This document shows positions 1 to 64,000 of a DNA stretch of 64,000 nucleotides, in pieces. Origin of the DNA: Pseudomonadota bacterium (GTDB lineage: Bacteria > Myxococcota_A > UBA9160 > PR03); assembly GCA_003576805.1 (NCBI GenBank), contig QEVM01000001.1:2646-66645 (forward strand), written 5' to 3'. The number at the start of each line of letters is the position of its first letter. Positions within the stretch are counted from its first letter, which is position 1. The notes beneath the pieces were generated by a model. That model searched no databases, had not been told where the DNA came from, and saw only the letters and a program-made list of their open reading frames with translations. Made by a program: the position numbers and the translations under genes.

Positions 1-12
1 GCGGCCGCCGCG

Positions 13-822
13 TCAGCGGATCGCCGGCAGCACCGGCGCGAAGATCGGCACCATGTCCGGGCCCTGCCGCAGCGTGTGGCCGCCGTCGACCGCGATCACC
101 TGGCCGGTGATCCAGCCCGCCTCGTCCGCGAGCAGGAACGCGACCAGGTGGGCGACGTCCTCGGGCGTGCCGAGCCGCGCGACCGGCATGCGGCGCAGGT
201 ACTCGTCCACCACCGCCTGGTTGCCGACCATCATGCCCGTCAGCTCGGTCGGCACGAGGCTCGGCATCACGGCGTTCACGCGGATGCCGTGCTCGCCGAG
301 GTCGTCGGCGGCGCAGCGCGTCAGCATGTTCACGCCCGCCTTCGTCGCGCAGTACGCGCTCATCCAGCGGTGCGTCAGCGCGCCCGCGATCGACGAGATG
401 TTCACGATCGCGCCGCCGCCCGCGCGCTGCATCGCGAGCGCCTCGTGGCGCAGCGAGCGGTAGACGCCGGTCAGGTTGACGTCGACCAGCGCCTGGAAGG
501 CGTCGACGCCGCCGTTCAGCACGCTGCCGATGTTGCCCGTGCCGGCGGAGTTCACCGCGAGCCGCAGCGGGCCGCAGCGCGCCTCGGTCTCCGCGACCGC
601 GCGCTCGACGTCGGCTTCGTCCGTCACGTCGCAGCGCACGTACGCGGCGCCCGCGCCGATCTCGCCGGCGGCCTTCGCGAGCACGTCCTCGCGGCGGCCC
701 GCGATCACGACGCGCGCGCCGCCGGCGGCGAGCGCCTTCGCGCAGGCGAGCCCGATCCCGGTGCCGCCGCCGGTCACGAGCGCGGCGCGGCCGTCGAAGC
801 GGGGCGCCGCCGGCGCGCTCAT
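13..822 (-). CDS. SDR family oxidoreductase
   Basis: Last 269 aa of the 13..3690 ORF: [24 protein letters not shown] (TGxxxGxG), NISS...YCATK catalytic pattern. ATG at 822 overlaps the msrB stop by 4 nt. Confidence 0.85.
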
Positions 823-1223
823 CGATCTTCCTTCTTCTCGAGCGCGAGCGCGGCGGAGTTGATGCAGTAGCGCAACCCCGTCGGCTGCGGGCCGTCGGGG
901 AAGACGTGGCCGAGGTGCGCGTCGCACGCCGCGCACAGCACCTCGGTGCGCTGCATGCCGTGGCTGCGATCGGTCTCGGTGCGCACGCGCCCCTCCTCGA
1001 TCGCCTGCGTGAAGCTCGGCCAGCCGCTGCCCGACTCGAACTTGTCGTCCGACGCGAACAGCGCGGCGTTGCAGCACACGCAGCGATAGACGCCCTCGTC
1101 GTGACAGTCCCAGTAGATGCCGGTGAACGCGCGCTCGGTGCCTTTCTCTCGCGTGACCGCGAACTGCTCGGGCGTGAGCTTCGCGCGCCATTCCGCGTCC
1201 GACTTCGACACTTTGTCCGCCAT
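819..1223 (-). CDS. msrB: peptide-methionine (R)-S-oxide reductase MsrB
   Basis: [35 protein letters not shown]..., two CxxC pairs (CVCC, CAAC), GWPSF, RYCINS active site. Start is Met63 of the 819..1409 ORF. Confidence 0.9.
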
Positions 1224-1341
1224 GCGTTCCTCCTGGTTGCGGCTTCGATGCCGATTCCGTCCGAAGGTCGCCCGCTCGCACGCGCGGCGCCACAAGCCGT
1301 GCTGGCGACGCGGCGCTGCTGGCGGTATCCCTTGCGTCCGC

Positions 1342-3660
1342 TTGGACCGAATCGCGCGACTCGTGACGAGGCATCCGCGCTGGGTGGTGGCGGCGGTCCT
1401 CCTGCTCACGCTCGTGCTCGCGCGCGAGCTGCGTCACCTGCGGCTCGAGGTGAAGCTGTCGGACGAGGTCCCGGCGGACCATCCGTACACGCACATCGAC
1501 GATCGGCTCGGCGAGCGGCTCGGCGTGCACCAGACCGCGATCGTCGCGATCGGCGTGCGCGACGGCGACGTCGTGAATCCCGTGACGCTCGGCAAGATCC
1601 GCCGCATCACCGACGGCATGGCGAGGCTGCCGGGGCTGGTGCCGTCGAGCGTGCTCTCGCTGACGGCGCACAACGTGAAGGCCGTCGCGGCCGACGGCGA
1701 CGCGGTGCGCGTCGAGGCGCTCGTGCCCGCGGACGTGCCGGGCGACCCCGCGGCGCTCGCGAAGCTGCGCGCCGACGTGCTCTCGTATCCGATGTACGTC
1801 GGCACCATCGTCACGCCCGACGCGCGCGGCGCGATGATCCTCGGCGACTTCGAGAACGACGCGCCGACCGAGGCGATCACCGAGGCGATCGAGCGGCTCG
1901 CCGCCGCCGAGCGCGACGCGCGCACCGAAATCTGGGTCGGCGGCCAGCCGCCCGCGCTCGCCGCGCTCAACGGCGCGACGCGCGGGATCATCCCGCTCGT
2001 CGCGCTCGCGCTCGCCGTGATCGCGCTCGTGCACTACGAGGCGTTCCGCACGCTGCAAGCCGTCTTCCTGCCGCTCGTCACCGCGGCGCTCTCCGTGGTG
2101 TGGGCGATGGGGATCACCGCCGCGCTCGGCTTCAACCTGACGCCGTGGACCGCGATCACCGCCGTGCTCGTGCTCTCGGTCGCGGCCGGTCACGCGGTGC
2201 AGATCCTGAAGCGCTACTACGAGAGCTACCACGAGCTCGGCGACAACCGCGCCGCGGTCGCGGCGTCGCTGGTGCGCATCGGGCCGGTGATGGCGATCGC
2301 GTGCGGGATCGCGGCGGCCGGCTTCGGCTCGCTCGCCACCTTCGGCATCCCGGCGGTGCGCGACTTCGGCCTGATGGCCGCGTTCGGGGTCCTCTCGACG
2401 CTGGTGCTCGAGCTGACCTTCATCCCCGCGACGCGCGCGCTCCTGCGCGCGCCGCGCTCCGCCGAGGCGCTCGCCGAACGCAGCCACCGCCTGCTCGACC
2501 CGGCGATCGAAGCGCTGACGCGCGCCGTCCTGCGCAGCCCCGCGCGCGTCGTCGCGGTCGCGTGCGCCGCGATCGCGATCGCGCTCGCGGGCATGCTGCG
2601 CATCGAGGTCAACAGCGCGTTCCGCTCCTGGTTCGACGAGGACGCGCCGGTGATCGCCGCCGACAACGCGATCCGCGCGCGCTTCACCGGGACGTCGACG
2701 ATCCGCGTGCTGATCGAGGGAGACTCGCCCGACGCGCTGCTCGAGCCGCAGGTGGTGCGCGGCATGGCCGCGCTCCAGCGCGCGCTCCGCGAGGAGGACG
2801 CGATCACCGGCACGCTCTCGCTCGCCGACTACGTGCAGGTCATGAACCGCGCGATGCACGACGGCGCGGCCGAGGCGTACGCCGTCCCCGACAGCCGCGA
2901 GGCGATCGAGCAGTATCTGCTGCTCTTCGAGCCGGGCGACCTCTCGCGCGTGGTGTCGAGCGACAACCAGACCGCGGCGATCCACGCGCTCTCGCGCAAG
3001 GACCGCGTCGCGTGGGTCGAGGCGCTCTTCGCGAAGCTGCGCGGCGTGGCGGCGCGCGAGTTCCCGCCCGGCGTGCGCGTCGAGGTCGGCGGCGGCGAGC
3101 TCGGCCAGGCGGCCGCCAACAACTCGACCGTCGTGCTGCACAAGCTCGAGAACATGGGCCAGATCGCGGCCGTGATCTTCGTGCTGGCGTCGCTCGTGTT
3201 CCGCTCGCTCGCCGCCGGGCTGCTGGTGCTGGCGCCGCTCGTGTGCGCGGCGCTCGTCAACCTCGGCACGATGGGCTGGATCGGGAGCTGGCTCTCGTTC
3301 GCGACGGCCAGCTACACCGCGATGGGCGTCTCGCTCGGCGCGGACTTCGCGATCTACCTGCTCTTCCGGCTGCGCGAGGAGGCGCGCGCGGGACGCTCGC
3401 TCGAGGCGGCGATCCCGGCCGCGATGCGCACGTCCGGGCGCGCGATCTTCTTCGTCGCGTCGGCGATCGCCGCCGGCAACGCGACGCTGCTCGCCTCCGA
3501 CTTCGCGCTCTGGCGCCAGCTCGGCGGCTACGTCGCGCTGATGATGACGTCGAGCTGCCTCGCGACGCTCGCCGTCGTGCCGGCGCTCGCGCTGCTGGCG
3601 CGCCCGCGCTTCCTCACGGCGCCGGTCGCGGCGCGCGAGCCCGCGTCGCGCGCGGCCTGA
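1342..3660 (+). CDS. MMPL/RND-superfamily membrane transporter (HpnN-like)
   Basis: Two 6-TM bundles separated by soluble domains, typical MMPL N-terminus (L)[21 protein letters not shown]. In-frame TTG at 1342 (GTG at 1363 is an alternative). Confidence 0.8.
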
Positions 3661-3713
3661 GCCGCACGCCGGCTGCGAGGCGCCGGTCACGCGGCCGCGC
3701 CTACCATCGCGGG

Positions 3714-5261
3714 ATGCGCTGTTGGAGCTGGCTCGCGTGCGCCGTCGCCTTCTCGCAGCTCGCCGCCGCCGCGCCGGCGCGCGCGCAGGACGCGCCGCCC
3801 GCGCACCCCGAGGTGCTCGTCGTCGTGAACGCGACGAGCCCGGTGTCCACGGCGATCGGCCGCTACTACGCCGAGAAGCGCGGCGTCCCGCCCGAGCAGG
3901 TGCTCGCGCTCCCGATCCCGCTCGCGGATCCGCAGCTCGGCAACTCGGTGCAGGAGGCGATCGCGAGCCGCGAGGCGTTCGACCGCCAGATCCGCCAGCC
4001 GCTCGAGCGCTTCCTGCGCGAGCGCGACCTCGTGGAGCGCATCCGCATCGTCGTGCTCGCGTCCGGCATCCCGCACCGCTACCAGCCGGGGGCGTGCGTC
4101 TTCGACGCGACCTACGTGCGCGACTGCCCGCGCGCCTCGGTCGACGCCGAGATCGCGGTGCTGTTCTCGCCGCTCGTCGGCGCGCGCGGCATCGGCGCGA
4201 ACGGCGAGGCGGTGAACCCGTACTTCCGTTCGAGCCAGCCGTTCGCGGAGTGGCGCGCCGCCAACCCGGACGCGCCGCTGCGCTACCTGGTCGCGCGGCT
4301 CGCGGCGTTCCAGACGCCGCTCGACGCCGCCACGGGCCAGCCCGCGGACGTGAAGCGCCTCGTCGACGGCGCGCTCGCGCCCGCGCGCAGCGGCAAGGTG
4401 CTGGTGGACGGCGACGCGACGGCGGCGCCGGGGCGGCGCGGGGCGGACGTCGCGCTGGTCGCGCCGGTCGCCGCGCTGCTGTCGCCGCGCGGTGTACGGG
4501 TCCGCTACGACGCGACGCGCAGCTTCGTCGGCGGCGTGCGCGACCTGCTCGGCTACGTCTCGTGGGGCAGCAACGACGGGCACGCCCGGCCCGCGCCGTT
4601 CTACGGCTCGATCGGCGGGCAGGACGTGCCGGGCCGCTTCGCGCCGGGCTCGATCGCGCTCGACCTCGTCAGCACGAACGGACGCACCTTCGTGACGCCG
4701 CCGGCGACGTACGACCAGTCGCTCGCGGCCGACCTGGTGCGGCTCGGCGCGTCGGGCGTCGCCGCCAACGCCTTCGAGCCGATGCTGCTCGGGCTCGCGC
4801 GCGCGCCGCTCTTCTTCCGCCACTATTTCGACGGCGCGCCCGCCATCGAGGCCTACTTCCGCAGCGTCCCCTACCTGTCGTGGACCAACTTCTACGTCGG
4901 CGATCCGCTGCTCGAGAGCGGCGTGCGCATGCTGCCGAGCAAGGACCTGGATGGCGACGGCGTCGCCGACGCGCGCGACAACTGCCGCGAGCAGCCGAAC
5001 CCGACGCAGCGCGACGCCGACGGCGACGGCTTCGGCAACGCCTGCGACGCGGACTTCGACGATGACGGCCGCGTGACGACCACCTGGGGCGGCGTCGGCC
5101 CGAACGGGCCGGGCGATCTCGAGCGGCTGCAGCAGGCGGTGGCGCTGCGCCGCAACGATCCGCTGCTCGACCTCGACGGCGACGGCGACGTGGACGGCGA
5201 CGACGTGACGATCGCGACGCTCGCGCTCTTCCTGCCGCCGGGGCCGGGCGCGGTGGACTGA
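3714..5261 (+). CDS. secreted TIGR03790-like protein with C-terminal thrombospondin-type-3/dockerin-like Ca-binding repeats
   Basis: Signal peptide [25 protein letters not shown]-terminal [26 protein letters not shown] block as I recall for TIGR03790. C-terminus [42 protein letters not shown] and [12 protein letters not shown]. Confidence 0.7.
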
Positions 5262-5906
5262 GCGCGCCGCCCGGCGTCATGCCGGGCGCGTGACACCGAA
5301 CCCGGTCGCTCGACCGCCCCCGCGTCCAGGCGGGTGGCTGCGCCGGAGCGCTCGGCGAGCCAGAGGTTCGCGCGCAGGTGACCGGTCGCGGCGGGCGCGC
5401 GCCACCGCGAGGTGCCCGTGGCGACCGCCGCGAACGGACGAGCTGGTCGGCGAGATGGCGGTCGGTGGTCGCGGGCGTGGCGAGGTCCGCGAGGAGCTCG
5501 TCGGCGACGAAGCGCCTGATCGACGCGGCGCCGCGCCCGCGCGCGCCCGCTGCCCTCCACCCAGACCGCGAGCCCGGCGCCGGGGTGCGCCGCGGTGTCG
5601 TCGTCCTCGCGCGCGATTGCGGCCGCGACGCCGCGCTGCGCGAGGCGCGCGTCGCACGTCGCCGCCATGCGCTCGGCGACGCGGCGCGTTTCATTTCGTC
5701 CTAACACGGCGCTCACGGTTAGTGCGCGAGCGAGCGCAATCGGATCGTGCCAGAGGGGGAGGGCGTGCGGCCCGTTCAGTCGTGCCTATCGCCTCGGATC
5801 CAGCGCGACACCACGCCTGCTGATGCCGGTGCCCCCAACACAGAACAAATGGGCGGTTGCCTACTTTTCAGAGCCTTTGGTTGAACAACGTCGTGAGGAA
5901 TAACAA

Positions 5907-7607
5907 CTAATCAAACGGGTTATTCTCCGCCGCTGGAGTCGCCTCGAGCTCGATTTCTGGCGCTACGGCGGAGGCGGGCAGCAGGCGCCGTAGGCGCTCG
6001 GCCAAGTCCTTCAGGATGGTGGTTCCGGGCGCTTCTTCAGACAACGTGAGGCGCTCCGCTGAGAAGCGAGCAATGAACTGCTTTGCTTCGACGCCTTCGG
6101 CCCGTGCCTGCTCCTCCAAACCAGCATAGTCGGAGAAGTAGCGCCGGAAGACCTGCTCGTAGTCGCCTCCAAAGACAGTGAAGTTGTCTCGGACCACCCA
6201 TTCGCGGGTACCAAGCAGATTAGGAGCTTCGCCATCCTCTACGCCAAGAGCACGTAAAGCTTCCTCGCGTCGGACGCCATCGCTGTCTTCCTGGGAGGTG
6301 TCGTTGTCGAAGACGATGAAGCAAGGAATGTCGTAAACGGAGAATAGGCGGTACCACTTCGCGAGGTTGCCCTTGCCGTGGACAGGAATGACCGCGATTC
6401 CCTCCTTGGCTGTTTCGAGACCCACTCGGCTGAGGAGAACGGGAAGCGCAGCTGCTTCGGTCGGTCCCTCGACAAGTACAACGACCTTCGCAAAGAAACC
6501 TTCAAGGACCTCACGACCAGCATCCTTGGCATAGAAGGGCAGCACATTCTCTGGAGTGCAGAGTCCTGCGCGAAGCCGCATGGCCTCTAGCTTGCCAACC
6601 AGCTCCATTCGGTCTAGCTGCGTGGTCGTAGTTGCGCCTTCGGCATCCTTCCGGACAAGGACGATTCCCTCCAGTCCGAGGAGGTCAACAAAGGCCGGGC
6701 TGTGAGTCGTAAGGAGTATCTGCAAGCCGCCAGCAGCCATTCGGCGAAGCTTGCCTCCCAACCACTGTTGGGCAAGCGGATGGAGATGGGCTTCGGGCTC
6801 CTCAACGATAAGGACGACGCCGCCATGAAACGCTTGCGCGAAGGCGTAAGCAAACGCCATAGCAAGAATCTGCTGCTCGCCAGTTCCAAGCTCTTCAAGC
6901 GCGCGAGCTATCTCGCCTTCCTTCGCGACTAATCGCAGCGCATGGAAGAAGTTGATTGGGTTGTAGGCTTGGAAATCGACCTCAAGCCTATGAGTCATCG
7001 AGCCCGCCAGCTCAAATACTTGAGATTGGAGCGTATCAACAAACGCCTTGAACTCGGGGATGTTGTGAAACTCTGCCGTAACGCTCGCAAAGAGGTCTAG
7101 GAGCTTCCTCTGGACGGCTGCGTTCTCCAATAGCGATTTGTGGAAGCGATGCATGAGCCGACTGAGAAATGTCCACTTCGATCGATAAGAAAGGTGGTAG
7201 TCAAGCTCTCGCTCGGCATGAAGCGCGACGCAAATGCATTGACTGCGGTCCTCATTGCTGATGTATCTCAACCATTCGCGGTCGTAGCCTAGGAATCGCG
7301 GCTCGTTTGAACCCTCCTCGTACTGCCACTTTACCTGGACCCATCTGCCGCCGAGCTTGTCCTCAGGGTCGAAGGCCGCATCAAGCCGGATGGTGACGCT
7401 TCGCTCGCGGCCAAAGAACTCATTGTCGTCTGGCTCGTGGTTGCCGGGCCATATCGGACCGAGGACGAGTTCAATGCCGCGACAAAGATTTGACTTGCCG
7501 GCGTTGTTCTCGCCGAGGAGCACTACAGGTATCCCGACTGGAAATCGGATTCGGGCATCCTGAGCAGAGCGGTAGTTCTGAAGTCTCACTTGCGTAAGCC
7601 GAGCCAT
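5907..7607 (-). CDS. OLD-family ATP-dependent endonuclease (ABC-type ATPase + Toprim)
   Basis: Walker A LLGENNAGKSNL, Walker B/D-loop LIVEEPEAHLHP, H-loop LLTTHSP, Toprim VVLVEGPTEAAALP ... FIVFDNDT. Visibly lower G+C than the flanks. No partner gene adjacent. Confidence 0.85.
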   Translation of the reverse strand: MARLTQVRLQNYRSAQDARIRFPVGIPVVLLGENNAGKSNLCRGIELVLGPIWPGNHEPDDNEFFGRERSVTIRLDAAFDPEDKLGGRWVQVKWQYEEGSNEPRFLGYDREWLRYISNEDRSQCICVALHAERELDYHLSYRSKWTFLSRLMHRFHKSLLENAAVQRKLLDLFASVTAEFHNIPEFKAFVDTLQSQVFELAGSMTHRLEVDFQAYNPINFFHALRLVAKEGEIARALEELGTGEQQILAMAFAYAFAQAFHGGVVLIVEEPEAHLHPLAQQWLGGKLRRMAAGGLQILLTTHSPAFVDLLGLEGIVLVRKDAEGATTTTQLDRMELVGKLEAMRLRAGLCTPENVLPFYAKDAGREVLEGFFAKVVVLVEGPTEAAALPVLLSRVGLETAKEGIAVIPVHGKGNLAKWYRLFSVYDIPCFIVFDNDTSQEDSDGVRREEALRALGVEDGEAPNLLGTREWVVRDNFTVFGGDYEQVFRRYFSDYAGLEEQARAEGVEAKQFIARFSAERLTLSEEAPGTTILKDLAERLRRLLPASAVAPEIELEATPAAENNPFD

Positions 7608-8060
7608 GCACGAGTTTCCTGGGGATTGATGGGCGCGGAACTCTCTAACACGTGAACTTCACGCGCGCCTTCCTGTACAGCTCCGTTCGAAGACGATTCC
7701 AAGTCCAGGCTCGACTTCCCCAGGCGCCCACCGTGGACCTTCGCGCGCGGGTGGAACCGCAGCTCGGCGCTGCCGACAGCCACTCACTTTAGTGGCGCGT
7801 CGCAATGTGCGCGGCGGCGTGCGGGCGCACGTGCTGCGCGCGCACGCCCGGCTTGGCGCGCCGCGCGCGCGCGCGGACCACGCGGAGCAGCGTCCCGGTC
7901 AGCGCCGCCAACGCGACCGAGGACAGGAGCAGGGTGCCTGATCCGGACTGCTCGCTGCCGTCGATCCCGATGAAGGCGCGCTCCGGCCCGGCCCCGCGGC
8001 GATCGCCCTCGCGAGAGTGCCGCGCCGCGCTCGGGGCGGCCGGCCGCCGCAGGCTATTAA

Positions 8061-8100
8061 TCTATAGACTATTGACAATCGAAGCACAGCCGGGCTATCT
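8061..8100 (+). promoter_or_regulatory. putative sigma-70 promoter plus operator for the GntR operon (leaderless transcript predicted)
   Basis: AT-rich patch in a GC-rich background. Perfect palindrome TCTATAGA (8061-8068), TTGACA (8072-8077), 17-nt spacer, CTATCT (8095-8100), then ATG at 8107 with no Shine-Dalgarno. Confidence 0.35.
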
Positions 8101-8106
8101 GGCGGC

Positions 8107-8805
8107 ATGGCCGACCGCGTTCCCGAGACCCGCAGCGACTGGGCCCTGCGCCGGCTCCGCACCGCGATCCTGACCGGCGAGTTCGCGCCCGGGACGCGCC
8201 TGCGGGCGGAGGAGCTCGCGGAGCGCTGGCAGGTGAGCCCGACGCCGCTGCGCGAGGCGTTCCAGCGGCTCGGCGGCGCCCGCCTCGTCGAGGTGAGCCC
8301 GCAGCGCGGCGTGCGCGTCGCGGAGTTCACGCTCGACGACGCCGCGGATCTCTACGCGCTGCGGCTGCGGCTCGAGCCGCCCGCGCTGCGGCAGTCGCTG
8401 CGTCGCAGCGACGACGCGCACCGCGCGGAGATCGCCGCAGCGCACGCGCGGCTCGAAGCCGCGCACTCGCTCGAAGACGGCGCCGAGGCGCACCTCGCGT
8501 TCCACGCGGCGCTGCTCGCGCGCTGCCCGTCGGCGTGGACGCAGCGCGTGATCGCGCTGCTCGCGGAGCACGCGCAGCGCTACGTGCTGCTCGGCGCGCA
8601 GCGCTTCCGCAGCGGGCGCGGGCCCGCCGCGGAGCACGCGGCGCTGCGCGACGCGGCGCTCGCGGGCGACGTCGACGGCGCCGTCGCGACGCTCGAGGAG
8701 CACCTGCGCGGCACGCTCGCGTCGGTGCGCGCCGCGCTCGCGGCCGCGCCGCGCGCAGAGGAGCCGAGTCTCGAGCGCGCCACCCGAAAGGTCCGCCCTG
8801 CATGA
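8107..8805 (+). CDS. GntR family transcriptional regulator (FadR/FCD subfamily)
   Basis: N-terminal winged HTH RLRAEELAERWQVSPTPLREAFQRL, helical FCD-like C-terminal domain. Confidence 0.85.
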   Translation: MADRVPETRSDWALRRLRTAILTGEFAPGTRLRAEELAERWQVSPTPLREAFQRLGGARLVEVSPQRGVRVAEFTLDDAADLYALRLRLEPPALRQSLRRSDDAHRAEIAAAHARLEAAHSLEDGAEAHLAFHAALLARCPSAWTQRVIALLAEHAQRYVLLGAQRFRSGRGPAAEHAALRDAALAGDVDGAVATLEEHLRGTLASVRAALAAAPRAEEPSLERATRKVRPA

Positions 8806-9335
8806 TCGCCCCCATCTCCCGGCCCGGCCGGCTGCACCATCACGCGTTCGTGTCGCGCGATCAGGAGGCGACGCGCCGTTTCTACGAAGAGATCGTGGGC
8901 TTGCCGCTCGTCGCGACGTGGTGCGAGGAGAACGAGGCCGGCGCGTATTGCCACACCTTCTACGAGCTGGCAGACGGCTCCTGCCTCGCGTTCTTCCAGT
9001 TCGCGGATGCGGCTCTCAACGAGTCGCACGCGAAGCTGGCGTCGCCGTCGCCGTTCGACCACGTCGCGCTCGCGGCGACCGACGCGATCCTCGCAGACGT
9101 CACCCGGCGCGCCGAGGGCGCCGGCGTCGCGACGTTCGCGATCGACCACGGCTACTGCCGGTCGCTCTACCTGCGCGATCCCGACGGGCTCGTCGTCGAG
9201 CTCACGGTCGACGACCCGCGCGCGCTCGCCGAGGCGCCGGCGCGCCGCGCGAGCGCCCGCGCCGATCTCGCGCGCTGGCTCGCCGGCGACCGCACGCCGA
9301 TCAACGCGCTGCGCGGCGACGAGGCCGCGCCGTGA
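8802..9335 (+). CDS. VOC (glyoxalase/bleomycin-resistance/dioxygenase) family protein
   Basis: MIAPISRPGRLHHHAFVSRDQEATRRFYEEIVGL...DHVAL...LRDPDGLVVEL. ATGA overlap with the gntR stop. Confidence 0.8.
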   Translation: MIAPISRPGRLHHHAFVSRDQEATRRFYEEIVGLPLVATWCEENEAGAYCHTFYELADGSCLAFFQFADAALNESHAKLASPSPFDHVALAATDAILADVTRRAEGAGVATFAIDHGYCRSLYLRDPDGLVVELTVDDPRALAEAPARRASARADLARWLAGDRTPINALRGDEAAP

Positions 9336-10012
9336 GCGCGCCGCGCAAGCGGCTCACGCTCTCCTTCGACAACGGCCCGTTCGCCGACGTGACGCCCGGC
9401 GTGCTGGACGCGCTCGCCGCACGCGACCTGCGCGCGAGCTTCTTCGTGTGCGGCAAGGACCTGCGCGATCCCGCGCGCCGCGACCTCGTGCGCCGCGCAC
9501 GGAACGCCGGCCACCGCATCGGCAACCACACGCTCACGCACGCGGTCGAGCTCGGCGCGAGCGGCGATCCGGCGGCGCCGGCGCGCGAGATCGACGAGGC
9601 GCAGGCGCTGCTCGGCGAGCTGGCGGCGCCCGAGCGCTGGTTCCGGCCGTACGGCGCGGGCGGCGTGCTCGGGCCGCGCCTGCTCTCGGAGGCCGCGGTC
9701 GCGCACCTGTGCGCGGGCGGCTACTCGCTCGTCGTTTGGAACAGCGTGCCGCGCGACTGGGAGGACCCGGACGGGTGGCCCGCGCGCGCGCTCGCCGACG
9801 TCGAGGCGCGCGACTGGACGCTCGTCGTGCTGCACGACGTCCCGACCGGCGCGATGCGCGCGCTGCCGCGCTTTCTCGACGACGCGCTCGCGCGCGGCAT
9901 CGAGATCACCGACGAGCTGCCGCCCGCGTGCGTCCCGATCCGCTGCGGCGCGCGCGTCGGCGCGCTGGACGGACTCGTCGCGCCCGCGCCCGCACAGGAG
10001 ATCCCCCGATGA
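9332..10012 (+). CDS. polysaccharide deacetylase (NodB homology) family protein
   Basis: LSFDNGP and GNHTLTH motifs. GTGA start/stop overlap with the upstream gene. Confidence 0.8.
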   Translation: MSAPRKRLTLSFDNGPFADVTPGVLDALAARDLRASFFVCGKDLRDPARRDLVRRARNAGHRIGNHTLTHAVELGASGDPAAPAREIDEAQALLGELAAPERWFRPYGAGGVLGPRLLSEAAVAHLCAGGYSLVVWNSVPRDWEDPDGWPARALADVEARDWTLVVLHDVPTGAMRALPRFLDDALARGIEITDELPPACVPIRCGARVGALDGLVAPAPAQEIPR

Positions 10013-10878
10013 AGCTCTGCACCTTCCATTCCGGCGATGCGACGCGCGTCGGTGTCGTCGTGGACGGCGCCGTCGTCGATCTCTCCGAGGCGGCGCCGGC
10101 GCTGCCGCGCGAGATGGCGGCGCTCCTCGCCGCGGGCCCCGAGGCGCTGCGGCGCGCAGCGGCGGCGGCGTCGAACGCGACGCGCCGGCTCGCGCTCGAT
10201 TCGGTGCGGCTCGCGCCGCCGATCCTGCGCCCGCCCAAGCTGCTCGCGATCGGCCTCAACTACGCCGACCACGTCGCCGAGGCCGGCATCGAGCCGCCGA
10301 AGCTGCCGACCGTCTTCAACAAGCAGTCCACCTGCGTCACCGGCCCGCGCGATCCGGTCTGGATGCCGCGCATCTCGCACGTGCTGGACTACGAGGGCGA
10401 GCTCGGCTTCGTGATCGGCCGGCGCTGCCGCCACGTGCCGCGCGAGCGCGCCCACGAGGTGATCGCCGGCTACCTCGTCGTGAACGACGTCACGATCCGC
10501 GACTGGCAGCTCCGCATGCCGACCTGGACGATGGGCAAGTCGTACGACACGCACGGCCCGATCGGGCCGTGGATCACGACCGCGGACGAGGTCGGCGATC
10601 CGCGCGGCCTGCGCCTGCGCACCTGGGTGAACGGCGAGCTGCGCCAGGACTCGAACACGAAGCAGCTGATCTTCGACTGCTCCGCGATCGTCGAGCACCT
10701 GTCCGCGGCGTGCACGCTCGAGGCCGGCGACGTCGTCGCGACGGGAACGCCGGGCGGCGTCGGCATCGCGATGAAGCCGCCGCGGCTGCTCCAGGTCGGC
10801 GACCGCGTGCGCGTCGAGATCGAGGGGCTCGGCGCGCTCGACAACGAGGTCGTCGCCGAGCCGGAGGCGCTCGCATGA
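10009..10878 (+). CDS. fumarylacetoacetate hydrolase (FAH) family protein
   Basis: KLLAIGLNYADH...DYEGELGFVIG...VNDVTIRDWQ...GKSYDTHGPIGPW...TGTPGGVG. ATGA overlap. Confidence 0.9.
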   Translation: MKLCTFHSGDATRVGVVVDGAVVDLSEAAPALPREMAALLAAGPEALRRAAAAASNATRRLALDSVRLAPPILRPPKLLAIGLNYADHVAEAGIEPPKLPTVFNKQSTCVTGPRDPVWMPRISHVLDYEGELGFVIGRRCRHVPRERAHEVIAGYLVVNDVTIRDWQLRMPTWTMGKSYDTHGPIGPWITTADEVGDPRGLRLRTWVNGELRQDSNTKQLIFDCSAIVEHLSAACTLEAGDVVATGTPGGVGIAMKPPRLLQVGDRVRVEIEGLGALDNEVVAEPEALA

Positions 10879-11522
10879 GCGCGCTCACGCTCCACCACAA
10901 CGGCCTCTCGAGCTGCTCGCAGAAGGTGCGGCTCGTGCTCGCGGAGAAGGGCCTCGCGTACGAATCGCGCGAGGTGAACCTCGTCGCCGGCGAGCAGCAC
11001 GCGCCCGAGTACGTGAAGCTGAACCCGAACCACGTCGTGCCGACGCTCGTGCACGACGGCCGCGCGTTCGTCGAGTCGTCGCTGATCGACGAGTACCTGG
11101 ACGAGGTGTTCCCCGATCCGCCGCTCGCGCCCGCCGACGCCGCCGGCCGGCACGCGATGCGCGTGTGGGTGAAGCGGATCGACGAGCAGCTCCAGCCGGC
11201 GGCGGGCGTCGTCACCTACGCGATCGGCGCGCGCCCGGCGGCGCTCGCGCAGCCCGCCGAGGTGCGCGCCGCGAACCTCGCCGCGATCCCCGATCCCGCC
11301 GCCGTGCTGCCCTACGTGCTGCGGCTCGAGCACCTCGCGATGGCGCCGCTCTTCTCGGACGGCGTGCGCCCGCGCGTCGCCGACTGGCTGGCGCGCGTGA
11401 AGGCGCGGCCGAGCTTCGACGCCGCGATCACGGCGTGGGCGCCGGCGCCGATCCTCGCGCTCTTCCGCGCGCAGGGCGAAGCGGCGTGGCCCGCCGTCGA
11501 GCCGCTCGCGCGCGCTTCCTGA
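10875..11522 (+). CDS. glutathione S-transferase family protein (possible maleylpyruvate isomerase or reductive dehalogenase type)
   Basis: Thioredoxin-like N-domain SSCSQKVRLVLAEKGL...NPNHVVPTLV...ESSLIDEYL. ATGA overlap with the FAH gene. Confidence 0.8.
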   Translation: MSALTLHHNGLSSCSQKVRLVLAEKGLAYESREVNLVAGEQHAPEYVKLNPNHVVPTLVHDGRAFVESSLIDEYLDEVFPDPPLAPADAAGRHAMRVWVKRIDEQLQPAAGVVTYAIGARPAALAQPAEVRAANLAAIPDPAAVLPYVLRLEHLAMAPLFSDGVRPRVADWLARVKARPSFDAAITAWAPAPILALFRAQGEAAWPAVEPLARAS

Positions 11523-11534
11523 GGAGCGCTTCGA

Positions 11535-13301
11535 ATGGAAACGATCGACACTCCCGTCGTGATCGTGGGCGGCGGCGGCGCCGGCCTCACGGCGTCGATG
11601 CTGCTCTCGAAGCTCGGAGTCGAATCGCTGCTCGTCAGCGCGCTGCCGACGACCTCCATCCTTCCGAAGGCGCACGTGCTGAACCAGCGCTGCATGGAGG
11701 TCTTCACCGATCTCGGCGTCGCGGACGAGATCTACGCGCGCGGCACACCCGCCGCGAACATGCGCTACAGCGCGTACTATGCGGGCCTCGCCGGACCCGA
11801 TTCGGTGTACGGCCGGCAGATCGGGCGGCTCGAGTGCTGGGGCGCCGGCGGGCTCGACCCGGACTGGGCCTCCGCGAGCCCGTGCCTGCAGGCGAACCTC
11901 CCGCAGATCCGGCTCGAGCCGATCCTGAAGGCGCGAGCCGAAGCGCTCGCGCCGGGGCGCGTGCGGTTCCATCACGAGCTGGTGGACCTCGTCCAGGACG
12001 CGGACCGCGTCACGGCGACGGTGCTCGACAAGGACGCCGGTGCCGAGTACGCGGTGCGCGCCCGCTACCTGCTCGCGTGCGACGGCGGGCGCAGCGTCGG
12101 ACCGAGGCTCGGCGTCCGACTCGAAGGCCCGCGCGACCTCATGCGGATCGTCTCCGTCTACATGAGCGCGGACCTCTCCTCCGTCGCATGCGATCCCGAC
12201 GTGCTGATCCGCTGGATCTGGCTGCCGGACCGCGGCGTCTTCGGCACGCTGGTTCCGATGGGGCCCGATGCCTGGGGCCCCGCCTCGGAGGAGTGGGTCT
12301 TCCATCTCGACTACGAGAACCAGGACACGCGCGCGCTCGACGACACGCGCGTCGTCGCCGACATGAAGGCGGCGCTCGGCCTCTCCGGCGTCGATCCGAA
12401 GGTGCACGTGATCTCGCGCTGGTCGATGGAGGGCATCCTCGCCGACCGATTCCGCGTGGGACGCGTGTTCCTCGTCGGCGACGCGGCACACCGGCATCCC
12501 CCGACGGGCGGGCTCGGCTTGACCAGCGCGGTGCACGACGCCCAGAACCTGTGCTGGAAGATCGCGGCCGTGCTCGCGGGCCACGCGGGCGAAGCCCTGC
12601 TCGACAGCTACGAGCCCGAGCGCCGCGTCGCGGACGGTCGCAACGTGCAGCGCTCGCTCGAGAACGGGATGAACCACCTGGAAGTTGCGCGCGCAATCGG
12701 GATCGCGCCCGAGAACGGGCTCGCGCAGAACCTGGAAGCGCTCCGCAGCGCGCTCGAAGAAGGCGCGCACCGGCGCGCGGTGCTCGCGGCGATCGCGACG
12801 CAGTCGATGGAGTTCCGCGAGCACGCGGTCGAGTACGGCTACGAGTACGCGTCGCCGGCGGTGGTTCCGGACGGCACGCCGCAGCCCGCGCCGCTCGACC
12901 CGGTCCGCGTCTACGTCCCGAGCACGCGGCCCGGCGCGCCGCTCCCGCACGCCGAGCTCGACGACCTCGACGGCCGCCGCGTGCCGATCTCACGGCTCGT
13001 GCGGCCCGGCCGCTTCCTGCTGATCGCGGGCGAGGACGGCAAGGCGTGGTGCGACGCCGCGGCGATCGTCGCCGCGAAGGCCGGCGTGCCGATCGACGCG
13101 ATCCGCATCGGCCATCTCGACGGCGACTTCCGCGATCCGCGCTGCGCGTGGCTGCGCCGCCGCGAGATCACGAGCCGCGGTGCAGTGCTGGTGCGGCCCG
13201 ACCGCTTCGTCGGATGGCGCAGCCTGGACGCGGCCGCGGATCCGGTCGGCGCGCTCGCCCGCGCGCTCGCGCAGATTCTCGGGGGCCCGGCCCCTTCGTG
13301 A
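11535..13301 (+). CDS. FAD-dependent aromatic-ring monooxygenase (PheA/TfdB phenol hydroxylase family)
   Basis: VVIVGGGGAGLTASMLL dinucleotide fold, GRVFLVGDAAHRHPPTGGLG FAD motif, C-terminal thioredoxin-like domain. 588 aa. Confidence 0.9.
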   Translation: METIDTPVVIVGGGGAGLTASMLLSKLGVESLLVSALPTTSILPKAHVLNQRCMEVFTDLGVADEIYARGTPAANMRYSAYYAGLAGPDSVYGRQIGRLECWGAGGLDPDWASASPCLQANLPQIRLEPILKARAEALAPGRVRFHHELVDLVQDADRVTATVLDKDAGAEYAVRARYLLACDGGRSVGPRLGVRLEGPRDLMRIVSVYMSADLSSVACDPDVLIRWIWLPDRGVFGTLVPMGPDAWGPASEEWVFHLDYENQDTRALDDTRVVADMKAALGLSGVDPKVHVISRWSMEGILADRFRVGRVFLVGDAAHRHPPTGGLGLTSAVHDAQNLCWKIAAVLAGHAGEALLDSYEPERRVADGRNVQRSLENGMNHLEVARAIGIAPENGLAQNLEALRSALEEGAHRRAVLAAIATQSMEFREHAVEYGYEYASPAVVPDGTPQPAPLDPVRVYVPSTRPGAPLPHAELDDLDGRRVPISRLVRPGRFLLIAGEDGKAWCDAAAIVAAKAGVPIDAIRIGHLDGDFRDPRCAWLRRREITSRGAVLVRPDRFVGWRSLDAAADPVGALARALAQILGGPAPS

Positions 13302-13316
13302 ACTCCAGGAGAATCC

Positions 13317-14231
13317 ATGTCCCTCCACCGCCTCCGCTCGCTCACGCTCGGCGTGCCCGCCGCGGCGCTCGACGCCGTGCGCGGCTTCTACCGCGACTTC
13401 GGCCTCGCCGAGACGCGCCCCGGCCGCTTCGACACGCAGGACGGCGGCGAACAGCTCCGGCTCGCCGAGGCGCCGCGCCGCGCGCTGCTCGCGCTCGAGG
13501 TGGGCGTGGACGACGCCGACGACCTCGGCCGCGTGGCGGCGTCGCTCGCGAAGCTCGGCGTCGCGTGCGAGCGGGACGGCGCGTCGCTGCGCGCGGTCGA
13601 GCCGGTGACCGCGATCGGTGTCGCACTCGTGGTGGAGCCGCGCGTGGCGCAGAAGCCGCCGCCGCCCGTCGCGCCGAACCGGCCGGGCGAGCCGGTGCGC
13701 GTCGACGCGCGCGCGCCGGCCGTCACGGCGGCCGCCGCGCGGCCGCGCCGGCTCTCGCACGTGGTCGTCACGTCGACCGACTGCGCGGCGTCGCGGCGCT
13801 TCTTCACCGACGGCCTCGGCTTCCGGGTGAGCGACGAGATCGCGGGCATCGGCGCGAGCTTCATGCGCTGCTCGACCGACCACCACAACGTGCTGGTGCA
13901 GCCGGGCCCGTTCTCGTTCGTGCACCACACGGCGTGGGAGATGGACGACGTCGACGCGGTCGGGCGCGCCGCGGCCGCGATGGTCGCGGCCGACGCGTCG
14001 CGCCACGTCTGGGGCCTCGGCCGCCACGCGATCGGCTCGAACTACTTCTGGTACCTGCGCGACCCGGCGGGCACCTTCGCCGAGTACTCGAGCGACCTCG
14101 ACGTGATCGCCGACGCCGAGGCGTGGAAGGTGGCGGCCTCGTCGCCCGTGAACGGGCTCGCCGCGTGGGGCCCGCCGGTGCCCGCGTCGTTCCTCGCGCC
14201 GGAGGACATCGTCGCGCTGGCGCGCGGCTGA
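13317..14231 (+). CDS. two-domain VOC-type extradiol ring-cleavage dioxygenase (LinE/PcpA-like by architecture)
   Basis: Two glyoxalase-like halves. LSHVVVTSTD...FMRCSTDHHNV...HHTAWEMDD...YLRDPAGTFAEY metal-ligand pattern. Confidence 0.8.
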   Translation: MSLHRLRSLTLGVPAAALDAVRGFYRDFGLAETRPGRFDTQDGGEQLRLAEAPRRALLALEVGVDDADDLGRVAASLAKLGVACERDGASLRAVEPVTAIGVALVVEPRVAQKPPPPVAPNRPGEPVRVDARAPAVTAAAARPRRLSHVVVTSTDCAASRRFFTDGLGFRVSDEIAGIGASFMRCSTDHHNVLVQPGPFSFVHHTAWEMDDVDAVGRAAAAMVAADASRHVWGLGRHAIGSNYFWYLRDPAGTFAEYSSDLDVIADAEAWKVAASSPVNGLAAWGPPVPASFLAPEDIVALARG

Positions 14232-14242
14232 CCGGGCACGAC

Positions 14243-15052
14243 TCACGCGCGCTCCGCGCCCGGCACCTCCTGTCCCGTCGCGAACGCCGCAAGGTCCGCG
14301 GCGAAGAGCGCGGGCAGCTCCCAGTGCGGCGCGTGTCCCGCGTCGTAGAACTTCGACACGGCGCCGGGGATCTGTGCGGCCAGCGCGCGCTGCTCCTCCT
14401 GCGGGAAGATCTCGTCCTTGTTGCCCCACGCGATCCACGTCGGGCACGAGATCGAGCCGAGCGGGTGCGAGGGCCGCCAGGCGACGAGGCCGGCCAGCGC
14501 GGCGCGCCACACGTGCGCGGGCGCCTTCGCGGTCTCGCCCAGGATGGTGCGCATCACGTCGGCTGCGAGCGGGCGCGACAGCGTGCCGGCCTGAAAGGTC
14601 TCGGCGAAGAGGCGGTCGACCGGATCGACGAGGCCGTCGACGTCGCGTTGCAGGCCGCGCAGCGCGTCGTTGTCCGCGGTGGTCGCGCCGCCGACGAGCG
14701 CGAGGCGCGACACGCGGTGCGGGTGCGAGAGCGCGAGCTCGAGCGCGACGAAGCTCCCCATCGAGTGGCCGCACGCGACGGCGCGCTCGAGGCCGAGCAT
14801 GTCGAGCAGCGCGACGGCGTCGTCCGCGAAGCCCGCGACGGTGTAGGAGCCCTCGGGCTTGCCCGAGTCCCCGTGGCCGCGCTGCGACGGCGCGATCGCG
14901 CGCAGGCCCGCCGGCAGCGCCGCGACGACGCCGGCGAACGAGTACCAGGAATCGACGTAGCCGTGCAGGAAGAGGACGGGATCGCCGTCGCCCGCGTCGA
15001 GGTACTCGAGCTCGACCCCGGTCGGGAGCGCGGCGCGCGAGAGCACCGGCAT
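14243..15052 (-). CDS. alpha/beta hydrolase
   Basis: MPVLSRAALPTGVELEYLDAGDGDPVLFLHG, nucleophile elbow GHSMGS, C-terminal GHAPHWE. Start is Met41 of the ORF. Confidence 0.85.
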   Translation of the reverse strand: MPVLSRAALPTGVELEYLDAGDGDPVLFLHGYVDSWYSFAGVVAALPAGLRAIAPSQRGHGDSGKPEGSYTVAGFADDAVALLDMLGLERAVACGHSMGSFVALELALSHPHRVSRLALVGGATTADNDALRGLQRDVDGLVDPVDRLFAETFQAGTLSRPLAADVMRTILGETAKAPAHVWRAALAGLVAWRPSHPLGSISCPTWIAWGNKDEIFPQEEQRALAAQIPGAVSKFYDAGHAPHWELPALFAADLAAFATGQEVPGAERA

Positions 15053-15059
15053 CGGCGTC

Positions 15060-15461
15060 TCAGATCTCGGCGACGTGGTGCCACATGTCGGCGCAGCACC
15101 TCCACGCGCCGTCCGGGCCCTTGCGGAACGCCTCGTTCGTCTCGCCGCGCCAGCGCTGCGTCGCGCCGCCATGCGGTGTCACCGACAGCGTGTAGTTGCC
15201 CGTCACGTAGCCGTAGTCGCCGGACGCTTCGATGCGGATCACGTCGAGCTGGAACTCGACCTTGCCCGAGTCGTAGAAGGCCTGGAAGAACTTGCGGATC
15301 TCGTCGCGGCCCTCGATGTGCGGCGTGTCGGGCGGCAGCGCGTGGGCGTCCTCGGTGTAGAAGAGCTCGGCGAGCTCGGCGAGCCGGCCCGCGTTGAAGA
15401 GCACGTCCCACTGCTTGCGGACGGCTGCGATCGCGGCGACGGCGGAAGGGTCGCTCGGCAT
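15060..15461 (-). CDS. SnoaL-like/DUF4440 (NTF2-fold) protein
   Basis: AAIAAVRKQWDVLFNAGRLAELAELFYTEDA... pattern. ATG at 15461 is preceded by GAGGAG. Confidence 0.7.
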   Translation of the reverse strand: MPSDPSAVAAIAAVRKQWDVLFNAGRLAELAELFYTEDAHALPPDTPHIEGRDEIRKFFQAFYDSGKVEFQLDVIRIEASGDYGYVTGNYTLSVTPHGGATQRWRGETNEAFRKGPDGAWRCCADMWHHVAEI

Positions 15462-15667
15462 GCGGACTCCTCGTCGGAATGGGCTCATGCTTCCATCGCC
15501 GGAGCGCTCGGGTCAAGGCGAAACGCCGCGCGCGCGGCGATCGCGACATGTCGCGATTCGCGCACGGCTGCGCGGCAGCGCGCGCGACGAGCCCGAAACG
15601 ATCTGCGCCGGCCCTCCGCGATGGAGTAGTCTCGCGTGCGCACCTCGGCGCAGGGCGGCGCGTGCGG

Positions 15668-17857
15668 ATGCCACTCGCCCGGCCGTACCAGAGAGCAGGC
15701 TCGCGGGTGACCGAACGCCAGGACGACCTGCTGGAAGACGGCGGCGCTGCGCGCGCCGGCCCGGTTCCGGCGCGCGGACCCGCCTGGGCGCTGCGCGCGC
15801 TCGCCGCGGTCGCCGGCGTGCTCGCGGCGGCGACGCTCGTCCTGCTGCTCGTCTGGGGCCGGGGCCGCGTGGTCGTCGAGCTCGCGTGGTTCAACGCGTT
15901 CGTCTTCACGCTGCAGGCGGTGACCTGCGCGGCCACGAGCGTGCTCGTGCTCGGTCGCCACGGCGTGCTGCGCGACCCGGCGTCGTACTGGACCGGCGTC
16001 GCCTTCGCGGGCTACGGAATCGCGCTCGGCTTCTACGTGCTCGCGTGGCCCGGCACGCTGCCGGACGACGCGTCGCTCGTCGCGGAGCTGCCCGGCACCG
16101 CGGCGTGGTTCTCGCTGCTCGCCCCGTTCCTGTTGTGGGCCGGGCTGCTCGCCGCCGCCGTCGCGCGATGGCCCGGCGAGGATTCCTTGCGCGGAGGGCG
16201 CTGGATCGCGTCGATCGCGGCGTGGCTCGGCGGCACGATCGCCGTCTGCTCCGTCGCGATCGCCTTCGAGGCGGCGCTGCCGCCGCTCGTCCTCGCGGAC
16301 GGCCGCTTCACGCCCCTGCTCGGGGCGAGCAACGCGCTGCTGGCCGCGCTGTTCGCCGCCGGCACCGCGATCGCGGCGGCGCGCTCGCGGCGCACGGGCG
16401 ACGGCCTGCCCGCGCTGACGGCGTTCATGCAGCTCGCCTTCGCGTTCGTGTTCGTGTGGATGGCGATCGGGACGGTCCGCTACGGACCGTGGTGGTACCT
16501 CGCGCGCGGCGCGCTGACCGCCGGCGCGTTCGTGGTGTTGGTCGGCCTGCTGGCCGACTACGTGGGGCTGCTCCGCCGCGAGCACGCGAAGTCGCGCCGG
16601 CTGAGCGCGCGCTCCGCCGAGCTGGCCGCGATCGAGACGAGACTTCGCGAGCACAATGCCGAGCTGCGGCGGGCGCACGCGCAGCTCGAGGAGATGGACC
16701 AGCGGAAGAACGAGTTCATCGCGGTGCTCTCGCACGAGCTCCGCAACCCGCTCGCGCCGATCGTCAACGCGCTCTTCGTGCTCGAGCGCAGCGATCCGGC
16801 GGCGCCGCAGACGCAGCGCGCGCACGCGCTGCTCGCGCGGCAGGTGGGCCATCTCACGCGCCTGCTCGACGACCTGCTCGACGTGACCCGCATCGGCCGC
16901 GGCAAGGTCGCACTGCGCCGGAGCGCCCTCGACCTGTGCGCGCTGGTGCGCGAGTCGGTCGACGATCGCCGCGGGCTGATGCAGGAGCGCGGCGTCGAGC
17001 TCGCCGTCGCGTTGCCGCCGGAGCCGGTCTGGGTCGACGGCGACGAGACGCGGCTCGCGCAGGTCGTCGGCAACCTGCTGCAGAACGCCGCCGCGTTCAC
17101 GCCGCCGGGCGGACGCGTGACGCTCTCCCTGACAAAGAATGGTGACGGCGCGGAGGTCCGCGTGCGCGACACCGGCCCGGGCTTCGAGCCCGCGCTCGTG
17201 GAGCGGCTGTTCGAGCCGTTCACCCAGATCGGGGTCGCGACGCCGGGCTGGACGGGCGGGCTCGGGCTCGGGCTCGCGATCGTGAAGGGTCTCGTCGAGC
17301 TGCACGGCGGGCAGGTGTCCGCCGCGAGCGCCGGGCCCGGCCGCGGCGCCGAGTTCACGATCCGGCTGCCCGCCGTGGCGCGGCAGCAGGACGCGCGCGG
17401 CGCGTCTCCGCGCGACGTCGCCGCGGTCGCGCGCCGGCGCGTGCTCGTGGTCGACGACAACCGCGACGCCGCCGAGTCGCTCGCCGCGGTCGTGCAGCTG
17501 CTCGGACACGAGGTGCAGCTCGCGTTCGACGGCGCGCAGGCGCTCGACGTGGCGCGCAAGACGGCGCCGCACGTCGTGCTCTGCGACCTCGGCATGCCCG
17601 GCATGAACGGCTACGACGTCGCGCGCGCGCTGCGCGCCGAGCACGGGAGCGCCCTGCGCCTGGTCGCGGTCAGCGGCTACGCGCAGCCGGGCGATCGGCG
17701 CGCGGCGGCCGAAGCGGGCTTCGACGGGCACCTCGCGAAGCCGCCGGAGCCCCAGGCGATCGAGCGCGAGATCGCTCGCTGCGCCGAGCGCGCGCCCGCG
17801 AAGCGCGGAGGGGCTCCGGTCGCGATCGAACGCAGACGCGACGACCTGAGCGATTAG
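15668..17857 (+). CDS. hybrid sensor histidine kinase (multi-TM sensor, HisKA, HATPase_c, C-terminal receiver)
   Basis: About 8 predicted TM helices, H-box FIAVLSHELRNPLAPI, G-boxes GLGLGLAIVKGLVELHGG, receiver VLVVDDNRDAAES...VLCDLGMPGMNG...K. Start uncertain (15548 or 15668). Confidence 0.85.
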   Translation: MPLARPYQRAGSRVTERQDDLLEDGGAARAGPVPARGPAWALRALAAVAGVLAAATLVLLLVWGRGRVVVELAWFNAFVFTLQAVTCAATSVLVLGRHGVLRDPASYWTGVAFAGYGIALGFYVLAWPGTLPDDASLVAELPGTAAWFSLLAPFLLWAGLLAAAVARWPGEDSLRGGRWIASIAAWLGGTIAVCSVAIAFEAALPPLVLADGRFTPLLGASNALLAALFAAGTAIAAARSRRTGDGLPALTAFMQLAFAFVFVWMAIGTVRYGPWWYLARGALTAGAFVVLVGLLADYVGLLRREHAKSRRLSARSAELAAIETRLREHNAELRRAHAQLEEMDQRKNEFIAVLSHELRNPLAPIVNALFVLERSDPAAPQTQRAHALLARQVGHLTRLLDDLLDVTRIGRGKVALRRSALDLCALVRESVDDRRGLMQERGVELAVALPPEPVWVDGDETRLAQVVGNLLQNAAAFTPPGGRVTLSLTKNGDGAEVRVRDTGPGFEPALVERLFEPFTQIGVATPGWTGGLGLGLAIVKGLVELHGGQVSAASAGPGRGAEFTIRLPAVARQQDARGASPRDVAAVARRRVLVVDDNRDAAESLAAVVQLLGHEVQLAFDGAQALDVARKTAPHVVLCDLGMPGMNGYDVARALRAEHGSALRLVAVSGYAQPGDRRAAAEAGFDGHLAKPPEPQAIEREIARCAERAPAKRGGAPVAIERRRDDLSD

Positions 17858-17890
17858 ACTCGGCCACGAGGACGGAAGGAGCGTTCGATC

Positions 17891-18319
17891 ATGCCCACAC
17901 GCAAGGCGCGCGCGATCTGGGAGGGGAGCCTCCAGAAGGGGACCGGCAAGATCCGTCTCGACAGCGGGGCTTGCGAAGCGCCCTACTCGTTCGGATCGCG
18001 CTTCGAGGCGGGGCAGGGCACCAACCCGGAGGAGCTGCTCGCGGCGGCGCACGCCGGCTGCTTCGCCATGGCGCTCTCGCTGGCGCTCGGGAAGGCGGGA
18101 TTCTCGCCCGAGCGGATCGACGCCGAGGCGCACGTGTCGATCGAGCCGGCGGACGGCGGATTCGCGATCCGCTCGAGTCGCCTCACCTGCGAAGCGCGCG
18201 TGCCCGGCATCGACGAGGCGACCTTCGCGCGACACGCGGAGGAGACGAAGCTCGGCTGTCCCGTCTCGAAGGCGCTCGCCAGCATCGAGATCACGCTGGA
18301 GGCGCGGCTGACTCGCTGA
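17891..18319 (+). CDS. osmC: OsmC family peroxiredoxin
   Basis: TNPEELLAAAHAGCFAMAL...KLGCPVSKAL, the two conserved Cys. GGAAGGAG RBS. Confidence 0.9.
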   Translation: MPTRKARAIWEGSLQKGTGKIRLDSGACEAPYSFGSRFEAGQGTNPEELLAAAHAGCFAMALSLALGKAGFSPERIDAEAHVSIEPADGGFAIRSSRLTCEARVPGIDEATFARHAEETKLGCPVSKALASIEITLEARLTR

Positions 18320-18359
18320 GTGGGCGCACGCTGGCGGCGGCGAACCTGCGCGAGCGCGG

Positions 18360-18797
18360 CTACGACGCCTCGAGCAGCTCGCGCAGCGGCCGGCGACGCC
18401 TCGCGACGAGATCTGCGAGCGTATGGCGGTCGAGCACCGCGAGGAAGGCGGCGAGCGCCTCGTGCAACACGCCGCGCAGTCCGCACGCCGGCTCGATCGC
18501 ACACAGGCTGCGCCCCGGATCGAAGCACTCGACGAGCGCCATGCTCTCCTCCGTCGAGCGGATCACGTCGCCGACGCCGATCTCCTCCGGACGGCGCGCC
18601 AGCCGCAAGCCCCCCCGGCGCCCTCGGACCGTCTCCACGTAGCCGCGCAGGCCGAGGTGATGCACCACCTTCATGAGGTGGGCCTTCGAGATGTCGAAGC
18701 GCCGGGCGATCTCCTCGATCGTCACGAGGCGCTCGGGCTCGAGCGCGAGGTACGTCAGCACGCGAAGCGTGTAGTCGCTGAAGTAGGTGAGCTGCAC
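18360..18797 (-). CDS. Rrf2 family transcriptional regulator (NsrR/IscR-like, 3-Cys cluster ligands)
   Basis: MQLTYFSDYTLRVLTYLA...ISKAHLMKVVHHL... and C-x7-C-x5-C (CFDPGRSLCAIEPAC). GTG start. Confidence 0.9.
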   Translation of the reverse strand: MQLTYFSDYTLRVLTYLALEPERLVTIEEIARRFDISKAHLMKVVHHLGLRGYVETVRGRRGGLRLARRPEEIGVGDVIRSTEESMALVECFDPGRSLCAIEPACGLRGVLHEALAAFLAVLDRHTLADLVARRRRPLRELLEAS

Positions 18798-18834
18798 GGG
18801 CCTCCGCTCTCGTTGCAGTCGTGGTAGAAAGGAC

Positions 18835-18847
18835 TATACCGCGTATA
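18835..18847. promoter_or_regulatory. inverted repeat TATAC-CGC-GTATA in the Rrf2/cupin divergent intergenic region (candidate operator)
   Basis: Seen directly. It is the only AT-rich symmetric element between the divergent starts at 18797 and 18868. Confidence 0.35.
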
Positions 18848-18867
18848 TCTTATTCGGAGGAGCCGCC

Positions 18868-19293
18868 GTGCTGACCGAATTCTCGCGTCCGTTCCGCCCG
18901 ATCGAGCTGAGCCCGGAGACGCTCGCGTTCTTCTCGTTGCCGGCGCTCGCCGAAGGCCTGAAGCGCGAGGACGAGTACCTGCGCAGCGGCGTGTCGGCGA
19001 TCACGCTCGCGCGCGACGAGCACGTGACGCTCGTGCTCGTCGCGTTGCGCAAGGGCGCGGTGATGCGCGAGCACCGGGCGCCTTCGGCGGCGAGCGTGGT
19101 GGTGCTCTCCGGTCGCGTGGACTTCACGGGAGGCGACGGCGCCAGCGCCACGCTCGAGCCGGGATCGCTGGCCTGCTTCTCCGCCGACGTGGCGCACGCC
19201 GTCGAGGCGCGCGAGGACGCCGTGTATCTCGTGAACATCGGCGGCCGCAGCCGCCCGAGCGCCGCCGCGCCCGCCGATTCCACCCCGCAGTGA
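18868..19293 (+). CDS. cupin domain protein
   Basis: GAVMREHRAPSAASVVVLSGRVDF...GSLACFSADVAHAVEA cupin motifs. GTG preceded by GGAGGAG. Confidence 0.7.
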   Translation: MLTEFSRPFRPIELSPETLAFFSLPALAEGLKREDEYLRSGVSAITLARDEHVTLVLVALRKGAVMREHRAPSAASVVVLSGRVDFTGGDGASATLEPGSLACFSADVAHAVEAREDAVYLVNIGGRSRPSAAAPADSTPQ

Positions 19294-19303
19294 GGAGACT
19301 CCG

Positions 19304-19774
19304 ATGACCGAGCACGCGATCCCCGCCGCCGCGTCCGTGACCGACGTCCTCGGTCTCGATCACCGGCGTCTCGACGCCGTTCTCTCCGCCGCCAAGCAGG
19401 CGTTGCACGCCGGCGACGTCGCGCGCGGTGCCGAGCGATTCGCCGCGTTCCGCGCCGGACTCGAGCGCCACATCGCCGTCGAGGAGGAGATCCTCTTCCC
19501 CGCGTTCGAGGCGGCCACGGGCATGGCGCAGGGCGGCCCCACGCACGTGATGCGCCTCGAGCACCGCGAGCTCCGTGCGCTCATGGCGGAGATCGGCTCC
19601 GCGCTGGAAGGCGCGTTGGATGGCCCCCTCACGACGCCGCTGGCGGCGCTGACCGCGCGCATCTACGCGCACAACGGCAAGGAGGAGCGAATCCTCTACC
19701 CGGCGATCGACCAGATCGCGCGCGGCGACGACACCCTGGACGCGCTGCTGGAGAAGGTCACGAGCGCGCTCTGA
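19304..19774 (+). CDS. hemerythrin (HHE cation-binding) domain protein
   Basis: LDHRRLD...LERHIAVEEEILFP...HVMRLEHREL...HNGKEERILYP. Confidence 0.85.
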   Translation: MTEHAIPAAASVTDVLGLDHRRLDAVLSAAKQALHAGDVARGAERFAAFRAGLERHIAVEEEILFPAFEAATGMAQGGPTHVMRLEHRELRALMAEIGSALEGALDGPLTTPLAALTARIYAHNGKEERILYPAIDQIARGDDTLDALLEKVTSAL

Positions 19775-19789
19775 AGCCGCGCGGTCCGC

Positions 19790-20986
19790 TCAGCCGGGCG
19801 TCGCGGGCAGCGACGGCGGCTCCGCCGGCGCCCGCCGCGGCGCGCGCAGGAAGGCCGTGATCTCGTCGCGCCGCGCGTGCACGTCGGCGCGGCCGATCTC
19901 GACGAGCCGCTGGCAGAACGCGGCGTCGAAGAGCAGGTAGGTCGCGAGCTCGGTGGTGGCGTCGTCCGGGCCGAGCCCGCGCATCAGGTAACGGACGATC
20001 GGCGGGATGCGGTGCTCGAGCGCGGCCGCGATCTCGCGGAACGAGCGCGACGGCGAGATCCACAGCACGTCCACCCAGCGGAACGGGTGCTCGGACGCCG
20101 GCGTGGGCGAGGCGAGCACGCTCTGGTTCACGCGCCCGCTGTGCTCGAAGTCCACCTCGATCGCGTCGAGCATGACGGCGTCGAGCAGCGCGCCCGCGAC
20201 CTCGGCGATCGTCGGCGCGGCGCGCCGGCCGGCGCGCGCCTTCTCGGGCGGCAGGCCCGCGCGCCGCACGCCGATCGCGACCACGCGCTCGGCGCCCAGG
20301 TGGATCGCGGGCGACAGCGGCGCGGTGTTGCGGATCGAGCCGTCGCCGAAGTGGCGCCCCTCGATCTCGACGGACGGGAAGAAGATCGGGATCGCGCTCG
20401 ACGCCATCAGGTGCTCCACCCCGATGCGCGTGCGCTCGACGCTCCAGCGCCCGCGCCGCCACAGCGGCGTCGAATCCGTGCAGTCCACGAAGATCACGCC
20501 GTCGCCGGTGTGGAGATTCGTCGCCGGGATCGCGAGCGCGCGCAGCAGCCCGGCATCCAGGTTCTTCTCGATGTCCGCGAACGGCAGCCGGCGCGCGAGC
20601 AGCGCTCGCAGCGGCGCGGTGTCGAGCAGCGCCTTGGGCGCGACGCGCCGCAGCAGCCCGCCGAACGAGAGGTCGCGCACCCAGCGCGCGCCGATCCCGC
20701 CGAGCGAGCGCAGGTCGGTGCGGAACACCTGGCTCGGCTCGATCTCCGACCAGATCGACGCGAGCAGCGCGAGCCCCTGCGCCGGCTCGTCGATCGCCGC
20801 CGCGAGCGCGCCCGCGTTCAGCGAGCCCGCGCTCGAGCCCACGACGATCTCGACCGGGTGCTCGGGCCCGAAGAGGCCGAGCTCGTGCAGCGCTTGCAGG
20901 ACGCCCACCTGATACGCGCCGCGGGCCCCGCCGCCGGAGAGGACGAGCGCGGTGATGGGCTGCGCGGGCGTCGCGCCCAATCGCAT
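19790..20986 (-). CDS. patatin-like phospholipase
   Basis: LVLSGGGARGAYQVG oxyanion motif, GSSAG serine elbow, FGDGS Asp dyad. Confidence 0.9.
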   Translation of the reverse strand: MRLGATPAQPITALVLSGGGARGAYQVGVLQALHELGLFGPEHPVEIVVGSSAGSLNAGALAAAIDEPAQGLALLASIWSEIEPSQVFRTDLRSLGGIGARWVRDLSFGGLLRRVAPKALLDTAPLRALLARRLPFADIEKNLDAGLLRALAIPATNLHTGDGVIFVDCTDSTPLWRRGRWSVERTRIGVEHLMASSAIPIFFPSVEIEGRHFGDGSIRNTAPLSPAIHLGAERVVAIGVRRAGLPPEKARAGRRAAPTIAEVAGALLDAVMLDAIEVDFEHSGRVNQSVLASPTPASEHPFRWVDVLWISPSRSFREIAAALEHRIPPIVRYLMRGLGPDDATTELATYLLFDAAFCQRLVEIGRADVHARRDEITAFLRAPRRAPAEPPSLPATPG

Positions 20987-20989
20987 GCC

Positions 20990-21406
20990 TCAGCGGCTCG
21001 CGCGCGCCGCGCGCTCGCCCGCATCGCCGCGGCGCTCGAGCAGCACGTAGCCGGGCAGGTCGAGCGCGCGGAAGACGGGCCGCAGCGCGGCGGGCAGGCG
21101 GGTCGCGGCGGCGCCGAACGCGACGATCCGCGGACTGCGCAGCGCGACGCGCCGGCCGCTCTGCTCGATCTCGCCGCCGTGCGCGGCGAGCAGGTTGCGC
21201 GCCCAGTCCACGTCGCGGCCGTAGGTCAGCGGGATCACGAAGCCCTTCGCCGTCGCGAACGCCAACACCGGCGTGTGATACGAGCGGCCGCTCGTGCGCC
21301 CGACGTGGTGCACCACCGCGAGCGGCGGCACCCGCCACGCGAAGGTCCGCATCAGCGGATTCGTGAAGACGCGGTTCACGCGGCGCAGGAAGCGGGGGAG
21401 GTGCAT
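20990..21406 (-). CDS. deazaflavin (F420H2)-dependent nitroreductase/quinone reductase family protein (DUF385)
   Basis: NRVFTNPLMRTFAWRVPPLAVVHHVGRTSGRSYHTPV...YGRDVDWARNLLA, typical DUF385 pattern. Confidence 0.8.
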   Translation of the reverse strand: MHLPRFLRRVNRVFTNPLMRTFAWRVPPLAVVHHVGRTSGRSYHTPVLAFATAKGFVIPLTYGRDVDWARNLLAAHGGEIEQSGRRVALRSPRIVAFGAAATRLPAALRPVFRALDLPGYVLLERRGDAGERAARASR

Positions 21407-21415
21407 GCGCGGATT

Positions 21416-22330
21416 CTAATCCAAGGGCGCTGCGCGCCGTCGGCGCGCCGCTTCGGCCGTGCGCGCGCCGCGCACGGCGTGCGGCTCGTAGCGCTGCACC
21501 ACCAGCGACGCGATGCGCCGCGACAGCTCGCGCGGAGCCAGCCGGCTCATCGCCGCGACTGCGCGATTCGGCAGCCCGGGTACGCAGACGATCGCGCCGC
21601 GCCGCAGCGCCGCGAGCGACGCCTGCACCACGGCGTCCGGCTCCATCCAGAGCAGTCCGGGAACGGACCCGACGTCGGCGCCCGCGATCTCGAAGATCTC
21701 GGTGTGGGTGAGGCCCGGGCAGAGCGCCTGCACGCGCACCCCCGTGCCGCGCAGCTCCTCCGCGAGCGCCTCGGTGAAGCTGTTGAGGAACGCCTTCGCG
21801 CTCGCGTACACCGCGAAGTACGGATACGGCTGGAACGCGGCCATCGACGACACGTTGATCACGGCGCCGCGCCGCCGGCGCAGCATGCGCGGCAGCACCG
21901 CCAGCGTGAGGCGCGTGACCGCGACGACGTCGAGGCGGATCTCCGCGTCCACGTGCTCGGGATCGCGCGCCGCGAACGCGCCCAGCGTCCCGGCGCCGGC
22001 CGCGTTCACGAGCAACTCGAGCCGCGCGTCGCCCGCGAGCCGCCGCTCGAGACGCGCCAGCGACGCCGCGTCGGTGAGGTCGGCCTGGACGACGTCGACC
22101 CGGACGCCCGGGTGGGCGCGGCGCAGCCGCTGCGCGAGCGCGCGAAGGCGGTCGACGCGCCGCGCCACGATCGCGAGGTCCCAGCCGTCGCGCGCGAGCG
22201 CCTCCGCGAAGGCGAGCCCGATGCCCGAAGACGCGCCCGTGACGACGGCGCGGCGGGTCGCGGGCGCGCGCGGGTTGGAGCGGGCGCGTGACGAGGTCTT
22301 TCGGGCTGCCGCGGCGCTTCGGGTCGCCAT
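21416..22330 (-). CDS. SDR family oxidoreductase
   Basis: AVVTGASSGIG, NVSS...YASAKAF. Confidence 0.85.
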   Translation of the reverse strand: MATRSAAAARKTSSRARSNPRAPATRRAVVTGASSGIGLAFAEALARDGWDLAIVARRVDRLRALAQRLRRAHPGVRVDVVQADLTDAASLARLERRLAGDARLELLVNAAGAGTLGAFAARDPEHVDAEIRLDVVAVTRLTLAVLPRMLRRRRGAVINVSSMAAFQPYPYFAVYASAKAFLNSFTEALAEELRGTGVRVQALCPGLTHTEIFEIAGADVGSVPGLLWMEPDAVVQASLAALRRGAIVCVPGLPNRAVAAMSRLAPRELSRRIASLVVQRYEPHAVRGARTAEAARRRRAAPLD

Positions 22331-22385
22331 CTCCCACGGCTAGCACGTCGGGCGAGGGACGGCCTCGGCTTTCACGGCGCTCCGG

Positions 22386-23948
22386 TCATTGGATTCCGAA
22401 CCTCCGCATCTTCTTGTAGACACTGAAGTCGTCGCGGAATACGCCTATGCGGACGGAGACGACTTCGAGAACGGGTCGCTTGCCGCTAGGCGGCGGCACC
22501 TTTTGGACGCGGACGCGGATTCGGAAGTCGCGCAGGATCGCGCGCTTCTGGTCGCGCTCGAGGGCGCTCCAGGACGCGAAGACGTCGACGAGTGCGGCCA
22601 GGACTTGATCGTCGATCTCGATGTCCTCGCCTTGCCTCGCTGCGAGCGCCTCGAGGGCTGCGCGCTCGCCGTCGATCGCCTCGGCGCGCTTCTGCGTTTC
22701 GCGGAGGTCTACGAGACCCGCCACGTGAGCATCGATCAAGCGCCGCCGCTGATTCTCGAGCTCGACCATCCGCCGAGCGATCTCCGACGGCGCTTCCGAG
22801 GCTCGTGACTCGGTCTCGCGAAGGCTCTCTGCCACGAGCCGCTCGAGGACCTCCGCCGATCCCAGCCGATGCGCGAGGGCTTCGTCGATTCGGGCGTCGG
22901 CGAAGCGGATCGAGATCGTTCCTGTGGTGCAGCCCTTGGTGGGACAGTTGTACTGCGGCCGCTCCCACGATTGCCGCTGCGCGGAGGTCGTTCGCCAGAC
23001 GCCTCCGCGGTGCCAGAGGTGGCAACCACAAGCGGCGCACTCGAGGACACCGGCGTACGTCCCGTCCATCGTGTCGGGGTCGCGTCGCGGAGGGCGCTTC
23101 GGACCACGGGCGCCGACTAGCTCTTGGGCGCGCACCCAATCCGCGGCCGCGATGAGGGGCGGATCGAGCACGACGTGCTCGTAGGTGTCCTCCGGCCGGC
23201 GCGGCGACGGTCGTCCCTTTTGCCAGCACCGATCGACTCGATAGATCCCCTTGTAGAGCGGCTGGCCGAGAATGCTCCGGACCGCCCAGGACCGATTCGC
23301 CGACGACCCAGAACCGATTCCCGTTCTGCGCGCGATCTCCGCGAAGGGCAGGGTCCCCTCGCATTCGAGCCAGATGCGAAACACTTCACGAACGCGCTCG
23401 GCTTCCGGGAAGACATAGGACCAGCCCGCCTTCCGATCGAAGCGCACGCCGCGGGGCATCCCGACGGTTCCCTCGGCACGCACGCCGCGCTCGCGTCGCT
23501 TGCGCTCGCGTCCTCGCCGCGTGCGCTCGATGATGCGCCGGCGCTCTTGCCCGCTCAGCTCGCCCTGAAGCACCGACATCAGAGCGCCGGCGTCCTCGGC
23601 CGGGTCGTACACACCTCCGGCCGTGAAGAGCTGGGAACCGGTTTCGGCGAACGCATCGAGGATCGCGTAGTCGGAGAAGCGACCGCGCCGAAAGAGCCGA
23701 TCGAAGTCCGCGACTATCACCGCGCGAGCACGACCGGCTCGGAGATCGTTCAGGACGCGGGCGAAGCGCTGGTCGGCGAGCACCGCAGCGCCCGAGACGC
23801 CTTCGAGCTCGACCCACTCGATCACCTCGAGTGCGTGGGCTCGGGCGATCTGTGCGCACACTTCGCGCTGCGCCGGAAGACCTTGTCGCTCCGGGCCCGC
23901 CTGAGCCTCGCTACTCACTCTCAGGAGCGCGATTGCCCTTCTGGTCAT
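22386..23948 (-). CDS. large serine recombinase
   Basis: Resolvase catalytic domain RAIALLRVSSEAQ...ARAVIVADFDRLFRRG, recombinase domain, zinc-ribbon CAACGCH...CPTKGC, coiled-coil C-terminus. Start taken at Met18 (23948). Confidence 0.9.
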   Translation of the reverse strand: MTRRAIALLRVSSEAQAGPERQGLPAQREVCAQIARAHALEVIEWVELEGVSGAAVLADQRFARVLNDLRAGRARAVIVADFDRLFRRGRFSDYAILDAFAETGSQLFTAGGVYDPAEDAGALMSVLQGELSGQERRRIIERTRRGRERKRRERGVRAEGTVGMPRGVRFDRKAGWSYVFPEAERVREVFRIWLECEGTLPFAEIARRTGIGSGSSANRSWAVRSILGQPLYKGIYRVDRCWQKGRPSPRRPEDTYEHVVLDPPLIAAADWVRAQELVGARGPKRPPRRDPDTMDGTYAGVLECAACGCHLWHRGGVWRTTSAQRQSWERPQYNCPTKGCTTGTISIRFADARIDEALAHRLGSAEVLERLVAESLRETESRASEAPSEIARRMVELENQRRRLIDAHVAGLVDLRETQKRAEAIDGERAALEALAARQGEDIEIDDQVLAALVDVFASWSALERDQKRAILRDFRIRVRVQKVPPPSGKRPVLEVVSVRIGVFRDDFSVYKKMRRFGIQ

Positions 23949-24606
23949 CCGTGATCCCGCGCTGATGACGAACGCATCGTACCACTGCCTCGGGGTCACC
24001 GGACTCGAGCGCCCGGCGAAGCTCCTCGTCCCGTTGGCGATGGATGTTCAGCACGGTTCGAACCGCTCGTCGCACCTCGGGCTCGGGTTTCAAATTCACG
24101 CATGACTCCGGCGACAATACGCAGTGGCGTGGTCAGCCGGCGTCAGAGCAAAGTCCATGCCGCACGCTTCTCCAATCTCCCGAGCGGAACGTGCCGCTCG
24201 CCACCAATGTCAGCGTTCTTTGGTCCCCGGTCTCTAGCCAGCAGTGACCAAAGTTCGCGCTTCAGCCCCGTCGCGATGGACGACGACTCACCGCGAAGCT
24301 CCGATGGCTGCCGACCGCTCGTTTTCCTCTTCTCGTGTCGCGACTGTGCTGACCTCGGACGTCGTGCAGGTCTGCAGCGCCCTCGAGACGACCGCGCTCA
24401 CCGAGGCCGCAGGAAAGCCGCTCAATTCCTGCGCCCTTATCGGCGAATCTGCTTCTCTTGGCTGCTCTTGGCTTTCAAAAAATCATTTTAATCCGAGTGC
24501 TTAGCGCGGGTCGTGCCGGTGTAGTGGCCACGCCGTGGGCCTTCAGCCCTCGCCAGGGGAATGCCGGTTGGATCGCGTTTCGAGCCTGGCTCGTCGCCTC
24601 ACCGAG

Positions 24607-26882
24607 ATGAGCGTCCGGCGTCCGTGGCTCACGGTCGTGGTGGGGCTCGGGCTCACTGCGGTGTTGCTCACGCAGGCGGCGCGGCTCACCAGCTAGGTCG
24701 GGTACGCCGCGTACTTCGGCCCCGACGATCCCGCCGTCGAGCGGCTTTCGGATCTCTTCGAAGAGTTCGACAGCGGGCTGCACGTGCTCGTCGTGTTCGG
24801 GTGTCCAGGGAGCAATACGTGCGCGTCGGTCCGCGAGCGTGGTGCGCTCGAGTTCATCGGGCGACTGCAGCGAGATCTCGATCGGCTGCCGAACGTTCGC
24901 AAGACGCGGAGCGTCCTGAATGCGCCGATCCTTGTTGCACCGCTCGAGACGCGGACGATCGCCGAGCGCGACGACGAAGGCGCGTATGCACTGACGTCGG
25001 ACTGGGAGGCGCTCGTCGAGCGATCGCTCTCCGAGCCGTTCCTCGCGAACGTCGTGGTGTCGAAGGACGGGAAGACCGGCGGTGTCATCGTCGAGCTGCA
25101 GTCGCTCGCGAGCCAGCCCGTTCGCGAAGTCGTGCACGCCATCCTCGAACTCGTACCTCGATACGAGGAGGAACTCGGCAGCGAGATCTACGTCGCGGGT
25201 GATCCCGTCTGGACCGTTGTCTCGGACGACGACCTCGACTCGGACTCGCTGAACCTGACGGTCCTGATGTTCGTGCTCATAGCAGCGATCCTGTGGGGCT
25301 TCTTCCGCGACGTCTGGCTCACGATCCTTCCCGTCGTCGCCGTGGGTGGCCTCACGATCGCGATTCACGGCGTGTTGGCGCTCCTCGCGTTTCCCATGAC
25401 GTCGATCCTCGCGGCGCTGCCGCCGTTGCTCGTCGTCATTGCGATCACGGCTTCGATCCATCTCATCACGGCGTTCCTCAGGCACCGCGATCTTTCGCCC
25501 GCCGATGCGCTGGTTCGCGCCGCCGACGAGGTCGGCCCCGGGTGTCTCTGGGCTTCGTTCACGACCGCGGCGGGATTCGCGTCGTTCCTGGTGAGCGATC
25601 TCGCGAGCTTCCGGCAGTTCGGCCTTACCGCTGGCATGGGACTTGGGCTCGCGTTTCTGGGCACCTTCACGCTGCTGCCCGCACTGCTGTGTCTCCGGCC
25701 GCCGCGCATTCACGGCGGCGACGACATCCGACTCGGCGCGGTGCGAGACCTGCTCAACGCGGCGCTCACGGCAGTGAAGACGCGTCCGGCATTCGTGCTC
25801 GCGACGGGCGGCGTCGTACTGGTCGGGCTCGCGTGTGGGATCCCGCGCCTCTACTACGAAGTCGACTTCGGCGACCAGTCGCTCGTTCTGCGCTCCGTCC
25901 GCTTCATGGAGGAGAACTTCCGACGCCCGATGACGACCGAGCTCGTCGTAACCGTTCCGGAAGGCAAGCGGATCTACGACGAAGACACGCTGCGACTGCT
26001 GCGGCGCCTCGAGAGCTACTTCGATCACGAACCGAGCACCGGCTCGCGTGGAGCTTCCTCGACTTCCTCGCCGAGGCATACCGGACCGACCATGGCCAGA
26101 GCCCCGAGTCCTTCGAGGAACTCGTGGCGGCAGCGTCCGCCCAGATGCCGATCGTCGCCTCGCACGAGTTTCTGGAGCGAGTCGGCTTCGGACGCCCCGG
26201 ATGGAACCCGCACCTATCGCGACCGCGCGCGCGTTTCGATCCATCGCAGCTGGCTCAATGGCCAGGAGCAGATCCCGTACGTCGAGCGGCTTCGCGACTT
26301 CGTCGCCGAGGTCAACCGCGACGTGGCAGGGCAGGGCTACAAGGTCGAGTTTGCTGGCGGCCTCGAGCTCGCCGCCCTCGCCGAGCAGCGCATCCGCGAC
26401 ACGCAGTGGGGGAGCTTCGGGGGGCGTTCGGCGTCGTAGCGGTGACGCTCTGGGCACTGCTCTGGTCGTCGCCAGGGCTCGCTGCTTTGGCAACTCTTTG
26501 CAATCTGCTTCCCGTGCTTGCGCTACTTGGAGTGATGGGCTGGCTCGGCATCGCCGTCGACCCGGCGAACACGATGGTCGCGGCCGTGCTGATCGCCATC
26601 AATGACGACGACACCATCCACATGTCGCTCCGGTATCAGCGGGAGCGCCGCTCCGGCAAGAGCCGCCTCGACGCGATAACGACTGCGATCAAGACCGTGG
26701 GCGACGCGGTCGTCGTCACGAGCATCTGCCTCGCCCTCGGCTTTGCGGTCTTGATGTTCTCGAACTGGGGCGGGCTCGTGGCGTTCGGGCTCCTCGCGAG
26801 CCTAGGCATCGTCATGGCGCTTCTCGCCGTTCTGCTCCTCCTGCCGGCCGCGCTGCTCCAGCGCGAAGGAACGAGGGTGTAG
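24607..26882 (+). pseudogene. MMPL/RND-superfamily transporter, disrupted (in-frame TAG plus at least 3 frameshifts)
   Basis: MSVRRPWLTVVVGLGLTAVLL..LTS*VGYAAYFGPDDP has TAG at 24694-24696. The MMPL sequence then continues by switching between the 24784 and 25293 frames near 26045-26055, 26190-26200 and the G6 run at 26419-26424. Confidence 0.75.
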
Positions 26883-26884
26883 CC

Positions 26885-29558
26885 GTGATGAGTTGGGCAA
26901 AGGCGAGACCCTGGCTCGTCGCGGCCGTGGTGGCCTTGCCCTGGATCGTCGTCTGGCCTTCCGCCGACGCATTGCTCGATCCCGTTCGCGGCGTCGACGC
27001 TCCCATCGACAGCTCGCTCCGCGTCCCATTCGGCGCCGCCTTCCTCGCGACCGCGAACGCAGACTTTTAGACACACGATCGCGTTCTCGACGCAACACTG
27101 GTTGATGGCGATCAGGTCCTCGTGCCGAGCAGCCGGAAGGCACTCTGGGACGCACTGGACGAGTCCCCTGCGGAGTCCATGCACTTCCACGTGGCGCGAG
27201 GTCGAACGACGGCAACCGCTCACGCGAGCCGCGCTCCTCTCTCCGGATGGCAGATCATCAGCCGGAACTGGCCTCTCACCTTCCTCGGCGGCTCGTTCCT
27301 GCTCTTCGGCTTGACCATCGCGCTCGGAAGTCGGCACCCCGTCGCCTCATCTCTGTTCGGCGTGACGTGGTGCATCGGCGCGAACCTGCTCGCTCAGCTC
27401 GATCTCGTCCTTCCCGAGGATCCGGGCGTCCACGGCGTTGCTTCGCTGCGCGCGCGGCTCGGCGTGGTGTCGCTGACGCTCCTTCCGGCCGCGGTGATCC
27501 ACCTCGCCATGCGCTTCCCGGTCGTAGCGCCGCGCCTGCGGTCCTCGGCGGTCGCGGCTATGCCGTACGTCTTCTGGCTCTTTCCGGCCGGCTTCGCGCA
27601 GCGGCATCTCGGCGACGCGACGTTCCTGAACACACTCGAAAAGGTCACCGTCGGCGCGACCTTCGTCGCGGCCGGCATCCTGGCGATCGGAAGCCTCACC
27701 TCGATCCGGAACATGACGCCCATCGAGCGCGCGCGAACGCGGGCGCTGCTCTTCGGTCTCGGGCTCGGTAGCGCCGTGCCTCGTGTGCTTCGTGTCGGGC
27801 GACAAGCCGCCGGCCGAACTGCGGACGCCACTCGTGCTCTCGCTGCTCGCGTTCCCGGCTGCGATCTCGTGGGCGGTGGTGCGCTACCGCCTCCTCGATC
27901 CGCCCGCCTGGGCGCGGAGCGCGTTCCTGACGGGGCTCACGGCACTCGTCGCGCTCCTCGGTGCGAGTGGGCTGGTCGCGCTCGCGTCGTCGCTGATCGG
28001 CGAGCCTGCGGCAGCGCTCTCGGCAGAGGTGGTTCCGGTCGCGTTGACCACCGCGATCCTCTATCAGCTGCTGCACCTCGGGCTTCGGCGCAGCGCCGGG
28101 AGCCGCGTGCTTCGCGAGCGGGCGTTCGAGCACTTCCTCGAAGCGGCGAGTCGAGAGATGGCGGCAGCGCGCGATCCGAACGAGGTGCTCGACCGCATCG
28201 ACTCGTTGGTTCGCGCCCATCTCGGCGCGAGTTCGGTCCAATGCGTGACCGATCTCGCTGGCGCGCTCGATGGCACGCCACTCGTCCGTCGCGGGCTCGA
28301 CCTCTGGCTGGGCGAAGGTGCACCCGTCGATCGCATGGTGCGGTCGAGCACCCGCGCCGAGGATCCCGGCCCCGAGCTGCCCGAGATCGTCCTGCCGTTG
28401 ACGCCGCCAGATATGCCCAACGCGCTGGTCGTCCTCAGCTCGCGCAGCGACGGACTCCCCTACGACGACGAGCACGAGCGCATGCTCGCGAGCCTCCGCC
28501 ACATCGCGACCAACGCGCTGCAGGCCTCGGCGACGACCGCACACCTCGAAGCCCGGGTCGAGGAGAAGACGAGTTCGCTCGAGCGCGCGCTCGCCGACCG
28601 GCAGGCGGTGCTCCACTCCGCGCGCGCCATCTGCGAGGCTGGCGACGTCGGCGCGGTCCGCGAGACGATTCGTGAGTTCGCGGTCCTGCGTGGCCTCTCG
28701 GATGGCAACGACGCGCTCGCGCCTTCGCGGCACGAAGAGCTGCTGCCTCAGCTCGCGACACTGTCGGCCTTCGCCGACCTTGCGATTGGCCGCCTCGAAC
28801 TCCTCGCCGAGCTGAAGCGCGAAGTCGAGCAACAAGCACAGGAGATCGCCGAGATCAGCCCGCGCCGGCTCCATGCGGAGTTCGTCCGCGGCGCCGCGCA
28901 CGAGCTTCGAAAGCCCACCGAGACGGTGCGCAGCCGCGTCGAGCAGCTCGCCGCCTCGCTTCCGCCGGAACTCTCTCCGACAGTCGAGCGCATCCGCGCC
29001 GCGAGCCGGGAGATGTCGCGGCGGCTGGATCTCCTGCTCTTCCACTCCGGGCTCCGGCTCGACCTCCAGCGCATCGACCTGATCCGTATCGTCGACGACG
29101 CCGTCGCGGCGACGCGCGCGAGTGGCGCGGTCCGCGACGTTCGCGTCCACCACGAGCTGCCGCGCCTGCGGATGCTCGCGGACCCGAGCCGACTTCTCTC
29201 CGTCGTCGAGAACCTGCTCGACAACGCGGTCAAGGCGACAGAGCCGGGCCAGCGGATCTCGGTTCGCACCTCGCTCGAGCGCAATCGCAGCCACCGCGGC
29301 AACTGGGTCCGACTCGACGTGCTCGACGAAGGGCGCGGGATCTCGCCCGAGCAGCTCGATCAGATCTTCGAGCCGGGCGTCGCCTTCGAGGCGAGCGGGT
29401 TCGGGCTCGGCCTCTCCCTGTGTCGCGAGATCGTGCGCATGCACGGCGGCTCGATCGCGGTGGAGTCGCAGCGCGGATGTACGGTGTTTCGCATTCGGCT
29501 TCCGCAGTTCCGTTCGGGGGAAGGCGATGACGGCAATGGCCGCGATTCTGCTGGTTGA
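26885..29558 (+). pseudogene. membrane sensor histidine kinase, disrupted (in-frame TAG plus one frameshift)
   Basis: The 61-aa ORF (signal/TM, ...TANADF) and the ORF at 27122 share a frame, separated only by TAG at 27068-27070. The frame switches near 27770-27790 (..LFGLGLGSAVP / CFVSGDKPPAEL..). Downstream H-box AAHELRKPTE and HATPase [18 protein letters not shown] are intact. Confidence 0.7.
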
Positions 29559-30636
29559 GGACCACGAGGCGACGCGCTCGCAGCTCACGGGCGAGCTCGA
29601 GTCGTCGGGCTACCGCGTCGTCGCCGCGCGCGACGGGCGCGAAGCGTTGGAGGCACTCCGCAGCGCACCCGTCGACCTGATCCTCAGCGATTACCGCATG
29701 CAGCCGATGGACGGGCTCTCGCTGCTCCGCGCCGTGCGCAAGACGCTCGAGGTCCCTTTCGTGCTGTACAGCGCTGGCGCCGACGCCCAGGCGGTCTTCG
29801 CGGCAGGCCGCGCCGGCGCGGTGCGCTTCCTCGAGTTCCCGTTCCGCGTCGCGGACCAGCTACTCCCGACGATCGCCGACACGCTCGCGTCTCGGGGCGC
29901 ACGCGAGCGCTCCGAACGCCGCGTCGGCGCCGAGCGCTTGATCGGATCCTCGGCCGCGATGCGTCGCGTGAAGGCGACCATCCGTCGCATCGCGCCCACC
30001 GCGACGACCGTCCTGATCCACGGCGAGACCAGTACCGGGAAGGAGCTCGTCGCGCGCGCGATCCACGAGGAGAGCGGTCGCGGTGCCTTCGTCTCGGTGT
30101 CGGTGCCGGAGCTATCCGACGGTGTCATGGAGAGCGAGCTCTTCGGCCACACGCGTGGCTCGTTCACGGGAGCGGTCGCGTCGCGCCAGGGACTCTTCGA
30201 GGCCGCGAGCGGCGGCACGCTCTTCCTCGACGAGATTGGCGACACACCGCTGCCCGTCCAGGTGAAGCTCCTCCGCGCGCTCGAGACGCGCGAGGTCCGC
30301 CCCGTCGGAGGAACGACTTCCCGCCGCGTGGACGTACGCATCGTCGCCGCAACCAATCGGGACCTCGCCGAGATGTCGCGCCGAGGCGCCTTCCGCGAGG
30401 ATCTCTTCTACCGCCTCCGCGGCGCAACGATTCAGCTGCCGTCGCTGCGCGCGCGGACGCGCGTGCGAGCCGTACCGCGAGTGGATCGAGGGCTCCGCGG
30501 CCCGCGGGCGCGACGCCGTGGCGATCTGGCGCGACCGGGTCCTCCAGGTCACCGTCTCCCCGTCGTCGGGGACGATCAGGGCCCCTCCAGCGACGCCTCA
30601 CTGCGATCTCCGCAGGATCGTGAGGAACGGCGCTGA
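29527..30636 (+). pseudogene. sigma-54-dependent response regulator (NtrC family), C-terminally truncated
   Basis: Receiver (LLVEDHE...[13 protein letters not shown]), AAA+ Walker [15 protein letters not shown], Walker B LFLDEIG. Family similarity stops after [16 protein letters not shown] (about nt 30456). The lid and HTH are absent and the remaining ORF is unrelated sequence. Confidence 0.75.
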
Positions 30637-31207
30637 CGTGAACGAAGAACCTCTCCGCGGAGCCGTGGCTGTCGGTACGACCGCCGACCTTGCGCGCTCG
30701 GCGCGCCGCGAGCGCAAGGCCGACGAGGAAGATCCCGTGGGCGGGGACGCCGATCAGCCAGTGGCCGGTGCGCCAGATTGGCTCCGTCGCGGCGACGTGG
30801 CCGAAGCGGAGCTCCCAGACGAAGAAGTCCCAGGGTGCGTAGATGGGTGCGACGGCGCAGGCGACGCAGAGGAGAGTCAGGGCAAGCAGGGACGGGGCGA
30901 AGCGTCGAGTGCGGGCGTGTGTCAGCGAAGCAAGCGCCGCTCCTCCCGCGCCGATCGCGGCGAAGAGCAGCCAAGGCTGCAGCGCCATGGACGGCGCGAA
31001 GAGCGGCGGCCCGAGCGCCGGCTGATACGCGAGCTTCCACGCCGCCCACTGGGTCCCGGCCCAGAGAACCAGGACGAGGGCGCCGAGCACGCCGACGAGG
31101 GAACCGACGAAGATGCCGGTGGCGGTGTTCCGCCGGCCGGAGGAGGGGAGGCGGTAGAGGCGAGTAGCAGACACGGCGCGCTTCCCCGTGGCGGGAACGC
31201 CGGTCAC
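30608..31207 (-). pseudogene. traG: TraG/VirD4-type coupling protein, N-terminal membrane fragment only
   Basis: GTQWAAWKLAYQPALG, IYAPWDFFVWELRFG and SHGSAERF match the TraG N-terminal blocks as I recall them (ATQYFAH.F.YQPALG, YAPWSIL.W, HGSARWA). There is no Walker A (PTRSGKG) or NTPase domain. The rest of the 347-aa ORF is antisense to the regulator gene. Confidence 0.65.
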
Positions 31208-31242
31208 CCGAGGGGTGGTGAGAGTATATCGCGGTAGGGGCG

Positions 31243-31385
31243 GTCAGCGTCCGTCGGCCGCGGTCCTGCTCGTGCTCGAGGTGGTCGAGCGCTCTCGACA
31301 GGATCGCCATCTGCTGAGCAGACCTGATCCGCTGAGGAGACCTGTGATCGGGCGTGTGCACGCGGAAGGTGAGCGGACAACTGCG
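31243..31385 (-). pseudogene. remnant of the 3' end of a second, diverged relaxase gene
   Basis: Encodes ..AILSRALDHLEHEQDRGRR, versus ..LTWALDDVEHEQDRGRER* at the end of the intact relaxase. By hand alignment 31256-31292 matches 42916-42952 at 32/37 nt, plus GTCAGCG 7/7. A 1-nt insertion displaces the stop frame. Confidence 0.55.
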
Positions 31386-31579
31386 GGCGAGCCAAGTGTT
31401 TCCGCGGGCTCAGACTCGCCTAGGAGGACCCTAAGAAATCCGGCGCGCGCTCCCGGACCATCCCCCGCATCGGGCACGAGGCGTTGTGCGCGCTCGTGGG
31501 CGCTTGGCGTCCTCCAGAACTGCCGGAGGGCGCGAGCACGGGCAAGGTCCGGGCTGAACGTGCTCTCGCATTGTGAGTA

Positions 31580-32248
31580 GTGTCCGGTATCTTGGCGGTA
31601 ACTGTGGTTACTACAAAGTCGCGCCCGCATCTTCTCCAGCGCAAGGAACGGCAAATCGCGCTTCGGCGCGAGCACATCCTCCAGGCGGCGGCTTCCGAGT
31701 TCGCGAGCAAGGGCTTCGACAGCGCGCAGGTTGGTGCGATTGCGTCCCAGGCCGAGGTCTCCTTGGCGAGCGTGTACGCGCTGTTCCCCAGTAAGGAGCA
31801 GCTGTTTCACGCGGTGATCGAGACGACGGCCCGGTCGATGCGCGATGCGGTTCGCGCGCGGGTCGAGGACGTTGCGGATCCGAGCGAGCGATTGCTGGCG
31901 CTCATCGACTCGCTGTTCGCCTGCTTCGAGGCGAACGGCGATCTGCTTCGGATCTATGCGCGCGCGACGCACGGTCTGCCGTGGCGGATTCGGCAGAGCA
32001 TGGGCGACTCGGCCCAAGAGATCTTCTCCGAGTTTACGAATTGGGTTCGGGATCTCGTTAGCGACGCACTACGACATGGTCGCTTTGGCGATGTCAGCAG
32101 CGAGGCACTCTGCCTCGCATTGATCGGCTCCGTCACAACGGCAGCGGCGGCGGTTGCGGAGGAGACCACGAGCCATTCCCTCGCAGAGATCGCCGCAGGA
32201 GTTCGTTCGCTCTTTTCGCGGCTGCTCGACGGAGGAGCTGACAGATGA
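31580..32248 (+). CDS. TetR/AcrR family transcriptional regulator
   Basis: RREHILQAAASEFASKGFDSAQVGAIASQAEVSLASVYALFPSKEQLF HTH. Start uncertain (GTG 31580 or 31604). Confidence 0.85.
   Translation: MSGILAVTVVTTKSRPHLLQRKERQIALRREHILQAAASEFASKGFDSAQVGAIASQAEVSLASVYALFPSKEQLFHAVIETTARSMRDAVRARVEDVADPSERLLALIDSLFACFEANGDLLRIYARATHGLPWRIRQSMGDSAQEIFSEFTNWVRDLVSDALRHGRFGDVSSEALCLALIGSVTTAAAAVAEETTSHSLAEIAAGVRSLFSRLLDGGADR
31598..31611. promoter_or_regulatory. inverted repeat GTAAC-TGTG-GTTAC overlapping the possible TetR start (candidate operator)
   Basis: Seen directly. 5-bp arms, positioned at the 5' end of the TetR-efflux operon. Confidence 0.3.
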
Positions 32249-33342
32249 AGCTCGCGCAGCTCATCCCCGCGCTCGCGATCGCCGCGTTTGCATGCAGCTC
32301 GCAGGAGGCCACCCCGTCCGCCGGCCAGAAACAAGCGGAGCCGATCGCAGTCGCGACCGCGATTGTCATGGCCGAAGAGTGGGCAGAACCGATCATCGGG
32401 ACCGGAACGGTCGCGGCCAGCAAGACCACCGACATCGGTCCGCTCGTCAGTGGCGTGATCGACGAGATCTTCGTCGCAGTCGGGAATCGCGTGCCTGCCG
32501 GAGCCCCGCTCTTTCATACGCGCGCCAACCACTACGAGAACCGCGTTGCCCAAGCGGAGTCGCAGCTGCGGCTCGCTCGCGCGGAAGTCGTGAACGCATC
32601 GCGCGAGCGCGGGCGCATCGGAGAGCTACACGAGAAGCACGTCGCATCGGATCAGCGCCGGGACGAGGTCGGCACCGCGTGGGAGATTGCGACCGCGCGG
32701 CGTGACCTCGCGGAAGCGATGCTCGCGGAGGCACGCCAGGATCTCGCCGACACCCTCGTCCGAGCGCCGTACGATGCCGTCATCACGCAGCGCTACGTGG
32801 ACGAGGGTACGATGCTGACGACGATGCTCTCGAGCTCGGCTCGTGTCGTCCAGATCATGAAGGTCGACCTCGTCATCGCGATCGTGCAGCTCCCTGAGAT
32901 CCACCTGCCCCGTATCCATGTGGGAACGCCGTCACGAGTGCGTGTCGCTGGAACAGCCACCGACTACGAGACCTATGTTGCCGTGTTGAACGATCGGGCA
33001 GATCCAGTCTCTCGGGCGTTCGAGGTGCGGCTCCCCATCGAAAACAAGGACCACACCCTCAAGCCCGGCCTGTCGGTCGAAGCGGAGCTCCGACCGGAGG
33101 CACGCAAGATCTCCACCCTCGACCGCGCGGCCGTGCTCGGGAGCGGTGAGTCCCGCTGGGTGTTCGTGCCGGAGGGAGATCACGCGGCACGCCGCGAGGT
33201 CCGCGTTCGCGAACTCGACGCGAGGCGCCTCGAAATCGTGGAAGGACTCATACCCGGGGATCAGGTGCTGGTTGGTTCGGATCTTTCGCGACTCGAGCCG
33301 GGCGTCCCGATCCGCATCGAGGGTTCCGTTGCGGATCGCTGA
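32245..33342 (+). CDS. efflux RND periplasmic adaptor (membrane fusion) lipoprotein
   Basis: Lipobox AIAAFAC, coiled-coil hairpin region, barrel-sandwich and beta-barrel segments. ATGA-type overlap with the TetR stop. Confidence 0.85.
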   Translation: MKLAQLIPALAIAAFACSSQEATPSAGQKQAEPIAVATAIVMAEEWAEPIIGTGTVAASKTTDIGPLVSGVIDEIFVAVGNRVPAGAPLFHTRANHYENRVAQAESQLRLARAEVVNASRERGRIGELHEKHVASDQRRDEVGTAWEIATARRDLAEAMLAEARQDLADTLVRAPYDAVITQRYVDEGTMLTTMLSSSARVVQIMKVDLVIAIVQLPEIHLPRIHVGTPSRVRVAGTATDYETYVAVLNDRADPVSRAFEVRLPIENKDHTLKPGLSVEAELRPEARKISTLDRAAVLGSGESRWVFVPEGDHAARREVRVRELDARRLEIVEGLIPGDQVLVGSDLSRLEPGVPIRIEGSVADR

Positions 33343-36300
33343 TGTCTCGATTCACCGGCCCGTCTTCGCGACGATGCTGGTTGGCAGCCTCGTTGTGCTC
33401 GGGGCCGTCTCGTACGGTCGTCTCGGGGTCGACCTCTTTCCGCACATCGAGTTCCCCTACGTAGCCGTCACGACGACTCTCGAGGGCGCCTCGCCCGACA
33501 CCATCGAGACCGAGGTGACCGACGTCATCGAGGAGGCACTGAACACGATCTCAGGGATCGAGGAGCTCCGCTCGGTGAGCTCCGAAGGTCTCTCGCAGGT
33601 CTTCCTTCAATTCGAGCTCGATGAGGACCCGGACGTGAAGGCGCAGGACGTGCGCGACAAGGTCGCGCGCGCCCGCGGCAAGTTGCCCGTCGATGCCGAG
33701 TCGCCGATCGTCGAGAAGATCGACCCCGACGCCGCGCCGATCCTCTCCGTCATGGTGGCGGGCCAGCTTCCGGTTCGTGAGCTCACCGATTTCGCGAAGC
33801 GCGTGGTCAAAGAGCGACTCCAGCGTGTACCCGGAGTGGGGTCGATCACGATCGTCGGTGGGCGGGAGCGCGAGATCCGCGTCTGGGCCGACGGTCCACG
33901 CATGCGTAGCCACGGACTCGCTGTCGACGAGGTGATTGCTGCGCTACGCGCCGAGCACGCCGAGGTGCCAGGAGGCTCGCTCGAAACAGGCGGCGGCCTC
34001 TCCGAGTTCGCGGTGAAGACGAAGGGGGAGGTCGAGTCAGTCCGTGGATTCGAAGGGATCACGGTTGCGTTCCGCGAGGGCCAGGCGACACGTTTGCGCG
34101 ACGTTGCGCGCGTCGAAGATGGCATGGAGGACGAGCGGTCCTACGCGGAACTGGATGGAACCCCCGGCGTCGCCCTCGAGGTTCGCCGGCAATCCGGACG
34201 GAATACCGTCGAGGTTGCGCGGCAGGTGAAAGCGGTCGTAGCCGAACTCCAGGGCGCAGCGCCAGCTGGCGTGGGCATCACCGTCGCGCGCGACATTTCA
34301 CGCTTCATCGAGGCGTCGGCTCACGACGTGGCCGTGGATGTCTTCCTGGGCGGGCTTCTGGCGGTGCTCGTAACGCTCGTGTTTCTCCGGAGCACGCGCG
34401 CGACGCTGATCGTCTCCGTCGCGATCCCCGCATCGATCGTCGCCACCTTCTTCCTCTTCTATCTGATGGGTTTCACGATCAACATCCTGACGCTGCTCGC
34501 GCTGTCCCTATCGACCGGGCTCCTGGTGGACGACGCAATCGTCGTCCTCGAGAACATCCATCGGCACATCGATGCGGGGATGTCTCCGCTCGAAGCTGCT
34601 TCTGCGGGGACGGCCGAAGTCGCGGGGGCCGTGATCGCGGCGACCGCAGCGGTGCTCGCGGTGTTCGTCCCGATCGCCTTCATGGAGGGCGTGATCGGGC
34701 GCTTCTTCTTCGAATACGGCCTCGCGATCTCCTTCGCCGTCGCCGTCTCGCTTCTGGTCGCGGTGACGCTCACGCCCACGCTCTGCGCGCGCGTGCTTCG
34801 ACGCGAGGAGCACCACGGGCGGGTCTTCCAGTGGTTCGACGACACCTACCGGGGCTGGGATGTTGGGTATGGAAAGGTCCTGGACCGGGCCCTCCAGCAT
34901 CGGCCTCTCGCGCTGTTGGTCGCCCTCCTGTCGATCCCCGTTGGTGTTCTCTTTGCGACAGGGGTTCCACTCGAGTTCTCAGGGAGAGTCGACCGAAGCG
35001 AGTTCGAGGGCATCGTCGAGCTTCCGCAGGGCGCCGGCGTCGGCGAAGCCAAACAGGTGGCTGCTCGAATCGGGCAGGCGCTTCGCGAAGTTCCCGGGGT
35101 GTCGACCACCTTCGTGTCGGTCGGCGGTGGAAGCCGCGGCGCCATCAACGAGATCAGCCTCTACGCCGGCCTGACCCCGAAGAACGCACGGGACGAGAGC
35201 CAGCTGGCCATCATGGAACTCGCGCGCGAGTCAGTCCGCCGCGCTGTTCCGAACGCGAAGAGCGTCAATGTGAACGAGGTCTCGTGGATCTCCGGAGGCG
35301 GCTTCACCTCGTACAACATGGAGTACGGAGTCCAGGGAGCAGATCTTGCAACACTGCAGAAGTTCACTGACGCAATCGTCACCCGCATGCGCGCCGACCC
35401 CAGCTTCATCGATACGAAGTCCAGCTTCGACCTCGGGAAGCCAGAGGTCCAGCTCCACATCGATCGCGCCCGGGCTGCCGACCTGGACGTCTCGACGAGG
35501 ACGCTCGCCAACACGGTCCGAGCCGTGGTGGGCGGAATGGACGTCGCGACCTACGAGGAAGATGGCACGCGCTACGACGTGCGATTGCGCGGCGAGGAGT
35601 CGCAGCGGGACAACCTGGCTGCACTGAGCCAGATCCAGGTGCGCTCCGCGAGCGGCGGGCTCGTGGAACTCGCGAACGTCGCAACCCTTCACATCGCCAG
35701 CGGTCCCGCGCGAATCGACCGCCTGAATCGTTCCCGCAAGATCTCGATCGTCGCCAACAACCCGGAGCACGTGGCACTCGGAATCGCCGTGAATCGACTC
35801 GACGAGATCGCGGCCGAGGTCGGGCTCCCGCCCGGCTACACCGGCGCGCACGAAGGCACCGCCAAGCGGATGAAGGACTCCGCACGAGCGGTGCTCTTTG
35901 CGTTCGCGATGGCGCTCGTTGCGCTCTATATGATCCTGGCCAGCCAGTTCAACAGCTTCCTGCAGCCGGCCGTGATCATGTTGACCGCACCACTCTCGTT
36001 CTCAGGCGCTTTTGCAGCGCTCTGGGTCACGGGCACACAGATGAGCATCTTCGCGCAGATCGGGCTCGTCGCGTTGATGGGCCTCGTGATGAAGAACGGC
36101 ATTCTGCTCGTGGACTACGCGAATCAGCTGCAGAAGCAGGGCGCGAGTACGCGCGACGCCATCCGCAACGCGGGTCCCGTTCGCCTGCGACCCGTCTTGA
36201 TGACGACCGTGGCGACGATTGCGGGCATGTTCCCGGTCGCGCTGGCGACGAGTGATGGATCCGAGTGGCGGAATCCGATGGGGATCCTCGTGATCGGCGG

Positions 36301-36463
36301 GCTCACGTCATCGACGGTGCTGACCCTGGTCGTGGTGCCTGTGGCGTACACGTACGTGGACGACATTCGCAACGCGCTGGCCCGCGCGAAGACGCTCGGC
36401 GGGCGGCTGGCTCCCGCCGCTCAGCGTCTACTCGGTGAGATTCGCTCTCGTCGGAAAGCGTAG
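33329..36463 (+). CDS. efflux RND transporter permease (AcrB/HAE1-like)
   Basis: (M)RIADVSIHRPVFATMLVG N-terminus, 12-TM/two-porter-domain layout, conserved GLLVDDAIVVLENI and LVMKNGILLVDYAN. In-frame TTG start at 33329. Confidence 0.9.
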   Translation: MRIADVSIHRPVFATMLVGSLVVLGAVSYGRLGVDLFPHIEFPYVAVTTTLEGASPDTIETEVTDVIEEALNTISGIEELRSVSSEGLSQVFLQFELDEDPDVKAQDVRDKVARARGKLPVDAESPIVEKIDPDAAPILSVMVAGQLPVRELTDFAKRVVKERLQRVPGVGSITIVGGREREIRVWADGPRMRSHGLAVDEVIAALRAEHAEVPGGSLETGGGLSEFAVKTKGEVESVRGFEGITVAFREGQATRLRDVARVEDGMEDERSYAELDGTPGVALEVRRQSGRNTVEVARQVKAVVAELQGAAPAGVGITVARDISRFIEASAHDVAVDVFLGGLLAVLVTLVFLRSTRATLIVSVAIPASIVATFFLFYLMGFTINILTLLALSLSTGLLVDDAIVVLENIHRHIDAGMSPLEAASAGTAEVAGAVIAATAAVLAVFVPIAFMEGVIGRFFFEYGLAISFAVAVSLLVAVTLTPTLCARVLRREEHHGRVFQWFDDTYRGWDVGYGKVLDRALQHRPLALLVALLSIPVGVLFATGVPLEFSGRVDRSEFEGIVELPQGAGVGEAKQVAARIGQALREVPGVSTTFVSVGGGSRGAINEISLYAGLTPKNARDESQLAIMELARESVRRAVPNAKSVNVNEVSWISGGGFTSYNMEYGVQGADLATLQKFTDAIVTRMRADPSFIDTKSSFDLGKPEVQLHIDRARAADLDVSTRTLANTVRAVVGGMDVATYEEDGTRYDVRLRGEESQRDNLAALSQIQVRSASGGLVELANVATLHIASGPARIDRLNRSRKISIVANNPEHVALGIAVNRLDEIAAEVGLPPGYTGAHEGTAKRMKDSARAVLFAFAMALVALYMILASQFNSFLQPAVIMLTAPLSFSGAFAALWVTGTQMSIFAQIGLVALMGLVMKNGILLVDYANQLQKQGASTRDAIRNAGPVRLRPVLMTTVATIAGMFPVALATSDGSEWRNPMGILVIGGLTSSTVLTLVVVPVAYTYVDDIRNALARAKTLGGRLAPAAQRLLGEIRSRRKA

Positions 36464-36476
36464 TCGAGGAAGGTGC

Positions 36477-36959
36477 ATGAAGCGGAAATGGATCGAATCC
36501 TATGACGTGTCGATCGCGCAGGGACTGTTCGCGGCGAACGCAAGCCTCGACGGACTCCCTGGTTTCCTGGGCGCGCAATTCGCCGAGTTCGGTCCTGGCA
36601 GGCTGCGCATCGAAATGCCGGTTCGGTCGGAGTTATTGACGCCGTTCGGGAGCTTGCACGGTGGTGTTCTGGCCGCACTCTGCGATCACGCACTGGGCTG
36701 CGTCTGTTATCCGCACATGCGCCGGGGACACTGGGCAGCGACGACGGAGTTCAAGCTCAACTATCTCGCTCCGGTGCGGTCCGGAACGGTACAGGTCGAA
36801 GCGCAGATCGTCTCCATGACGCGCACGACGGCGGTGGTCCGCATCGATGTGCACAATGAGGATCGACTCGCGGCCGTCGCCCAGGGGACGGTGTTGATTC
36901 GCGAAGGCCCAGCGGCGTCTAGCGAGCGAGCGCAGTCGGAAGCGACGCCAGGCGGCTGA
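36477..36959 (+). CDS. PaaI-family (hotdog fold) thioesterase
   Basis: FGSLHGGVLAALCDHALG...TTEFKLNYLAPV. GAGGAAGG RBS before ATG 36477. Confidence 0.8.
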   Translation: MKRKWIESYDVSIAQGLFAANASLDGLPGFLGAQFAEFGPGRLRIEMPVRSELLTPFGSLHGGVLAALCDHALGCVCYPHMRRGHWAATTEFKLNYLAPVRSGTVQVEAQIVSMTRTTAVVRIDVHNEDRLAAVAQGTVLIREGPAASSERAQSEATPGG

Positions 36960-38142
36960 AGATCGCGAAGCGCTCCCAGCGGACCTGCTCCTCCACTACG
37001 TGTGCACCCGGCGGAAGGAAGCTCAAGGCGGCGTCGAACATGCACGCGAGCTCCGTGCGAGCGAGGTTTACGCCGAGGCAGTAGTGCGGCCCATGACCGA
37101 AAATCGCGAGGTCGCGCGTATCGCGGCGGATGTCGAAGCGATCCGGGTCGGGGAAGACGGCCGGGTCGCGATGGGCTCCGAGGAAGCTCAGGAGAAGGAT
37201 CTGTCCCTTCCGAATGGTCTTGCCGCATAGTTCGAAATCGCGAATCGCGTAGCGCGGTAGCCCCAGCGATCCGAAGTCGAAGCGCAGAATCTCGTCCACC
37301 GCGTTCGGCATCAAGCGACCGTCCCCGCGCAGCAGCTCCATCTGATCAGGGTGCGCGAGGAGCGTGCGGAGGCCGTGCGTGCCGCCGATCGTCGTGGTCT
37401 CGGTGCCGGCTGCGACCAGACCCGCCACCATGAGCACGATCTCGTCGGTGCTCATCTGGTCGTTCTCGTCGTGCGTGAGCACGAGATCCGACACGAGATC
37501 TTCCTGCGGCTGCTTGCGTCGCTCGCCGGCCAGCGCCCGCACGTATTCGCAGAGTTCCGCCATCGAGTCTTCGGATCGCTTCCGCTCCTCCGCACTGAGG
37601 AACGGGCTGATTCCGCGCACGGCGTCGCGGCCGAGCTGTCGCCAGTGAAGCTCGTCGTCGCCCTTGGGCGGAACGCCCGTGATGCGACCGATGACCGTGT
37701 TGGGAATCGGCTCCGTGAACTCGTCATACAGGTCGACGACGCCGTCGCGGTCTCGGAGTGGTCGCGCGAATTCTTCGACGACGGCCCGGACCTGGCTCTC
37801 CATGCGCTTCACGGCCCGCGGCGTGAGCGCGGCCGAGACGAGGCGGCGCATGCGTGCGTGTTGATCCGGAGGCGCCGCGAACGGGCTGTTCTCGGCGATC
37901 CAGCGTGCCACGGAGCCCTCGGGAGGTGCGCTGTAGTGCTCGTACGCACGCCGGTCGTTGGTCACGTTCGGATCCGTGAAGAGCCGTCGTACGTCGTCCC
38001 AGCGCGTGATGATCCAAGCATTGAATCCGGGCAGCAGGTGAACGGGGTCCTCGTCGCGCACTCGCGCGAGTACGGCTGCCGGATTCTCGAAGTACTCGTC
38101 GGTGAGGAACGGGTCAGGCGCGAGCGCGTTCGGTGCTGCCAT
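36919..38142 (-). CDS. cytochrome P450
   Basis: AGTETT I-helix, ExxR (EILRFD), heme loop FGHGPHYCLGVNLA. ATG 38142 preceded by GGGAGG. The start lies 29 nt inside the upstream P450. Confidence 0.9.
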   Translation of the reverse strand: MAAPNALAPDPFLTDEYFENPAAVLARVRDEDPVHLLPGFNAWIITRWDDVRRLFTDPNVTNDRRAYEHYSAPPEGSVARWIAENSPFAAPPDQHARMRRLVSAALTPRAVKRMESQVRAVVEEFARPLRDRDGVVDLYDEFTEPIPNTVIGRITGVPPKGDDELHWRQLGRDAVRGISPFLSAEERKRSEDSMAELCEYVRALAGERRKQPQEDLVSDLVLTHDENDQMSTDEIVLMVAGLVAAGTETTTIGGTHGLRTLLAHPDQMELLRGDGRLMPNAVDEILRFDFGSLGLPRYAIRDFELCGKTIRKGQILLLSFLGAHRDPAVFPDPDRFDIRRDTRDLAIFGHGPHYCLGVNLARTELACMFDAALSFLPPGAHVVEEQVRWERFAIFSRLASLPTALAR

Positions 38143-39433
38143 GGGACCTCCCATTTCGAGCGGGCGTGAAGTGGATCGGGAGGCGCTTCGGGCCGCGCAG
38201 CAGGAACGAGTCGATGTAGGGCACGTTCGGCTCCGCCAGCTCGAAACCGGCCATCGCGCCGAGCAGCTCCTCGAAGGCGACGCGCGCCTCGAGCCGGGCG
38301 AGCGAGGCACCGAGGCAGAAGTGGATCCCAAAGCCGAATCCGAGATGCACGGTGTTGCTGCGCTCGATGTCGAATCGGTCGGGATCGGGGAACTGGCGCT
38401 CGTCGCGGTGCGCGGCGCCGATGCACGGCAAAACCGTCGAGTCCTTTGGGATTCGCACGCCGGCGAGTTCGGTATCGCGCGTCGCGCGTCGGAAGAGAAT
38501 CTGGATCGGGGCGTCGTAGCGGAGGATCTCTTCGACGAGTGCGGGGATTCGCTCCGGCTCTTGCTGCACCGCAGACAGCTGGGCTGCATTCCGCGACAAG
38601 GCGATCATTCCGTTGCCGATCAGGTTCGTCGTGGTCTCGTTCCCGGCGATCAGCAACAGGACGACGAACATCAGGACCTCCGTGGTAGAGAGCGCGGCCT
38701 CGCTCGCCTCGGCCGCAACGAGGGTCCCGATCAGATCGGAGCGCGGCTCGCTGCGCCTGCGTTCGATGGCCGTGCGCAGGTAGGCGTCGAGCTCGCGAAA
38801 GGCCTCGAACACGGTCTCTGGGCGGAGCCCTTCGGTCGATCCCGAGCCGCTCTGGATCAAGACGTCCGACCAGCGCTTGAAGTCTGCGCGGCGCTCGGTC
38901 TCGATCCCGAGGAGCTCTGCAATCACGGTGACGGGGAGCGGAATCGAGAAATCATGGACGAGGTCCATCTCACCCTTCTCGCGGACCGGCTCGAGACACG
39001 CGCGCGCGATCTCGCGAATACGCGGCTCAAGCGCTGCGATCCGCTTCGGTGTGAAGCCGCGGTTCACGAGACTGCGAAGCGGACCGTGGATCGGCGGGTC
39101 GGACGCGATCAGCATGCGGGACTTCAGAAATTCGCCGAGCGGGATTGGCATCTGCTGGAAGAGTTCGAGCATGCGCGCCGCATCGGCGCCTTGAAAGCCG
39201 AGCCCCGACGCCTGCGTGCCGACTCCGAGACCGCTCATCATGATCGTCATCATCGCGGTCGACGAGAACAAGTCGGGCTGCTTGAACACGCGCATCACGT
39301 CGTCGTAGCGAGTCACCATGAAGAATCCGCTCGGCTCGGACCGATACACCGGAGCCTCGCGGCGCAGTCTCTCGTAGTGCGGATAGGGATCCTTCGAGAT
39401 CTGCGGGTCAAACGGATCGATGGCGATGCTCAT
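38114..39433 (-). CDS. cytochrome P450
   Basis: AGNETTTN, EILRYD, FGFGIHFCLGASLA. Close paralogue of the next gene. Confidence 0.9.
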   Translation of the reverse strand: MSIAIDPFDPQISKDPYPHYERLRREAPVYRSEPSGFFMVTRYDDVMRVFKQPDLFSSTAMMTIMMSGLGVGTQASGLGFQGADAARMLELFQQMPIPLGEFLKSRMLIASDPPIHGPLRSLVNRGFTPKRIAALEPRIREIARACLEPVREKGEMDLVHDFSIPLPVTVIAELLGIETERRADFKRWSDVLIQSGSGSTEGLRPETVFEAFRELDAYLRTAIERRRSEPRSDLIGTLVAAEASEAALSTTEVLMFVVLLLIAGNETTTNLIGNGMIALSRNAAQLSAVQQEPERIPALVEEILRYDAPIQILFRRATRDTELAGVRIPKDSTVLPCIGAAHRDERQFPDPDRFDIERSNTVHLGFGFGIHFCLGASLARLEARVAFEELLGAMAGFELAEPNVPYIDSFLLRGPKRLPIHFTPARNGRSHGSTERARA

Positions 39434-40701
39434 GCGACACTCCGATGCGGGGCGAAGCGGATCGGAAGTGACCGCGGTCCGCGGAGGAGATTCGACTCGA
39501 TCACGTTGACCTCCTCGGCGTCGAGGCGGAAGTCGCGGCAGCGATCGAAGAGGGTCTCGAACGCAACTCGTGCTTCCAACCGAGCGAGCGCTGCACCGAG
39601 GCAGAAGTGGATGCCGTGGCCGAACGCCACGTGCTCTCGGGACTTGCGATCGATGTCGAAGCGATCCGGCTCCGGGAACTGCCGCTCGTCGCGGTTCGCA
39701 GACGCGAAGAGCACCATGAGGAAGGCGTCCTTCGGCAGCTTCGTGCCGCCCAGCTCCACCTCCTCGACCACCTTGCGCGGGATGCCCTGGATTGGCGAGT
39801 CGTAACGGAGCGCCTCTTCGAGCATCGCCGGGATTCGCGAGCGGTCGGCGGCGACACGTTCCATCACATCCGGGTGCGCGAGCATCGCTCGCATCGCGTT
39901 GCCGATCAGATTCGTCGTCGTCTCGTTGCCTGCAATCAGCAGGAGGACGATGAACGATAGAACCTCGCCGCCCGTGAGTGCGTCGCCTTCCTCGGCTTGC
40001 GTGAGGATGCTGATCAGATCGTCACGTGGGCTGCTCCTCCGCGCCGCGACAACCGACTCGATGTAGTCGGCCATTTCGTCCGCCGCAGCGGCCACCTCTG
40101 CGCGACCGAAGGCCTGTGACGTTCCGGAGAGCCCGATCACGATTGCATCGGACCAGTGCTTGAATCGCTCGCGGCGCTCGGGCTCGACACCCAGGAGCTC
40201 CGCGATCACGGTCACCGGAAACGGAATCGCGAAGTCCTTCACCAGGTCCATCTGCCCGGTGGCGACGACTGAATCCAAGCATGTCTCGGCGATCGCGCGG
40301 AGGCGGGGCGCCAGCGCAGACATGCGCCTCGGGGTGAAGCCGCGGTTCACGAGGTTACGCAGCCGCGTGTGATCCGGGGGGTCTGTCGCGATCATCATCG
40401 ACGACTGGAGAAGCCGGTGGCCCGCGAGCGCGCCCGAGTTCGGGCCGAAGCTGATGCCGCCACCTTGGGCGAGGATCTGAAGCGCTGTCGAGGAGAAGAC
40501 CTCGGGTCGATGAAGCACTGAGCAGACGTCGTCATAGCGCGCGACGGCGTAGAACGGAGCGCCAGGCAGAATCTGGTGGATCGGCGACTCGCGTCGCATC
40601 GCGGCGTAGTACGGATACGGGTCGTGCCGGACCGTTGGTAGCAACGGGTTGTAGTCACTCGCCGACACGAGGTTCTTGGACGACAGAGCGGGAATCGACA
40701 T
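39430..40701 (-). CDS. cytochrome P450
   Basis: AGNETTTN, EALRYD, FGHGIHFCLGAALA. 4-nt overlap with the downstream P450. Confidence 0.9.
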   Translation of the reverse strand: MSIPALSSKNLVSASDYNPLLPTVRHDPYPYYAAMRRESPIHQILPGAPFYAVARYDDVCSVLHRPEVFSSTALQILAQGGGISFGPNSGALAGHRLLQSSMMIATDPPDHTRLRNLVNRGFTPRRMSALAPRLRAIAETCLDSVVATGQMDLVKDFAIPFPVTVIAELLGVEPERRERFKHWSDAIVIGLSGTSQAFGRAEVAAAADEMADYIESVVAARRSSPRDDLISILTQAEEGDALTGGEVLSFIVLLLIAGNETTTNLIGNAMRAMLAHPDVMERVAADRSRIPAMLEEALRYDSPIQGIPRKVVEEVELGGTKLPKDAFLMVLFASANRDERQFPEPDRFDIDRKSREHVAFGHGIHFCLGAALARLEARVAFETLFDRCRDFRLDAEEVNVIESNLLRGPRSLPIRFAPHRSVA

Positions 40702-40719
40702 CCAGGCTTCCTCCTGGGC

Positions 40720-42030
40720 CTACGCCCTTCCACGGCTTCGGAATTCGAGATGGGCGTACTCTGCGCGCGCCTCGGCAAGCGCTCCCTCGACGCGGTCTGC
40801 AAGGGATCGCACACCCGTCCAGATCCACCGCTCCGGCGCGACCTCTTCGAGATCTCCGAGCGCCGCGAGGTCCTGCACCCATGCAGCTGCCTCGTCGTGC
40901 GCGATCACGAGACGGAACGTGCTGCCTCCGACCTTCCAGATCGGGTAGTGCGAGCGACCGCCCCACGCTAGGTCGAGAACGCGCATGGCTTCGCTCGTGT
41001 GCTCTTCGAGGACGGAGTAGATCGCGGGAATGCGCTCCGAGAAGATCTCGAGATCGCGCATCGCCATCCGCTTGGGATTTGTGAAGACGATCTCGTGGCT
41101 CGGGTACGAGATGTCCTCGTCCACGTCGAGCGCGAGCAGGCGCCGACTCGATTCGAGGTAGCGGAGCACGCCGCAGTGCTCGGGCGGCACACCGGCGAGG
41201 GAAGCGAGCGTCCCCGGTGTGACGAGTGAAGTCGTCGCCGGAAGCCACATGTCGCCCGTGATGAGATGACCGCGATCGACGCGCACGCAGAGATGACCGG
41301 GAATGTGGCCGTCGAAGCGCAGGAGCTCGATGCGGCCGTCGGCGAGCGAAACGACCTCGAGACCAGGATCGATCTCCTGGTCCACCCGGAGCGGCCCCTC
41401 GTCCATGCTGCCCCAGGGCGCACGATCGAAGTCGAGGCCCGAGTTGCGCATGAGCGCGAGGTAGTGATCGCGGATCTCGCCCGTGAGACGTTCTACATCG
41501 ACGTCGATCCCGCAGTCTCGGAAGAAGGGGATCCGAGTCCGCAGGAAGGACTCACGGCGCGCGACCAAGGGGAAAAGTTCGCTCGTGTAGCGGTGGGCAA
41601 CCGTGGTCGCGCCGCTCCCGAGCGCTTCGATGGCGGCGTGACCTCCCGCGTGATCGAAGTGCGCGTGCGTGTAGATCGCGATGATCGGTCGCTCGCCGAG
41701 ACTTCGGCCTTCCGCGCGCACGATCTCTTCGAGCGTTTCCGGAAAGATCTCGGGCGCCGTCGTCCTATAGGTCGAATCGACGACGAACAGGAAGTCGGGA
41801 AGCGAGACGATGTGGCAGGCGACCGAGAACGAGCTTGCGCCGATGGGAGTTCCGCCCTCACCAAAACGCTCCTGCAGGTAGCGCGAGGTCGGCGTGTCGA
41901 AACGGTCGAGGACCACCGCGAGGGGGCTCGGCATGCGGCCACCAGGGCCCGAGAAGGCACCCGACTCGGCCTCGATGCGATAAATGCGAAGACCGTCCCT
42001 GCTGCGTGCTGCCTCGCGCGATTGGATCAT
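40720..42030 (-). CDS. MBL-fold metallo-hydrolase with long C-terminal extension
   Basis: IYTHAHFDHAGG (HxHxDH), later GHIPGH and ..HEIVF.. ligand candidates. 436 aa. Confidence 0.8.
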   Translation of the reverse strand: MIQSREAARSRDGLRIYRIEAESGAFSGPGGRMPSPLAVVLDRFDTPTSRYLQERFGEGGTPIGASSFSVACHIVSLPDFLFVVDSTYRTTAPEIFPETLEEIVRAEGRSLGERPIIAIYTHAHFDHAGGHAAIEALGSGATTVAHRYTSELFPLVARRESFLRTRIPFFRDCGIDVDVERLTGEIRDHYLALMRNSGLDFDRAPWGSMDEGPLRVDQEIDPGLEVVSLADGRIELLRFDGHIPGHLCVRVDRGHLITGDMWLPATTSLVTPGTLASLAGVPPEHCGVLRYLESSRRLLALDVDEDISYPSHEIVFTNPKRMAMRDLEIFSERIPAIYSVLEEHTSEAMRVLDLAWGGRSHYPIWKVGGSTFRLVIAHDEAAAWVQDLAALGDLEEVAPERWIWTGVRSLADRVEGALAEARAEYAHLEFRSRGRA

Positions 42031-42665
42031 GTGGATTCATCCGGCAAGGCGACCTCAGCGGCGAGATCGGGCCACGCTTCCGGTCGCAGCACGCCGAAGA
42101 GCAGCACGCGCTTCACCTCGCGGGCTAGGCGCTCGGTGGCGCGTTCCATGGCCTCAGGAGTCTCGTGTGCGGCACGCGCGAGCAGTGGCCAGAGAATGCC
42201 GACGCTCATCAACACGTAGCCAAGCATTTCCACATCGACACCGGGCTGCGCTTTCGCGTTGCTGGTGATCCGCCGCAGCTCGCCGAGGTATTGCTCCCAG
42301 GCATCGCGGGGAAGCGGATTTGCCGAGATGAGCTGATGGAGAGTGAGTTGCGTGACTTCGGGGTGCTCGACGAAGAACCGCGCCATGTGGTCGATCCGTT
42401 CGCCGATCGGCATCGGTGCGACGAGCATGCGAGCCACGTCCTGAGCCAGGTCCGCAAACACGGCGGCGACGAGCTCGTCGCGCGTTCGGAAGTGCTGATA
42501 GGCCGTCGTCCGGTTGAGCGTCGCCCGGTGCGCCACCTCTGAGACGGTGACGGCTGCGGGGCCTCGCTCCGCCATGAGCTCGCGTGCGGTGCGCAGTAGG
42601 CGCTCGCGACTGGACCGGTAGTCACGGCGTCGGATCCGGTCGGGCAGTTGCGTCGGCTTCGGCAT
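42027..42665 (-). CDS. TetR/AcrR family transcriptional regulator
   Basis: SRERLLRTARELMAERGPAAVTVSEVAHRATLNRTTAYQHFRTRDEL HTH. 4-nt overlap with the MBL gene. Confidence 0.85.
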   Translation of the reverse strand: MPKPTQLPDRIRRRDYRSSRERLLRTARELMAERGPAAVTVSEVAHRATLNRTTAYQHFRTRDELVAAVFADLAQDVARMLVAPMPIGERIDHMARFFVEHPEVTQLTLHQLISANPLPRDAWEQYLGELRRITSNAKAQPGVDVEMLGYVLMSVGILWPLLARAAHETPEAMERATERLAREVKRVLLFGVLRPEAWPDLAAEVALPDEST

Positions 42666-42700
42666 CAGAAGCCGAGCCTATCCAATTCTCACAATTAAAG

Positions 42701-42716
42701 TCAACATCGGTGTTGA
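42701..42716. promoter_or_regulatory. perfect inverted repeat TCAACA-TCGG-TGTTGA upstream of the TetR-MBL-P450 operon (candidate TetR operator)
   Basis: Seen directly in an AT-rich patch about 36 nt upstream of the TetR start codon. Confidence 0.4.
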
Positions 42717-42904
42717 ACTTCTAGAGCTGCCGACCCGCTGGCGATGGCCGCGTCCCCGAGCCACCGGATCTCCGGAGAACGGCCCACCGGCCAAAACAAA
42801 CGTACCGGCCGCCAGGAGAGCCTCCCGCGAGCCACCGAGCGGATTCTCGGAGTCAACTCAGCGGTGTGTAGGTGACCTGGGCCTGTTGCCCTAGACGGGC
42901 GTCG

Positions 42905-44860
42905 TCAGCGCTCGCGACCGCGGTCTTGCTCGTGCTCGACATCGTCGAGCGCCCAGGTGAGCGTTCGACGCTCGCGGCTTTCCTGCTCCGCGGTGACCTC
43001 GGCCCGCGCGCGGACGGCATGGCCCACCTCGAGGTCTCGGCGGTCCGTCGGGACTGCGGTCAACTCCTGCCCGGTGTCGAGTACGACGTAGCTCTTGCCG
43101 TCGTCGTCGACGGCGTAGCCGACGACGGGGCCTTGGTGGGCGCGGCCGGGCTCGGCCCTGGTCGTACTGCTCTCCTTGCCATGGATGCGCTCCAAATCAC
43201 GCAGCGTCGTCGGAACGCGCTCGCCGCGAATCATTCTTCCCTCGACCATCCGCTCCGCTCCTTTCTCGACTTCATAGGTTCTCTCGGCTCCTTCGTCGCG
43301 ACTTCGACGCAGGAGGCCCTCCCGCTCGAGCACAGGTCCGCGCGCGCGGACTGCGGCGCGCCATTGGCGGAAGAAGCCGCGGCGGTCGGGGGCCGGAGAG
43401 GGAAGGGCGCCGGTCTCTCGCACGGATCGAAGGGCATCGCGGTCGAGCAAGGTGGAGGCGGTCTCCGCGCGCTTCAAGTCGCGTAGCGGGCCATGCTCGA
43501 GGATCTCGGTCCGCATCGCGCGGTCTCCGGTGCGGGTGGCCGCGCCGCCGCGCAGTGTCACAACGGAGCCGGGCCGGAGGCGGCCCTCTCCGCGGGCCGT
43601 GACGATCTCCGTTGTCTGCGGGATCAGATGGCGACGGCCATCCGTGCCCTCGACGATCAGCAGCGGCTCGTCGCGGGACTCGTCGATCCCGCCTCCGGTC
43701 ACGCGGCCCGTGACCTCCACGCCCGCCAACATACGCGTCAGCACCACCGGCGCGTCCCGATCGGACACCAAGGTGCGCGAGCGCGCGAGGCTCTTCTGCA
43801 CGTCACCAGCGATCTGGATCTGCCGGAGCGCCGGGACAAGTTCGGGGGAGAGGTGCCAGCGTTTGGGTCCAAGCCGTTCTGCGAGGCCGATGCTTTCCAG
43901 ATACTGAAGCCTACGCAGGTCCTGCTGCCGACGCTCTTGGGCGACGGGTCGCGACGGCACCCCATCGTCGAAGGACACGGTCCCACCCGCGTCCGCTCGT
44001 CCGAGGAGCGAGCGGTCGATCTCCGTGAGCCGCGGCGCCGAGATCGCATTCTCGCGCGCTCGCCGGTACTCGTGCTCCTGCCGATGCCCGAGCGTCCGCG
44101 TCAGGAGCTCCTGACTGCGCGCCCGAATGCCCGTCCGGATGTAGTCGCGCGCGAGGAGGAGGGCCTTGCCTTCCTCGTCTACGCCGCGCACCACGATGTG
44201 TACGTGAGGGTGCGCCGTGTCGTGGTGATCGATCGCCACCCACTCGAGCCGGGTGCCAAGATCGTACTCGATCTGCGCCATCAGCTGCCGCGCGTGGCCG
44301 CTGAGATCGGCCCGCGCCCCTGCCTCGGGTGAGACGACGATCTTCCAGAGGCGCGCATCGCCGGCCTTCTGCCAAGCGTCGAGCCGCTCGGGAAGGTCGA
44401 GGTCATCGCGCTCCGCATCGAATCCCAGCCCCCGCGCGTCCTCGCGCTGTGCACCCGCGCGGCTCAGGTAACGGCCCTGTGCCCGCCAGGCTCCGCGTCC
44501 CTTATTCCGCGCGAACGACATCTTCACGAGGCTGCGCTGTTGGAGCGGTGACGACGTGGTCGTGAACGCGATGGGGCCTCGAGCGCGCCGGTGTCCGCGC
44601 TGATGCGCGCCGAGCTCCGCGGACAGGCGCTGCAGTGCCCGAGCTGACCGCCCTCCGCTCTCGCGCGCGATCCGCGAAGGTCGCAGACGCATCGAGGGAG
44701 CGTCCCGATCGGAGGTCGAGCGACTACCACTTCGTTGCGCGAGCGCCGGCGACGAGAGTTCGGGGCCACGCTTGTGCTCTCTGTGGTGGCCATGATCAAC
44801 CGCCTGGCCGGCATCCGATCGCGCCGAGCCAGGCTTCGCGGTCGGCGACCGCGGGCTCAC
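42905..44860 (-). CDS. conjugative relaxase (VirD2/MobP-like relaxase domain with large C-terminal extension)
   Basis: RLWKIVVSPE...WVAIDHHDTAHPHVHIVVRGVD histidine-triad motif. N-terminal MRLRPSRIARE block typical of ICE relaxases of this type. The ATG at 44860 overlaps the traF stop by 4 nt (alternative start 44692). Confidence 0.8.
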   Translation of the reverse strand: MSPRSPTAKPGSARSDAGQAVDHGHHREHKRGPELSSPALAQRSGSRSTSDRDAPSMRLRPSRIARESGGRSARALQRLSAELGAHQRGHRRARGPIAFTTTSSPLQQRSLVKMSFARNKGRGAWRAQGRYLSRAGAQREDARGLGFDAERDDLDLPERLDAWQKAGDARLWKIVVSPEAGARADLSGHARQLMAQIEYDLGTRLEWVAIDHHDTAHPHVHIVVRGVDEEGKALLLARDYIRTGIRARSQELLTRTLGHRQEHEYRRARENAISAPRLTEIDRSLLGRADAGGTVSFDDGVPSRPVAQERRQQDLRRLQYLESIGLAERLGPKRWHLSPELVPALRQIQIAGDVQKSLARSRTLVSDRDAPVVLTRMLAGVEVTGRVTGGGIDESRDEPLLIVEGTDGRRHLIPQTTEIVTARGEGRLRPGSVVTLRGGAATRTGDRAMRTEILEHGPLRDLKRAETASTLLDRDALRSVRETGALPSPAPDRRGFFRQWRAAVRARGPVLEREGLLRRSRDEGAERTYEVEKGAERMVEGRMIRGERVPTTLRDLERIHGKESSTTRAEPGRAHQGPVVGYAVDDDGKSYVVLDTGQELTAVPTDRRDLEVGHAVRARAEVTAEQESRERRTLTWALDDVEHEQDRGRER

Positions 44861-45411
44861 TTGGGATCACCTGCCGATCGCGTCATCAGCGGGCGAGCGA
44901 TCGCGACGATGCTCGCGGCGGAGACGGGCCCGAAGTAGCGGCTATCCCAGCTGCGCTCGCGACGAATGCCGAGAAGCCAGACCTCACCGTCGCAGACGAG
45001 GCGGCGCCCGAAGGGGACGTGCTCGAGCGGGCGGCCGAGGCTGTCCGTCGAGTGACGTCGCGAGCGATCGACGACTCGACCGTTGACGGCGAGGAAGTCG
45101 CGCTTCAGCTCGACGTCGTCGCCGGCGACTGCGATCACCTGCTTGAGCACCGGGCTCGTTCCACTCGAGCACGAGCCGGCCGACAGGTATCCGCGGGCGA
45201 ATCCGAGAGCTGCGACCCAGTCCGGCAGGCAAGCCGCGACCAAGTCGTTCCGCTCGATGCCGGCCGCGCGTTGGATCGAGTAGACGCCCAGAGGTGCCGA
45301 GGTCGTCCAGTTGATGCGAACCGGCAGCGCGGTAGCGAGCCAGATCGTGGTCGAAGCGGCCGCGATCGCGGGGATCGCGGCGGCGCGGCGCTTTGCAGGT
45401 CCGACCGACAC
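44857..45411 (-). CDS. traF: S26-family signal peptidase, conjugal TraF type
   Basis: N-terminal TM, NWTTSAPLGVY, VKQVIAVAGDDV, SWDSRYFGPV motifs. Confidence 0.8.
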   Translation of the reverse strand: MSVGPAKRRAAAIPAIAAASTTIWLATALPVRINWTTSAPLGVYSIQRAAGIERNDLVAACLPDWVAALGFARGYLSAGSCSSGTSPVLKQVIAVAGDDVELKRDFLAVNGRVVDRSRRHSTDSLGRPLEHVPFGRRLVCDGEVWLLGIRRERSWDSRYFGPVSAASIVAIARPLMTRSAGDPK

Positions 45412-45418
45412 TCGCGAC

Positions 45419-45649
45419 TCATTGCGGCCGCGGTGGCGTCGCTTCGGACGTGGACCGCCGGCGACCGCCTTCGATGCACGCCTCGAGATCCTTGACGTCG
45501 TACCGCACCGAGTGCCCGAGCTTCACGAAGCGCGGACCGCTGCCCTGCAGACGCCACTTCTGGAGCGTCCGCATGCTCACCCCGAGCAGCTCCGAGGCAT
45601 CGCGCACCGTGACGAGTCGAGACACGGGCCGCTGCTTCCGCAAGGCCAT
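45419..45649 (-). CDS. helix-turn-helix DNA-binding protein (AlpA/excisionase-like)
   Basis: LVTVRDASELLGVSMRTLQKWRLQGSGPRFVKLGHSVRYDVKDLEACI. Confidence 0.75.
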   Translation of the reverse strand: MALRKQRPVSRLVTVRDASELLGVSMRTLQKWRLQGSGPRFVKLGHSVRYDVKDLEACIEGGRRRSTSEATPPRPQ

Positions 45650-45877
45650 GCCGATCGGGCGAGGCGCCGAACGGCGGTGATCGCGCTAGCCGGTGCGCAC
45701 GAGGGGTCTGGCGGCGCGGTGCTGGCGGGCACTGGCGGCGGGTCCACTGCCAGCGGCACCGGCGGGCAACCCGCCGGGTTGAGCCGCTCCGGGATTGCCG
45801 GAGCCTGGAGTCATTGACCCCGATGGGGAAATCACGGAGGTCGCAGCGAGCCATCGATCCCGCGACAGCCTTGGCCT

Positions 45878-47200
45878 CTACTTGTAGAGCCCCTCGCGCG
45901 TCAGCCCGAGCGTGCGCGCGGTGGCGGCGCGGCGGTTGCCGTGGGCGTCGAGTGCGCGGCGGATCAGCCAGGCCTCGACGCGCGCGACCTGCGCGCGCAG
46001 CGTCTGCGGACCCTCGTGCGCGGTCGACTCCTGCACGGGGCGCAGGGCGCCCTGCAGGCGCTCCGAGAGATGGCGCTGCGCGATCGACTCGCCAGACTCC
46101 GCGAGCGCGAGCGCGTGCTGCATCTCGTTCTCGAGCTCGCGCACGTTGCCGGGCCAGTGGTAGGCGAGCAGCAGGTCGGCGGCGGCGCGCGAGAGGTGGC
46201 AGCCGGGCTTGGCTTCGCGCTCGCCGTGCAGGCGCAGGAAGTGCTCGGCGAGCGGCACGACGTCGTCGGCGCGCGCGCGCAGCGGCGGCACGTTGATGCG
46301 GAACACCGCGAGCCGGTAGTAGAGGTCCTCGCGGAAGCGGCCGCGCGCGACCTCCTCGCCGAGCGTGCGGTTGGTGGCGGCGACGACGCGCACGTCGACC
46401 TTGCGCGCCTTCGCGCCGCCGACCGGGCGCACCTCGCGCTCCTGGAGCGCGCGCAGCAGCTTCGCCTGGAGCGACGGCGAGGTCTCCCCGATCTCGTCGA
46501 GGAAGAGCGTGCCGCCGTCGGCCGCCTCGAAGAGGCCGGGCTGGCTGCGGTCGGCGCCGGTGAAGGCGCCCTTCACGTGGCCGAACAGCTCGCTCTCGAG
46601 CAGCGTCTCGGGGAACGCCGCGCAGTTGACCGCGACGAACGCGCCCCGCCGGCGCGGCGAGCCGTCGTGGATGGCGCGCGCGAGCACCTCCTTGCCCGTG
46701 CCGGTCTCGCCGGTGAGGAGCACGGTCGCGTGCGAGGCGGTGGCGCGCTCGACGAGCGCGAGCACGTCGCGCATCGGGGCGCTGCGCGCGAGCAGGCGCC
46801 GGCCCGCGACGCCGTCCGCCGGCGTGCGGATCGGCGCGGGCGGCACCACGGCGGCGAGGAGATCGCGCAGCGACGCGCCGTCGGCCTCGCCGCGCGCACA
46901 CACGGCGGTGGCGCCGGCGCTGCGCAGCACGACGCTGCTGGTCGCGCTGGTCGCGGGCAGGCGGACCAGGATCGGCGGGCAGGCGCCGCGGCCGGCCTGG
47001 CGCAGGCGCGCCACCGCTTCGCGCGCGGGGCGGTCCGCGTCGGCGTCGAGCACGATCGCGTCGAACGCCGAAAGCGGCAGCGCGGCGGCGTCCTCGGCGT
47101 CGCGCGCCCACGCGACGTCGAGCAGCGGCGACTCCGCGACGCCCTCGCTGCGCAGCGTCTCGGCCCGGCCCACGAACAGGATCGATCGGATGCGGTCCAC
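45878..47200 (-). CDS. sigma-54-dependent transcriptional activator (EBP) with atypical receiver-like N-domain
   Basis: GETGTGKE, GAFTGA, LFLDEIG, RFREDLYYRL, WPGNVRELEN, C-terminal HTH NRRAATARTLGLTREGLYK. GTG 47200 preceded by AGGGAG. The N-domain starts ILFVG, without the usual acidic pair. Confidence 0.9.
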   Translation of the reverse strand: MDRIRSILFVGRAETLRSEGVAESPLLDVAWARDAEDAAALPLSAFDAIVLDADADRPAREAVARLRQAGRGACPPILVRLPATSATSSVVLRSAGATAVCARGEADGASLRDLLAAVVPPAPIRTPADGVAGRRLLARSAPMRDVLALVERATASHATVLLTGETGTGKEVLARAIHDGSPRRRGAFVAVNCAAFPETLLESELFGHVKGAFTGADRSQPGLFEAADGGTLFLDEIGETSPSLQAKLLRALQEREVRPVGGAKARKVDVRVVAATNRTLGEEVARGRFREDLYYRLAVFRINVPPLRARADDVVPLAEHFLRLHGEREAKPGCHLSRAAADLLLAYHWPGNVRELENEMQHALALAESGESIAQRHLSERLQGALRPVQESTAHEGPQTLRAQVARVEAWLIRRALDAHGNRRAATARTLGLTREGLYK

Positions 47201-47388
47201 GTGGCTCCCTCGCTCGTCCCCCGCGCGAGGCAGGAAGAGCAAGGGACGTGCCCGCCCGCGTGGACGCCGGGCCACGCTGATCGATGCTGAGCGGGCGACG
47301 GCGGTTCGCTGACGACGAGCGCGAGCGAAGGCGTATCGCGCATACGTCGAGCGAAGCGCGAGGAAGTCAGCGGGCCGCCGGCGCGCGC

Positions 47389-48012
47389 TCAGTGCACCAC
47401 GAGCACCGGCTTGCGCGTCTCGCCGATCACGCGGTGCGAGAGCGAGCCGAGCACCGCGCCGCTGAACGCGCCGAGCCCGCGGCTGCCCATCACGACGAGG
47501 TCGGCCTTCTCGGCGGCGTCGGCGATCGCGCGCGTCGGCGGCTTCATCTCGACGCGTCCCACGTGCGGAACGCCGGCCGCCTCGCAGATGCGCCCGCAGC
47601 GCTCGAGCTGCGCGATCGCGTCCTTGCGCAGCGTCTCCTCCATCTTGCCGATGTCGAGCCCGAGCCGCGTCGCGCCGGCGAACGCGCTGTCGAGCGGCAG
47701 CAGCCGGATCACGGTGGGATCGATCGCGGAGATCAGCGTGAGCCGTCCGCCGGTCACCTTCGCGATCGAGGTGGCGAGCTCGACCGCGCGCAGCGACGGG
47801 CCGGAGCCGTCCACCGCGACCACGATCTCGCGCGGCGCGGCGGGCAGGGCGGACGGTGCGGCCGGCTTCACGCCCTCCGCGCGCTCGTGCTCGCTCTCGG
47901 TCGAGATCGCGCAGCGCAGCGAGCAGTAACGCTCGGAGCCCTGCGCGGTCGGGAACTCGACGGCGGTCTCCTCGGGGACGTGCGCTCCGCACACGGGGCA
48001 CTTCATCATCAT
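47389..48012 (-). CDS. universal stress protein with N-terminal zinc-ribbon
   Basis: MMMKCPVCG...YCSLRC, then a UspA domain (IVVAVDGS...VVMGSRGLGAFSGAVLGSLSHRV). AAGGAG RBS. ATGA overlap with the ppsA stop. Confidence 0.8.
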   Translation of the reverse strand: MMMKCPVCGAHVPEETAVEFPTAQGSERYCSLRCAISTESEHERAEGVKPAAPSALPAAPREIVVAVDGSGPSLRAVELATSIAKVTGGRLTLISAIDPTVIRLLPLDSAFAGATRLGLDIGKMEETLRKDAIAQLERCGRICEAAGVPHVGRVEMKPPTRAIADAAEKADLVVMGSRGLGAFSGAVLGSLSHRVIGETRKPVLVVH

Positions 48013-50420
48013 GCCGTTCTCCTTTCGCTGTCCGGGGTCTCGCCCGCGAGCGTGCGCTCGAGCTCGGCGACGCGCAGGCGCGTCGCGAGCGCGACGTCGC
48101 TCGAGAGCGAGAGGCTGTCGATGCCGGCGCGCACCAGCAGCTCGGCGATCGCGGGGTGGTCGCTCGGCGCCTGGCCGCAGATGCCGATCTTGCGCCCGGC
48201 GCGGCGCGCGCCCTCGACCGCCATGCGCAGCGCCTTCACGACGGCGGGGTTCCGCTCGTCGAAGGCGCCGGCGAGGATGCCGGAGTCGCGGTCGACGCCG
48301 AGCACGAGCTGCGTCAGATCGTTCGAGCCGATCGAGAAGCCGTCGAAGTGCGCGGCGAACTCGTCGATCAGGAGCACGTTCGCCGGGATCTCGCACATCA
48401 CGTAGATCTCGAGCCCGTGCTCGCCGCGCACGAGGCCGTGCTTCGCCATCTCGGCCTGCACGCGCACGGCTTCGTCCACGCTGCGGCAGAACGGGATCAT
48501 CACGATCACGTTCGCGAGCCCCATCTCCTCGCGCACCTGCTTGATCGCGCGGCACTCGAGCGCGAAGCCCTCGCGGTAGGCGTCGTGCGCGTAACGCGAA
48601 GCGCCGCGGAACCCGATCATCGGGTTCTCCTCCTCCGGCTCGAAGAAGGCGCCGCCGAGCAGGCCCGCGTACTCGTTGGTCTTGAAGTCGGAGAGGCGCA
48701 CGATCACGGGGCGCGGATGGAAGGCCGCCGCGAGCCGCGCGACGCCCTCCGCCAGCTTCTCGACGAAGAAGGTCGCGCCGTCCGGGTAGCCGCGCGTCTT
48801 CTCGGCGATCGCGCGGCGCGTCGCGTCGTCGGTGCGCTCGGGGTGCACGAGCGCCATCGGGTGGACGCCGATCGCGTTCATGATGATGAACTCCTCGCGC
48901 GCGAGGCCGACGCCGTCCACGGGCAGGAACGAGAGCGCGAACGCCTGCTCGGGATCGCCGACGTTGACCAGGATCTGGGTGCGCGTCGGCGGGATCTCGC
49001 GCGCGTCCACCTCGCTGCGCTCGAAGGCGAGCACGCCGTCGAAGACGCGGCCCGTCTCGCCGTCCGCGCACGACACCGTGACCGGCTCGCCCGGCTGCAG
49101 CACCGCGGTCGCGTTGCCGGCGCCCACCACGCACGGGATGCCGAGCTCGCGGCTCACGATCGCCGCGTGGCAGGTGCGCCCGCCGCGGTCGGTCACGATC
49201 GCCGCGGCGGTGCGCATGATCGGCTCCCAGTCGGGATCGGTCATGCCCGTCACGAGCACCGAGCCCGGCTCGAACGACGTCATCTGCGATGCGTGGTCGA
49301 GCCGTGACACCGGGCCCGCGCCGATCTGGGTGCCGACCGCGCGGCCCGTGACGCGCACCGCGCCCTGCTCCTTCAGCCGCCAGGTGACGAGCTTCGCGAC
49401 GTCGCGGTGCGAGTGCGCGGTCTCGGGGCGCGCCTGCACGATGAAGAGCTTTCCGCTCGGCCCGTCCTTGGCCCACTCGATGTCCATCGGCCGCGGCTCG
49501 CCGGCGCGCTCGCCGTAGTGCTTCTCGATCGCGATCGCCTGGCGCGCCAGCTCGGCGGTCTCCTCGCGCGAGAGCACGAACTGGCGGCGCAGCGCCTCGG
49601 GCACGGTCACGTTGCGCACGCCGCGCGAGCCGCCCTCGTCGTACACCATCGCGACTTCCTTCGAGCCGAGGCGCCGCGCGATCTCGCGGCCGGTCGGCTT
49701 GAAGACGACGTACTCGTCCGGGTTGGTGACGCCCTGCACGATGTTCTCGCCGAGCCCGTAGATCGCGGTGATCAACACCACGCGGTCGAAGCCGCTCTCG
49801 GTGTCGAGCGTGAAGAGCACGCCGGCGCCCGCCTGGTCGGAGCGCACCATCTTCTGGACGCCGATCGAGAGGTACACCTTCTCGTGCTCGAAGCCGCGCT
49901 CGGCGCGGTACGAGATGGCGCGGTCGGTGAAGAGCGACGCGAAGCAGCGCCGGCACGCCTCCACCAGGTTCGCCGCGCCGTGCACGTTGAGATAGGTCTC
50001 CTGCTGGCCGGCGAAGCTCGCGGTCGGCAGGTCCTCGGCCGTCGCGCTCGAGCGCACGGCGACGTCCGTCGCCTCGGAGCCGTACTGGCGCGAGAGCTCC
50101 GCGTAGGCCGCTTCGAGCTCTCGCAGCACGGCGGGCGGGAAAGGCGCCTCGCGCAGCGCGCTGCGGGCGAGCGCGCCGCAGGCGCGCAGCGAGTCGACGT
50201 CGTTCGGGTCGAGCGGCGCGAGCGCGCCGCGCAGCCGCTCGCGCACGCCCGGGCCGTCGAGCAGCGCGCGGTACGCGTCGGCGGTGAGCGCGAAGCCGTC
50301 GGGCACCGAGACGCCGAGCGGCGCGAGCGAGCCGATCATCTCGCCGAACGAGGCGTTCTTGCCGCCGACGAGCGGCAGGTCGTCGAGCGAGAGGGTTCGG
50401 AACGGCCGGACGTACCGCAT
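48009..50420 (-). CDS. ppsA: phosphoenolpyruvate synthase (pyruvate, water dikinase)
   Basis: VGGKNASFGEM ATP-grasp start, phosphohistidine swivel GGRTCHAAIVSRELGIP, PEP-utilising TIM barrel GSNDLTQ. Start at Met41 (50420; 50444 possible). Confidence 0.9.
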   Translation of the reverse strand: MRYVRPFRTLSLDDLPLVGGKNASFGEMIGSLAPLGVSVPDGFALTADAYRALLDGPGVRERLRGALAPLDPNDVDSLRACGALARSALREAPFPPAVLRELEAAYAELSRQYGSEATDVAVRSSATAEDLPTASFAGQQETYLNVHGAANLVEACRRCFASLFTDRAISYRAERGFEHEKVYLSIGVQKMVRSDQAGAGVLFTLDTESGFDRVVLITAIYGLGENIVQGVTNPDEYVVFKPTGREIARRLGSKEVAMVYDEGGSRGVRNVTVPEALRRQFVLSREETAELARQAIAIEKHYGERAGEPRPMDIEWAKDGPSGKLFIVQARPETAHSHRDVAKLVTWRLKEQGAVRVTGRAVGTQIGAGPVSRLDHASQMTSFEPGSVLVTGMTDPDWEPIMRTAAAIVTDRGGRTCHAAIVSRELGIPCVVGAGNATAVLQPGEPVTVSCADGETGRVFDGVLAFERSEVDAREIPPTRTQILVNVGDPEQAFALSFLPVDGVGLAREEFIIMNAIGVHPMALVHPERTDDATRRAIAEKTRGYPDGATFFVEKLAEGVARLAAAFHPRPVIVRLSDFKTNEYAGLLGGAFFEPEEENPMIGFRGASRYAHDAYREGFALECRAIKQVREEMGLANVIVMIPFCRSVDEAVRVQAEMAKHGLVRGEHGLEIYVMCEIPANVLLIDEFAAHFDGFSIGSNDLTQLVLGVDRDSGILAGAFDERNPAVVKALRMAVEGARRAGRKIGICGQAPSDHPAIAELLVRAGIDSLSLSSDVALATRLRVAELERTLAGETPDSERRTA

Positions 50421-50455
50421 GCGACGCGCCTCCACCGCGAACATCGGTGTTGCGG

Positions 50456-50471
50456 TGCAGGGATCGAGCCA
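50456..50471 (-). promoter_or_regulatory. sigma-54 (-24/-12) type promoter candidate for ppsA-usp
   Basis: Minus strand reads TGGCTCG-ATCC-CTGCA, versus consensus TGGCACG-N4-TTGCA with GG/GC spacing correct. It sits 36 nt upstream of ATG 50420, with a GGAGG RBS between. An EBP gene lies just downstream of the operon. Confidence 0.4.
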
Positions 50472-50596
50472 AGCGCGCACGTGCGAAGCGAACGCGCGCG
50501 GCGTCCGCTCGCGGCGCGCGACTGCGGCGATGCGCCACAACTGGGGTCGGGCGCAACAGCGCGCGGTGCTGGCGTATGCTGCGCCGCGGAGGCGCG

Positions 50597-51418
50597 ATGA
50601 CGAGTCCCGATCGACTGCGCGAGGGCTTCGCCGTCGCGATCACGGGCGCGGCGGGCGGCATCGGCTCGGCGCTGGCGCGCGCGTTCGCGCGCCGCGGCGC
50701 GCGCGTCGCGCTGCTCGACCTGCCGGGGCCCGCGCTCGACGCGCTCGCCGCCGAGCTCCGCGCGAGCGGCGCCGACGCGCTCGCGCTTGCGTGCGACGTC
50801 ACCGACGCCGCGCAGACGCGCGCCGCGACGGCCGCCGCCGTCGCGCGCTTCGGCGGGCTCGACGTCGCGATCGCGAACGCCGGCATCACGCACATCGGCC
50901 GCTTCGCGGAGACCGACGCCGCCGTGCTGCGACGCGTGATGGACGTCAACTTCTTCGGCGCGGTGCACCTCGCGCAGGCCGCGGCGGAGCCGCTCGCGGC
51001 GCGGCGCGGCGTCCTCGTCGTGGTGTCGAGCGTGGCGGGCTTCGCGCCGCTCGCGGGGCGCGCCGGCTACGCGGCCAGCAAGCACGCGCTGCACGGGCTC
51101 TTCGCGTCGGTGCGCGTCGAGTGGCGGCGGCGCGGCGTGCAGGTGCTGATCGCGTGCCCGAGCTTCGTCGCGACCGACATCGGCAAGCGCGCGCTCGGGC
51201 CCGACGGCGGCGCGCCGCGCGACGCGCGCACGACGACCGGGAAGCCCGCGTCGCCGGACGCGGTCGCGGAGGCGATCGCGCGCGCGGCGATCGCGCGCCG
51301 CCGCTTCCTCGTGCTCTCGCCGGTCGGCGTCGCGTCCTGGTGGCTCGCGCGCCTGTGGCCCGCGGGCTACGAGCGCATCATGGAGCGACGGCTGCTGCGC
51401 GGCGAAGCCGCGCCGTAG
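50597..51418 (+). CDS. SDR family oxidoreductase
   Basis: AITGAAGGIG, VSSVAG...YAASKHAL. Confidence 0.85.
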   Translation: MTSPDRLREGFAVAITGAAGGIGSALARAFARRGARVALLDLPGPALDALAAELRASGADALALACDVTDAAQTRAATAAAVARFGGLDVAIANAGITHIGRFAETDAAVLRRVMDVNFFGAVHLAQAAAEPLAARRGVLVVVSSVAGFAPLAGRAGYAASKHALHGLFASVRVEWRRRGVQVLIACPSFVATDIGKRALGPDGGAPRDARTTTGKPASPDAVAEAIARAAIARRRFLVLSPVGVASWWLARLWPAGYERIMERRLLRGEAAP

Positions 51419-53024
51419 CCGCGAGCGCGCCGAGCGCGCACGCCGCGGCGAGCGCGCCGCTCGGCTCGGGCGCGGCGCGCGCGAAGCCGCCGCGCCCGGT
51501 GGGCCAGACGACGCGCGCCTGCGACGAGCCGGGGATCTCGTACGCGACGAGCCCCGTGTGCGCGGTGTTCACGATCACCTCGAGGTTCGCGTCGGCGTCG
51601 AGCTGCGCGAGCGTCGGCGCGGCGAGCGCGCCGTCCCAGCTCGCGGTCGAGCGCGGCAGCGCCGTGCGCGCGCGCTCCTGGCCGAGCGCGCCGGCGATCA
51701 CCAGGTCGCCGCTCGCGCCGCTCGCCTTGTCGGTCCACGTCGCGAACAGCACCTCGGCGGCGCCGTCGCCGTCGAGGTCCGCGACGACGGGCTCGGACGC
51801 GAAGCGCTTGCGGTCCGGGTCGGCGTCGTTGCTGACGTCGAACGGCCACGCGCCGTGCTCGGCGCCGTCGAGCCAGAAGGCGTGGACGCGGCCGTCGTAC
51901 GACGCGTACAGGATCTCCTTCGCGCCGTCGCCGTCGAGGTCGGCGAGCACCGGGTTCGCCTCGGCGGACTCGATCTCCTCGTAGTCGAGCGAGAGCGGCG
52001 CGGCGAACGCGTCGGGCGCGGGCGGCGTCGTCCAGTCGTGCGGCCCGGCGCGCCAGCGCGTGCGGTCGGCGGCGAACACCATCGGCACCTGGAAGAGCTG
52101 CGGGTAGCCGTCCGCGCGGCAGTCGTAGAAGCCGCCGACGATCACGATCTCGTTCGCACCGTCGCCGTCGAGGTCGCCGATCGCGGGCGCCGCGTCGGCG
52201 AAGTTCGGGCGCGGCTCGAGCGGCGGCCCGGCGGCGCAGTTGGCCCAGCCGCGCAGGTCCACGGCCGGGTCCCAGTGCACGCCGACCTGCGCCCAGGTCT
52301 TGCCCGCTCCGTAGATCGCGCTCGCGGCGAGCGGCGCGCCGTCGTCGCCGAACGCGGCGAGGTAGTGCACGTCGCTCGACGCCGCGATCTCGAGCTCGCC
52401 GTCGCCGTCGAGGTCGCCCGCCGCGAGGTTCTGGTTGTACGCGCCCGCGGCCCAGCCGGCGTCGCCGGAGGCGAGGCGCGGCCAGCCGGCGCGCACCGCG
52501 CCCGAGCCGTCCAACACGGTCCACGTGGGCCGCGCGCCCGAGCTGCTGCCGGACGTCGCAGCCGTCAGCAGCTCGTGCGCGCCGTCGCCGTCGAGGTCCG
52601 CGACCGCGAGCGTGCGCATCTCGCCCGTCGCGAACGGGCTCACCGGCCAGCCGGGCCGCAGCGCCCCCGACGCGTCGAGCACGGAGAGCGCGTCGTACTG
52701 CACGACCGCGATCTCGCGCGCGCCGTCGCCGTCGACGTCCGCGACTGCGACGGCGGGCCAGATGCGGCCGGCCGATCCCGCCGGCGGATACGTCCACGCC
52801 AGCGCGCCGGTGTCGCCGCGCACCGCGAGCAAGCGCGCGCCGCCGCCGAGCACGAGCGGCGCGCCGTCCGTCTCGACGAGCGCGGGCGACGCGTACCACG
52901 CGCGGTCGCAGTACGAGCTCGCGCAGCGCTGCCACTCCAGCACGGGCGCGGCGATCTCGGCGCGCGCGGAGGGCGCGGCGCACGAAACGAAGAGCGCGAT
53001 CCCGGCTGCGGCGAAGCTGCGCAT
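51378..53024 (-). CDS. FG-GAP/VCBS repeat protein with PEP-CTERM sorting signal
   Basis: Signal peptide, six D[LV]DGDGxxE[IL] loops spaced about 60-80 aa apart, C-terminal PEPSGALAAACALGALAATARLRR (PEP + TM + Arg cluster). Start at Met38 (53024) or Met31. Confidence 0.8.
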   Translation of the reverse strand: MRSFAAAGIALFVSCAAPSARAEIAAPVLEWQRCASSYCDRAWYASPALVETDGAPLVLGGGARLLAVRGDTGALAWTYPPAGSAGRIWPAVAVADVDGDGAREIAVVQYDALSVLDASGALRPGWPVSPFATGEMRTLAVADLDGDGAHELLTAATSGSSSGARPTWTVLDGSGAVRAGWPRLASGDAGWAAGAYNQNLAAGDLDGDGELEIAASSDVHYLAAFGDDGAPLAASAIYGAGKTWAQVGVHWDPAVDLRGWANCAAGPPLEPRPNFADAAPAIGDLDGDGANEIVIVGGFYDCRADGYPQLFQVPMVFAADRTRWRAGPHDWTTPPAPDAFAAPLSLDYEEIESAEANPVLADLDGDGAKEILYASYDGRVHAFWLDGAEHGAWPFDVSNDADPDRKRFASEPVVADLDGDGAAEVLFATWTDKASGASGDLVIAGALGQERARTALPRSTASWDGALAAPTLAQLDADANLEVIVNTAHTGLVAYEIPGSSQARVVWPTGRGGFARAAPEPSGALAAACALGALAATARLRRAAAVAP

Positions 53025-53135
53025 GCTGCGGTCCTCGGCACGCATCGGCCGCCGCGCCGTTCGGCATGACGGAACGCAGCGCGCGCGCAGCGGCGCGCCT
53101 TGTGGCGCGGCCCGGATCGCGGGTATGTTCCGCAT

Positions 53136-53963
53136 ATGAGCTCAGCGTTCCAGGATACGGAACAACCTGCAGAGGCGGCGCCGCTCGACGCCACCTCGAG
53201 CGTCGAGAAGGCGCTCGACGTGCTGTTCCACGTCGCGGGCGCGGGCAGCGCCGGCGTGTCCGAGATCGCGCGCGCGCTCGCGCTGCCGAAGTCGACGGCG
53301 CACCGGTTGCTGGCGGCGCTCGGCCGGCGCGGCCTCGTCGAGCGCGACGCCGCCGGCCGCTACAAGCCGGGACTGCGCATTCTCTCGCTCGGGCTCGGCG
53401 TGCTCGAGCGCGAGCCGGTCGTCGCGGCGGCCCGCCCCGTGCTCGAGGCGGAGGCCGAGGCGATCGGCGAGACGCTCTTCGTCACCGCGGCGCGCGCGGG
53501 CCGCATCGTGGTGCTCGACAAGGTCGAGGGCACCGGTTTTCTGCGCGCGGCGCCGCGCGTCGGCTCCACCGTGCCGGTGCACGCGACCGCCGTCGGCAAG
53601 CTGCAGCTCGCGTTCGCGCCGGAGGATGTCGCGTTGCCGGACGGCGCGTGGCCGCGCTTCACGCCGCGCACGCCGACGTCGCGCCGCGCGCTCGAGCGCG
53701 AGGTGGCGCGCGCGCGCCGCCGCGGCTGGGCGGAGAACCGCGAGGAGTGGATGCCGGGACTGGTCGTGGTGGCGGCGCCGGTCGTCGCGGCGGGGCGCAT
53801 GCAGGCGACGCTCGCGCTCGCGGCGCTGTCGGTGCGGCTGCCCGCGGCCAAGACGGAGCGCGTCGCCAAGCGGCTGGTCGCCGCCGCCGCGCGCATCGGC
53901 GCGCGGCTCGAAGGGACCGCAGGGCGCGAAGCGCCGGGCCCTCTGGTCGGGAGGACGGGATGA
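53136..53963 (+). CDS. IclR family transcriptional regulator
   Basis: SVEKALDVLFHVAGAGSAGVSEIARALALPKSTAHRLLAAL HTH plus IclR effector domain. Confidence 0.85.
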   Translation: MSSAFQDTEQPAEAAPLDATSSVEKALDVLFHVAGAGSAGVSEIARALALPKSTAHRLLAALGRRGLVERDAAGRYKPGLRILSLGLGVLEREPVVAAARPVLEAEAEAIGETLFVTAARAGRIVVLDKVEGTGFLRAAPRVGSTVPVHATAVGKLQLAFAPEDVALPDGAWPRFTPRTPTSRRALEREVARARRRGWAENREEWMPGLVVVAAPVVAAGRMQATLALAALSVRLPAAKTERVAKRLVAAAARIGARLEGTAGREAPGPLVGRTG

Positions 53964-54826
53964 AGGTGTGGATCGACGGAGCCATCGTGGACGCGGCGGA
54001 CGCGCGCATCCCGGTGCTGGATCACGGCCTGCTCTACGGCGACGGCGTCTTCGAGGGCATCCGCGCCTACGGCCGCGCGGTGTTCCGGCTCGACGACCAC
54101 CTGACCCGCCTCGCCACCTCCGCGCGCGCGATCGGGCTCGTGCTGCCGAAGCCGCTCGCGGAGATCCGCGAGATCGTGCTGGGCACGCTGCGCGCGCTCG
54201 GCCGCGACGACGCGTACGTGCGGCTCGTCGCGACGCGCGGCGTCGGCGCACTCGGCGTCGATCCGACGACGTGCCCGCAGGCGGGCCTCTTCTGTCTCGC
54301 GGCCGAGGCGGTGATCTATCCGCCCGAAAAGCTCGCGGACGGGCTCGACCTGGTGACGGTGAGCGTGCGGCGCCCGGCGCTCGACGCCGTCGACCCGCAG
54401 GTGAAGAGCCTCAACTATTTGAACAACGCGCTCGCCAAGCAGGAGGCGAAGGCGCGCGGCGCCGACGAGGCGCTGCTCCTGAACGCGGCGGGCACGGTCG
54501 CGGAGGCGAGCGTCGCCAACGTCTTCGCGGTGTCGGGCCGCGCGCTCGCGACGCCGCCGCCGACCGACGGCGCGCTCGCCGGCATCACGCGGCGCAGCGT
54601 GCTCGAGGTCGCGCGGCAGCAGGGCTTCGCGCCGCTCGAGCGCTCGCTCTCGCGCGTCGACCTGCTCGGCGCCGACGAGGTGTTCCTCACCGGCACCGGC
54701 GCGGGCGTCGTGCCGGTGCGCTCGCTCGACGGCCAGCCGATCGGCGCGGGCGAGCCGGGTCCCGCGTTCGCGCGCCTGCGGGCCGCCTTCCTCGCGCTCA
54801 CCAAGACGCTCGGCGTTCCGTTCTAG
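53960..54826 (+). CDS. ilvE: class IV aminotransferase (branched-chain amino acid aminotransferase-like)
   Basis: LDHGLLYGDGVFEGIRAY...VKSLNYLNNALAKQEA...EASVANVF...GITR. ATGA overlap with the iclR stop. Confidence 0.8.
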   Translation: MKVWIDGAIVDAADARIPVLDHGLLYGDGVFEGIRAYGRAVFRLDDHLTRLATSARAIGLVLPKPLAEIREIVLGTLRALGRDDAYVRLVATRGVGALGVDPTTCPQAGLFCLAAEAVIYPPEKLADGLDLVTVSVRRPALDAVDPQVKSLNYLNNALAKQEAKARGADEALLLNAAGTVAEASVANVFAVSGRALATPPPTDGALAGITRRSVLEVARQQGFAPLERSLSRVDLLGADEVFLTGTGAGVVPVRSLDGQPIGAGEPGPAFARLRAAFLALTKTLGVPF

Positions 54827-54842
54827 CGCGGCGCCGCGGCGC

Positions 54843-55361
54843 ATGGCGATCGCGATCCGGCCCGAGCGCGCGAGCGATCGCGACGCGATCTTCGCGCTCC
54901 ACGCGCGCGCCTTCCCGAGCGACGCCGAGGCGCGCCTCGTGGACGCGCTGCGCGACGCCGGCGCCGCGCGCGTGTCGCTGGTCGCGGAGGAGGAGGCGCG
55001 CGTCGTGGGCCACGTGCTCTTCAGTCCGGTGCGCGTGGCGGCGCCGAACGGCGCGGAGTTCGCCGCGCTCGGGCTCGCGCCGATGGCGGTCGATCCCGCG
55101 CGCCAGCGCGCGGGCGTGGGCGGCGCGCTGGTGCGCGCCGGGCTCGCGGCGTGCCGCGCGGATCGACACGTGCTGGTGTTCGTGCTCGGGCACCCCGCGT
55201 ACTACCCGCGCTTCGGCTTCGAGCCGGCGGCGGCGCACGGCTTCTCCTACGCGGGCGGCCGCGCGTACGACGCCGCGTTCTTCGTCGCCGCGCTCGCGCC
55301 GGGCGCGCTCGCCGGCCGCGCCGGCGTCGTCCACTTCCACGCGGCGTTCGCGGCGCTGTAG
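54843..55361 (+). CDS. GNAT family N-acetyltransferase
   Basis: VGHVLFSPV...LAPMAVDPARQRAGVGGALVRAGL...GHPAYYPRFGF. Confidence 0.8.
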   Translation: MAIAIRPERASDRDAIFALHARAFPSDAEARLVDALRDAGAARVSLVAEEEARVVGHVLFSPVRVAAPNGAEFAALGLAPMAVDPARQRAGVGGALVRAGLAACRADRHVLVFVLGHPAYYPRFGFEPAAAHGFSYAGGRAYDAAFFVAALAPGALAGRAGVVHFHAAFAAL

Positions 55362-56015
55362 CTAGGGCTGCAATCGCTCCGCGCGCCAGGCGCCGCCGCG
55401 AAAGCCGTCTCCGTCCGGTGTCAGCGCGCGCGACGAGGCGAGCCGGTCGTGCAGGCGTCCCGGCCGCGACGCCCACAGCTCGAGGCGCTCGATCCAGACG
55501 CGGTAGCCGCCCCAGTGCGGCGGCCGCGCGATCGCGCCGCCGGGCGCGCCGGCCGCGACGCGCTCGTAGCGCGCGACCAGCTCGGCGCGCGACGCGATCG
55601 GGCGGCTCTGCTCGCTGCTGGCGGCGGCGATCCGGCTCTCGGGATGGCGCGCCGCGAAGTAGGCGTCGGAGTCGGCCTCGGACGCGCGCGTGACCGGTCC
55701 TTCGAGGCGCGCCTGGCGCCCGAAGCGGTCCCAGTGGAAGACGAGCGCGGCGTGCGGGTGCGCGGCGAGCGCGCGGCCCTTGCGGCTGGTGCGGTCGGTG
55801 TAGAAGGTCGCGACGCCGGCGGCGGCGTCGAGCGCGCGCACCGCGACGATGCGCGCCGACGGCCGCCCGTCGGGATCGACGGTCGCGAGCGCCGCCGCCT
55901 CGGGCTCGTCGATCGCGCCGCAGGCGCGCGCTTCGTCGAGCCACGCGCGCAAGAAGGGCAGGGGATCGGCGGGCGGATCGCCGGCCAGCCACGCATCGCG
56001 CAGCGCGGGCTGCAT
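55362..56015 (-). CDS. pdxH: pyridoxamine 5'-phosphate oxidase
   Basis: LATVDPDGRPSARIV...RKGRALAAHPHAALVFHW...RQARLEG...WGGYRV...ELW...RLHDR...RLQP. Confidence 0.85.
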   Translation of the reverse strand: MQPALRDAWLAGDPPADPLPFLRAWLDEARACGAIDEPEAAALATVDPDGRPSARIVAVRALDAAAGVATFYTDRTSRKGRALAAHPHAALVFHWDRFGRQARLEGPVTRASEADSDAYFAARHPESRIAAASSEQSRPIASRAELVARYERVAAGAPGGAIARPPHWGGYRVWIERLELWASRPGRLHDRLASSRALTPDGDGFRGGAWRAERLQP

Positions 56016-57196
56016 CAGCCGCCCGAGGTCTCGTCCTCGGCCTCGCAGCCGGGCGGCGTGGGATCGTCGCGGTCGGCGAGCCAGCCCTCGGGCAGCACCA
56101 CGCGCTGGCGCCCGCCGCTCTTACCGCGCGGCACGCGCATCGCGGCGGGCGGGAACGGCTCGTCGTGCGTCACCTCGGCGAGCACGGCGCGCAGCGCGCC
56201 CAGCGTCTCGACGGCCATGATGCGCGGCCGCAGCTTCGATCCGCCGCGAAACCCCTTGGTGTACCAGCCGCCGTGCTGGCGGAACATGCGCACGCCGCGC
56301 CGCTCGCCGAACCAGCCGCACAGCAGCTCGGCGTGCTCGAGCATCAGCGCGATCACCGCCTGGAGCGACGGCGGGTCGGCGGGCTCGCGGCCCTCGAAGA
56401 CGTCGGCGAGGTCGCGGAACAGCCAGGGACGGCCGAGGCAGCCGCGGCCGACCACGACGCCGTCGCAGCCGGTCGCGCGCAGCATGCGCAGCGCGTCGTG
56501 CGCCTCCCAGACGTCGCCGTTGCCGAGCACCGGGATCGTGCGCACGGCGTCCTTGAGGCGCGCGATCGCGTCCCAGTCCGCGCTGCCGTCGTAGAGCTGC
56601 GCGGCGGTGCGCGCGTGCAGCGCGACGGCGGCGCAGCCCTCGTCCTCGGCGATGCGGCCGGCGTCGAGGAAGGTCTCGTGCGCGGCGTCGATGCCGATGC
56701 GGAACTTGATCGTGACCGGCACCGCGCCCGCGTTGCGCACCGCGGCCGCGACGATGCGCCGCAGCAGCGCGCGCTTCCACGGCAGCGCCGAGCCGCCGCC
56801 CCGGCGCGTCACCTTGCGCACCGGGCAGCCGAAGTTCATGTCGATGTGGTCGACGTGCCCTTCGCCGACCAGCCACGCGACCGCCTCGCCGAGCGAGACG
56901 GGATCGACGCCGTAGAGCTGCAGGCTGCGCGGCTTCTCGTCGGGCGCGAACGCCGCGAGGTGCAGCGTCTTCGCGTTGCCCTCGACGAGCCCGCGCGCCG
57001 TGATCATCTCCGAGACGTAGAGGCCCGCGCCGAAGCGCCGGCACAGCGTGCGGAACGGCACGTTGGTGACGCCCGCCATCGGCGCCAGCACGACCGGCGG
57101 CCACACCGCGAGCGGGCCGATCGCGATCGGGCGGAACTCGCCCGGCTGCGCGACCGGGACGTCGCGGTTCTGCTCGCTGCGGTAGACCGGGTTCAC
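56015..57196 (-). CDS. dus: tRNA-dihydrouridine synthase
   Basis: LAPMAGVTN.PFR, IDMNFGCPVRKV, LHARTAAQLYDGSADW, GNGDV. Confidence 0.85.
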   Translation of the reverse strand: MNPVYRSEQNRDVPVAQPGEFRPIAIGPLAVWPPVVLAPMAGVTNVPFRTLCRRFGAGLYVSEMITARGLVEGNAKTLHLAAFAPDEKPRSLQLYGVDPVSLGEAVAWLVGEGHVDHIDMNFGCPVRKVTRRGGGSALPWKRALLRRIVAAAVRNAGAVPVTIKFRIGIDAAHETFLDAGRIAEDEGCAAVALHARTAAQLYDGSADWDAIARLKDAVRTIPVLGNGDVWEAHDALRMLRATGCDGVVVGRGCLGRPWLFRDLADVFEGREPADPPSLQAVIALMLEHAELLCGWFGERRGVRMFRQHGGWYTKGFRGGSKLRPRIMAVETLGALRAVLAEVTHDEPFPPAAMRVPRGKSGGRQRVVLPEGWLADRDDPTPPGCEAEDETSGG

Positions 57197-58077
57197 GACG
57201 TCGAGCTGCGCGCCGGCTCCACGATGCTCTTCGCGAGATCGTCGAGCCGCGCGACGAGGCCGTCGCGGTCGCCCGCCACCACGAGCAGGATCACCTGATC
57301 GACGCCGGCGTCGCGGTAGCGGCGCACGGCGTCGAAGTCGACCGGCTGCATGTAGGGCGAGATGCTGACCTGGATCTCGGAGCGCGTGCGGCCCGCCTTC
57401 GCGAGGAAGCGGTCGAGGCGCGCGAGGTGCGACGGCACCGCGTCGGGGAGCAGGTTGAAGCCGTACCAGCCCTGGCCGAGGTCCGCGACGCGGCGCAGCG
57501 CGGCGTCACTCTCGCCGCCGAAGTGGATCGGCGGGTGCGGCTTCTGCACCGGCTTCGGGTTCTGGCGCAGCGGCTCGAACGAGTAGAACGTGCCCTGATG
57601 GGACGACACGGGCTGCGTCCAGAGCGCCTGCATCGCGGCGAGGTAGTCGCGCGTGCGCGCCGCGCGCTGCTCGAAGGGAACGTCGCAGGCGCGGAACTCC
57701 TCGGCGAGCCAGCCGACGCCGACGCCGAAGTCGAAGCGCCCTTTCGAGAGCCAGTCGACGGCCGCCACCTCTTTGGCGGTGTAGACGGGGTTGCGCTGCG
57801 GCACGAGACAGATGCCGGTGCCGAGCCGAATGCGCGACGTGCGCGCCGCGAGGAAGGCGAGCGCGGTGAACGGCTCCAGCATCCCGCTCTCGCCGCCCGC
57901 CGGGATCTTGCCGTCGGCCGCGTACGGATACTGCGAGGCGTACTCGTCGAAGAGCACGACGTGCTCCGCGACCCAGAGCGAGTGGAAGCCGCGCTCCTCG
58001 GCGGCGGTGCCGAGCGCGTTCAGGTAATCGGGCGTCGAGAACGGGTTGGCGAGCGCCGCGAAGATGCCGATCTGCAT
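57193..58077 (-). CDS. LLM-class (luciferase-like) F420-dependent oxidoreductase
   Basis: FHSLWVAEHV, RIRLGTGICLVPQRNP, GRFDFGVGVGW, PPIHFGG. 4-nt overlap with dus. Confidence 0.85.
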   Translation of the reverse strand: MQIGIFAALANPFSTPDYLNALGTAAEERGFHSLWVAEHVVLFDEYASQYPYAADGKIPAGGESGMLEPFTALAFLAARTSRIRLGTGICLVPQRNPVYTAKEVAAVDWLSKGRFDFGVGVGWLAEEFRACDVPFEQRAARTRDYLAAMQALWTQPVSSHQGTFYSFEPLRQNPKPVQKPHPPIHFGGESDAALRRVADLGQGWYGFNLLPDAVPSHLARLDRFLAKAGRTRSEIQVSISPYMQPVDFDAVRRYRDAGVDQVILLVVAGDRDGLVARLDDLAKSIVEPARSSTS

Positions 58078-58146
58078 CCGGTCTCCTCCTCGAGACCGTC
58101 GGGTCTAGCACGTTCGCGGCGCGCGCGGCGCCGCGGCGGCGCGCGC

Positions 58147-61100
58147 TCAGCGCTGCGCCGACTTCGCGGGCTTCTTCTTGGCGGGAGCGGGCTTCTTCGC
58201 GGCCTTGGCGGCGCCGCCCGACCAGTACGCGTCGAACGAGCCGCAGTCGAGCGAGCCCAGCGACGGCGGCGCGGGCGTGCCCGCCTTCACGGCGACCGGC
58301 GCGGTGCCCTGGAAGGCGCGGTCGATCTTGCCGTCGAAGTTCGCGTCCTCGTCCTGGCGCACGACGGCGTCGCCCGAGAAGGTCTGGATCACGTCGGGGC
58401 GCCGGTCGCCGTTGGTGTCGGCCTCGAGGCGCACGCGCACGCCGTTCTCGTAGACCTCGCGCTGGTCGGGCTTGCCGTTGCCGTCGGTGTCGAGGATCGC
58501 CTGCGTCACCTGACCGCCCGCGACGAGCGCGCGCGCGTCGAGCCGGCCGTCGCCGTTGGTGTCCAGACACTGCGCCGTGACGCTGCCGTCGGCGGCGAGG
58601 AAGAGCTTCTTGTTGGGCCGCGCGGCGCCGCCCTCGATCAGCTCCTGCGTCGCCGCGACGCCGGCTTCGAAGCGCGTCACCACGTCGGCCTTGCCGTCGC
58701 CGTCGGTGTCGCGCGCCTCGCGCACCGGCTGACCGCCCTCGAACGCGACCCAGCTGTCGACGCGGCCGTCGCCGTCGGCGTCGCGCGCCTCTTCCGCCGA
58801 CGCCGGCTTGCCGTCGACGAACGTCGCGACCGCCTCGGGCTGGCCGTCGCCGTCGCGGTCCTCGCGCTTCTCGACGACCTGGCCGTTGGCGTCGAGCACG
58901 ACCCAGGTGTCGACCCTGCCGTCGCCGTTCGCGTCGAGCTCCTGGAGCTGGCTGCCGTCCTTCTGGGCGCGGCTCGTCGCGTCCATCGTGCCGTCGAAGT
59001 CGGTGTCCTGCTGCGTCTGGAGGAGCTGGTCGCCGCGGAACGTCGCGACGATGTCGGCGCGCCCGTCGGCGTTGCTGTCCTTCTCGGTGCGCACGCGCAC
59101 GCCGTTCTCGAAGAGCGTCGCGAGCTCGCGCTTGCCGTCGCCGTCGCCGTCCTCCTCGATGCGGGCGGGCTTGCCGGCGGCGTCGAAGACGGTGAGCACG
59201 TCGGGCTTGCCGTCGCCGTCGCGGTCCTCGCTCTGGCGCGCCTTGACGCCGTTCTCGTACTCGACGACGACGTCCGCCTTGCCGTCGCCGTTGGTGTCGG
59301 CCTCGGTGCGCTGCGGCCGGCCGGCGGAGTCGAGCTTCGTGGTGGTCGAGCCCTCGAAGCGCCCGTCGCCGTCGCGGTCCGACTCTTCCTTGACGAGCAC
59401 GCCGCCCTGATAGACGCGCGCCACGTCGGCGCGGCCGTCGCCGTTGGTGTCGACCTCCTCGCGCGCCGGCTTGCCGTCGCGGTCGAACACGACCCACGCG
59501 TCCGGCCGGCCGTCGCCGTCGGTGTCGCGCTCCTGCTTCGCCTGCTTGCCGTCCTGGAAGGTGAGCACCGTGTCGAACGCGCCCTTGCCCTGCGTGTCGC
59601 GCTCCTGGCGCACGGGCTGGCCGTTCTCGAAGACGGTCGCGACGTCGAGCTTGCCGTCGCCGTTGGTGTCGCGCTCCTCGCGCAGCGGGACGCCGGCGCG
59701 GTACGTGGTGCGCACGTCGACCTTGCCGTCGTGGTCGGTGTCCTTCTCGTCGGCGGTGACGTTGCCGTCGGCGTCGAGCGTGCCCTTCACGTCGGGCTTG
59801 CCGTCGAAGTCGGTGTCCTCGGAGAAGCGCGCGGGCTTGCCGCCGGCGAACTCGACGAGGCGGTCCGGCTTGCCGTCGGCGTTCTTGTCCTCCTCGACCT
59901 TCACCGGCTGGCCCGACGCGTCGCTGGTGCGCCAGGTGTCGACGCGGCCGTCGCGGTTGGTGTCGGTGAGGAGGCGCGTCTCCTTGCCCGTCGCCGGATC
60001 GAGCGTGACCCAGGTGTCGACCTGGCCGTCGCGGTCCCGATCCTGCTCCTGCTTCTCCATCTTCTCGTTCGGGTCGAAGAAGTTCCACAGGTCGATGCGG
60101 CCGTCGCCGTCCTCGTCGATCTCGACGCGCTGGAGCCGTCCCTCGCCGCGGATCTCGACGCGCGAAGGCTGGCCGGACTTGCCGACACTCGTGCGCTTCT
60201 GGAGCTCGCCGTCGCGGTACTCGCCGGCGGTCTCGAAGCTGCCGTCGCCGTCGGCGTCCACCTGCTCGCGCACGAGCTTCTCGTTCGCGCCGAACTCGTA
60301 GACGGCGTCGATCTTGCCGTCGCCGTTGCGGTCCTCTTCCTGCTTCGCCTTCTTGCCGTTCGCGAAGGTGACGAAGGTGTCGGGCTTGCCGTCGCCGTTG
60401 GTGTCGGCCTTCGAGCGCGCCGGCTCGCCGCCCGCGTACTCCGTGACGAGGTCCGGCTTGCCGTCGCCGTTCTCGTCCTTCTCCTCGCGCACCTTCTGCC
60501 CGCCCGAGAACTCGCGCACGAGGTCGAAGCGGCCGTCGCCGTTGGTGTCGTGGCGCTCGCGCGCGACCTTGCCCTGCGCGTCGAACTCGGCGACGAACTC
60601 CGGCTTGCCGTCGCGGTTGGCGTCGCGCACCTGCTCCTGCTCGACGCCGCCCTTGAACTCGCTGATGGTGTCGGTGCGGCCGTCGCCGTCGCTGTCGGCC
60701 TCGCGCGCGACCGGCTTGCCGCCCTCGTAGCGCGTGACGAGGTCGAACTTGCCGTCGCCGTTCGTGTCCTCCTCGACGCGCACCTTGACGCCGTCCTGGT
60801 ACACGATCGCGGCGTCGATCTTGCCGTCGTCGTCGGTGTCCTGCTCCTCGCGCAGCGGGCGGCCCTCGGCGTCGTACTCGGCGCGCGCGTCGGGCTTGCC
60901 GTCGCCGTCGTGGTCCTCTTCGGCGCGCTGGCGCTTGCCGTTCTGGTAGAACACCCAGCGGTCGATCTTGCCGTCGCCGTTGGTGTCGGCCTCTTCCTTC
61001 GCGGGCTGGCCCGCGGCGTCGAACACGAGCACGGCCTCGGGCTTGCCGTCGCGGTTCTTGTCCGCCTTCTGCACGGCCGGCTGGCCGCCCTGGAACTCGA

Positions 61101-61425
61101 TCGTCTCGTCGGGCTTGCCGTCGCCGTCGGTGTCGCGCTCCTGCTTCACGGTCTGGCCCGCGGCGTCGTACGTCACGACCGTGTCCATGCGGCCGTCGAA
61201 GTCCGCGTCCTTCTCGGCGCGCGCCGGCTTGCCGCCGCGGTAGGTCACGATCTCGTCGAACTTGCAGTCCTTGTTGTTGTCGGCGCGCTTCTCGGCGAGC
61301 TCTTCCTTGTCGTCGTAGAGCAGCTCGACGGGCGCGCACTTCTTGGCCGACTGCGCGTGCGCGGGCGCAGCGGCGGCCAGGCCCAGAGCAGCCAGGGCGA
61401 CGGCGAGGAGCGGAGCTCGGTGCAA
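58147..61425 (-). CDS. secreted protein of ~39 tandem DxDxDG calcium-loop/hairpin repeats with basic K/A/P tail (family not recognised)
   Basis: In-frame TTG at 61425 (GGAAGG 8 nt upstream) gives signal peptide MHRAPLLAVALAALGLAAAAPAHA. Then come repeated units such as DTNGDGKFDLVTRYEGGKPVAREA. Ends AAKAAKKPAPAKKKPAKSAQR. Confidence 0.8.
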   Translation of the reverse strand: MHRAPLLAVALAALGLAAAAPAHAQSAKKCAPVELLYDDKEELAEKRADNNKDCKFDEIVTYRGGKPARAEKDADFDGRMDTVVTYDAAGQTVKQERDTDGDGKPDETIEFQGGQPAVQKADKNRDGKPEAVLVFDAAGQPAKEEADTNGDGKIDRWVFYQNGKRQRAEEDHDGDGKPDARAEYDAEGRPLREEQDTDDDGKIDAAIVYQDGVKVRVEEDTNGDGKFDLVTRYEGGKPVAREADSDGDGRTDTISEFKGGVEQEQVRDANRDGKPEFVAEFDAQGKVARERHDTNGDGRFDLVREFSGGQKVREEKDENGDGKPDLVTEYAGGEPARSKADTNGDGKPDTFVTFANGKKAKQEEDRNGDGKIDAVYEFGANEKLVREQVDADGDGSFETAGEYRDGELQKRTSVGKSGQPSRVEIRGEGRLQRVEIDEDGDGRIDLWNFFDPNEKMEKQEQDRDRDGQVDTWVTLDPATGKETRLLTDTNRDGRVDTWRTSDASGQPVKVEEDKNADGKPDRLVEFAGGKPARFSEDTDFDGKPDVKGTLDADGNVTADEKDTDHDGKVDVRTTYRAGVPLREERDTNGDGKLDVATVFENGQPVRQERDTQGKGAFDTVLTFQDGKQAKQERDTDGDGRPDAWVVFDRDGKPAREEVDTNGDGRADVARVYQGGVLVKEESDRDGDGRFEGSTTTKLDSAGRPQRTEADTNGDGKADVVVEYENGVKARQSEDRDGDGKPDVLTVFDAAGKPARIEEDGDGDGKRELATLFENGVRVRTEKDSNADGRADIVATFRGDQLLQTQQDTDFDGTMDATSRAQKDGSQLQELDANGDGRVDTWVVLDANGQVVEKREDRDGDGQPEAVATFVDGKPASAEEARDADGDGRVDSWVAFEGGQPVREARDTDGDGKADVVTRFEAGVAATQELIEGGAARPNKKLFLAADGSVTAQCLDTNGDGRLDARALVAGGQVTQAILDTDGNGKPDQREVYENGVRVRLEADTNGDRRPDVIQTFSGDAVVRQDEDANFDGKIDRAFQGTAPVAVKAGTPAPPSLGSLDCGSFDAYWSGGAAKAAKKPAPAKKKPAKSAQR
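58303..61281 (-). repeat. intragenic tandem repeat array, unit about 72-75 nt (about 39 units)
   Basis: Recurrent plus-strand cores such as cttgccgtcgccgttggtgtc at a regular spacing of about 72 nt. Protein-level period is 24-25 aa. Confidence 0.75.
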
Positions 61426-61427
61426 CT

Positions 61428-62654
61428 TCAGCCTTCCGGGGTGAGCGAGAAGGTGCCGGTGAGCCGGCGGTTGGCGAGGCAGCGCACGCGGTCCGACATC
61501 GGCGGGAAGGGCGACGCGGCGCGCAGCGCCTCGACGACGCTGTTGCCGACGGCCGAGTTGGAGGCGTTCACGAGCTTCACGCTCGTCGCGGAGCCGGAGA
61601 CGTCGAGCTGCCAGCTGAGCGTCGCGCGCGCGGATTTCTGCATCGAGGGCGGCGCGACCCAGCGCGCCAGCGTGCGCTGGCGGATCTGCTCCTGATAGGC
61701 GCGCACCTCGGGGCGGCTGTCGCAGTCGGGCGTGTCGCCGCCGAGCGTGGTGCCGTCGCCGCCGGGGCCGCGCAGGTTGCCGGTGCCGACGCGCGTGTCG
61801 ACGCTCGCGAGCCGCTCGCCGTCCGGGCTGCCGAGCACGTCGCGGCCGGTGACCGCGCCTTCGCGCACCGACGAGCCGTCGCCGCTGCGCACGACCGTGC
61901 CCGCGCCGACGCTGTTGCCGCCGGTGGCGATCGCCTTGGGCCCGACCGACGCGCCCACCGCGCCGCCCGCGGCGTTGACGGGACCGCGCACCGCGGGCGC
62001 CGCGACCGAGCCGACGTCGATCTGCCGCGGCGCCGACGGCGCCGCCACGTTGGTCACGGCCTGCACGGTCTCGACCGCGACCGACGACGTGCGGATCTCG
62101 CGCGGCGCGGAGACCGCGGATTGCAGCTGCTTCATGTCGAGCGTCGGCGCGGCGACGTTCGGCGACGCCTGCTGGATCACCGACGGGTTCACGACCTGCG
62201 GCTGCACCGCCTGCGCGGACGGCGCGAAGTTCACGCTGCGCCGCTCGGCGAGCGCCTTCGGCGCCGCAGCGGGCTTGGGCGCCGGCGTCGGTGCGGGCCT
62301 CGGCGCGGGCGCCGGCGGCTTCTCCACGACCTTCTCGATCTTCTCGACCTTCGGCGCGGGCGGCGGCGGGGGCGGCGGCGGCGCCTCCTTCACCAGCTCG
62401 ATCGGAATCACCTCTTCCTCTGGCTCGACCGGCACGACCCACGCGATCGCGACGCACAGCAGCAGGACCGCGACGTGCAGCCCGCCCGAGACGAGCGCGG
62501 CCAGCGTGCGGCGGCGGCGGCCCTCCGGCTCGGGCAGCTCGATCCCCGGGAAGCGGCGCGTCGGCGCGCCGCGCGCGGCCGCGCCGAGCCGCAGCGTGCG
62601 CAGCGGCGTGGGGCGCGCCTCGCGGCGCCGGAATCCGGGAGAGGAAGAGCTCAT
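61428..62654 (-). CDS. TonB/TolA-like energy-transducer protein
   Basis: Cytoplasmic N-terminus, single TM LAALVSGGLHVAVLLLCVAIAWVV, Pro-rich spacer EAPPPPPPPPAPKVEKIEKVVEKPPAPAPRPAPTPAPKP, C-terminal TonB_C-like domain (..ATLSWQLDVSGSATSVKLVNASNSAVGNSVVEALRAASPFPP). Start at Met52. Confidence 0.75.
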   Translation of the reverse strand: MSSSSPGFRRREARPTPLRTLRLGAAARGAPTRRFPGIELPEPEGRRRRTLAALVSGGLHVAVLLLCVAIAWVVPVEPEEEVIPIELVKEAPPPPPPPPAPKVEKIEKVVEKPPAPAPRPAPTPAPKPAAAPKALAERRSVNFAPSAQAVQPQVVNPSVIQQASPNVAAPTLDMKQLQSAVSAPREIRTSSVAVETVQAVTNVAAPSAPRQIDVGSVAAPAVRGPVNAAGGAVGASVGPKAIATGGNSVGAGTVVRSGDGSSVREGAVTGRDVLGSPDGERLASVDTRVGTGNLRGPGGDGTTLGGDTPDCDSRPEVRAYQEQIRQRTLARWVAPPSMQKSARATLSWQLDVSGSATSVKLVNASNSAVGNSVVEALRAASPFPPMSDRVRCLANRRLTGTFSLTPEG

Positions 62655-63105
62655 GCAGATCGTTCTCGGCTGCTCCGCAGAGTCGCCGCTGGAGCCGGCG
62701 GCGTCGAGTTGCGCGCGTCCTGCACCGGGACGGATGCGCGCTGCACGCTCACGCGTTCCGTCCGGCGCGAGATCGTTGGATGCGCGAGCTGCGCGAATGC
62801 TTCGCATCCGGCGCCGTCGAAGGACGCTCGCGAGGCGGCGTGCGCAACGCGCTGGAAGCCGCTCCGCAAGTTGCGAACGAGGCGCGCACGCGAGCTCTCG
62901 GAAATTCGAACGCAGGCTCGAACGAAGTCCGCGAAGTGCTCGCCATGTCTCGCGAATCCATCATGCGCGCGAATCGTAGACTGCGCGGCGTCGGCGTGTC
63001 AACGCGCGCGTGATCGTGTTTGAATCGCGCTCTCGCGTTCGGATAAGATGAGCCGCTCGCTGGCCGGGGAAAGACATCCCGCGCGGCGATCGAACACCGC
63101 TGGAG

Positions 63106-63804
63106 GTGCCGAAGTTGGACGTCGCAACGATCGCCCGAATGATCCAGGATGGCTGGCTCACGACGGCGCCGCTCGCGCTCTGCTCGATCCTGGTGCTCGC
63201 GATCATGATCGAACGCTGGCTGCGCTACCGCGGCATCGAGAAGCAGACGCGCGAGCTCACGCGCGGCGTGGTCGAGGCGCTCGGCAAGCGCGACCTCTCC
63301 ACCGCGAACGCGCTGTGCCAGACCTCGAAGACGCCGATCGCGCAGATCTTCCGCGAAGGACTCGCGTGGAAGAACATCGCGCTCGAGGACCTCGAGCGGA
63401 TCCTCGCGACGTCGCGACAGGAGACGGTGTCGGAGCTGCGGCGCGGCGTGTGGGTGATCGGCACGATCGGCTCGCTCGCGCCCTTCATCGGCCTGTTCGG
63501 CACCGTGGTCGGCATCATGAAGGCGTTCCACCAGATCGCGGTCGAGGGCTCGGGCGGCTTCGAGGTGGTGGCGGCCGGCATCTCGGAGGCGCTGATCGCG
63601 ACCGCGGTCGGCCTCGGCGTCGCGATCATCGCGCTCGCCTTCTACAACTACCTGAACGTGAAGATCGGCCTGATCGGCAACGGCTTCGCGCGCGCCTGCG
63701 AGCGCCTGGTCCAGGCGCTGCTCTACGTCGAGTCGTCCGGCCCCGCGCCGGACGTGCGCGGCAACGCACCGGAGGTCGGCCGTGGCCATCCACTCCCTGC
63801 CTAG
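63106..63804 (+). CDS. exbB: MotA/TolQ/ExbB proton-channel protein
   Basis: Three TM segments, LGTIGSLAPFIGLFGTVVGIMKAF, ISEALIATAVGL. TTG at 63115 (8 nt after GGAGG) is an alternative start. Confidence 0.85.
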   Translation: MPKLDVATIARMIQDGWLTTAPLALCSILVLAIMIERWLRYRGIEKQTRELTRGVVEALGKRDLSTANALCQTSKTPIAQIFREGLAWKNIALEDLERILATSRQETVSELRRGVWVIGTIGSLAPFIGLFGTVVGIMKAFHQIAVEGSGGFEVVAAGISEALIATAVGLGVAIIALAFYNYLNVKIGLIGNGFARACERLVQALLYVESSGPAPDVRGNAPEVGRGHPLPA

Positions 63805-64000
63805 CGCCGACGAGTCGACCGGCGACGACATCGTCGCCGAGATCAACATCACGCCGCTGACCGACATCTTCCTCGTCCTGCTGATCATCTTCATGGTCAC
63901 CACGTCGGTGATCTCGAGCCAGGGCAAGGAGGTCGACCTGCCGAGCTCGGCGGTCGCGTCGCAGACACCGGCCGGCGTCACCGTCACGCTCTCCGCCGAC
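63782..64000 (+). CDS. exbD: ExbD/TolR biopolymer transport protein (3'-partial at window end)
   Basis: GTG after GGAGG. EINITPLTDIFLVLLIIFMVTTS is the ExbD/TolR signature. Overlaps the exbB stop. Confidence 0.75.
   Translation, partial: MAIHSLPSADESTGDDIVAEINITPLTDIFLVLLIIFMVTTSVISSQGKEVDLPSSAVASQTPAGVTVTLSAD

Follow-up and report, generated by a model that had tools for sequence, protein, structure and literature searches.

Four genes in the 64-kb stretch of DNA analysed here (the window) make up what we regard as one conserved, self-contained Ton-type unit: a divergent exbB-exbD motor pair, a TonB/TolA-family force transducer, and a large secreted repeat protein that would serve as a periplasmic, calcium-stiffened partner or accessory dedicated to the transducer. 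We give this reading a probability of roughly 0.55. A literature search found no description of the repeat protein in such a role.

On the minus strand of the window, the TonB/TolA-like gene (62654→61428) is followed by the repeat-protein gene (61425→58147). At their junction (61423..61430, minus strand), the TGA stop of the tonB-like gene at 61430-61428 is separated by a 2-nt gap from the TTG start codon of the repeat gene at 61425-61423, as had been described in an earlier, sequence-only reading of the locus, and a GGAAGG ribosome site lies 8-13 nt 5' of the TTG, inside the tail of the tonB-like gene. Among about 48 orthologous loci, the distance from tonB-like stop to repeat-gene start is mostly −17 to +12 nt, the few larger distances being start-calling or assembly artefacts. 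A scan of the minus strand for terminator-like sites found none between or inside the two genes. This tight, conserved junction and the lack of a terminator-like site uphold the co-transcription previously proposed: judged from sequence, one transcript almost certainly covers both genes, whose translation is probably coupled as well. A 1436-aa open reading frame (58147..62457) and long antisense frames at the locus were dismissed as artefacts of the 71% G+C DNA.

At 62973..63002 on the minus strand, TTGACA-N18-TACGAT is a candidate σ70-type promoter of the tonB-like/repeat operon. It was the one site returned by a consensus scan for which shuffled sequences gave an expectation of 0.0, and TTGACA and TCTACG are kept in eight orthologous intergenic regions. 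The leader that follows is approximately 310 nt long and yielded no match in an Rfam search. Back to back with this site, a candidate exbB promoter (TTGAAT-N17-ATAAGA) occupies 63020..63049 on the plus strand; its sequence block is kept among closer orthologues, and its score below the scan threshold makes it weak evidence. The conserved promoter upstream, together with the fact that nothing lies between the tonB-like and repeat genes, counts in favor of a unit.

The motor genes begin about 450-460 nt from the tonB-like gene on the opposite strand, in agreement with the earlier estimate. The exbB/tolQ-like proton-channel gene (63106..63804, plus strand) matches Pfam MotA_ExbB with 110 bits; the first start codon of its reading frame is the GTG at 63106, while the start is probably the TTG at 63115, with a GGAGG Shine-Dalgarno sequence at 63102-63106. 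The exbD/tolR-like gene (63782..64000, plus strand; Pfam ExbD, 47 bits), of which the window end leaves the 5' part, starts with the GTG at 63782, overlaps exbB by 23 nt, and encodes the conserved membrane-helix aspartate within TPLTDIFLVLLIIFMV. Among NCBIfam models, the exbB product scores higher against TolQ (123.7 bits) than against ExbB (83.6 bits), both below the equivalog cut-offs (221 for TolQ), and the exbD product, truncated by the window end, scores 55.3 bits against TolR (cut-off 127.3) and 37 bits against ExbD. An exbB gene is present at the equivalent position in all assessable orthologous loci, and in loci L002, L004, L006, and L007 the last gene of the pair is a full-length exbD of 143-144 aa. 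None of the four proteins matched the PADLOC models for anti-phage defence motors (Zorya and similar).

The transducer gene (61428..62654, minus strand) encodes a 408-aa protein that matches Pfam TonB_2 with 32.4 bits (cut-off 22). Its start is most likely the ATG at 62654, giving a product identical to NCBI protein DCC71_00295; orthologues lend no support to a longer open reading frame extending up to 62807. The N-terminus is cytoplasmic and is followed by a membrane helix (residues 46-73, AlphaFold2 pLDDT 86-96) containing SGGLH, and H60, the histidine of an SHLS-type motor-binding motif, is invariant in 80 homologues. Beyond a proline-rich spacer (residues ~83-125; PPPPPPPPAPK...PAPAPRPAPTPAPKPAAAPK) that is predicted to be non-globular lies a family-specific segment of 180 aa (residues ~125-305), which is strongly conserved yet predicted to be disordered (pLDDT below 50), a combination typical of regions that fold on a partner. 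The C-terminal alpha/beta domain (residues 310-408, pLDDT 90-97), with conserved C311 and C392, is matched by the TIGR models tolA_full (37.8, cut-off 59.45) and tonB_Cterm, both below cut-off. In Foldseek comparisons it gave target-normalised TM-scores of 0.73 with Helicobacter pylori TonB and 0.78 with TolA domain III, the two folds fitting equally well. Linkage to a motor, expected of force transducers, is seen here in the divergent exbB-exbD pair ~460 nt away, and this arrangement recurs in about 50 loci. The protein is a genuine member of the TonB/TolA family.

The product of the fourth gene (58147..61425, minus strand) is a secreted 1092-aa repeat protein whose N-terminus, MHRAPLLAVALAALGLAAAAPAHA/QS, is a signal peptide. 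The mature protein (1068 aa, 116 kDa, pI 4.5, net charge −85) is built from beta-hairpin units, approximately 41 in number and 24-25 aa long, in which 38 canonical DxDxDGxxD calcium-type loops recur every 24-25 residues, so that its original description as a Ca-loop repeat protein is apt; the motif suggests that the protein binds calcium. Both ends look like caps, the N-terminal one with C30/C54 and the C-terminal one, LDCGSFDAYW, with C953/C1061. AlphaFold2 predicts a uniform beta-hairpin array (mean pLDDT 80.7), with low confidence in its overall shape (pTM 0.38). The protein aligns collinearly with 38 orthologues, 1011-1123 aa in length. A signal peptide is present in all orthologues, and the repeat units of the protein share 53% identity with same-position units of the orthologues as compared with 34% between units within the protein. 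The fixed repeat number and register indicate a defined architecture, not a variable adhesin array.

Neither Pfam nor NCBIfam holds a curated family that covers the repeat protein above threshold. FG-GAP_3 matches above its cut-off (64.3 bits) in a single stretch, residues 659-721, and the DxDGDGxxD loop is an FG-GAP-type calcium motif, but the period of 24-25 aa differs from the ~60 of FG-GAP/VCBS repeats. The best Foldseek matches of the model were Rhs/teneurin YD shells (E ~1e-21), with DDB1 propellers reaching only ~1e-8, and all of these similarities are local only (TM ~0.1). An Rhs/YD-repeat shell was rejected on finding no YD/RHS_repeat HMM match, no DPxG[LIV] motif, and no toxin domain. 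Relatives are labelled “antitoxin YwqK”, a MORN variant, by JGI, and one relative has a weak MORN_2 match.

The synteny of tonB-like, repeat, and exbBD genes, put forward in the sequence-only reading as the test of its proposal, proved to be strongly conserved. Of 62 loci, derived almost entirely from uncultured Myxococcota MAGs, about 50 had sufficient upstream sequence to be assessed, and all of these orthologous loci show the order exbD←exbB, tonB-like→repeat. The flanks differ, as they do among the four loci named above, which have this order; they are variable and unrelated, and no other conserved genes accompany the module. In a Desulfobacter locus, a shorter relative of the repeat protein is encoded in the order repeat→exbB→exbD→tonB. 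This order was also found in 46 of 80 metagenome loci, which further included 10 of the Myxococcota type, five with repeat→tonB→exbB→exbD, and one with exbBD nearby on the opposite strand; 62 of the 72 assessable metagenome loci are Ton-linked, and about 10 of the 72, with weaker repeat relatives, have no Ton genes. Shorter relatives are likewise encoded in loci of Acidobacteriota type; among Acidobacteriota, one locus (L067) has a tonB-first order and another (L066) a convergent exbBD pair. Similar repeats occur in thousands of proteins, so that Ton linkage does not extend to the whole repeat family. Since orthologous loci of related genomes are not independent, the independent support consists of the three or four distinct gene orders in which the linkage is seen, in at least three phyla; similarity within the family is driven by the repeats and does not prove that the three locus types share an ancestor. 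On the genomic evidence, the linkage is not due to chance. That the repeat gene is an unrelated passenger, a neighbor of the Ton genes by descent only, is very improbable: the evidence is largely syntenic and a single lineage supplies many of the loci, but the linkage persists across these gene orders, phyla, and unrelated flanks, the junctions are tight or overlapping, and the repeats occur fused to TonB-dependent receptors.

In two of these receptors (P0144 and P0155), the repeats extend the N-terminus on the periplasmic side and lead directly into the TonB box and plug; P0144, P0151, and P0155 each have 6-7 repeat units, which precede the TonB box in a periplasmic location. Such N-terminal extensions of TonB-dependent transporters are built from the same units as the repeat protein, whereas the repeats encoded in the window are free-standing, about six times longer, and located beside a transducer. 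A gene for a shorter relative of the repeat protein comes first in some otherwise ordinary exbB-exbD-tonB operons, which lie in classical receptor/ABC uptake loci of metal or siderophore type, with genes for a receptor, binding protein, FecCD, and ABC components. The Myxococcota-type module is different: three receptor queries in tblastn identified no TonB-dependent receptor gene in the 64-kb window (best E 0.12), and the 6-kb surroundings of about 60 orthologous loci contain none. The earlier remark that no such gene is nearby was therefore correct. Its extension, that the system could be a non-canonical one rather than a siderophore receptor system, requires qualification: the relatives found in receptor/ABC uptake operons, and the receptor fusions, point to an association of the repeats with motors of the Ton type generally and not with a Tol-like one.

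The uptake loci raise the question of whether the protein might be a periplasmic cation buffer or sink, its acidic loops binding Ca2+ or another metal and storing or passing on what is imported through TonB in a non-mechanical role. The net charge of −85 and the 38 DxDxDGxxD loops would suit such a function, as would the metal- and siderophore-type loci of the shorter relatives; the only matches to PDB sequences are lanmodulin EF loops (~24-residue spacing, E ~2e-3), and the repeat-bearing receptor P0155 adjoins CbiM/CbiQ. We nevertheless consider this role unlikely, given that no receptor or ABC importer is found near the Myxococcota-type module in ~60 loci, that DxDxDG loops in beta-hairpin repeats (FG-GAP and related) are usually structural calcium sites, that a buffer needs no strict repeat number or register, and that the promoter region contains no Fur box or other metal-regulation signal.

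A further idea is an exported, adhesin-like surface or matrix protein whose passage through, or anchoring in, the outer membrane is powered by the Ton-type module. Among NCBIfam models, the repeat protein is matched best by the Leptospira Lsa25.6 adhesin family (NF050087, 140.2 bits in four stretches), large acidic repeat proteins are often found on the surface, and secretion of the Myxococcus xanthus protease PopC reportedly needs a TonB-dependent transporter (PMC6434023). Yet the score falls below the equivalog cut-off of 150, so that membership of the Lsa25.6 family was rejected; the repeat number is fixed rather than variable; the module has no outer-membrane barrel and no T1SS, T5SS, or T9SS signal or gene; and the fusions place the repeats on the periplasmic side. 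A surface role is, in our assessment, distinctly unlikely.

Conserved linkage and receptor fusions together make an envelope partner the best reading of the repeat protein, as had been suggested; the alternative suggestion, that it is cargo, finds no support. No clear sign of the TonB-box-like free N-terminal strand sought under the same proposal was seen: the opening strand is part of the first hairpin and, in one subclade, appears disulfide-stapled.

The module shares with Ton systems motor genes of the MotA_ExbB and ExbD families, including the conserved membrane-helix aspartate of ExbD, a transducer with a single membrane helix, SxxxH-type histidine, proline-rich spacer, and TonB-fold C-terminal domain, and, through the shorter relatives, a place for the repeats inside ordinary uptake operons. 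In contrast with described Ton systems, it has no receptor gene in the 64-kb window or near any Myxococcota-type locus, its transducer contains the extra conserved 180-aa segment, its motor scores nearer to TolQ/TolR than to ExbB/ExbD, and it includes a fourth gene, for a soluble 116-kDa repeat protein absent from those systems.

These scores invite comparison with Tol-Pal (TolQ-TolR-TolA-TolB-Pal-CpoB), and the sequence-only reading had placed the repeat gene in the “TolB position”. The repeat gene does follow the transducer gene, but the resemblance ends with position: Pfam and NCBIfam gave no TolB, TolB_N, or PD40 match for the repeat protein, and its model, a uniform array of ~41 hairpins, is not a six-bladed propeller. 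Genes pal, cpoB, and ybgC are absent from the module, and the pal/cpoB Pfam families have no member in the 10-kb flanks of the four loci named above. The module could still be an alternative Tol-like system for envelope integrity or outer-membrane tethering in which the repeat protein functionally replaces TolB-Pal. Of the curated models, TolQ, TolR, and TolA score best against the motor and the C-terminal part of the transducer, a predicted periplasmic, beta-rich protein is encoded directly after the transducer, and a catalogue of diverse non-canonical force-transducer systems has recently appeared (PMC12204202). We find this improbable, however: all Tol scores are below their equivalog cut-offs, the C-terminal domain fits TonB and TolA equally, the motor genes are divergent from the transducer gene rather than collinear with it, the repeat protein lacks TolB or Pal homology, and its relatives accompany ordinary Ton uptake operons.

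A non-import, periplasmic or outer-membrane machine of the same phylum, the Agl-Glt gliding machinery of Myxococcus xanthus, likewise combines a TolQR-type motor (AglRQS) with TonB-like transducers (GltG/GltJ) (PMC12204202). The present module differs from it in having one exbB and one exbD in place of one TolQ-like and two TolR-like genes, and in lacking glt companions, its flanks being unrelated and variable. Calcium-loop hairpin repeat proteins are not known among the Glt components.

In the model of a dedicated transducer partner, ExbB and ExbD, closer to TolQ and TolR, would constitute a proton-driven motor in the inner membrane, into which the 408-aa transducer would dock through its membrane helix and conserved histidine before spanning the periplasm. 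The repeat protein would be made from the transducer's transcript, directly after the transducer, and exported by the Sec pathway. Its long array of ~41 beta-hairpins, with ~38 calcium-type loops along one edge and capped ends, may then act as a calcium-stiffened scaffold or load that is held or pulled by the motor-transducer pair, the candidate contact sites being the 125-305 segment and end domain of the transducer.

A broader possibility, which we raise tentatively, is that calcium-loop hairpin repeat proteins are an unrecognised and widespread fourth component of Ton-type systems, a calcium-dependent periplasmic ruler, spring, or track gripped by the transducer. If so, the Myxococcota four-gene module would be a self-contained, proton-driven periplasmic machine that operates without a TonB-dependent receptor, serving, for example, envelope spacing, outer-membrane tethering, or surface movement.

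The genes that the sequence-only reading had placed in this G+C-rich region (71%) all proved real. The TonB/TolA-like gene, encoding a transducer of 408 aa identical to NCBI DCC71_00295 (a "Proteobacteria bacterium" MAG), runs on the minus strand from an ATG at 62654 to a TGA at 61430-61428, and the gene of the 1092-aa repeat protein follows on the same strand from a TTG at 61425 to 58147; the stop, the start and the 2-nt gap between them were confirmed in the sequence. The ribosome site of the repeat gene, GGAAGG, sits within the 3' end of the transducer gene. On the plus strand, exbB has its first start codon at GTG 63106 and a likelier one at TTG 63115, behind GGAGG, while exbD begins at GTG 63782, overlaps exbB by 23 nt and is incomplete at the window end. 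The pair diverges from the transducer gene at a distance of about 460 nt, in agreement with the roughly 450 nt first estimated. Open frames longer than 1200 aa that overlap the repeat gene (57427-61695, plus strand; 57506-61339 and 58147-62457, minus strand) are not genes; the 1436-aa frame and the long antisense frames were rejected as GC artefacts, which arise because the repeat sequence is GC-rich and rich in D/G codons.

A single sigma-70-like site, TTGACA-N18-TACGAT (63002→62973, minus strand), was found between 57.9 and 63.3 kb, where shuffled sequences gave an expectation of 0.0. Alignment of eight orthologous intergenic regions revealed conservation of TTGACA and TCTACG blocks, and likewise of a back-to-back TTGAAT…ATAAGA block directed toward exbB. 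The leader of about 310 nt between this putative promoter and the tonB-like start codon (62655-62972, minus strand) contains a block partly conserved in orthologues, GGAATT-GTGAAG-GATG…CTTCCGCCG. It has no Rfam match, and on that ground an RNA element was rejected both there and at the junction. A Fur-regulated iron locus was also dismissed, the best Fur-box match being 12/19 and lying at the start codon. No terminator-like site was detected on the minus strand between or within the transducer and repeat genes, and the sequence makes their co-transcription very likely.

ExbB and ExbD are each typical of their Pfam family, scoring closer to the TolQ/TolR than to the ExbB/ExbD models and below all equivalog cut-offs. 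The transducer, judged from its sequence and predicted structure, has the hallmarks of the TonB/TolA family: a membrane helix (residues 46-73) in which SGGLH occurs and whose H60 does not vary among 80 homologues, a proline-rich spacer, and an alpha-beta-beta-alpha-beta C-terminal domain modeled by AlphaFold2 at pLDDT above 90, which fits the C-terminal domains of TonB and TolA equally (target-normalised TM-score 0.73-0.78). Residues 125-305 (61740-62282, minus strand) form a segment of 180 aa that is strongly conserved in the 80 homologues, with many invariant residues (for example AERRSVNFAP and GDGSSVREG), and is nevertheless predicted by AlphaFold2 to be disordered (pLDDT below 50). This segment is missing from the 236-aa TonB of a Desulfobacter locus, L070.

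The repeat protein begins with a signal peptide, MHRAPLLAVALAALGLAAAAPAHA|QS, and its mature form comprises 1068 aa (116 kDa, pI 4.5, net charge −85). It contains 38 canonical D-[TA]-[ND]-G-D-G-[KR]-x-D loops at a period of 24-25 residues; after each loop comes a short hairpin bearing a glycine turn and a conserved aromatic residue. An AlphaFold2 model built on a shallow 17-row alignment (mean pLDDT 80.7) consists of unbroken two-strand hairpins with nine-residue loops between them; its pTM of only 0.38 does not fix the overall shape. The first strand is part of the first hairpin, and the free TonB-box-like N-terminus that had been envisaged is not evident. Such an array of acidic loops might act as a cation buffer, a reading to which we assign a lower probability than to a role beside the transducer, the neighbour of the repeat gene in the loci described below.

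Foldseek ranks Rhs/teneurin YD-repeat shells highest (E ~1e-21), but TM-scores of ~0.1 mean that the likeness is local; membership of the Rhs family was rejected, there being no RHS_repeat Pfam match and no DPxGL motif. The PDB holds no sequence relatives except lanmodulin EF loops, and a relationship to lanmodulin was discarded because loop similarity is its sole basis. No curated family in Pfam or NCBIfam covers the whole protein: Pfam FG-GAP_3 matches a single stretch, and the NCBIfam Lsa25.6 adhesin model scores under its cut-off. An exported adhesin-like protein, which this sub-threshold match would allow, is likewise the less probable reading. A separate, canonical FG-GAP/VCBS repeat protein of 585 aa (51378-53135, minus strand; FG-GAP_3 82 bits, FG-GAP 48 bits) lies about 5 kb past the module, outside the conserved four-gene unit.

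The two ends of the repeat protein look like caps by sequence. A co-varying cysteine pair, C30/C54, occurs in one subclade, and C953, which is invariant, is partnered by the near-invariant C1061 of a terminal LDCGxFxxFW motif. Units inside the protein share 34% identity, versus 53% with the same-position unit in orthologues, and length varies only from 1011 to 1123 aa in all 39 orthologues, which points to units that are old and position-specific. The protein encoded in the window ends in a Lys/Ala/Pro-rich tail, GGAAKAAKKPAPAKKKPAKSAQR (residues 1070-1092; 58147-58215, minus strand). This tail does not occur in the four orthologues that were compared at residue level, nor in the majority consensus built from all 38.

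Full-length orthologues were not returned by a word-indexed protein search with the whole protein, a profile made from the stretch with the least repetition gave only matches shorter than 300 aa, and the representative protein library lacked them as well; the orthologue set was therefore taken from genome loci. Neither ExbB nor the repeat protein gave an exact match, because gene starts differ, and an earlier genome scan with TonB-like peptide patterns found no relatives. Proteins built from the same repeat are numerous: an indexed search gave 2284 at E≤1e-10, and at E≤1e-3 there were 8698 representative clusters, the largest proteins reaching 4788 aa; very many are of ~200-220 aa and labeled "YwqK antitoxin", "EF hand" or DUF6802.

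The loci of four TonB-like homologues that are 47-58% identical contain the same four genes, with exbD as the final gene of its pair, differing flanks and nothing else conserved. In L002 (5442-8481) and L006 (5529-8553), two of the orthologous loci, a GldA/F/G-like set of ABC ATPase, ABC-2 permease and ABC_transp_aux/DUF4350 genes converges on exbD; it is not conserved in L004 and L007, and the matching side of the window lies past base 64000. Elsewhere in the window, the gene at 42905-44860 (minus strand) encodes 651 aa that include a MobA/VirD2 relaxase nuclease domain and DUF3363, and it may be a mobile-element remnant; adjacent to it are genes for a sigma-54 activator (45878-48001) and for a PEP-utilising enzyme (48009-50540) whose domains are of the pyruvate phosphate dikinase type.

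When the repeat-protein alignment was run against genomes, one for each species, 62 loci were recovered, nearly all in uncultured Myxococcota MAGs. The proposed synteny of tonB-like, repeat and exbBD genes was kept, in the order exbD<-exbB / tonB-like->repeat, in all of the roughly 50 loci whose upstream sequence was long enough, and in most the interval from transducer stop to repeat start is −17 to +12 nt. Two distant loci differ: L067, from an Acidobacteriota MAG, has the order repeat->tonB->exbB->exbD, and in L066 the exbBD pair is convergent. None of the four homologue neighbourhoods contains tolB, pal or receptor genes. The suggested analogy with TolB fails on homology (rejected by Pfam/NCBIfam searches), fold and operon content; that the module replaces TolB/Pal, as its TolQ/TolR-leaning motor scores might suggest, is of lower probability. 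Anti-phage defence was rejected, no PADLOC model matching the four proteins.

Relatives of ~620 aa (JGI label "antitoxin YwqK") extend the linkage. In the Desulfobacter MAG, the repeat gene is first in repeat->exbB->exbD->tonB, with a TonB-dependent receptor upstream and periplasmic binding protein, FecCD and ABC genes downstream. Among 80 metagenome loci found with this subfamily, 46 show repeat->exbB->exbD(->tonB), 10 the Myxococcota order (one cut upstream), five repeat->tonB->exbB->exbD and one exbBD close by on the opposite strand; 10, mostly the weakest matches, lack Ton genes and eight are too short for judgement. A receptor lies within 5 kb in 20 of 35 Desulfobacter-type loci versus none of ~60 Myxococcota-type loci. 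Moreover, in three TonB-dependent receptors (P0144, P0151, P0155) the periplasmic N-terminus is extended by six or seven repeat units, placed directly ahead of a TonB-box-like EAVTVTE and the plug; the gene of P0155 (L152:6001-8643) adjoins CbiM/CbiQ/ABC cobalt/nickel-type transporter genes. The family thus accompanies exbB-exbD-tonB in no fewer than three phyla and three gene orders, and the several independent orders, together with the receptor fusion, indicate an association with Ton-type motors in general, beyond inherited synteny. A repeat gene that is a pure passenger beside Ton genes is very unlikely.

The most economical reading of these sequences is that motor, transducer and partner would form one conserved unit, and we put the probability that the module genes are functionally coupled at about 0.9. 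The repeat protein would serve the transducer as a partner or accessory, stiffened by calcium and acting in the periplasm, a location suggested by its signal peptide and by the fusion at the receptors' periplasmic face; as a mechanism we favour this only slightly over even odds. Candidate contact sites on the transducer are the conserved, disorder-predicted segment and the end domain. On computational evidence throughout, we regard these genes as a force-transduction module of the Ton/Tol type whose fourth component is undescribed.

The Ton and Tol systems are the textbook path for inner-membrane energy to the outer membrane of diderm bacteria; how force gets across the periplasm remains a matter of debate, and, to our knowledge, their parts lists are regarded as complete. 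A literature search found no account of the repeat family or its Ton-gene linkage, and the 2025 surveys of periplasmic force transducers and of MotAB/ExbBD homologues do not describe the association. A repeat family that is linked to Ton genes, and in some cases fused to the receptor beside its TonB box, would add a new participant to the force path, and direct tests are feasible because Desulfobacter-type relatives occur in a genus of a cultivable group and at ordinary uptake loci. The idea of a non-canonical Ton/Tol-like system survives for the module of the Myxococcota, where the transducer is enlarged and no receptor lies nearby; this module may be another instance of a Ton/Tol-type motor adapted to a job other than nutrient import.
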